A stretch of DNA of 26,927 nt from Candidatus Bathyarchaeia archaeon. GTDB taxonomy: Archaea; Thermoproteota; Bathyarchaeia; Bathyarchaeales; JAWCNH01. The notes under the pieces are model-generated. The model was not told where the DNA came from and made no database searches. It was given only the letters and a program-made list of their open reading frames with translations. How positions within the stretch are numbered: position 1 is the first letter of the stretch; each line of letters opens with the position of its first letter. Of the stretch, positions 1-26,927 are shown piece after piece. The stretch is taken from positions 1-26,927 of the forward strand of contig JAWCNH010000001.1 in NCBI GenBank assembly GCA_038848765.1, read 5' to 3'. A program made the position numbers and the translations under genes.

Positions 1-481
1 AGCCAGAAAGGAAAGTTAGAAACTTGCGCCAAAAAGGCTCCTTTTCAAAACCTTCAAAAAGCCTCCGCTTTGTTTTATGAGTCCAGAGAAGATTACGAAA
101 AATCATGTAGAAAACGCTTAAGGCAGCCAAAACAACAGAATTGCTGAAAACCGTCAAAGGGAAAACTGGAGAAGCCACGGTTGTGTATGGCGGAAAAGGC
201 AAAGCCAAAGCAATACACATAAACGCCTTAGCATCCGCTCCGCCGAAAGCACCCACATAGAAGAGGCAAACAGCCAACAAGGAAGTGAGTCCGAAAGAAA
301 CGGCATACCAAAGCAACGACTGCAAGTCAGGAAAAAGCTCCGTGAAAGTTAATGCGAAGGCTAGGGGTGCAAAAACCATCCAAACCCAGTTTTCAACTTC
401 CCGCTTCTTAAAATCACTCCAAGAAGCATAAACTAGGAAAATTAGGGAAAGGATTACGCGTGCGTTAGAGAGCGTTTCCAT
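1..481 (-). CDS. A24-family prepilin/prearchaellin peptidase (FlaK/PibD-like); 3' end runs off the window
   Basis: Not in the ORF track; translated by hand from ATG 481: METLSNARVILSLIFLVYASWSDFKKREVENWVW...FYVGAFGGADAKAFMCIALAFP. It has both catalytic Asp motifs (ASWSD and GGADAK) and several TM segments, stays open to position 1, and lies next to a pilin gene. Confidence 0.9.
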   Translation of the reverse strand, partial: METLSNARVILSLIFLVYASWSDFKKREVENWVWMVFAPLAFALTFTELFPDLQSLLWYAVSFGLTSLLAVCLFYVGAFGGADAKAFMCIALALPFPPYTTVASPVFPLTVFSNSVVLAALSVFYMIFRNLLWTHKTKRRLFEGFEKEPFWRKFLTFLSG

Positions 482-551
482 TGGCTATTTCACATCATGT
501 CAGCTTTTCTTTAGAACGAAGTGATTAAAAAGAGTTTTATGAGAAGCGTTT

Positions 552-1010
552 CTACGCTGGTGCTTGTGCAGTAAATTCCTTGGGTTGTCCGCTTTCCGGT
601 GCAACTTTGAAATGGTATGTCTTGCTATTTGTCCAGTTGGAAGCAAAGGCGTTTGGCCAGCTGAGCACTATGTTAAGCCTCTGGTTTACTGGGAGAGTTT
701 TTCCTGTGCCTAAGTTCGTGTTACTTGTGACGTCGATAAGGTTTGAGGCTGTTTCGCCAATGTATAAACGAACAATTTTCGCGTCGCTTGTTCCAGTGTT
801 TTTCACAACGATTGTTGTGTTCTTAGCCGTAGAATTCCAGCTTACGTTTTCCACGTCCAAAAGCACTCCGCCTGCGCTTGTTTGTGCGCCCATGTATGTC
901 ATTACCCAAGCATAGGTTATGATGATGGCTGCCACTGCGATAACAATTAACAACAAAGTAGCCAAAATAGGCGATATGCCCTCTTTAGACTTCAACTTTT
1001 CAAACAACAT
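552..1010 (-). CDS. Archaeal type IV pilin/archaellin-like protein with class III signal peptide
   Basis: MLFEKLKSKEG|ISPILATLLLIVIAVAAIIITYAW, followed by a beta-rich domain with NxS/T sequons. ATG 1010 is preferred over GTG 1022 because GAGGTG lies just upstream of it. Confidence 0.88.
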   Translation of the reverse strand: MLFEKLKSKEGISPILATLLLIVIAVAAIIITYAWVMTYMGAQTSAGGVLLDVENVSWNSTAKNTTIVVKNTGTSDAKIVRLYIGETASNLIDVTSNTNLGTGKTLPVNQRLNIVLSWPNAFASNWTNSKTYHFKVAPESGQPKEFTAQAPA

Positions 1011-1101
1011 GCTACACCTCACTTTTATACAGAATCGGAAGAATGCTTATTTAACACATATGAACCCAAAATCAATACCGAAAATAAACAATTCATGCAG
1101 G

Positions 1102-1689
1102 TTAGCTAAACTCGAAAGTAATTATGTAGAGAGTGTATATGGATGTATTGGGTATCTGAATTATCAAATATGCATGTAATAGAGAAAGGGCATTCTCCTC
1201 TTGCTGAAGGTTTTGAACACCTATGTAGAGGGTTAGGGAACCAGCTAATTCATAATAATCTCCTTGAGTTTGGGTTAGGATTCCACTATCTACTATTATC
1301 TGAGTCTTGGGCGTTATGCCGTCATGAATGACTATGCCAACGCTAAGCGTGTTATTGAGATTGGCCTCGAAAACTTCTAGTTTTACATTCCAGTTTTGGC
1401 TGACATTAATATTAACGATATTTAAAGTGTAATTATAAGTTGTAGAAGTGGGGCTTGCGTTTATGCTGATTTTTGCACTTGTGTTACTAGCATAAACATA
1501 GCTGACATTGTCTAAACCATTTTGAAGAACAACTTCAGGCGCCACGACTATGCTATAAGATTGCAACCTCATGCTATCCTGCACGAATCCGTACGCTATA
1601 GAGAGCGAATAGTTTGGTAGTAGAAAAAGAGTCAATGCTAACCAAGCGAAAACCCAATTTTCTTTGCAGTTAAATACGCTCTTTTTCAT
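1102..1689 (-). CDS. Secreted beta-rich hypothetical protein
   Basis: 195 aa ORF with an N-terminal hydrophobic signal (WVFAWLALTLFLLPNYSLSIAYG), many N-glycosylation sequons (NVS, NTS, NAS, NYT, NNT) and GAGG upstream of the ATG. Confidence 0.7.
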   Translation of the reverse strand: MKKSVFNCKENWVFAWLALTLFLLPNYSLSIAYGFVQDSMRLQSYSIVVAPEVVLQNGLDNVSYVYASNTSAKISINASPTSTTYNYTLNIVNINVSQNWNVKLEVFEANLNNTLSVGIVIHDGITPKTQIIVDSGILTQTQGDYYELAGSLTLYIGVQNLQQEENALSLLHAYLIIQIPNTSIYTLYIITFEFS

Positions 1690-1738
1690 GAATTAATTCC
1701 TCATAAAGGGGAAGTAAAAGAAAAAAGGGATTTTAAAG

Positions 1739-2281
1739 CTATGCTGGAACATCTAATCTTAAGCTAACTGTAACTGAGTGCGAAGTTGTGGCTGTAGATT
1801 TCCACGTGATTTCCCATTGGAATCTCCATGCATTTTGTCCGGGTATCTGAAGATTCTGTAAGTTACTTCCTTGGGAACCTCCACTCCATACTGTCAAAGT
1901 GTTTATGAGGGCGCTAGTGTTTAGGCTGTAAATTTTAACATATATTGAGTCCATTTGTTCTGTGGCGCCACTTACTCCGACAATTGTCAAATCAAATGTT
2001 ACGGCTGATGCCCCAGTATTTTTAAGTCGAACCGGGTCGCTGTAAGTTCTTGTTCCATTAGGAGGTCCTTTCAGATGTGCCATTGTGACAGTTGCTCCAT
2101 TAATTGTGGTTCCTGCATCCTCGCTATCCTCACCTGGTCGCCATTCAAGTGTCATTCCTTCGACGCCGATTGTTCCAGTCATATACATGTAGTTGTAAAC
2201 AGTGGCGCTTGCAACAGCTATCAACAGAGATGACAGCAGCAGTATTACAAATTTCATCGATTTCTTATAGTTTATTTTCAT
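1739..2281 (-). CDS. Secreted beta-rich hypothetical protein (possibly TasA/camelysin-like)
   Basis: Signal peptide MKINYKKSMKFVILLLSSLLIAVASA|TVYNYMYMTGTIGVE. The SD GGAGGTG fits ATG 2281 better than GTG 2293. The body is rich in T/G/S/V. The family assignment is inference. Confidence 0.7.
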   Translation of the reverse strand: MKINYKKSMKFVILLLSSLLIAVASATVYNYMYMTGTIGVEGMTLEWRPGEDSEDAGTTINGATVTMAHLKGPPNGTRTYSDPVRLKNTGASAVTFDLTIVGVSGATEQMDSIYVKIYSLNTSALINTLTVWSGGSQGSNLQNLQIPGQNAWRFQWEITWKSTATTSHSVTVSLRLDVPA

Positions 2282-2299
2282 TTTGTTTTTCACCTCCTT

Positions 2300-3013
2300 T
2301 TACGTGTGTTTTTCTTTCCAGAGTCTGAGGAGCACATAGATGCTTGCCCCCAGAACTATGACACAAGCCACCCCCAGCACAACAGCCAAAACAACAAAAC
2401 CACCAGACCCAATCACTGAAGCATCGCTCAAACTAGGCTTCAAAGACGCAAAAACACAAGCTACCGCCACAACCAAACCGCCGGGAATGGCAATATAATA
2501 CCACCTAGGCTTAAGGAACAAATAAACACCCAACCCAACCACAAAAGTGTCAAAGGCAACAACACCCAAAAACACAAATTCCATAGGAACAAACGGCACA
2601 ATAAAGAAAGAATGCGTGGCAACGCTCGAATAGCTAAACACAAAAAACGAAGAAGCCAGAAAAGCAGGAAAAGTAACTGTCAACAAAAAAGCCTTCGCCA
2701 GAACCCAAAGCCTCTTCACAAAACCAAGATAAACATTCACAGCCGCAACATTAAACAAAGCCACGCCAAGGTAAATAACGCTATACCAAAAACGCATGTA
2801 ACCGCCAAAAAACGAAAGAAACTCTCTGCTTACAAGCAAATGCCCAAAACCAGCCAAAGCAGCCACCTGATAAACGTAAGGAAGCGCCACAGGAAAATGC
2901 CTATCAAAAAGACAAGAAAGAAGGCTGATTACTAAAAAAATGTCAATACCTAAGAGTAGGAAAAACTCTGGCTGAATTGGCTGCGACACTTTCCTTACCA
3001 AGCGAAAGGTCAT
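2300..3013 (-). CDS. Polytopic membrane protein (about 7 TM), function unknown
   Basis: 237 aa with successive hydrophobic segments. Its stop lies 7 nt before the SD of the next gene. Confidence 0.75.
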   Translation of the reverse strand: MTFRLVRKVSQPIQPEFFLLLGIDIFLVISLLSCLFDRHFPVALPYVYQVAALAGFGHLLVSREFLSFFGGYMRFWYSVIYLGVALFNVAAVNVYLGFVKRLWVLAKAFLLTVTFPAFLASSFFVFSYSSVATHSFFIVPFVPMEFVFLGVVAFDTFVVGLGVYLFLKPRWYYIAIPGGLVVAVACVFASLKPSLSDASVIGSGGFVVLAVVLGVACVIVLGASIYVLLRLWKEKHT

Positions 3014-3038
3014 GCATCTGTTTATTTAAGACATATGA

Positions 3039-3053
3039 ATTCAGAATCTGAAT
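3039..3053. promoter_or_regulatory. 7-1-7 inverted repeat just upstream of a TATA-like box for the membrane-protein gene
   Basis: ATTCAGA-A-TCTGAAT. The minus strand reads TTAAATAAA at 3021-3029, and the ATG is at 3013. Confidence 0.35.
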
Positions 3054-3233
3054 CCGAATCACCACAGCCAACATATCACCACCAACGAGACCTTTTGACT
3101 GGTCAAAGAAAATTTTCCCCGTCTAATCAAATCAGCAGTAGACTTCTTGTCATTGTTGTTAAACAAAGAAAATCTCCTGATGTTGAACAAACCAGCAAGT
3201 TGGAGGTTCAGAGAGCGGATTTCTTCATTGATA

Positions 3234-3247
3234 AAAATTTAAATTTT
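3234..3247 (+). promoter_or_regulatory. Probable BRE/TATA promoter of the purE operon (leaderless)
   Basis: AAAATTTAAATTTT with TTTAAA about 24-29 nt before ATG 3267. No SD is visible. Confidence 0.55.
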
Positions 3248-3266
3248 CTCAAGCCAATTTACATGT

Positions 3267-3776
3267 ATGCCCAAGGAAAAAATTGTCGTTTTAATGGGTT
3301 CGGATAAAGACTTCGCCTTTGCCTCACGCATCGGCGTTTTTCTTCAAGAAGCTGGGTTTCCAGTTGAATGTGAATATGAAGTTGCCTCTGCGCATAAGAC
3401 TCCGAAAAGACTTTTAGACATTTTGCAAAGCCAAGAAAAAACTGGAGACAACATTGTGTTCATAACCGTGGCTGGATTGTCTGACGCGCTTTCAGGCATT
3501 GTCGCTGGCAACACTAGGTATCCAGTGATCGCTTGTCCCCCAGACTCGGAAAAATATGGATGGGCTAAGGTCTTCTCTTCCACAATGACGCCTAAAGGGG
3601 TTGCTGTCGCCTATGTTCCTGAGCCCGAAAATGCGGCTCTGATGGCTTTGAAGATTTTAGCTTTATCCAACCCAAAGCTTCAGGAGAAAATTGTCTTTTT
3701 TAGGCGGAAAATGGAAGAAAAAGTTTATGAAGCAGCGGAAAACTTGAAGACGAAAACTGAAAAGGGCTCTAAATGA
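3267..3776 (+). CDS. purE: AIR carboxylase PurE, class II-like
   Basis: Motifs VLMGSDKD, SAHKTP, TVAGLSDALSG and YPVIACPP. Overlaps purC by ATGA. Confidence 0.93.
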   Translation: MPKEKIVVLMGSDKDFAFASRIGVFLQEAGFPVECEYEVASAHKTPKRLLDILQSQEKTGDNIVFITVAGLSDALSGIVAGNTRYPVIACPPDSEKYGWAKVFSSTMTPKGVAVAYVPEPENAALMALKILALSNPKLQEKIVFFRRKMEEKVYEAAENLKTKTEKGSK

Positions 3777-4618
3777 CAAGTTTGGACGTTGTCTTGTCAA
3801 CAGAGTTGCCTCTCCCATTGTTTAAGCGTGGAAAAGTTAGAGACATATACGATTTAGGCGATAAACTACTCATTGTCTCCACGGACAGAATTTCCGCCTT
3901 CGACGTTATATTATCCGATGGCATACCATACAAAGGCGAAGCGCTAAACAGACTATCCGCCTACTGGTTTAACCAAACAAGACATATTGTTCCGAACCAC
4001 ATTCTAGACGTGGTGGACACAAGAACAGTTTTGGTCAGGAAAACTATCCCAATAAAAATCGAGTTTGTCGTAAGAGGATACCTGTACGGTTCAGCATGGG
4101 AAAACTACGCAAAAGGGAAACCCACCTGCGGAATCCAGCTCCCAAAAGGTTTGAAAAAGGCGGAAAAACTACCCACCCCAATCTTGTCGCCGACAACAAA
4201 GGCGGACGTGGGGCACGATGTAGAAATAAGCCAAAAAGAAGTTGTTAAACTGATTGGAAAAGACAAAGCGGAGCAAATAGGGGAAATCTGCCTAAAAATT
4301 TACCAAGAAGCCTCAAAGAAGGCAGAGGAAAACGGCATAATCATCGCAGACACAAAACTTGAATTCGGCTTCTACAAAGGCGAAATCCTCCTCATCGACG
4401 AATTATTTACCCCAGACTCATCAAGGTTCTGGCCTTTAGACAAATACGAAGTTGGAAAAGACCAGATTAGCTTCGACAAACAATACGTGAGAGACTATCT
4501 AACTTCCATCGGATGGAATAAGCAGCCTCCAGCGCCGAAATTGCCGCCCAAAGTTATTTTTGAAACGTCCAAAAAATATGTTGAAGCCTATGAAAGGCTG
4601 ACTGGCAGAAAATTCTGA
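3773..4618 (+). CDS. purC: SAICAR synthetase
   Basis: Motifs RGKVRDIY, TDRISAFD, EFVVRGYLYGS, IADTKLEFG, DELFTPDSSRFW and DKQYVRDYL. Confidence 0.97.
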   Translation: MTSLDVVLSTELPLPLFKRGKVRDIYDLGDKLLIVSTDRISAFDVILSDGIPYKGEALNRLSAYWFNQTRHIVPNHILDVVDTRTVLVRKTIPIKIEFVVRGYLYGSAWENYAKGKPTCGIQLPKGLKKAEKLPTPILSPTTKADVGHDVEISQKEVVKLIGKDKAEQIGEICLKIYQEASKKAEENGIIIADTKLEFGFYKGEILLIDELFTPDSSRFWPLDKYEVGKDQISFDKQYVRDYLTSIGWNKQPPAPKLPPKVIFETSKKYVEAYERLTGRKF

Positions 4619-4623
4619 CATGG

Positions 4624-4660
4624 GAAAGATTAAAATTCAATCTTTCACAAGCTAGTGTGA
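4624..4660. promoter_or_regulatory. Two adjacent inverted repeats in the purC-purP intergenic region
   Basis: GAAAGATT-N7-AATCTTTC (4624-4646) and TCACA-N6-TGTGA (4645-4660), followed by SD GAGGTGG and ATG 4670. Confidence 0.4.
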
Positions 4661-4669
4661 GGTGGTTTC

Positions 4670-6103
4670 ATGCCTATTGAAAGAGAAGAAATGCAGGAAA
4701 TCGTTAAAAAATATAGGGAGCCGATTGGGCTTAACTTAGGTTCACATTCAGCCCTTGATGCGTGGCAAGGTCAAAGGAATTATGGTTTAAGAAGTATAAT
4801 TTACGTGACGCCTCAGAGGGCGAGGATTTATCTTCAAAACCCGATGGTGGGTAAACCAGACGAAAGTGTGGAAGATTTACCCTTGCTTGTTAGAAGGGAT
4901 TTGAAAGTTGTGAACGATTTAAAAGACGTGAGGAAGAATGGCGACTGGCGCAGCATAATATTCATTGTAGAAAAGTATTCCCACATAGTGAAGTATGTTG
5001 ACCAGCTAATAGATTTGGAATGCTTGCAAATTCCCAACCGAGCCTTCGCAGTCTACGTCGGAGGCGACGAAAACTGCAGCGTAATCGAAAACGACTTTGC
5101 AGTTCCCATAGTTGGCTCAAGAAGGCTGTTGAAAATCGAGAATAGGGGCGAAATAGAAAAAGACTACTACTGGTTCGCGGAAAAGGCTGGTATCCCCTAT
5201 CCACAATCCTACCAGTTTGAAGTTTACGAAGAAGGCATAAAATTCAAAAACCCAATAGAAGAGCCGATCTTGCTGAAGGCAGAACATGCCCACAGAGAGT
5301 TCGAAAGGGAATTCATTTTTGCCGCTGACTCGCAAGACTTGGAAGAAAAAGTGAGACGTGAAGTAAAGGCTGGAAATCTGGATAGAAAAAGCTTGGAAAA
5401 TGCGAGGGTTGAGCAAATCGTTCTGGGGCCGCATGCCAATTTTAACTTCTTCTTTTCACCTCTAGACGCCAAAAAAGAGTGGGGCGACGTAGACGACTGG
5501 TATTCAAAACTTTACAATGTCAGCCTTGAAGAGGCAAGGACATGCCTAGCCAACCAGTTCTTATCCATAGATGAACGAAGAGAGACGATACTGGACGGTG
5601 TGAAACGTTTACCAGCGGATGTGCAAGAAAAAATTAAGAAGGTTCCATCCTTCGAGGTTACTGCGCATGTAGCCATGAGCTTAAGGGAATCCCTCTTAAA
5701 AGATATGCACCGATACGCTGACCGCTTTCTTCTAGCCACAAAACAATACGAACCACCTGGAATCATCGGCGCTTGGTGTCTCCAAACCTTAATCACGTGG
5801 GATAAAATATCAAAATATGAATTGAAGCCTACAGTGAAAGTTGACCTAACACTTGGCACAGAAGCAAAAACTGCGGTGGATTACGGCTTATACGATGTTC
5901 CTTCTGGAAGAGAACCTTACATGCATATTCCAGTAACGCAAGACGTCGCCCTGCGTCACGGAGGCGGAACAAACGTTCACATGGGCGTAGGCTCCCAATA
6001 CGCAAACGCAAAATACATGCGACCTATGAGCATGGGCGATAGGATAGCTCTAGAAATCCGAAGGGCATGGAAAGAAGGTTTGCTTTCAGAAATTGTCACA
6101 TAA
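4670..6103 (+). CDS. purP: PurP-family ATP-grasp protein (formate-phosphoribosylaminoimidazolecarboxamide ligase-like), divergent and enlarged
   Basis: Motifs GSHSALD, IPNRAF, SLRESLL, PPGIIGAWCLQ, GGGTN and SMGDRIALEI match the PurP (DUF1246/DUF1297) family. It is 477 aa against about 360 aa for MJ0136-type PurP. Confidence 0.85.
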   Translation: MPIEREEMQEIVKKYREPIGLNLGSHSALDAWQGQRNYGLRSIIYVTPQRARIYLQNPMVGKPDESVEDLPLLVRRDLKVVNDLKDVRKNGDWRSIIFIVEKYSHIVKYVDQLIDLECLQIPNRAFAVYVGGDENCSVIENDFAVPIVGSRRLLKIENRGEIEKDYYWFAEKAGIPYPQSYQFEVYEEGIKFKNPIEEPILLKAEHAHREFEREFIFAADSQDLEEKVRREVKAGNLDRKSLENARVEQIVLGPHANFNFFFSPLDAKKEWGDVDDWYSKLYNVSLEEARTCLANQFLSIDERRETILDGVKRLPADVQEKIKKVPSFEVTAHVAMSLRESLLKDMHRYADRFLLATKQYEPPGIIGAWCLQTLITWDKISKYELKPTVKVDLTLGTEAKTAVDYGLYDVPSGREPYMHIPVTQDVALRHGGGTNVHMGVGSQYANAKYMRPMSMGDRIALEIRRAWKEGLLSEIVT

Positions 6104-6115
6104 ACAGGTGAAAAA

Positions 6116-7198
6116 GTGCCGGAAAGCTTCACTTACGCCCAAGCAGGAGTAAACAGAAAATTAAGGGCAGAATCAAAAGCTGCGTTGAAAATTCTGAGGC
6201 AAACCTACAAGTTTAGTCGTTATGGGAGGGTTGTCCAACTTCCTTATGGCAACATTTTCCCAATTGGCGGAAACCGTTACCTAGACTTGGTCATTGAAGG
6301 CGTCGGTACAAAAGTTTTGTTGGCACAGTTGGCAAACAAATACGACACCATAGGAATAGACGCAGTAGCCTTGGCGGTGAACGATGTCATAAGGTCTGGC
6401 GCCAAGCCAATAGCAATCTCAGACAACATCCATGCACACGTTTCCGACCCTTACCTCGTAAAAGAATGGATGAAAGGCATTGTGAAAGCCGCTGAAGAAT
6501 CCGAATGTATCGTGCCAAGCGGAGAAATCGGCGACGTTGCTGAAATAATTCGGGGCTTAGTCGAAGGAAAAGGCTTTGACATGGTCATTGCATGTGTGGG
6601 CGAACTCTCACGCCGAAACATAATTTTTGGAAACAACATAAAACCAGACGATGTTGTGATTGGCTTTAGAAGTTCAGGGATTCACAGCAACGGCGTAACC
6701 TTAGCGAGAAAAATTCTGTTTAAACAGTGGGGCGGCAAATACAACCCCTTTGACGTCCCAGACGGATTCAACCGAGAACTGGTCTACGAAGTTTTAGAAC
6801 CCATGAAAATCTATGTAAAACCCTTTTTGAATCTGGCTAAAGAAGTGAAAATAAAAGGCGCAGTGCACATAACAGGCGACGCCTACCTCAAATTTGACAG
6901 GTTAATGAAGTTTTCTAAGGGAATAGGATTCGAATTCAACAATTTCAAGCCCCAACCGATTTTTGAACTAATCCAGAAAACGGCGAAAGAAATTCGCCGT
7001 CCAGTTACGGACGAGGAAATGTTGAAAACATTCAACATGGGCTGGGGCTTTGCGGTCATAATAGAAAAAGCAGAAGCAGAAAAAGCCATTGACACCCTAG
7101 AAAAAACCAAATGCCAAGCAGAAGAAATAGGATACGTGACGAATTCGCAGAGAATTGTTGCCTTATATAAAAACAGAAAAATTTTACTAAAGCAATAG
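6116..7198 (+). CDS. purM: AIR synthetase (phosphoribosylformylglycinamidine cyclo-ligase)
   Basis: Motifs TYAQAGV, EGVGTK, GIDAVALAVND, SSGIHSNG, HITG and TFNMGWG. GTG start with GGTGA upstream. Confidence 0.95.
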   Translation: MPESFTYAQAGVNRKLRAESKAALKILRQTYKFSRYGRVVQLPYGNIFPIGGNRYLDLVIEGVGTKVLLAQLANKYDTIGIDAVALAVNDVIRSGAKPIAISDNIHAHVSDPYLVKEWMKGIVKAAEESECIVPSGEIGDVAEIIRGLVEGKGFDMVIACVGELSRRNIIFGNNIKPDDVVIGFRSSGIHSNGVTLARKILFKQWGGKYNPFDVPDGFNRELVYEVLEPMKIYVKPFLNLAKEVKIKGAVHITGDAYLKFDRLMKFSKGIGFEFNNFKPQPIFELIQKTAKEIRRPVTDEEMLKTFNMGWGFAVIIEKAEAEKAIDTLEKTKCQAEEIGYVTNSQRIVALYKNRKILLKQ

Positions 7199-7231
7199 TT
7201 TTTAAACTATTGTTTAAATTTTTATGTAGAC

Positions 7232-7245
7232 AAAATTTAAATTTT
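7232..7245 (+). promoter_or_regulatory. Probable BRE/TATA promoter of purSLQ (leaderless)
   Basis: AAAATTTAAATTTT, identical to the purE element, about 25-30 nt before ATG 7267, in an AT-rich 68 bp gap. Confidence 0.55.
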
Positions 7246-7266
7246 TAACTGTTCAAGCATATAAAT

Positions 7267-7518
7267 ATGCGATACAAAGCCAAAATAGAAATAAGCCTTA
7301 AACCTGGGCATTCAGACCCAGAAGGACAGACTACTGCGCGTTCTTTACGGGAGCTTAACTATAAGGTTGTGGAAGTTGCCGTAAGTAAGGTCTACACTGT
7401 TGTTTTTGAGGCTAAGACAAGAAAAGAGGCTGAGAAGCATGTGGAAGAAATGTGCCGCCGATTGTTGGCGAACCCTACAAAGGACAATTTTCAATACGTG
7501 ATTGAGGAAATAAAATGA
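7267..7518 (+). CDS. purS: FGAM synthase subunit PurS
   Basis: 83 aa with LKPGHSDPEG and RLLANP. Overlaps purL by ATGA. Confidence 0.95.
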   Translation: MRYKAKIEISLKPGHSDPEGQTTARSLRELNYKVVEVAVSKVYTVVFEAKTRKEAEKHVEEMCRRLLANPTKDNFQYVIEEIK

Positions 7519-9890
7519 GCCAACTTTTTATTGAGCATAAGTTGCCCTTCAAACTTTTCGAAATCAACATCTTAGAGGCTGATGGCGAAAAACTGTTAAA
7601 AATTAGCCAAGAAATGGGTTTAGGCTTAAACCTAGAAGAAATGATGGTGATTCAACAATATTTTTCAAGGAAAAGAAGGAACCCAACCGACGTCGAACTT
7701 CAAACAATTGGACAAACATGGTCAGAACATTGTTTCCATAAGACTTTCAAGGGAGAGATAACCTTCGGCAGGAACCAAATAGACGGACTTTTCAACACAT
7801 ACATAGCCAAAGTCACAAAAGAACTGAAACCTTCATGGTGCCTCTCCGTCTTCGAAGACAATGCGGGCATAATCGAATTTGAAAATGGTTATGCAGTAGC
7901 CGTTAAAGTTGAAACCCATAATCATCCATCAGCCATAGAACCCTTCGGCGGAGCAGCAACTGGAGTAGGCGGCGTCATAAGAGACATATTGGGCGTTTGG
8001 GCAGACCCAATAGCGTGCATGGACGTTTTGGGTTTCGGACCGCTAAATTATGACTATGGGCAGTTGCCTTTAGGCGTTAAGCATCCAAAATACTTGTTTA
8101 AAGGCGTGGTTGCTGGCATTGGCTGTTATGGCAATAACATGGGAATCCCAACGGTGAACGGTGCCGTATGCTTCGACGAAAGCTATGTGGGCAATGTCGT
8201 AGTTTACTGTGGTTGTGTCGGCATTCTTCCATGGGACAAATTCGTTAAGAATGTAAAGCCAGAAGACATTATTGTTTTGGCTGGCGGAAAAACTGGTCGT
8301 GATGGAATTCACGGAGTAACTTTCGCCTCTGCAGAACTAACTGAAAAATCGGAGGAAGTTTCGCGGCCAGCTGTGCAGATTGCGAATCCAATAGAGGAAG
8401 AGAAGCTTAAGCGAGCCATCATTGAAATCCGAGACAAGAAACTGGCTTCAGCCATAACCGACCTCGGCGGCGGAGGCTTATCCTCGGCTGTTGGAGAAAT
8501 GGCGCATAGATTTAAATGCGGCGCACATGTGGAGTTAGACCGTGTTCCATTGAAGTATCCAGACATGGCTCCTTGGGAAATCTACATTTCAGAATCACAA
8601 GAAAGAATGCTTTTGGCGGTTCCAAAGAATAATCTTCCAGAAACCTTGAAAATCTTCGCAATGGAAGATGTGGAAGCCACACCGATTGGCAAGTTCACAG
8701 AAGATGGAATCCTTAGAATTCATTATAGAGAGTCTCTTGTTGCAGAATTGGACATTTCCTTCCTTTTTAGCCCTCCAAGGATTAGGAGAAGAGCTGAATG
8801 GAAAGAACCAGACCTAGAAGAGCCAAGTTTTCCAGAACCGCAAAAACTGGGCGATTATGTTCTGAAGCTGTTGTCTTCGCCTAACATTGCAAGCAAAGAA
8901 TCAGTGATACGAACTTATGACCATGAAGTGAAAGGAAACACTGCGCTTAAACCGCTCCACGGCGAGTATGGGGGACCAAACGACGCTGCAGTGCTTAAGC
9001 CCTTAAACGATTCTTGGAAAGGCTTGGTCATATCTTGCGGCATTAATCCAAAATATGGTAAAATTGACCCTTACTGGATGGCTGCTTCTTGCATTGACGA
9101 AGCCATAAGAAACAATGTTGCAGTTGGCGGAAGAAGAATAGCTTTGCTTGACAATTTCACCTGGGGCAGCCCAGAACATGCAGACAGACTTGGCGCCCTT
9201 TTGAAAGCCTGCCAAGCATGTTACGAGTTTTCTAAAGGCTTTGAAACGCCCTTCATTTCTGGAAAAGACAGCCTCTATAATGAGTCGCCACTAGGTCCAG
9301 TAACGCCTACATTATTGATAACAGCTGTGGGCATCATTCCAGACATTAGAAAAGCTGTTTCACTCGACTTAAAAACGCCTGGAAACAATGTCTACGTGGT
9401 TGGTAAGACGTATCCAGAACTTGGCGGTTCAGCCTACTATGACTTGATGGGTTTTATTGGGAAGTCTGTTCCAAAAGTGAGGGTTAAGGAAGCAAAAAAA
9501 ATCATAAATGCAGTAACAAGTGCCATTGACGCTGGCTTTGTTAAGGCTTGTCATGACCTTTCTGAAGGCGGTTTGGCTGTGGCTGCTGCTGAAATGGCTT
9601 TAAGCAGCATGTTTGGAGTGGAACTTTATTTGAAAAAGGTTCCCTACTCTTCTTGGCAAAAAAGAAACGACTTCATTCTCTTCTCAGAATCAAACAGCCG
9701 TTTCCTTCTAGAAGTTGCAGAAAAACATGCGAACGAATTCAAATCCTTAATGAAAGGCATAACATGCGCCCAAATTGGAAAAGTGACTGAAAAACAGGCT
9801 CTAACCATTTATGGCTCAAACAATAAGCCGCTACTCGAAATTGGATTGGATGAACTTCGGAGAATCTGGAAAAGCGGGTTGGAAGGCTAA
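7515..9890 (+). CDS. purL: FGAM synthase synthetase subunit PurL
   Basis: Motifs WSEHC, KVETHNHPSAIEPFGGAATGVGGVIRD, DLGGGGL, SESQERM, ISGKDS, HDLSEGG and FSES. Confidence 0.97.
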   Translation: MSQLFIEHKLPFKLFEINILEADGEKLLKISQEMGLGLNLEEMMVIQQYFSRKRRNPTDVELQTIGQTWSEHCFHKTFKGEITFGRNQIDGLFNTYIAKVTKELKPSWCLSVFEDNAGIIEFENGYAVAVKVETHNHPSAIEPFGGAATGVGGVIRDILGVWADPIACMDVLGFGPLNYDYGQLPLGVKHPKYLFKGVVAGIGCYGNNMGIPTVNGAVCFDESYVGNVVVYCGCVGILPWDKFVKNVKPEDIIVLAGGKTGRDGIHGVTFASAELTEKSEEVSRPAVQIANPIEEEKLKRAIIEIRDKKLASAITDLGGGGLSSAVGEMAHRFKCGAHVELDRVPLKYPDMAPWEIYISESQERMLLAVPKNNLPETLKIFAMEDVEATPIGKFTEDGILRIHYRESLVAELDISFLFSPPRIRRRAEWKEPDLEEPSFPEPQKLGDYVLKLLSSPNIASKESVIRTYDHEVKGNTALKPLHGEYGGPNDAAVLKPLNDSWKGLVISCGINPKYGKIDPYWMAASCIDEAIRNNVAVGGRRIALLDNFTWGSPEHADRLGALLKACQACYEFSKGFETPFISGKDSLYNESPLGPVTPTLLITAVGIIPDIRKAVSLDLKTPGNNVYVVGKTYPELGGSAYYDLMGFIGKSVPKVRVKEAKKIINAVTSAIDAGFVKACHDLSEGGLAVAAAEMALSSMFGVELYLKKVPYSSWQKRNDFILFSESNSRFLLEVAEKHANEFKSLMKGITCAQIGKVTEKQALTIYGSNNKPLLEIGLDELRRIWKSGLEG

Positions 9891-9892
9891 TC

Positions 9893-10711
9893 ATGCAGAA
9901 GCAAAGCATTAATGTTTGCATTCTCCGAGTCGGCGGAACCAACTGCGACATGGAAACTCAACGGGCTTTCAACGATTTAGGCGTAAAAGCGGAAATAGTT
10001 CATTTCAACGAAATCCTACGTAAAAAAAGCTTGTTTGACTATGACGCCCTTGTTCTTCCAGGAGGCTTCTCTTATGGCGATTATGTGAGGGCTGGAGCCA
10101 TTTGGGCAAAGGGAATCGTTGCCAAACTTGGCCCTAGCCTAAAACGTTTTGTAAAGGAAGAGAGACCCATCCTTGGCATTTGCAACGGCTTCCAAGTTCT
10201 TGTTGAGGCGGGTTTGCTGCCAGGCTTTAGGGGAGTAAGCAAGTATCCCACAGCGGCTTTGGCGCCGAATGTTCCGTCTGGATATAATTGCAGATGGGTT
10301 TACATCAAACATGAAAATAATGGCAATTGCATCTTCACGAGAAAAATCGATAGAAAGGCTGTGTTGAGGGTTCCTGTGGCTCATTCGGAAGGTCGCTTTA
10401 TTTTTCCCAAAGAAAAAGAGAAGGAGTATTTGAAGAAGCTTTACAAGAATGACCAGCTGGTTTTTCGATACTGCCATGCAAATGGAGACTATGCGGAAGG
10501 TGAATATCCAGCCAATCCTAACGGTTCTTTTCACGACATCGCTGGAATCTGCAACTCAAACGGAACAGTCTTCGGCTTAATGCCACATCCAGAGAGAGCC
10601 TACTATGGCTGGCAACTGCCGGACTGGACTCGGAAAGAGAAGGTTCCTCAATACGGCGATGGAAAACTAATCTTCGAATCCATGATAGAATATTTAACCA
10701 AAAAGTTATAG
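9893..10711 (+). CDS. purQ: FGAM synthase glutaminase subunit PurQ
   Basis: Motifs GTNCD, PGGFSYGD, LGICNGFQ (catalytic Cys), AHSEG, NPNGS and MPHPER. Confidence 0.97.
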   Translation: MQKQSINVCILRVGGTNCDMETQRAFNDLGVKAEIVHFNEILRKKSLFDYDALVLPGGFSYGDYVRAGAIWAKGIVAKLGPSLKRFVKEERPILGICNGFQVLVEAGLLPGFRGVSKYPTAALAPNVPSGYNCRWVYIKHENNGNCIFTRKIDRKAVLRVPVAHSEGRFIFPKEKEKEYLKKLYKNDQLVFRYCHANGDYAEGEYPANPNGSFHDIAGICNSNGTVFGLMPHPERAYYGWQLPDWTRKEKVPQYGDGKLIFESMIEYLTKKL

Positions 10712-11419
10712 ATAGGCAAACAACTCATCAAGCCTTGATATTCTCATACAGTTCTCGTTTTTATGCAATCCCTTTCTATCAAGCAGCAGGGCTTTCATTC
10801 CCACGGATTTGGCTCCAAGATAATCCTCTTCGTATTTATCTCCTACATGCATCATTCTTGTTAAAGGCGTGTTGGAAAGTTTTGAAGCAATTTTAAAAAT
10901 TTCCGGATTAGGCTTCTCATATCCCACAGTGCCAGAAGCAACCAAAACGTCAAAGTAATTGCCTAACCCAGCCTTATCGAGATAAATTCTTAGATTCTTT
11001 TCTGAAGAAACATTGGAAACCGCAATTACCCGTATTCCCCTTTGCTTAAGCATTTTAAGGGTTGGTTCAGCGTCTTCGTAAGCTTGAAAAGCTGCCTTCT
11101 GAAACCAAAGGTTAGAAAGCTTCATGGCAAGTGTATTCGGGTTAGACAGCCCCAGAGTTGCCACCATTTTTTTAAGCAAACTAATCCTCATATCGTCATT
11201 CCAAATCTTGTCTGTTCTCGCTTTTTCTTCAAGCCAACATGCACGCGCCGATTCTAATGCTTCCTTAACTACGCTATCATTAACGTCGTAACCTAACTCG
11301 TTTAAAATCTCTTTATAAACAACAAATTCTTGAACCGCTTCATAATATAAAGTGCCGCCGCAGTCAAGCGACACTGTTTCTATATTAGAAGTTTTTGAAA
11401 TCCTTAAGTTCGTGGGCAT
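10706..11419 (-). CDS. HAD-IA family hydrolase (REG-2-like)
   Basis: Motif I SLDCGGTLY, motif II VSN, KPNPEIF and motif IV HVGDKYEEDYLGA. The start is uncertain because it overlaps the upstream kinase gene by 35 nt. Confidence 0.88.
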   Translation of the reverse strand: MPTNLRISKTSNIETVSLDCGGTLYYEAVQEFVVYKEILNELGYDVNDSVVKEALESARACWLEEKARTDKIWNDDMRISLLKKMVATLGLSNPNTLAMKLSNLWFQKAAFQAYEDAEPTLKMLKQRGIRVIAVSNVSSEKNLRIYLDKAGLGNYFDVLVASGTVGYEKPNPEIFKIASKLSNTPLTRMMHVGDKYEEDYLGAKSVGMKALLLDRKGLHKNENCMRISRLDELFAYL

Positions 11420-12299
11420 ACGGCAAGCCTCTCCTAGCGCCTATTTTTTCTATACATTTCGAAGCCACAAAATTTCCCAAGCGACCGCACTCACGCAAAT
11501 TCTTTCCTTTCAACAAACCGTATAAAAAGCCGGCGTTGAAGGCGTCGCCAGCACCTGTCGTGTCAACAACTTTCGCTTTAAACGGTTCTACGTGACACGC
11601 TTCTTTCCCATCCGTCACGTAGCATCCTTTGGCGCCAAGTTTTACAGCGACTATGTCCACGCCCATTTCGACAAACATTTCTGCGCCTTCCCTATAGCCC
11701 TTCCCAGTAAGCAACTTCATTTCGATTTCGTTCAGAAACAAGACAAAGCATCTTTTTATAATGGATTCTAGGCTTGTTAAACCCTTTCTCGCATATATCG
11801 TGCCTGGGTCAAGACTTACTTTGACTGAAGAGGGAATTTTTTTGACCAGTCTTTTTTGTGTTTCAAAGGATGTTTCGCCCACAAAAGAAGTTAAGTGTAG
11901 AAAACTTGTGTTTTCTGCGTATTTGACATTTATTTCTTCATATTGAATTGTGCTGTTAACGCCTGGGTCTACGTATAGGGCTCTTTCGCCGTTTTCGTCG
12001 ACAAAACCTAGAACAACTCCGCTTCTTCCCTTCTTAGAGACTATTATTCCGTCAATGTTAACGCCTTCTTTTTCAAAGTCTTTTAAGAGTAGTTTTCCTT
12101 CAATGTCTTGCGCTATTTTCCCTATATAGCCTACCTTCAAGCCTAATCTGGCTAAGCCAACAATTGTGTTTGCTGCTGAGCCTCCGCAAGCTTGTTTGAA
12201 ATTTTTTATGAAGCTTTCCTCGTCTTTTCCAGCAATTTTGTTTACTCTGTAAAGTTTGTCTACGTTTAAAGCGCCGAAACCCACAACGTCGAATTTCAT
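11385..12299 (-). CDS. PfkB/ribokinase-family kinase (EhaT-like)
   Basis: Motifs [15 protein letters not shown] and [12 protein letters not shown]. The start overlaps the stop of the ftr-like gene (ATGA-type overlap). Confidence 0.93.
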
Positions 12300-13207
12300 G
12301 GAAACAACTCTCTTAAATAAATCTTGTATTTTCCAAGTTTTCCGCCATAGTTTCCTGCAGAAATCTTCACAACATTTTCCACGTCAAGAATGCTTTCAAT
12401 TCCAGCCTTCATTGCCTCTTTCACTGCCTTTAAGGAAATGCCGTTGATCACTATTTCTGGAATATATTTTACGCCTTTTGGAACTTTCGACTCTTTCCCA
12501 AGTCTCTTTTTTAGTGAAGGGCAGTAGGGGTGGTTTGTTGTTGGTCCTATAGCTGGAAAACGAGTTTCTGGCTTCGAACCAGCGGAACACACGTCGAAAG
12601 GGGTAATGACTCCTTCCACTCGTCCAATAGCGTCTAAAGCCTTTCTTCCAGCCCTTTTTACGGCTTCTTTTGTTTTGCACATGTACCAGAAGTTGGCTCC
12701 GCATACTCCACGTGCATAGCCTATGTAACGTTCTATGTGAAAGTCTGGAACCATTATTGGAACAACAATCATGCGGCGTTCATAAAGTTGTTCTTCCCAC
12801 TCAAAACTGTCTCCACAATGGCCTACCAACTCCATCATGTCAATTTTTCCTTCTGCATTCGCCGTCGCGTCAAAAATTCTTGTGAAAGGTTTGACAAGAA
12901 TGTCTTGCCGAATCCGATAGGACAATTCTTTGGCAAACTTTCGAAGAACTTCTTCAAAGGGCTTGTCTGTTCGGAGTTCTCCCCAAAACTGCAAAACAGC
13001 GCCAAACCTTTTGTCCGGCGTTTCTTCTGGCTTTAACCATTTTTCCACTCCGCCTTCTGTTCTGCCAACAACTACTGCTGGTGTGGCTGTCGCATCTTCA
13101 GCAGCCTTTCTCAAAGTTTTTTTATCATCCGCAGTAACTATTACTCTGCAGTAGAGCCCTTCAAAAGCTTCTGCAAATGTATCTTCAACCTCTGCCTTCT
13201 GCTCCAA
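12296..13207 (-). CDS. ftr: Formylmethanofuran:H4MPT formyltransferase-family protein, divergent paralog (EhaS/Ftr-II-like)
   Basis: Motifs [32 protein letters not shown] and [11 protein letters not shown] are Ftr hallmarks. TTG 13207 follows GAGGAG; the ORF track start is TTG 13222. Confidence 0.9.
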
Positions 13208-13235
13208 AATTTCTCCTCTCAAATTTTAATTTCTT

Positions 13236-14315
13236 TTAGCCTAACCTGCCTATAGCCTCTCCTCTAACTTTTTTCCTAAATTCGCTGCTTTCTTTCCTCA
13301 GTCTTTCCATATTGTCTGAAGTTATGATTTCAATTTTAGGAAATTTTTTAGGCCACAATTCAAGAGCAAGCTTCGTTAAGCTTTGGTTTACATCATATTT
13401 CTTTAGGGCTTGGTGGCTCCAGTTTTCTACAAGCTTTAAGGTTTTTTCTTTGCCTAATCTCTGGAAAGTGTCGGCAAGGATTGAAGTTGCAAGGGTGTTG
13501 TGGGCGAGGACTGCGACTTCTGCCTCTCTTATGGCGTATTGGTTACCGTTAAAAGAAACAGTTAACCCTCCAAACCTTCTAACAAGCCTAAAACATTCCA
13601 CATCTGTAATGCTGTCGCCCACATACATGACATTATGCAACTGGCTTTCCAGTCGCTTAACAATTTCCTTCAAAATATTTGCTTTCTCTAAACCGCCAAC
13701 TGGATTTACCTCTTCCAAAATCTTTCCAGATTGCATCTGCTGAATTTCATTCCAGAAAATTTCGTTTAGTAGGCTAATTGTTTTTAGGCTTGTTTCTGAT
13801 AATTCTTGCAGAGACTTGACGCCTACTGGAATTTCTATTTGGGGTGCTTTTGCGATTTCTTGGGCAATTTCTTGAAGCCTTTTCTTTTCTTTTAGGCTTA
13901 TTTTGTATTTGTCAATGTCAAGTTTTGTTGAGTAAGTGTTTTCAAATGGGAAATCGGTAGCTTCACATAAAGCCCTTATGTAATGTTCATAGCTGGTGCT
14001 TAAAATGAAGGAGGGCATGATGCCCTTAACATAGCTTAGCGTTTCTTTTGCTCCTGGCATTAGCAGAATGTTCCTAATGGAAAACTCTTTCATTTTGCTG
14101 TTTGTTACGTCATATGCCCTCAAAAAGGGTAGAATCAGCCTTAACGTGTCTCCAGCCTTATAACCTGGCTTTTTTACAATGTCGGCGAGAACGTCGTCGT
14201 ATCTGCTTATTGTTGTGAAAAGTTTTTCTCCGTTTGGAATAAAGTTGCATGTTAATTCAAATGCGTTGTCGTTTTTTGATATTGGTCCCTCGCAGTCGGA
14301 AACAAAAATTCTCAA
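13236..14315 (-). CDS. EhaR-like protein (archaeal HAD-fold, predicted phosphatase)
   Basis: N-terminus MRIFVSDCEGPISKNDNAFEL, STSY and YVGDSITD (HAD motifs I, II and IV). The N-terminus matches proteins annotated as energy-converting hydrogenase A subunit R, recalled from memory. TTG start lies 1 nt after the purD stop. Confidence 0.8.
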   Translation of the reverse strand: MRIFVSDCEGPISKNDNAFELTCNFIPNGEKLFTTISRYDDVLADIVKKPGYKAGDTLRLILPFLRAYDVTNSKMKEFSIRNILLMPGAKETLSYVKGIMPSFILSTSYEHYIRALCEATDFPFENTYSTKLDIDKYKISLKEKKRLQEIAQEIAKAPQIEIPVGVKSLQELSETSLKTISLLNEIFWNEIQQMQSGKILEEVNPVGGLEKANILKEIVKRLESQLHNVMYVGDSITDVECFRLVRRFGGLTVSFNGNQYAIREAEVAVLAHNTLATSILADTFQRLGKEKTLKLVENWSHQALKKYDVNQSLTKLALELWPKKFPKIEIITSDNMERLRKESSEFRKKVRGEAIGRLG

Positions 14316-14316
14316 A

Positions 14317-15726
14317 TTATTTGCGCCTCAATTGTTTCATGTGCTGGATGGTTTTTTGAATATGCTCTTTTGAGGCTATGTCTGTGCGGTTCCAGAGGGC
14401 TCCGCCTCGTATGACATTTATTCCTTCTAGGGAGATGTCCCTAGCCTCTTGAATGTTGTCGCCTATGCCTACAACGCATACTGCCCTTGAGCCTAACGCA
14501 TAAATTTCATTGTCTCTTTGTTCCACTGAAGCGGGATAAACCCTTATTCTGTCTCCATATTTCTCGCTTAGTCTGTACGCCTCGTCCAGAACCACAGGCG
14601 TCCCAATTTCTTCTTTTCTAACCTTTTGCGGAAAGGCTTCTTGGAAGCCTCCATAGGAAGGTGGAACCTTATAGGTGACTACGGTTGCTTTTCCTTCAAA
14701 CTCTACATGGGAGAGGTTTCCTTCAACGATTTTGAAACAGACGTCCACGAAATCATCATTTAAGATTGGTAGAAGGTTTTGTATTTCTGGGTCGCCTGGT
14801 CTGCTGTTGTTCTCCAAAATTTTTAATCCATTGGCTGTGTGGATGAAAGCCACGTAGAAGGGTATGCCACGCAAACCAGATTCGACGTTCTCTCTTCTCA
14901 ATCCTTCGAAAATTTTGTTTACTATGGCTATTTCTTTTTCTCTGTCGGCTTTTGTCATGAAAGGAAGCCATTCGCCCACGTCTTTGTATGAGCCCATTCC
15001 TCCAGTGTTTGGTCCCCTGTCTCCGTCGAAGGCTCTCTTATAGTCTCTTGTTTCTGGCAAGGGCACTAGATGTTTTCCGTCGCAGAAGGCTTGGAAACTG
15101 GATTCTTCGCCCTCGATTTTTTCTTCTATTATGACTTTGCCATGTTGATAATTCGCCAAGAAATGTTCGAAGAGTTGTTTTCTCGTGGTGAAATGGTCGC
15201 CCCAAACTCCTACGCCTTTTCCCGCGGCTGGAGCATCTGGCTTCACGACAGCCTTGTTTTCTAGTTGGTCAAGCCAAGCATATACTTCCTTTTCAACCTC
15301 TCCAATGCTTGCAAAGTTTTTGGGGTTGAAAACTTTGAATTTCGGGTTTGCCTCTGGCACAACTTTTTCGAATAGTCTGCGCTGTTCCACTTTGCTTTTT
15401 TCTATTGCGCAATGTTGTGTAGGGCAAATCACGGGTATCTTTGTCTCTTTTTCTATTAGGTTTCTGATTCCTTCAATTATTGGTTTTTCTGGTCCAACTA
15501 TTGCGAAGTCTATTTCCTTTTGGTTTTGTTTGGCAAACTCGCAAATTTTGTTTATGTCGAGTGTGGGCACAACAACGTGTTTCGCTGCCCTTTTTAGGTT
15601 GTAAGGGTTTCTTTGTTTATCCACAACATAGATTTTAACATCATAGTTTCGGCTTCTGCTAAATGCATCTATCATTGCTGCCTCTCTGGCGCCGTAGGAA
15701 ACAACTAGGACGCCGACTTTTTCCAT
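14317..15726 (-). CDS. purD: Phosphoribosylamine-glycine ligase (GAR synthetase)
   Basis: Motifs VGPE, KPDAPAAGKGV, IEEKIEGEE, DYKRAFDGDRGPNTGGMGSY and NSRPGDPE. ATG 15726 follows GAGGGG; the track start is TTG 15738. Confidence 0.95.
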   Translation of the reverse strand: MEKVGVLVVSYGAREAAMIDAFSRSRNYDVKIYVVDKQRNPYNLKRAAKHVVVPTLDINKICEFAKQNQKEIDFAIVGPEKPIIEGIRNLIEKETKIPVICPTQHCAIEKSKVEQRRLFEKVVPEANPKFKVFNPKNFASIGEVEKEVYAWLDQLENKAVVKPDAPAAGKGVGVWGDHFTTRKQLFEHFLANYQHGKVIIEEKIEGEESSFQAFCDGKHLVPLPETRDYKRAFDGDRGPNTGGMGSYKDVGEWLPFMTKADREKEIAIVNKIFEGLRRENVESGLRGIPFYVAFIHTANGLKILENNSRPGDPEIQNLLPILNDDFVDVCFKIVEGNLSHVEFEGKATVVTYKVPPSYGGFQEAFPQKVRKEEIGTPVVLDEAYRLSEKYGDRIRVYPASVEQRDNEIYALGSRAVCVVGIGDNIQEARDISLEGINVIRGGALWNRTDIASKEHIQKTIQHMKQLRRK

Positions 15727-15761
15727 TGAACCCCTCAAAGAATCATGAAGTTAAACTCTTT

Positions 15762-17270
15762 TTAACTTTGGGGTTTTTCAATTATGCTGAACATTTCATA
15801 AAGCCTTCCAGTTTCCTTATACCCTTTTTCAAAGAGTTGCCTCATTTCGTCAGCCATTTTTTGAGCCAAGGGCGTTGGATATTTTCCAGTAACGCATGCC
15901 AAACAAAGTTCATCTTCACGCATTCCGGTTGCGCGGATAAACCCGTCCAGCGACTGATAATTAACCGAGTCTGCGCCGATAATCTCAGCTATTTCATCCG
16001 CTTCATGAGTAGACCCGATAAGTTCGCTGTAAGTCGCCATGTCAATTCCGTAAGGGCATGGACCGATAATGCGTGGAAAAGTAATAAATAAATGAACCTT
16101 TTTGGCTCCCATTTTACGCAGTTTTTCCACAATAACCTTGGTTGTGTCTCCACGAACTATGCTGTCTTCGACAACGGCAAGATTTTTTCCTTTAATTTTT
16201 GATTCTAAAACATTAATTTTTCTATCTATGGTCGTGTATCGTTCTTGAGGCAATAATATGAATGCCCGTTCTGTAACATATCGGTGTCTCCTTAAGGCTC
16301 GTTCCCATCGAATTCCCGTCTCCATGTGAAGCCCAAAGGCTGCGTCATCGCCAGTTTCTGGCATGGAAACAATTATGTCGGTGCTTCTAACAATGTCTGA
16401 ATATTCTCTTGCAAGGTTTCTCCCGAACTCTTCCCTCACTTCATACACGTATTTATCGTCAAATTTGGAGTCTGGACGAGCGAAATAGGCGAATTCGAAA
16501 CCGCAAAAAGCTTTTCTCTCCCCACTTACCAGTCGTTCACGGTGGAAACCGTCCTCTGACACGGTGATAAATTCGCCTGGCACTACTTCGAAAGCATGCT
16601 CTAGGCTGTTAATGTTTAAACCCACGCTTTCTGAGGACGCTGCGTAAATTTTGCGGTTTTGGCTGTAGCCGCAGCAGAGGGGTCTTATGCCATGTGGGTC
16701 TTTGAAGATGAAAAATTCTCCGTCTTGGTTTATGCCAGCAACGGAGAAGGCGCCTTCAATTTCTTTCATGCAAGCCTTAACAGACAATTTTATGTCATGG
16801 GTTTTCATGTATTCAATAAGCAGTTTTCTGCAAATCAGCTCCGCATCGCATTCGTAGGCAAAATCTGGGAAAACTTCGCAAATTTCCCTTTTTAGCTGAA
16901 CTGCGTTAACAACATTGCCGTTAAACGAAAGGGCAAATTTTGTTTCTCCTGATTCTGCAACGACTGGCTGTGTCCCCCTAATTAACGCTTGTTCGTCAAC
17001 GCCACCAGAAGTTGTATATCTCACGTTTGCAATGCCTAAATGCCCAGGAAGCCTATCCAGCCAATCTTGAATATCCCTCTTCTTTATTTTCGGAACCAAA
17101 TCCAAACCCTTGTGGGCATGGAATTTTCCGTCAAACGTTAGAAAACCATGCGACTGGTGACCACGATGGTTTTGCGCTCTTAAACCCCAATAAATGGTTG
17201 GAAATATCGGGTTATGGCTGAAATCTACTGCGCCGAAGACCCCGCATGCTATTTTTAAACTGTCTATCAT
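15762..17270 (-). CDS. purF: Amidophosphoribosyltransferase (Fe-S type, with propeptide)
   Basis: MIDSLKIA|CGVFG, HRGHQS, RYTT, NGN, CGFEFAYFARPDS, DSIVRG, CPYGIDM and CLAC. ATG 17270 is preferred over TTG 17291. Confidence 0.96.
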   Translation of the reverse strand: MIDSLKIACGVFGAVDFSHNPIFPTIYWGLRAQNHRGHQSHGFLTFDGKFHAHKGLDLVPKIKKRDIQDWLDRLPGHLGIANVRYTTSGGVDEQALIRGTQPVVAESGETKFALSFNGNVVNAVQLKREICEVFPDFAYECDAELICRKLLIEYMKTHDIKLSVKACMKEIEGAFSVAGINQDGEFFIFKDPHGIRPLCCGYSQNRKIYAASSESVGLNINSLEHAFEVVPGEFITVSEDGFHRERLVSGERKAFCGFEFAYFARPDSKFDDKYVYEVREEFGRNLAREYSDIVRSTDIIVSMPETGDDAAFGLHMETGIRWERALRRHRYVTERAFILLPQERYTTIDRKINVLESKIKGKNLAVVEDSIVRGDTTKVIVEKLRKMGAKKVHLFITFPRIIGPCPYGIDMATYSELIGSTHEADEIAEIIGADSVNYQSLDGFIRATGMREDELCLACVTGKYPTPLAQKMADEMRQLFEKGYKETGRLYEMFSIIEKPQS

Positions 17271-17461
17271 AGTTGCTAGATTATAAGACAACTATATATC
17301 AATTTTTGTAACAGCTTTAAATAAATTTTACACATTTACGTATAACACGGAATGTTCGATATCTGATATATAAATTTTTAAGCAACTTCTGCGTAAATTA
17401 TCAGTGAAATAAAAAGGGTAGGAGGGGTTTTCTTATATCATTTAAATCCCTTATTTTTTCC

Positions 17462-17734
17462 ATGTGGTTTTTAGCGTCGCTGCCTTTTTGGTTTTTGTGC
17501 TTAGCTTTATATTTGACCTTCGTTGCGTGTCTTCCTCTATGGATTGTTACCCTCACCATTTTTTGTGTCGCATTAGTTGTCGCGTCTCCTTTTATTTACA
17601 TACATGCACAAAGGGAAAAGCAATACGAGGCAAACCTTCAAAAGCCAGGCACTGTCATCCGACCAGTAAGCACACTTGTGAATGAATATGTAGATCTTGT
17701 CGAAAAACAAAGATGGAAAAAACATGCCTCTTAA
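17462..17734 (+). CDS. Small membrane protein (2 TM), hypothetical
   Basis: 90 aa with two hydrophobic segments and a charged tail. It fills the gap between purF and the DHH gene. Confidence 0.5.
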   Translation: MWFLASLPFWFLCLALYLTFVACLPLWIVTLTIFCVALVVASPFIYIHAQREKQYEANLQKPGTVIRPVSTLVNEYVDLVEKQRWKKHAS

Positions 17735-17745
17735 GAGAATGGATG

Positions 17746-18921
17746 CTAAACCACTGCTGTTTCTTCTGCCTTCTTAATCAAAGTTTCCTTTTTATCCAAT
17801 GGGACAATGACGTTTGCTGCGTATTTATGGCCGTCTGCAAAGCCGAATCCCTCAGAAGCCTTTGTTAACAGTTGCGCCGCGCCCAACAGTTTTCCTTCAT
17901 CGATAAGTTTTTGCATGGTCTTTGGAACTCTCACAGAAGCTTTTACAAATTTCTGTTTGAGTTTTCCCCAGTTTGGAATCTCTAGCGGGACGTTCACGAA
18001 GCCCAAAATGTATTTGTTGGGTTTTATTAGACGGGTTTGGTAGGATAGGAAAGAGCAGAATTGTCCTATGACTTTTGTTCCCATACCCTCATACATGTCT
18101 GCTGCGTCAAACCATTGAATGTGGTTCGTTTCTTTCAGCCTCTCCCGATAAAGCCTCGCCAAAAGTCTCTTGTTAATTTCCTTTCTTTTTGCTTCCAATT
18201 CATCAACCTTAACTTTAACATTTTCCGTTAAGCCTTCTATACATGCTTTTATTCCAAGCTCTGGTCCACCTTCATAATATCCTACTGGACCAAGAATCTG
18301 AAGCTTCGAAAATAAATCGTCAATGCGGACGCCTAACTTTGCGATTTCATAAGATTTCCCCTTAACATAAACAACTCTATTTTCTAGGGATTCGTTCAAC
18401 ACCACCTTATTAAGCCCGAGAAATCCTTGTGGAATTTCGCAACTGCCTACAAGGGCTAGATAGGAGAGATCAGTGTTTCTTTCGTTAAGCGCCTTTGCAA
18501 AAAGATAGCATATGGTGGCGCCGGAAAAATCCGTCTCGCCTTGAAAGCCATAATGCTCCAAATTAAGGTCATAAACCTTTGGGTCCGTCGCTTTTGCTGG
18601 GTCGTGGTGATCCAAAATTATGGTGAGGTTTCGTGTTTTGTTGCATTCTGAAATAAAGTCTGCGTGGGACGAGGCTATGTCTGCATAAACAATAGCTTTG
18701 CCTTCGCCTTCATGCAATTTCTCAATTACTTCTGGATAGACTTTCTCCAAACAAAACATTTTCACATTGTAGCCTTCCCGTTCCAGCGCTGCCTTCACGA
18801 TTGCTGCTGAGCATAAGCCATCGCCATCATCATGATGAACAAGAAGCACATTATCCGTGCCTAGCTTTTTAAATTCGAAAATCGCTTTACTAACTTTTTC
18901 TCCGAATGCTTCAAGGTTCAT
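17746..18921 (-). CDS. DHH-family phosphoesterase (RecJ/DHHA1-like)
   Basis: Motifs HHDDGDG, YADIA, ILDHH, DFSGAT and C-terminal DGHKYAA. Confidence 0.88.
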   Translation of the reverse strand: MNLEAFGEKVSKAIFEFKKLGTDNVLLVHHDDGDGLCSAAIVKAALEREGYNVKMFCLEKVYPEVIEKLHEGEGKAIVYADIASSHADFISECNKTRNLTIILDHHDPAKATDPKVYDLNLEHYGFQGETDFSGATICYLFAKALNERNTDLSYLALVGSCEIPQGFLGLNKVVLNESLENRVVYVKGKSYEIAKLGVRIDDLFSKLQILGPVGYYEGGPELGIKACIEGLTENVKVKVDELEAKRKEINKRLLARLYRERLKETNHIQWFDAADMYEGMGTKVIGQFCSFLSYQTRLIKPNKYILGFVNVPLEIPNWGKLKQKFVKASVRVPKTMQKLIDEGKLLGAAQLLTKASEGFGFADGHKYAANVIVPLDKKETLIKKAEETAVV

Positions 18922-18972
18922 AAAGACTCCAAAATAAAGAGTGAAAGGGAAGTTATTTAAATGGTTAAAGGC

Positions 18973-19497
18973 TCAAAGCGTCTTGCTAACGATTTTCAGC
19001 AAATCTGAACGTGTAATAATGCCTACGACCTCTCCCTTTTTGACCACAAGCACGCCTGGATGGTCTTCTAGTAAGTGGCGAATCATGCTTACGTTTGTTT
19101 CTTCTGGAATGCTTGGAAGCGGAGGCTCCATGATTTTTTCCGCTGTTTCCTCAGCTATTTTCGAGCTTAAATTTTTTATTATGCTTTCTTCCGTGACTGT
19201 GCCTATTATTTTTCCTTTTTCTTTAACTGGCACTTGCGATATGGCGTGTTTTCTCATGATTTCGCTTATTTTTAAGACTTTTTCGTTCGGCTTTACGAAG
19301 ATAACGTTTTTCGTCATTATGTCTTTGCATTTTTTGCCTTCGCCTTCTGTGAGTACTTGAAGAATCTTGTTTACCGTGGAAAGCCTAGGGTCAACTTTTC
19401 CTTTCTCAATTTTTGCTATGTGCGCCTGAGATACGCCGACGAGTTGGGCTAGTTGTTTCTGTGTCATGTTGGCTTCTATTCTTAATTTCCTTAACAT
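18973..19497 (-). CDS. Transcriptional regulator, XRE-type HTH plus tandem CBS domains
   Basis: LRKLRIEANMTQKQLAQLVGVSQAHIAKIEKGKVDPRLST, followed by two CBS repeats (ISQVPV...GTVT; VLVVKKGEVVGIITRSDL). The true start may be ATA 19512. Confidence 0.92.
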   Translation of the reverse strand: MLRKLRIEANMTQKQLAQLVGVSQAHIAKIEKGKVDPRLSTVNKILQVLTEGEGKKCKDIMTKNVIFVKPNEKVLKISEIMRKHAISQVPVKEKGKIIGTVTEESIIKNLSSKIAEETAEKIMEPPLPSIPEETNVSMIRHLLEDHPGVLVVKKGEVVGIITRSDLLKIVSKTL

Positions 19498-19518
19498 TTG
19501 CCCAGTGATTATCGTTTT

Positions 19519-19533
19519 ATAACCTCTGGTTAT
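19519..19533. promoter_or_regulatory. 6-3-6 inverted repeat overlapping the putative SD of the HTH-CBS gene, in the divergent HTH-CBS/mat promoter region
   Basis: ATAACC-TCT-GGTTAT. Confidence 0.35.
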
Positions 19534-19605
19534 TTATTATGTAATTTTGATATCGCAAAATATATATTTGTTTCTGTTTATACGTGTGCAGCAAGGCGAA
19601 CGTGT

Positions 19606-20820
19606 ATGACTTTAAGAAATATATTGGTAGATTGTTTAAGGCAAACGCCTATTGAACAGCAGAAAATCGAAATTGTTGAAAGGAAGGGGCTTGGGCACCC
19701 GGATTCTATATGTGACGCCATTATGGATAGGATATCAGTTAGGCTAAGTCAAGAATACTTGAAGAAGACAGGGGAGATTAGACACCATAACATTGACAAA
19801 TCCTTGCTGGCAGCCGGCGAAGCGGAAACACGATTCCAAGGAGGCGCAATTAAGAAGCCTATGCTCCTAATTATAGGCGACAGAGCAACCTTTGACGTTG
19901 GCAATGTGCACATACCAGTGGATGAAATTGCAGTTCAAACAGCCAAAGAATGGTTCAAGGAAAAACTGCGTTTCGTAGACCCGGAAAGGCATGTGCTGTA
20001 TCAAGTGGAGTTGAAGCCTGGGCATCCTGAGTTGATGGATATTTTTGAAAGGAAAGGGAAAGTTTTGGGCGCTAATGACACTTCTGCTGCTGTTGGTTAT
20101 GCCCCCATGACCAGAACGGAAAAAATTGTTTTGGACATAGAAAAATATGTGAATTCACCAGAGTTTAAGAAGAGATTTCCAGAGTCGGGCGAAGATGTGA
20201 AAGTTATGGGTTACAGAAAAAACAATGCTTTACATTTAACGCTGGCCATGGCTTTTGTGGACAAATACGTGGAAAGTGAAGATGACTATTTCAGAAAGAA
20301 AGCGGTGCTTCATGAGGAAATTTGCAGTTTTGTGAAGGAAAACACAAGTTTTGACGAGGTTAAAGTTGACCTTAACACTTTGGACATGAGAGGGAAAGGA
20401 ATAGAAGGTGTATATCTAACTGTAACTGGCACAAGCGCTGAAAGCGGAGACTCTGGGCAAGTGGGCAGAGGCAACAGAACAAACGGCGTCATACCCTTAA
20501 ACAGACCTTTCTGCTCCGAAGCTGCGGCCGGAAAAAACCCAGTAAGCCACGTGGGGAAAATTTACAATTCGCTTACTCATAAAATTGCAAATGAGGTTTA
20601 TAAGCGGGTTTCTGGCTTGGAAGAGGTTTACATTTGGCTTTTAAGTCAAATTGGCAAGCCTATTGACCAACCAGCTATTGCGGCTGCTCAAGTTGTTATG
20701 AAGGCGAATAACTCTTTTGAAAGCGTTAAAAGCGAAATAGAAGAAGTGATTAATCACGAGTTAGAAAATATAGATAAATTCTGTGAAGACTTGGCTGAAG
20801 GGCGGATAGCCATACACTAA
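19606..20820 (+). CDS. mat: Archaeal-type S-adenosylmethionine synthetase
   Basis: Motifs EIVERKGLGHPD, HHNIDK, GANDTS, DSGQVGRGNR and AGKNPVSHVGK. ATG 19606 (MTLRNILVD) is preferred over the upstream track start. Confidence 0.96.
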   Translation: MTLRNILVDCLRQTPIEQQKIEIVERKGLGHPDSICDAIMDRISVRLSQEYLKKTGEIRHHNIDKSLLAAGEAETRFQGGAIKKPMLLIIGDRATFDVGNVHIPVDEIAVQTAKEWFKEKLRFVDPERHVLYQVELKPGHPELMDIFERKGKVLGANDTSAAVGYAPMTRTEKIVLDIEKYVNSPEFKKRFPESGEDVKVMGYRKNNALHLTLAMAFVDKYVESEDDYFRKKAVLHEEICSFVKENTSFDEVKVDLNTLDMRGKGIEGVYLTVTGTSAESGDSGQVGRGNRTNGVIPLNRPFCSEAAAGKNPVSHVGKIYNSLTHKIANEVYKRVSGLEEVYIWLLSQIGKPIDQPAIAAAQVVMKANNSFESVKSEIEEVINHELENIDKFCEDLAEGRIAIH

Positions 20821-20823
20821 CTC

Positions 20824-20868
20824 AATCAGAATATTCTGATTTTTCCGTAAAATTTAAATAATCAGAAT
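20824..20868. promoter_or_regulatory. Perfect 18-bp palindrome plus an extra half-site flanking the TATA box of arsM (putative operator)
   Basis: AATCAGAATATTCTGATT at 20824-20841, TTTAAATA at 20853-20860, a repeat of half-site AATCAGAAT at 20860-20868, and ATG at 20888. Confidence 0.65.
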
Positions 20869-20887
20869 CGCAGCATAGAGTATTGAG

Positions 20888-21658
20888 ATGGACAACATGC
20901 GCCCAAAAGACCTAGAAACCAAAGAATTCCTTAAACGATGGTATGCAGAAGTGGCGAAGGGAAAATCATGCTGCAACATTTCCGAAACAAACTCGCTCCA
21001 AAATGTAGGCTACGTGAAAAGCCAAATCAAAAACGTTCCAGAAACTGTGGCGAATTCTTTTTGCGGCTGCGGCAACCCCGTTTTATTAGCTGATTTAAGA
21101 AAGGGAGAAACTGTTTTAGACCTTGGCGCAGGAGGAGGACTCGACTGCTTCTTGGCAGCCGAAAAAGTTGGGCGAGAGGGGAAAGTGATAGGCATAGACT
21201 TAACTGAAGAAATGGTTAAACTCGCAAAAAAGAATGCAACGAAATTGGGTGTAGAAAACGTTTTGTTTCAGCTTGGCGACATGGAAAAACTGCCAGTTGA
21301 AGATGAAACGGTCGACGTAATCATCAGCAATTGCGTCATAAACCTTGCATTGAACAAACAGCAAGTTTTCAATGAGGCTTACAGAGTGCTAAAACATGGT
21401 GGCCGTCTTGTCATATCAGATGTTGTTACAGAAAAGAGGTTGCCTAAACGTCTTGAAAAAAGCTTTGAAGCTTATGCTGCATGTGTCGGCGGAGCATTAA
21501 GAGAAAAAGAATACATACAGAAAATAAGGCAAGCAGGCTTCCGTAACATCGAAATTCTTGGCAAAAGAAAGGCTCAAATTTTAAGAAAGAAAGGGGATGC
21601 GTTAAGCGAGATAGGACATAGCGTTTATCACATTGACGTTAAAGCCATAAAGGATTGA
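20888..21658 (+). CDS. arsM: Arsenite S-adenosylmethionine methyltransferase (ArsM-like)
   Basis: N-terminal CC, FCGCGNP, SAM motif LDLGAGGGLD, IISNCVINL and AACVGGA give the Cys pattern typical of ArsM/AS3MT. Confidence 0.85.
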   Translation: MDNMRPKDLETKEFLKRWYAEVAKGKSCCNISETNSLQNVGYVKSQIKNVPETVANSFCGCGNPVLLADLRKGETVLDLGAGGGLDCFLAAEKVGREGKVIGIDLTEEMVKLAKKNATKLGVENVLFQLGDMEKLPVEDETVDVIISNCVINLALNKQQVFNEAYRVLKHGGRLVISDVVTEKRLPKRLEKSFEAYAACVGGALREKEYIQKIRQAGFRNIEILGKRKAQILRKKGDALSEIGHSVYHIDVKAIKD

Positions 21659-21664
21659 GAAACT

Positions 21665-24600
21665 TTAGGACACTATGGCGATGTATAGTCTTTTGTTATC
21701 TAATGCGTATTCGTGCCACTCTGCTTTTACTTCGCTTCGTTTCTGTTGAACAGAGACCTTTTTGGTTCGCACAAGCTCTGCCATCTCTTTTAAGAAGGGC
21801 TGTAGCAGCTTCACGCTTTCTGGGTCGACTTCTGCCAAATAAACTGCTTCTAAAATGTCTGTGGGCATATAGCCTAACTCTTTTCGGAGAGCTTGAACAC
21901 GTCTGGCAAGGTCACGCATCAATCCTTCGCCGAGCAATTTTTCGTCACGTTGCACATTAATTAAGACATGCAAGTTTCCTTCCGAAGCCAAAGACCATCC
22001 TTTGCTTTCTTTTTCTGGAAGCTTCTCCAAGTAACGCACAGACTTGACATTGGCAAGTTCAAGGAACAAATCTTCAAGATTCTTCAACGCTTCTTGCACA
22101 TTTGTTGGAGACACAATCAAAGCTTCTCGCAGAGGCCATCTTCTTTTCAGCTTCGCTGATTGTCTTGCAGCATACGTAAGCGAAACAAATCGAAACAGTG
22201 TTTCAAAGTTTTCTTCCAATGTTTTGTTTTCTAAAGATTCGTTTGGCTCTGGCCATTTTTCGAAATTTATGGATTCTGGTAGGCTCTTGTCTAACTCTTT
22301 GTAGACGTTTTGGTAGAGAAACTCGCAAAGGAACGGAGTTGCTGGGTTGAAGAGTAAGACTAAGTTTTTTAGTGCAGTCCAAAGTGTTGCGTAAATTGTT
22401 AGCCGTCGGTTTAATGTTTCTGGGTCGTCTGTCCACAAATCTCGGCGAACCATGGGAACGTATTGTCTGCTTAAAATGTCGATTACGAAGGTTTCCAGTT
22501 TTGCAAGCGCGAAGTTGAATTCTCGTTTTTCCATTTTCTGCGTGTATTCTCTAATGGTTTTTTGAAGTTTGGAAAGCAGCCAAAGGTCAACAGGCTTCAA
22601 AGTTTGGTTTTCTTTCGCCCATTGTAACGTGTGCTTTTGCGGGTTAAAATTGTCATACTCGGCGTTCTGCATGAAGAAGCGATGCAAATGATAAAGCGTG
22701 CTTAAAACTTGGTAGGGTCTTCTCTTCAATTCTTGCATGTCAAAGTTTATGGCGTCTATCGGGGAACATTTCCACAAAGTATAAAACCTAAAGACGTCAG
22801 CAGAATATTTCTCCAACACGTTTTTGGCTTCTAACACGTTGCCCAAACTTTTGCTCATTTTTCTGCCTTTCGCATCCTGCGCTAAGCCTTGGAAGAGAAA
22901 AGCCTTGTATGGGGCTTCAGCTTTTCCCGTTAGGATGACATGTTCAAGCAATAGCGTGTTCGCCCACCCACGGGTTTGGTCTATTCCTTCAGTCAAAAAA
23001 TCCACTGGGACAAACCTTTTGAATTCTTCCTCGGTAAAGCGAGCGTATGGTGAAGCCCCACTGTTATGCCATGTGTCAAGCACAAAGGGTTCACGTTTCA
23101 TTACGCCCCCACATTTTTCGCATTTAAGCGTCACTTTGTCAACCCATGGCTTATGCAATTCAAAGTTTCCCTTCGGTTTTTCCAGCGCTTTTTCTAAAAG
23201 CTCCTTTTTAGTGGCAACTAGGACTTTGTGTTTGCATTTTTGGCAGACCCAAATTGGCAATGGTGCGCCCCATACGCGTTCTCTGGAGATGCACCATGGC
23301 TTTCCCTCTTTTAGGAAGGCGAGGAACCGGTTTTTGGGCGGTTCATAGTAATAGTTGACTTTTTCTGCTGCTTGCACTATTTTGTCAGTGATTTTGTTCG
23401 TCCAGAGGTAATATTCTCTTCTGGCTAGCCAGATTAGTTTATGATGGGAACGCCAACATGTGGGATATTCGTGGCTAACCATTTTCACTGAAACCAGCAA
23501 GCCTTTTTCCCGCAGTCGCTCAACAACTTTGGAATCTGCGTCCCGAGCAAATAGCCCAGCGAATTCGCCAGCCTCTTCAGTGAAGTTGCATTCATCGTCA
23601 AAAGGCACGTAAACGGGTAAGTTGCGCCTTTGCGCTGCAAGAAAGTCATCTTCACCGTTTCCAGGAGAGAGATGCACTATGCCCGTGGCGGTGGTTATGT
23701 CCACAAACTCTTCGCATACGACTGTGTGAACAATGGGAAGCCTATCCAGTTCTGCCTGTTTTGGAATCGTATCCTTAAATGGGAATTCGTATTTTGTGCC
23801 TTCGAGGTTTTTGCCCAAAACTGTCTCTAAAACTTTATAGTTGCTTATTTTTAGTTCTTGCATCACTGGTTCTATGCGCTGTTTTGCCATTATCCATATT
23901 TCTTGACCAACTTTTACTTTTGCATATTCGCCTTCTGGATGGACAGCTAGCATCATGTCTGTGACTAAGGTGAAGGGCATGGTTGTCCAAACCAAGAAAT
24001 AGGTGTTTTCCGCTTTGGCTATTTTGAACTTGAAGTAGAGCGATGGGTCTTCAACTATTTCGTAGCCTAAACCTACTTCTGCATTGCTAAGCGATGTTTG
24101 GCAGTGTGGGCAATAAGCCACTACATAGTAGCCTTCGCCCAGAAGCCCTTGTTCCCAAGCCCGTTTAAGGTATTGCCACTCTTTTTCTATGTACTCGTCC
24201 AAATATGTCCAATAAGCCTTTTCATAGTTCATGAACATGCCTAGTTTTTCATCTGCGCTTCGCCATTCTTGGTAGTATTTCATTATGGTTTTTTTGCATT
24301 CTTCTATGAAGCGCTCTTCGCCGACTTTTTCCAACAATTCTTTCTTGTTTTTTACGTTTAACTGTCTTTCAACTTCTAACTCAACTGGCAAGCCTTGGCA
24401 GTCCCAGCCGGCCCAGAAGGGTATGTAAAAGCCTTGCATTGATTTCCAACGGTACCATAAGTCCTTCATTACGCGTCCACGGGCGTGTCCAACATGGGGA
24501 ACACCGTTTAACGTGGGTGGTCCTTCTACATAGCCTAAAACGCCCACGTTGGATTTTTCTCTAAGCTGCATTAGTCTTTCAGAAATTTTCTGCTTGTGCC

Positions 24601-24691
24601 AAAATTGACGGATTTGTTGTTCCAGTTGGAGCGGGCTATAGTCTTGTGTAAGCCAAGGTCTTTGTTTAGCTTCGAATTTGACGGCCACCAC
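21665..24691 (-). CDS. ileS: Isoleucyl-tRNA synthetase (archaeal/eukaryote-like type)
   Basis: EGPPTLNG-HVGH (HIGH motif), GWDCQGLP, WTTMPFTL, WCISRER, EGIDQTRGW and KMSKSLGN; 1008 aa. Confidence 0.96.
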   Translation of the reverse strand: MVAVKFEAKQRPWLTQDYSPLQLEQQIRQFWHKQKISERLMQLREKSNVGVLGYVEGPPTLNGVPHVGHARGRVMKDLWYRWKSMQGFYIPFWAGWDCQGLPVELEVERQLNVKNKKELLEKVGEERFIEECKKTIMKYYQEWRSADEKLGMFMNYEKAYWTYLDEYIEKEWQYLKRAWEQGLLGEGYYVVAYCPHCQTSLSNAEVGLGYEIVEDPSLYFKFKIAKAENTYFLVWTTMPFTLVTDMMLAVHPEGEYAKVKVGQEIWIMAKQRIEPVMQELKISNYKVLETVLGKNLEGTKYEFPFKDTIPKQAELDRLPIVHTVVCEEFVDITTATGIVHLSPGNGEDDFLAAQRRNLPVYVPFDDECNFTEEAGEFAGLFARDADSKVVERLREKGLLVSVKMVSHEYPTCWRSHHKLIWLARREYYLWTNKITDKIVQAAEKVNYYYEPPKNRFLAFLKEGKPWCISRERVWGAPLPIWVCQKCKHKVLVATKKELLEKALEKPKGNFELHKPWVDKVTLKCEKCGGVMKREPFVLDTWHNSGASPYARFTEEEFKRFVPVDFLTEGIDQTRGWANTLLLEHVILTGKAEAPYKAFLFQGLAQDAKGRKMSKSLGNVLEAKNVLEKYSADVFRFYTLWKCSPIDAINFDMQELKRRPYQVLSTLYHLHRFFMQNAEYDNFNPQKHTLQWAKENQTLKPVDLWLLSKLQKTIREYTQKMEKREFNFALAKLETFVIDILSRQYVPMVRRDLWTDDPETLNRRLTIYATLWTALKNLVLLFNPATPFLCEFLYQNVYKELDKSLPESINFEKWPEPNESLENKTLEENFETLFRFVSLTYAARQSAKLKRRWPLREALIVSPTNVQEALKNLEDLFLELANVKSVRYLEKLPEKESKGWSLASEGNLHVLINVQRDEKLLGEGLMRDLARRVQALRKELGYMPTDILEAVYLAEVDPESVKLLQPFLKEMAELVRTKKVSVQQKRSEVKAEWHEYALDNKRLYIAIVS

Positions 24692-24848
24692 TCATCTCAA
24701 ACAGCTCCGCCACAAACCACATATCTACAGCCAAATATAACCTTTTTGAATCCAAAATAAGCTATAACAATAGAAGATTGTTCCTTTAATGTTTAAATTT
24801 ATCCGTGCCATTGCCTAATTTAGAGTTTAACATTGAGGAGAGAGTGGA

Positions 24849-26927
24849 ATGAGAACAAAATGGGTTTCAGGAATACTAGCAATACTGCTCACTGTCAGCT
24901 CATTATGCGTAGCCTTAACTATAAAAACTGGAAACGCTGGATTCGGCATAGCTTCTATTGGTTCGCCTTGGCCAATGTTTCGTCACGATTTGACGCATTC
25001 TGGATGCTCGCCGTCTATAGCGTCTAACAACAACGCCACGGTGTGGACATACACGACTGGGGACGCAATCGTATCTTCGCCTGCAGTTGCTGACGGCATT
25101 GTTTTCGTTGGTTCTCATGACTACAATATTTATGCGCTGGATGAAAAAACTGGGGCGTTTGTTTGGAGCTACATGACTGGTGGTTCGGTTGCTTCTTCGC
25201 CTGCAGTCGTAGATGGCATTGTTTTCGTTGGGTCGTCTGACTACAAGCTTTACGCATTAAACGAAACCAACGGCGCACTCATCTGGAGTTATACGACTGG
25301 CAGCTCCATATCCTCTTCGCCTGCAGTTGCTGACGGCAAAGTCTTCGTAGGCTCTTCGGACGGCAAACTTTATGCGTTAAGCCAAACCACTGGAACATTG
25401 CTCTGGAGTTATGCAACCGGCGCGTCCATACGTTCTTCGCCTGCAGTAGCAAATGGCAAAGTCTTTGTTGGCTCTGAAGACACCAAACTTTACGCTTTAG
25501 ACGCAAACACCGGAACTCTAGTATGGAGCTACACCACTGGAAGCTCCATAGTGTCATCGCCTACAATCGCCTACGGCAAAGTTTTCTTCGGCTCGTCAGA
25601 CACCAAGCTTTACGCTTTAAACGAAACTAACGGCGCACTCATCTGGAGCTATACGACTGGCGGCTCCATCGCTTCTTCGCCCGCGGTTGCTTACGGCAAA
25701 ATATTCTTCGGCTCTTATGACAATAAGGTCTATGCATTAGACGTCCAATCTGGAACAAAAATATGGGAATACGCCACAGGCGGATGGGTCTATTCTTCGC
25801 CTGCAGTTGCTGACGGCAAAGTCTTCGTAGGCTCTTACGACAACAAAATTTACACGTTAAATCAAGCTAACGGCGCCCTTATATGGAGCTACAACACTTG
25901 GGACACTGTAAGGTCTTCGCCCGCTGTTGCTGACGGCATGGTTTTCGTAGGGTCATCAAACAAAAAATTATACGCCTTCGGCATTCACGACGTGGCAATT
26001 CTTAGCATTGTGCCCTCTAAAACAACCGCAGTGCAAGGCGAAGTTGTAAGCATTGATGTCTCTGTGAAAAATGAAGGCAACTTTTCAGAAACCTTTGAGG
26101 TCTCGCTTTACTACGACACAACAAACCTCATTGAAACAAGGCAAGTTTCACTAAACCCTGTGACATTAACAACTCTAACATTTGATTGGGACACAACCCC
26201 TGTTCCATTAGGATACCATACAATAAGCGCCTCGGTTCAAATAGTTGCTGGCGAAACCGACACTTCAGACAATTTCCTCACAGACGGAACCATAAGAATC
26301 GTGAAGTATCCGGTTGCTAGGTTCACTTATTATCCCATAATTCCCAAAGTAGGCGAAACAGTGACTTTCAACGCAAACACTTCCACTGGAAACGGCGGAG
26401 AAATCATAAGCTATAGTTGGGATTTCGGCGATAACTCCTATGGCTCTGGCAATGTTACAACCCACGCTTACTCGACTTTCGGCAATTTCACCGTAATCTT
26501 AACGATTACAGACAGCGAAGGATTAACCGACACGGAAAACACCACAATAAGAGTGATAGACTATCCAATCGCCAGTTTCACCTATCTGCCAACCCTAGTT
26601 GTTGTAAACGAAACAGTCACCTTCGACGCTTCAGCTTCAAACCCAAGAGGAGGCACCATAATCAGCTACAGCTGGGACTTTGGCGACGGCAATCACGGCT
26701 CAGGAAAAATCGTAACCCACACTTACATGTCTGCTGGAAACTTTGTTGTAAAGCTTAACGTCACAGACAATGAAGGATTATGGGACACAGCTGAAATCTC
26801 AATAAAAGCCTATGCAAGACCAAAGGCTTCGTTCTTCTTCTACCCAACTGCTCCGCATGCAGAAGAAACCGTGTTTTTCAACGCTTCAGCAAGCAGAGAT
26901 GTTGACGGCGTAATCGTAAGCTACGTA
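24849..26927 (+). CDS. Large secreted surface protein: signal peptide, 8-blade PQQ-like/BamB beta-propeller, CARDB-like domain and PKD domains; runs off the window
   Basis: Not in the ORF track; translated by hand: MRTKWVSGILAILLTVSSLCVAL...WPMFRHDLTHSG...(WSYTTGxxIxSSPAVADGKVFVGSxDxKLYAL)x8...HDVAILSI...SWDFGD (twice). GAGGAG lies upstream, and the frame stays open to the end (693 codons). Confidence 0.92.
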   Translation, partial: MRTKWVSGILAILLTVSSLCVALTIKTGNAGFGIASIGSPWPMFRHDLTHSGCSPSIASNNNATVWTYTTGDAIVSSPAVADGIVFVGSHDYNIYALDEKTGAFVWSYMTGGSVASSPAVVDGIVFVGSSDYKLYALNETNGALIWSYTTGSSISSSPAVADGKVFVGSSDGKLYALSQTTGTLLWSYATGASIRSSPAVANGKVFVGSEDTKLYALDANTGTLVWSYTTGSSIVSSPTIAYGKVFFGSSDTKLYALNETNGALIWSYTTGGSIASSPAVAYGKIFFGSYDNKVYALDVQSGTKIWEYATGGWVYSSPAVADGKVFVGSYDNKIYTLNQANGALIWSYNTWDTVRSSPAVADGMVFVGSSNKKLYAFGIHDVAILSIVPSKTTAVQGEVVSIDVSVKNEGNFSETFEVSLYYDTTNLIETRQVSLNPVTLTTLTFDWDTTPVPLGYHTISASVQIVAGETDTSDNFLTDGTIRIVKYPVARFTYYPIIPKVGETVTFNANTSTGNGGEIISYSWDFGDNSYGSGNVTTHAYSTFGNFTVILTITDSEGLTDTENTTIRVIDYPIASFTYLPTLVVVNETVTFDASASNPRGGTIISYSWDFGDGNHGSGKIVTHTYMSAGNFVVKLNVTDNEGLWDTAEISIKAYARPKASFFFYPTAPHAEETVFFNASASRDVDGVIVSYV
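25044..25983 (+). repeat. Eight tandem 120-bp (40-aa) coding repeats
   Basis: TC(T/A)TCGC recurs at 25074, 25194, 25314, 25434, 25554, 25674, 25794 and 25914, an exact 120-nt period. Confidence 0.95.

Follow-up and report, generated by a model that had tools for sequence, protein, structure and literature searches.

Which proteins formylate GAR to FGAR, step 3 of purine synthesis, in archaea where the enzyme of this step is missing is the question raised by this locus. Since 2011, Archaeoglobi, Methanobacteriales, Methanopyrus and ANME-1 have been on record as lacking an assigned enzyme for GAR formylation (PMC3261824), and the gap was restated in 2022 (PMC9012536). The window analyzed here, the whole stretch of 26,927 nucleotides, belongs to a Candidatus Bathyarchaeia archaeon genome of 1.07 Mb (143 contigs, 76.7% complete). 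It shows three genes after purF and purD, named here HADL, Ftr2 and PfkB (Table 1), and this trio is the best candidate for the step 3 enzyme, unassigned since 2011.

Table 1. Features of the purine locus, with positions of the whole window and the profile matches of each product.
Feature	Position	Strand	Matches and remarks
purF, amidophosphoribosyltransferase	15762..17291	-	TIGR01134 312.8 bits (cut-off 350), GATase_6/7; opens minus-strand operon
purD, GAR synthetase	14317..15738	-	GARS_N/A/C domains; TIGR00877 273.7 bits, below cut-off 288
HADL, EhaR/AF1437-type HAD-fold phosphohydrolase (predicted)	13236..14315	-	Weak HAD Pfam matches only
Ftr2, EhaS-type paralogue of formylmethanofuran:H4MPT formyltransferase	12296..13222	-	PF01913 148.9 bits, PF02741 189.9 bits
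PfkB, EhaT-type ribokinase-like kinase	11385..12299	-	PF00294 189.5 bits
Second HAD-IA hydrolase, 237 aa	10706..11419	-	PF00702 70 bits; REG-2-like/CTE7 subfamily matches below cut-off
Convergent operon purE-purC-purP-purM-purS-purL-purQ	3267..10711	+	Pfam AIRC, SAICAR_synt, DUF1297/DUF1246, AIRS, PurS, FGAR-AT linker, GATase_5

The initial annotation had placed a HAD-fold protein, an Ftr-family formyltransferase and a PfkB kinase after purF-purD, with gaps of 1 nt and 13 nt (28 nt with the start at 13207) at the first two junctions and an overlap of 4 nt at the third, and the open reading frames and the domain calls with Pfam and NCBIfam profiles agree with this arrangement. A single nucleotide separates the purD stop codon TAA from the start codon of HADL, a TTG, and the Ftr2 stop and the PfkB start share the sequence ATGA. 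Ftr2 is annotated from the TTG at 13222; an alternative TTG at 13207 is preceded by GGAG and, judged from the sequence, is more likely the true start. The position of purF upstream of purD is conserved in related loci, and the genes of the convergent operon encode the steps after FGAR, including the formate-dependent PurP. The second HAD-IA gene overlaps the end of PfkB by 35 nt and was considered as a further module member; it was rejected because it is missing from related loci (tblastn matches in 0 of 80, where purQ usually lies directly after PfkB), and it probably stands outside the module. No hydrogenase domain was found by domain search in any open reading frame of the window, as the initial annotation had stated, and none of the three trio genes shows a Formyl_trans_N domain or a PurT-type ATP-grasp according to domain profiles. 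The annotation had also reported no purN or purT in the pur cluster of about 14 kb, and the search it proposed across the rest of the 76.7%-complete genome retrieved neither: PF00551 gave 0 matches, and the only purT candidate was a 36-bit ATP-grasp match, not a real PurT. Since the assembly is incomplete, absence of the two genes from this genome is not proven.

HADL shows the four HAD motifs (I, S-D-C-E-G-P; II, STSYE; III, GGxxK; IV, VGDSITD), with the nucleophilic Asp and a Rossmannoid fold, which place it among HAD proteins, and a conserved C-terminal RKxVRGxxxGxLG. Across 72 diverse homologues, D7, S/T106-108, K211 and D234/D238 show little or no variation, and the D+2 residue is Glu. 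The sequence matches AF1437 of Archaeoglobus fulgidus (PDB 1Y8A) with an E-value of 4.8e-30, and the AF2 model (pLDDT 97.4) shows 1Y8A as best Foldseek hit (TM 0.81/0.92), followed by phosphoserine phosphatases. AF1437 shares family and fold with HADL at 25% identity; it is a structural-genomics protein for which the literature search gave no published function. HADL homologues are named "energy-converting hydrogenase A subunit R" by JGI, and the literature on AF1437/1Y8A, EhaR/S/T and GAR formylation with H4MPT yielded no functional assignment. Genomic context and the covariation described below suggest that HADL may act as a phosphatase on GAR.

Ftr2 has the two-lobe architecture of PF01913 and PF02741 and matches the Ftr1 structures 1M5H, 1M5S and 1FTR with E-values of 1e-50 to 3e-52. 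It shares with Ftr1 (PDB 1FTR/2FHJ, 1M5H, 1M5S) the fold family and the catalytic Glu (Glu245 of M. kandleri Ftr; PEIVING in the window and YEIVING in 1M5H), but the acceptor of Ftr1 is H4MPT, whereas that proposed for Ftr2 is the glycinamide amine. It is extremely unlikely that this protein is the Wood-Ljungdahl Ftr of the organism, lying among pur genes by chance, as the lack of a second Ftr in the 77%-complete assembly and the score of 344.7 bits against NF002554 (cut-off 297) could suggest. Almost all complete genomes of the same taxonomic order have two Ftr genes, one of approximately 180-200 bits and another of approximately 140-158 bits, and the 150.5 bits of the window protein fit the latter. 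Furthermore, the phylogenetic tree groups it in an Ftr2 clade with Methanobacterium EhaS, which is nested within the Bathyarchaeia Ftr2 sequences, and sets the Bathyarchaeia Ftr1 apart with 100/100 support; identity is 62% to EhaS versus 32-38% to Bathyarchaeia Ftr1. The window protein as sole, canonical Ftr was thus rejected, given the two genes of sister genomes and their split in the tree. The score against the equivalog TIGR03119 (229.9 bits) also lies below its cut-off of 292.6, so that orthology to the characterized Ftr1 is not indicated, and sequence comparison identifies the protein as a divergent Ftr2 paralogue.

PfkB contains the di-glycine motif GGSAANT and the catalytic DTxGAGD motif as DTTGAGDAF. 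Its best NCBIfam matches, ribokinase TIGR02152 (173 bits, cut-off 299.65) and ribose-1-phosphate kinases, are all below their cut-offs, and it does not fall into any characterized equivalog of ribokinases, ribose-1-phosphate kinases or nucleoside kinases. Members of this family, such as ribokinase, ribose-1-phosphate kinases and the Salmonella aminoimidazole riboside kinase STM4066, which acts on a purine-pathway riboside, phosphorylate the 5-OH of C1-substituted ribofuranoses; the likeness of the window kinase to them is at the family level, as it reaches no equivalog cut-off in NCBIfam.

The ehaA-T operon of Methanothermobacter/Methanobacterium reportedly ends with ehaR-ehaS-ehaT, as described by Tersteegen and Hedderich in 1999, and the initial annotation had pointed to this likeness. 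A homology search of two complete Methanobacterium genomes (L231 and L232) confirmed it: both contain an orthologous trio in the same order (HAD-like, Ftr-like, PfkB), with identities to the window proteins of 47-49% for EhaR, 62% for EhaS and 54-57% for EhaT. In Methanobacterium the trio sits after the NiFe large subunit and two polyferredoxins, at the end of the eha operon, while that of the window follows purF-purD and has no hydrogenase gene nearby; in print, EhaR, EhaS and EhaT are regarded as Eha subunits without function. In Methanobacteria the three genes end the eha operon and are co-transcribed with the hydrogenase (Kaster et al. 2011; PMC3087415), which speaks against a purine module and for a role of the trio in C1-cofactor metabolism or in Eha, with its anticorrelation with PurN reflecting methanopterin versus folate use. 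The apparent use of H4MPT by Ftr2 carriers, including the window genome, which has Mch and FwdC, also favors such a role. We nevertheless consider it quite unlikely, owing to the tight linkage to purF-purD with 1-nt and overlapping junctions, and to the distribution of the trio and of its variants.

The order purF-purD-HADL-Ftr2-PfkB, facing purQ-purL-purS-purM, was found in nearly all of the 80 related Bathyarchaeia loci at protein identities of 50-78%, a recurrence far more frequent than expected by chance. All intact HADL genes inspected in Bathyarchaeia and in Methanobacterium are accompanied by PfkB, as are 11 of 18 in Halobacteriota, where one genome (L263) shows HADL, Ftr2 and PfkB clustered in a different order. 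Genomes from further phyla were gathered by a degenerate mcrA pattern; a single distant HAD-like representative used as query reached only Methanoplasma. PurD of module-bearing genomes in the class sample scores 174.9-281 bits and that of most other genomes above 300, and the window purD is of the lower-scoring type that usually accompanies the module. A divergent PurD was also considered as a marker of a changed substrate and set aside: genome G021 has a canonical-scoring PurD beside the trio, and families f14/g42 pair low-scoring PurD with PurN-like genes.

Profiling for anticorrelation with purN and purT, as the initial annotation had suggested, showed that the trio (or HADL as its marker) on one side and PurN-like proteins and PurT on the other almost exclude each other in Bathyarchaeia, Methanobacteria and Halobacteriota, which is a new observation. 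The 121 Bathyarchaeia genomes comprise 108 with purD, 52 with HADL, 51 with PF00551 and nine with PurT-like proteins; HADL and PF00551 occur together in only five of the 121, and only three purD-positive genomes lack HADL, PF00551 and PurT-like proteins. All three systems occur within family f10, with the module in one genome, PurN in one and PurT in five. In Methanobacteria, EhaR was found in 130 of 131 genomes, and PF00551 and purT each in 0 of 71. Among 161 Halobacteriota genomes, 67 are HADL-positive, of which 62 also have Ftr2 (49-71% identity to that of the window), only six PF00551 and only one PurT; PF00551 or a strong PurT is present in 89 of the 94 genomes without HADL, and Ftr2 in four of the other five. 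These two-by-two counts overstate the evidence because related genomes are not independent, and they treat divergent PurN-like proteins as true GAR transformylases: the f16-type proteins have PurN as best NCBIfam match with 94-108 bits (cut-off 150), and with strict PurN and PurT cut-offs many module-free Bathyarchaeia would likewise show a gap. A tie to methanopterin use is opposed by the H4MPT user Methanocaldococcus, which bears PurT and lacks the trio, and by the PurT-bearing Bathyarchaeia of families f10, f11 and f15, which lack the trio and have one Ftr. In six Halobacteriota genomes and in ANME-2c, HADL coexists with PurN or PurT. This coexistence, together with the existence of PfkB kinases for purine-pathway ribosides such as that of Salmonella, would suit a trio that salvages or repairs such ribosides while another enzyme carries the main GAR formylation; we regard this as very unlikely, given that it demands a second enzyme in hundreds of genomes and leaves unexplained both the loss of the trio where PurN or PurT is present and its position right after purD.

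A replacement in place was observed in Bathyarchaeia families f8 and f20, which show the operon purF-purD-PurN-like-HADL-PfkB-FolD. Here a divergent PurN-like gene and FolD substitute Ftr2, HADL and PfkB being retained, which is also new; this module-type PurN is the sole PF00551 protein of the genome, and a single Ftr found elsewhere scores as Ftr1. The retention of HADL and PfkB with such a transferase and an adjoining FolD is a further point against a role in C1-cofactor metabolism or Eha. Module-type PurN proteins score below the PurN cut-off, and those accompanied by intact HADL and PfkB show R-D-x-A-A in place of the phosphate loop G-x-G-S-R-N. In one protein (P0182), module-type PurN and HADL are fused; two other fusions (P0208 and P0222) have N-terminal regions of 530-600 residues with weak ATP-grasp matches only. 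In five Methanomassiliicoccales genomes, HADL lacks the aspartates of motifs I and IV, no kinase adjoins it and no close kinase homologue was found, and module-type PurN keeps the G-x-G-S-R-N loop; this pattern is likewise a new observation. The inactivation of HADL and the loss of the kinase may reflect one evolutionary event. The distribution in three phyla, the replacement by PurN-like and FolD, and the fusion with HADL support the earlier view of the trio as a module for purine synthesis rather than as part of a hydrogenase; the label "folate-independent" given to it is inapplicable to the PurN-like variants of other lineages.

Two routes had been proposed initially, direct formylation of GAR or its dephosphorylation, formylation and rephosphorylation, and the second fits the sequence covariation better than the first. 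In the direct route Ftr2 alone would formylate GAR, and HADL and PfkB would be accessory, as scaffold, GAR-binding subunit, regulator or riboside salvage pair. The catalytic Glu retained in Ftr2 is compatible with this, the fusion of module-type PurN with HADL suggests a physical complex, and HADL kept beside module-type PurN in Methanomassiliicoccales despite the loss of its aspartates therefore has some non-catalytic role. We consider this route improbable, in view of the near-invariance of HAD motifs I-IV in the 72 homologues and of the association of the kinase with intact HADL; in addition, kinase loss coincides exactly with the loss of the HADL aspartates, and the phosphate loop of module-type PurN shifts in step.

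We therefore favor, as fairly likely, a three-enzyme module that converts GAR to FGAR in archaea devoid of PurN and PurT, probably via dephosphorylated riboside intermediates. Homology, gene order, catalytic motifs (the Glu of Ftr2, HAD motifs I-IV and DTxGAGD of PfkB are conserved in the trio), distribution, in-place replacement and fusion support the module; its substrates, the order of its three reactions and its formyl donor are those we infer as follows. HADL and PfkB would be a coupled phosphatase/kinase pair acting on the acceptor: HADL would convert GAR to glycinamide riboside, Ftr2 would formylate the riboside with a formyl group from the methanofuran/H4MPT C1 pool, formyl-methanofuran being energetically the easier donor, and PfkB would use ATP to convert the formylated riboside to FGAR, the next enzyme being PurL. 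The cost would be one ATP, equal to that of PurT, and this ATP would drive a formyl transfer otherwise near equilibrium. A point against the module is that its folate variant, which needs no thermodynamic pull, would still spend ATP on the phosphatase and kinase steps. The proposed net reaction is the same as that of the folate-dependent PurN and the formate/ATP-using PurT, but the module has a transferase of unrelated fold and two extra enzymes, or in other lineages a PurN-like variant below the PurN cut-off with an altered phosphate loop, and almost every sampled genome has just one of the three systems. A wider proposal, possible but leaning towards doubtful, is that in many archaea (Methanobacteria, Archaeoglobi/ANME-type Halobacteriota and many Bathyarchaeia) step 3 of core purine synthesis does not proceed on nucleotides: GAR would lose its phosphate, an Ftr- or PurN-like enzyme would formylate the riboside, and the phosphate would then be restored, an ATP-driven ratchet on a near-equilibrium transfer of formyl from the methanogenic C1 pool.

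The window and the comparative data turn the gap in GAR formylation into a specific and cheaply testable proposal. If true, it would be a third, unrelated solution to a universal biosynthetic step, and it would assign a function to the PDB orphan 1Y8A and to three genes now annotated as parts of a hydrogenase. Under the wider proposal, EhaR, EhaS and EhaT would be purine enzymes and not hydrogenase subunits, and their co-transcription with Eha would link the anaplerotic role of this hydrogenase to the drain of formyl groups into purine synthesis. Purine synthesis would be tied directly to the methanofuran/H4MPT C1 pool and may include riboside-level intermediates in a pathway considered to run at the nucleotide level. 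Furthermore, Bathyarchaeia, methanogens and methanotrophs now appear in metabolic reconstructions as purine auxotrophs or with a hole at this step, and these reconstructions would be corrected.

In the window, the genes purF, purD, HADL (an EhaR/AF1437-type HAD-fold gene), an Ftr-family gene and a PfkB kinase gene are found in a row and face the remaining purine biosynthetic genes (see the table). The source MAG has 1.07 Mb in 143 contigs and a completeness of 76.7%. The junctions given in the initial annotation were recovered: purD and HADL are separated by 1 nt, and the Ftr stop and PfkB start share ATGA. The Ftr gene shows two possible TTG starts, and GGAG precedes the one at 13207. A domain search of all window genes gave no hydrogenase domain, as the initial annotation had claimed. 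A search of species-representative genomes found 80 Bathyarchaeia loci with an Ftr identity of 69-78%, and nearly all of those with enough reach show purF-purD-HADL-Ftr-PfkB facing purQ-purL-purS-purM. The HAD-IA gene, which shares 35 nt with the 3' end of PfkB, has no counterpart in the 80 related loci; it is a lineage-specific addition, and was left out of the module because it is not conserved there. The purP product is long (477 residues) and matches DUF1297 in two stretches, therefore it contains an insertion relative to characterised PurP. Contig C141 of the same MAG carries a second, partial purD-HADL pair (L103:6-2239). Its proteins match those of the window at 68 and 60% identity and its DNA at 67%, and its GC content is 46% versus 42.6% in the window; the probable source of this pair is a second population of Bathyarchaeia that ended up in the same bin.

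Genes of the window, and operons of two separate Bathyarchaeia families that carry a folate version of the module
Feature	Position	Strand	Remarks
purF	15762-17291	minus	
purD	14317-15738	minus	
HADL	13236-14315	minus	HAD-fold, 359 aa
Ftr-family gene	12296-13222	minus	
PfkB kinase	11385-12299	minus	
HAD-IA hydrolase	10706-11419	minus	237 aa, REG-2-like/CTE7; weak similarity to ribulose-1,5-bisphosphate 5-phosphatase
purE, purC, purP, purM, purS, purL, purQ	purP 4670-6103	plus	facing the purF-PfkB genes
RecJ-like DHH, CBS-HTH regulator, archaeal SAM synthetase, methyltransferase			further window genes
Class I tRNA synthetase, PQQ/PKD surface protein			further window genes
Folate version of the module	L093:1839-8594		first family
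Folate version of the module	L094:2353-9066		second family

The likeness of the trio to EhaR, EhaS and EhaT, stated in the initial annotation, proved to be real orthology. HADL homologues carry the JGI name "energy-converting hydrogenase A subunit R", and two complete Methanobacterium genomes show HADL, Ftr and PfkB in the same order, after a NiFe large subunit and two polyferredoxins and with another polyferredoxin downstream, with identities to the window proteins of 47-49, 62 and 54-57%, respectively. This gene order agrees with the published tail of the eha operon (PMC3087415). The window trio thus corresponds to EhaR/S/T by orthology, although its genomic context differs. In a maximum-likelihood tree, Methanobacterium EhaS is nested among the Bathyarchaeia Ftr2 sequences (100/98 support), which suggests that the trio was transferred between Bathyarchaeia and Methanobacteria. 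A literature search found no function assigned to EhaR/S/T, Ftr2 or AF1437.

The source assembly contains a single Ftr gene, as well as Mch and FwdC, therefore the genome encodes the H4MPT C1 pathway. Among 120 Bathyarchaeia genomes at least 90% complete, nearly every genome from the order of the window has two Ftr genes, with PF01913 scores of about 180-200 bits versus about 140-158 bits; the window's Ftr scores 150.5 bits. Both types, the canonical Wood-Ljungdahl Ftr1 and the divergent paralogue Ftr2, split at 100/100 support in the maximum-likelihood tree, and the window Ftr falls in a clade with pur-linked Bathyarchaeia copies, Methanobacterium EhaS and Halobacteriota Ftr2. Identity of the window Ftr to Bathyarchaeia Ftr1 is only 32-38%, versus the 62% with EhaS. 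On this placement and these identities it belongs to the Ftr2 clade, which Chadwick et al., 2022 (PMC9012536) recorded with no function assigned, and the Ftr1 of the source genome is probably merely unassembled. The trio consists of Ftr, HAD and PfkB superfamily members that failed the equivalog tests for Ftr1 and ribokinase. The window Ftr2 keeps the Ftr catalytic glutamate, PfkB keeps the catalytic DTxGAGD motif, and all HAD motifs are kept in HADL across 72 diverse sequences, with Glu as the D+2 residue. The HADL AlphaFold model (pLDDT 97.4) matches the orphan structure 1Y8A (A. fulgidus AF1437), followed by phosphoserine phosphatases. Seven Halobacteriota Ftr2 matches (G394, G384, G389, G300, G354, G269 and G321) contain one in-frame stop (TGA, TAA or TAG).

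Archaeoglobi, Methanobacteriales and Methanopyrus lack purN and purT in otherwise complete pathways (Brown et al., 2011, PMC3261824), and ANME-1 was added to this list by Chadwick et al., 2022 (PMC9012536). Complementarity between the trio and PurN (formyltransferase domain PF00551) or PurT was counted in three samples, Bathyarchaeia (n=121), Methanobacteria and Halobacteriota (n=161), in which the counts across kin genomes are not independent. The Bathyarchaeia sample contains purD in 108 genomes, HADL in 52, a PF00551 protein in 51 and a PurT-like protein in nine. HADL without PF00551 or PurT was found in families f2-f7, f12 and f19 and in most of f18 and f20, and PF00551 without HADL in f14, f16 and f21-f26; PurT adjoins purD in f15 and in the single f11 genome, and f10 shows the trio in one genome, PurN in one and PurT in five. 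Only three purD-containing genomes (G030, G034 and G066) have none of the three systems, as is the case for most genomes without purD. Methanobacteria show EhaR in 130 of 131, with PF00551 and PurT each in 0 of 71. In Halobacteriota, 67 genomes have HADL, 62 of them with Ftr2 (49-71% identical to the window's), only six with PF00551 and one, an ANME-2c, with PurT; PF00551 was found in 79 of the 94 without HADL, a strong PurT in 10 more, and Ftr2 in four of the last five. Of 18 inspected loci from Halobacteriota, 11 have PfkB (38-54% identical) next to HADL, and one Halobacteriota locus (L263) has the whole trio as an unbroken run with the gene order changed. HADL was not found in Methanocaldococcus, a PurT organism, or Methanosarcina, a PurN organism.

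The PF00551 proteins of f14, f16 and f22 are divergent, of about 275 residues, and their best NCBIfam match is PurN with 94-108 bits (cut-off 150). Their SGSGTN loop is retained, as are the catalytic residues N-H-D, and their genes adjoin purD in two genomes; the Bathyarchaeia complementarity is weaker if they are not GAR transformylases. L097:3928-4767, L098:2002-2817 and L099:1820-2767 encode a distinct subfamily of this kind (SGSGTN ... NVHPADLS), the only candidate GAR transformylase in f16. PurD of the Bathyarchaeia sample falls into two score classes with a mutual identity of only about 24-28%, and the low-scoring class (174.9-281 bits) usually goes with the module; the exceptions are G021, with canonical PurD and the trio, and f14/g42, with low-scoring PurD and PurN-like genes.

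A purF-purD-PurN*-HADL-PfkB-FolD operon was found in family f8 (G028, L093) and in one f20 genome (G023, L094). PurN* is a divergent PF00551 protein of 281 or 330 residues whose best match is PurN (74 and 51 bits), and it is the only PF00551 protein of these two genomes, which are 98-100% complete. Their single Ftr lies elsewhere and scores like Ftr1, therefore the transferase and the supply of its C1 carrier have been exchanged together. In L093, PurN*, HADL and PfkB occupy 4860-5705, 3805-4863 and 2799-3749, respectively, and an AICARFT (PurH1-like) gene lies alongside. PurN* forms its own clade, common to Methanomassiliicoccales and the metagenomic protein P0182, a PurN*::HADL fusion. Judging from these operons, Ftr2 and methanopterin have been swapped for PurN*, FolD and folate with HADL and the kinase kept in place. 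This assigns the transferase to the step that follows PurD, and indicates that HADL and PfkB act on the acceptor rather than the cofactor side. In P0208 (899 aa) and P0222 (961 aa), HADL is preceded in the same polypeptide by 530-600 residues that give only weak PurK/PurT-type ATP-grasp matches (E 1.5e-4 and 8e-3); this N-terminal part may represent another, third type of partner for formylation.

In five Methanomassiliicoccales genomes (L105, from Methanoplasma, and L234-L237), PurN* adjoins a HADL with the motif I Asp and the first motif IV Asp replaced, and neither an adjacent kinase nor a close kinase homologue in the genome was found. The PF00551 search covered the four genomes of L234-L237; PurN* was the sole match in three and was seen by tblastn only in the fourth. 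This dead HADL looks like a pseudo-enzyme retained as formyltransferase partner. A sixth genome (L238) shows an intact HADL and an adjacent kinase. The loop S-G-x-G-S-N of canonical PurN binds the GAR phosphate, as in E. coli PurN structures. In an alignment that contains an insertion, the PurN* loop is S-T-G-R-G-x-G-S-R-N in the dead-HADL group and S-[ST]-G-R-D-x-A-A where HADL is active and a kinase is present. Such covariation of HADL, kinase and loop is what a dephosphorylate-formylate-rephosphorylate scheme would predict, and may represent one evolutionary event.

PurD makes GAR and PurL needs FGAR, therefore a phosphatase and a kinase of this pathway would act only between these two. In the proposed scheme HADL would convert GAR to glycinamide riboside, Ftr2 or PurN* would formylate it to formylglycinamide riboside, and PfkB with ATP would yield FGAR. 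By textbook energetics, formyl transfer from formyl-methanofuran to H4MPT yields only about -4 kJ/mol. Because formyl-methanofuran, like FGAR, is a primary amine with an N-formyl group, passing the formyl group on to GAR would be close to equilibrium. If HADL accepted only the unformylated nucleotide and the kinase only the formylated riboside, the sequence would become irreversible for one ATP, the same price as with PurT. Lie et al. in 2012 reportedly ascribed an anaplerotic role to Eha, and the Eha link in Methanobacteria would fit if Eha replaces C1 units drawn off for biosynthesis.

The trio as a purine module appears to be unpublished. If true, it would be a third, non-homologous way to a known reaction, GAR to FGAR, and a genuine detour through ribosides would mean a new topology for the pathway as well.

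Follow-up and report, generated by a model that had tools for sequence, protein, structure and literature searches.

The formyltransferases Ftr of archaea and FhcD of bacteria catalyze formyl transfer between formyl-methanofuran and H4MPT, with a catalytic glutamate at Glu245 in the Methanopyrus kandleri enzyme and at Glu252 in FhcD (PMC6926001). The reaction is near equilibrium (4.4 kJ/mol; PMC6926001), so that either direction is chemically plausible. Beside the characterized enzymes, Chadwick et al. 2022 (PMC9012536) described an uncharacterised clade of the family, Ftr2, in Archaeoglobi, Methanobacteriales, M. kandleri and ANME-1, and a separate section of the same paper reports ANME-1 to be without PurN and PurT. 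This pair of enzymes also figures in an earlier survey of archaeal purine synthesis, in which no GAR formyltransferase was found in Archaeoglobi, Methanobacteriales and M. kandleri (Brown et al. 2011, PMC3261824): the Archaeoglobi, Methanobacteriales and Methanopyrus are purine prototrophs without folates, and the Archaeoglobi were reported to lack PurN as well as PurT (PMC3261824). As regards the chemical groups involved, the CH2-NH2 group of GAR resembles the aminomethyl group of methanofuran.

A third strand of the background comes from the hydrogenase operon eha of Methanothermobacter, which includes co-transcribed genes for an Ftr-like protein, EhaS, and a ribokinase-like protein, EhaT, of unknown role (Kaster et al., PMC3087415). 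The missing GAR formyltransferase and the Ftr2 clade are each already in print, whereas the link between them is new to the literature searched, in which no paper connecting Ftr or methanofuran with GAR formyltransferase was found. Here, a locus from Bathyarchaeia is described in which an Ftr2-type gene lies within a purine supercluster, and its product is considered as a candidate enzyme for purine step 3.

Organization of the purine supercluster

The window, i.e., the whole 26,927-nucleotide stretch of DNA analyzed here (Candidatus Bathyarchaeia archaeon, assembly GCA_038848765.1, contig JAWCNH010000001.1), carries purine genes on both strands. On the plus strand run purE (3267–3776), purC (3773–4618), a purP gene of the formate-dependent FAICAR synthetase type (4670–6103; DUF1246 and DUF1297), purM (6116–7198), an ORF of 83 amino acids assigned to the purS position on position and size alone (7267–7518), purL (7515–9890) and purQ (9893–10711). 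Facing these on the minus strand is the string purF-purD-HAD-like-ftr2-pfkB, which comprises the amidophosphoribosyltransferase gene purF (15762–17291; 313 bits, below the 350-bit cut-off), the gene for a divergent type of the GAR synthetase PurD (14317–15738; 273 bits, below the 288-bit cut-off), that for an EhaR-like HAD-fold protein of 359 amino acids (13236–14315), ftr2 itself, coding for a second-type Ftr paralog (12296–13207), and the gene for an EhaT-like, ribokinase-like kinase of the PfkB family (11385–12299). A HAD-IA hydrolase gene, again on the minus strand (10706–11419), shares 35 nt with the end of pfkB; inspection of 16 related loci showed no such gene next to the module.

The only steps without a gene in the purine supercluster of the window are 3, 8 and 10, and neither a PurN domain nor PurT was found in the source genome, a metagenome-assembled genome (MAG) that is 77% complete. 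A second purF-purD-HAD-like set in the same order, at 60–68% identity, occurs on contig C141, and is tentatively read as belonging to a related strain or a bin contaminant, or as a duplication. The stretch itself is present in eight hot-spring metagenome runs from two studies.

Of the two proteins encoded next to Ftr2, the HAD-like partner displays all four HAD motifs (D7-x-E9, S106–S108, K211 and G233-D234-x3-D238), and its sole solved relative is the A. fulgidus protein AF1437 (PDB 1Y8A, a 'hypothetical protein'), which it matches in a profile comparison at E 4e-49. By language-model features it falls nearest to clusters including one named EhaR (score 0.98), a lead to its identity rather than proof. 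For the kinase, the highest-scoring models are those of ribokinase and ribose-1-phosphate kinase, and the protein keeps both the N-terminal G-x-x-N-x-D ribose motif, in the form G-A-L-N-V-D, and the DTxGAGD motif, in the form DTTGAGD.

The Ftr2 protein and its fold

The assignment of ftr2 to the Ftr family draws on Pfam, curated models, matches to solved structures, a family tree and an AlphaFold model. The open reading frame extends on the minus strand from a TTG at 13222 to 12296 (308 amino acids; residues are numbered from 13222 throughout), with the probable start at the TTG at 13207, the same coordinate as in the initial annotation, since a GAGGAG Shine-Dalgarno-like run lies 6 nt before it and the homologs are 301–304 amino acids long. 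The stop codon of ftr2 overlaps the start of pfkB in the sequence ATGA.

In Pfam the window protein matches FTR (148.9 bits) and FTR_C (189.9 bits), each over the full length of the model, as a protein with the two-lobe Ftr fold; these were the only families found, with no match to those of PurN or PurT, and as a GAR formyltransferase Ftr2 would represent a non-homologous replacement of the latter two. It aligns over its entire length with the Ftr enzymes of known structure from A. fulgidus, M. barkeri and M. kandleri (E 1e-50 to 3e-52), and with FhcD at E 2e-28; its close homologs are named from Bathyarchaeia. An AlphaFold model built from a 60-sequence alignment has a mean pLDDT of 93.9, with the lowest confidence at residues 211–230 if the N-terminal residues ahead of the likely start are left aside, and the predicted structure superposes on 1M5S, 1FTR and 1M5H with TM scores of 0.88–0.91 and rmsd values of 2.0–2.5 Å. 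The catalytic Glu of the solved enzymes, found there in the sequence YEIVING, corresponds to E256, a residue that is invariant in the 60-sequence alignment.

The motifs that had been singled out by the initial annotation are all found in the protein: EDTFAEAF at residues 13–20, two 12-residue motifs at 47–58 and 103–114, HCGDS at 135–139, S-A-G-S-K at 213–217, PEIVING with Glu256 at 255–261, and a 10-residue motif at 288–297. The canonical forms that it had given for methanogen enzymes also agree with the solved Ftr sequences and with 42 Ftr1-type sequences. Within HCGDS, S139 is peculiar to the window protein, the rest of the family having G at this position.

Ftr2 as a distinct paralog class

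Among curated models, the window protein reaches 229.9 bits against the equivalog model TIGR03119 (fhcD/Ftr), below the cut-off of 292.6, and 344.7 against the looser Ftr subfamily model NF002554, above the cut-off of 297. When the window protein was used to search 151 genomes of Bathyarchaeia, each at least 85% complete, the matches were bimodal, at either 52–76% identity (Ftr2 orthologs) or 35–42% (the canonical copy). An Ftr2 ortholog was recovered in 60 of these 151 genomes and, in 54 of the 60, a canonical copy was recovered as well. The two types also separate with the Pfam model of the N-lobe, which gives 168–206 bits for the canonical copies as against about 148–159 for the window type.

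A maximum-likelihood tree of the family (102 rows, quick search, midpoint root) resolves two clades. In the first (39 rows, SH-aLRT 99), all Bathyarchaeia Ftr1 sequences join the canonical-type representatives, along with Asgard copies and an FhcD-type protein from a Planctomycete. The second (56 rows, SH-aLRT 92) contains the window protein and all Bathyarchaeia Ftr2 sequences, together with those of Methanospirareceae (ANME-1), Syntropharchaeia, Hydrothermarchaeota, Methanocellales, Altiarchaeota, 'Pyrohabitans' and Aenigmarchaeota (names as given by NCBI), and the Ftr2 signature recurs in these clade mates nearly letter for letter at the 15 positions checked. This clade fits the 'Ftr2' clade of Chadwick et al. 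2022 (PMC9012536).

The tree, a signature of 18 positions (see below), the presence of two copies per genome in relatives and the sub-cut-off equivalog score together support the view that the window Ftr2 belongs to a distinct paralog class and is not a canonical Ftr. The initial annotation had proposed just such a remodelled paralog and had named a family tree as one way to check it; the proposal is upheld on all four of these counts, with the window protein falling in the Ftr2 clade apart from the characterized Ftr and FhcD. No canonical ftr beside ftr2 turned up in the source MAG (1.07 Mb in 143 contigs, 77% complete). FwdA and Mch are both present there as fragments at contig ends, which suggests that its canonical ftr probably went unassembled.

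Positions switched between Ftr1 and Ftr2

A comparison of 146 Ftr2-type sequences of the window clade with 42 canonical, Ftr1-type sequences yields 18 family-wide switches, nine in each lobe. In the Ftr2 state these are Y16 (F in the window protein), L37, P48, G57, R105, V110, M130 (an insertion), C136 and I152 in the first part of the protein, and G192, S213, A214, T220, P223, I225, P227, T228 and P255 in the second. Conversely, 55 conserved positions are common to the two classes, including the catalytic E256, G215-S216-K217 and A289/N291/G293–G297. Ftr2 has retained the fold of Ftr along with its catalytic Glu, and has 18 otherwise near-invariant positions switched.

The substitutions have a recognizable character. 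Ftr2 has lost three aromatic residues of Ftr1, namely F136 (invariant in Ftr1), W152 (86%) and Y255 (76%), the last being the residue before the catalytic Glu, where Tyr has given way to Pro; it has gained an invariant Arg105, and the block at residues 213–228, after the GSK motif, has been remodelled. The window protein is 31–33% identical to Ftr1 in the N-lobe and 40–45% in the C-lobe, which indicates that the C-lobe is the better kept, though not untouched. These observations refine the picture drawn in the initial annotation, which had the C-terminal core kept and the central motifs replaced. All three central replacements prove to be clade signatures in the comparison of 146 with 42 sequences (P48/G57, R105/V110 and C136), but with nine of the 18 switches in each lobe the remodelling is wider than the central motifs; likewise, the core is better conserved in terms of identity, but residues 213–228 and 255 are switched as well. 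The switches may affect one substrate site and spare the other, as the initial annotation had proposed.

One might read this degree of conservation as the mark of an isoenzyme that catalyzes the same formyl-MFR:H4MPT transfer, e.g., as an anabolic enzyme through which C1 units reach biosynthetic pathways. The fully kept Ftr fold of the predicted structure (with the TM scores given above), the catalytic Glu and the many other positions common with Ftr1, the pass against NF002554 and the fact that Ftr2 is the sole Ftr found in the incomplete source genome would all agree with an isoenzyme. Nevertheless, G105, T110, F136, W152, A227 and S228 are near-invariant from archaeal Ftr to bacterial FhcD, whereas the window protein has R, V, C, I, P and T in their place, and the corresponding switches (F136C, T110V, S228T, A227P, G105R and W152I) occur in 86–100% of the 146 Ftr2 sequences. 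Moreover, most Ftr2 genomes already have a canonical copy, the equivalog cut-off is missed by a protein of this type, and step 3 would be left without an enzyme. On this balance an isoenzyme appears quite improbable.

Synteny and the slot after purD

The arrangement purD-HAD-like-ftr2-pfkB is kept in all 16 of the loci fetched, which span several Bathyarchaeia families. In another 80 species, the HAD-like gene comes directly after purD in all 68 loci that could be assessed, and it is directly followed by ftr2 and pfkB in 60 of 71, with one more locus in which the ftr2 match is split in two. A search of genome contigs with a profile of the HAD-like protein recovered 80 loci, all from Bathyarchaeia. 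In five genomes where the module is split, ftr2 and pfkB stay paired, with purQ next to them in three and purL in a fourth, while in a more distant subclade the HAD-like, ftr2 and pfkB genes are all adjacent, in other orientations. Open frames of 674–796 amino acids that suggested a HAD-Ftr2 fusion were rejected as such, there being a stop codon between the genes and a normal end to Ftr2. The trio was absent from the contexts of six other representative clusters, some of which are Ftr-like genes beside MCH-like and amidohydrolase genes.

The Bathyarchaeia that are negative for Ftr2 provide a complementary view. There, the gene right after purD codes for PurN or a PurN-like protein (8 loci) or a PurT-like protein (2 loci fetched); one of the two PurT-like proteins, that of locus L042, was scanned and proved to be a genuine PurT, with 482 bits for NF006766, whose cut-off is 339. 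Depending on the genome, the step-3 slot after purD is occupied by a PurN-like gene, a PurT gene or the HAD-like-ftr2-pfkB trio. At the genome level, PurD is present in 132 of the 151 Bathyarchaeia genomes, and these divide into 56 with Ftr2 only, 61 with PF00551 only, 10 with a PurT-like protein only, 1 with both Ftr2 and PF00551 and 4 with none, counts that cover related genomes and are not independent of each other. The initial annotation had suggested a direct link from the C1 pool to nucleotide synthesis, and a tie to nucleotide synthesis draws strong support from the synteny and from the alternating occupants of the slot after purD.

It had also named AICAR as a possible acceptor, in which case Ftr2 would act at step 9 instead of on GAR. 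The chemistry would be alike, the formylation of an amine on a ribotide. However, the window already has a PurP-type gene for step 9, ftr2 follows purD and not purB or purC, and the proteins with which it alternates, PurN-like and PurT, are the step-3 enzymes, all of which makes AICAR a very improbable acceptor.

Family f19 introduces a complication. Its 32 PF00551-positive genomes have PurN-like proteins of about 270 amino acids, the one scanned scoring 94 bits against the PurN cut-off of 150, and the genes lie outside purine clusters because the purine genes of f19 are unclustered. Being below the PurN cut-off and away from purine clusters, these proteins may represent yet another solution to step 3, which would count against the assignment of this step to Ftr2.

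A second sample, independent of Bathyarchaeia, is offered by the 21 genomes of the phylum of GCA_002011125.2. PurD is present in all 21 and the pair of Ftr1 and Ftr2 in 20, as is the HAD-like protein; the one genome without Ftr2 is also without the HAD-like protein. PF00551 gave 2 weak hits in this phylum and PurT was found in 0 of the 21 genomes. The three genes of the trio are dispersed here, away from purine genes, with a HAD-PfkB pair in one genome. Some deeper members of the Ftr2 clade have other neighbors; one from Aenigmarchaeota, for instance, sits beside Prs (PRPP synthetase) and a HAD-IA gene.

Such contexts bring up the alternative that the HAD-like, Ftr2 and PfkB proteins serve in some other pathway that involves ribose, e.g., the synthesis of a cofactor, the salvage of pentoses or nucleosides or the supply of PRPP, with the proximity to purD reflecting shared precursors. 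The dispersal in the second phylum and the PRPP synthetase neighbor in Aenigmarchaeota would be in keeping with this, as would the preference of the kinase for the ribokinase and ribose-1-phosphate kinase models and the co-transcription of the Ftr-like and ribokinase-like genes of Methanothermobacter with a hydrogenase operon (PMC3087415). Against it stand the unbroken adjacency to purD in the assessable loci, the use of the same slot by PurN-like or PurT genes in relatives, the retention of split copies with purQ or purL and the failure to find any further step-3 candidate in the source genome or the second phylum. We regard such a pathway as rather unlikely.

Proposed role in purine biosynthesis

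In light of the above, the reading that we hold to be somewhat likely is that Ftr2 formylates GAR or the GAR riboside from the methanofuran/H4MPT C1 pool, as a candidate step-3 enzyme. Together with the HAD-like (EhaR-like) and ribokinase-like (EhaT-like) partners, whose own roles are putative, it would supply step 3 of the pathway. The acceptor would be the primary amine of the glycinamide made by PurD, either in GAR or in the corresponding riboside, and formyl-MFR or N5-formyl-H4MPT would presumably serve as donor instead of 10-formyl-tetrahydrofolate, as for PurN, or formate and ATP, as for PurT.

Since formyl transfer alone needs neither a kinase nor a phosphatase, the trio is only partly explained by a role of Ftr2 at step 3. 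A more elaborate scheme, which would give each of the three proteins a task, is an ATP-driven bypass of the step by three enzymes. The HAD-fold protein would take the 5'-phosphate off GAR, Ftr2 would formylate the resulting glycinamide riboside directly from formyl-methanofuran or N5-formyl-H4MPT, and the ribokinase-like enzyme would put the 5'-phosphate back, yielding FGAR. In that case the reactions would follow one another in the order of the genes purD, HAD, ftr2 and pfkB, and the cost would be one ATP, as for PurT. This bypass is a doubtful proposition for now. If it were true, the EhaR, EhaS and EhaT proteins of methanogen Eha operons could be seen as a purine module using the very C1 units that Eha replenishes.

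Returning to Ftr2 as the step-3 enzyme in general, several consequences would follow if it does fill this gap. In many anaerobic archaea, the direct source of purine C8 would be the methanofuran/H4MPT pool that belongs to the Wood-Ljungdahl pathway or to methanogenesis. Thousands of annotations as 'formylmethanofuran--H4MPT formyltransferase' would be mis-assigned, with a distorting effect on the C1 metabolism inferred from MAGs, and a function would be at hand for three supposed hydrogenase subunits, EhaR, EhaS and EhaT.

Comparison with known systems

The nearest characterized relatives are Ftr (EC 2.3.1.101; 1FTR/2FHJ, 1M5H and 1M5S) and FhcD (6S6Y), with which the window Ftr2 has in common the two-lobe fold (TM 0.87–0.91 and rmsd 2.0–2.5 Å across these structures), the catalytic Glu, the GSK motif and A-x-N-x-G-G-K-L-G. 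It differs from them in an identity of 31–38%, its placement in a separate clade and the 18 switched positions; further, relatives have Ftr2 alongside a canonical copy, and its gene lies in a purine operon, not among C1-pathway genes. For the HAD-like partner, the point of reference is AF1437 (1Y8A), a homolog whose motifs I and IV read D-x-E and GDSIxD; no function has been assigned to it, however.

In terms of gene content, the closest parallel is with EhaR-EhaS-EhaT, encoded at the end of the ehaA-T operon of Methanothermobacter, which would likewise form a trio of HAD-like, Ftr-like and PfkB-like proteins, EhaS being described as Ftr-like. The order of these three genes is presumably the same as that of HAD-like-ftr2-pfkB. 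Unlike them, the window trio follows purF-purD and is accompanied by no hydrogenase genes.

In terms of position, the parallel is with the two GAR formyltransferases known to date, PurN and PurT, which occupy the same slot directly after purD and show a distribution complementary to that of Ftr2 among PurD-positive Bathyarchaeia. Their folds, in contrast, are unrelated to that of Ftr2, whose presumed donor is formyl-MFR or N5-formyl-H4MPT and which comes with two extra enzymes.

Association of the trio with a divergent PurD

The PurD proteins of Bathyarchaeia split into two classes by their TIGR00877 scores, namely a canonical class exceeding 300 bits and a divergent one at about 222-281 bits, under the cut-off, to which the window purD (14317-15738) belongs. 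The divergent class is present in nearly all genomes with the trio, i.e., the HAD-like gene, ftr2 and pfkB. This link is not strict, since one Bathyarchaeia family (f9) pairs the divergent class with a PurN-like gene, and the genome G025 pairs a canonical PurD with the trio. In the single-contig genome G040 (locus L017, G040:C1:1519000-1538500), the HAD-like gene (a partial match), ftr2 and pfkB occur together with purF, and a search of the whole genome recovered no PurD match at E 1e-30.

The genome of the window also carries, on contig C141 (locus L008, 1-2846), another string of a partial purF, purD and the HAD-like gene in the same order as in the window, with identities to the window genes of 68% for PurD and 60% for the HAD-like protein. 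This string probably derives from a related strain or a bin contaminant, or else from a segmental duplication.

Flanking genes and environmental occurrence

The last 35 nt of pfkB overlap a HAD-IA hydrolase gene (10706-11419, minus strand). Inspection of 16 related loci did not reveal this gene next to the module, and on an Aenigmarchaeota contig (L051) a HAD-IA gene comes after the Ftr2-like gene. The purine cluster is flanked by genes for a RecJ/DHH-family protein (17746-18921), a CBS-HTH regulator (18973-19497) and an archaeal-type SAM synthetase (19498-20820), the latter two of which again adjoin purF in a few related loci. Four consecutive minus-strand ORFs of 156, 195, 184 and 237 aa (552-3013) have no Pfam match.

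Two studies, with eight public runs between them, each labeled hot springs metagenome, contain the stretch at window positions 10706-17291, with 72-95% of its sampled words present per run; one of these runs may represent the source sample.

On other metagenomic contigs, strongly diverged Ftr-like genes adjoin genes for an amidohydrolase and an MCH-like protein, i.e., of the methenyl-H4MPT cyclohydrolase family (L169, 3824-9471; L171, 1312-4579), constituting a different and apparently unstudied Ftr paralog module.
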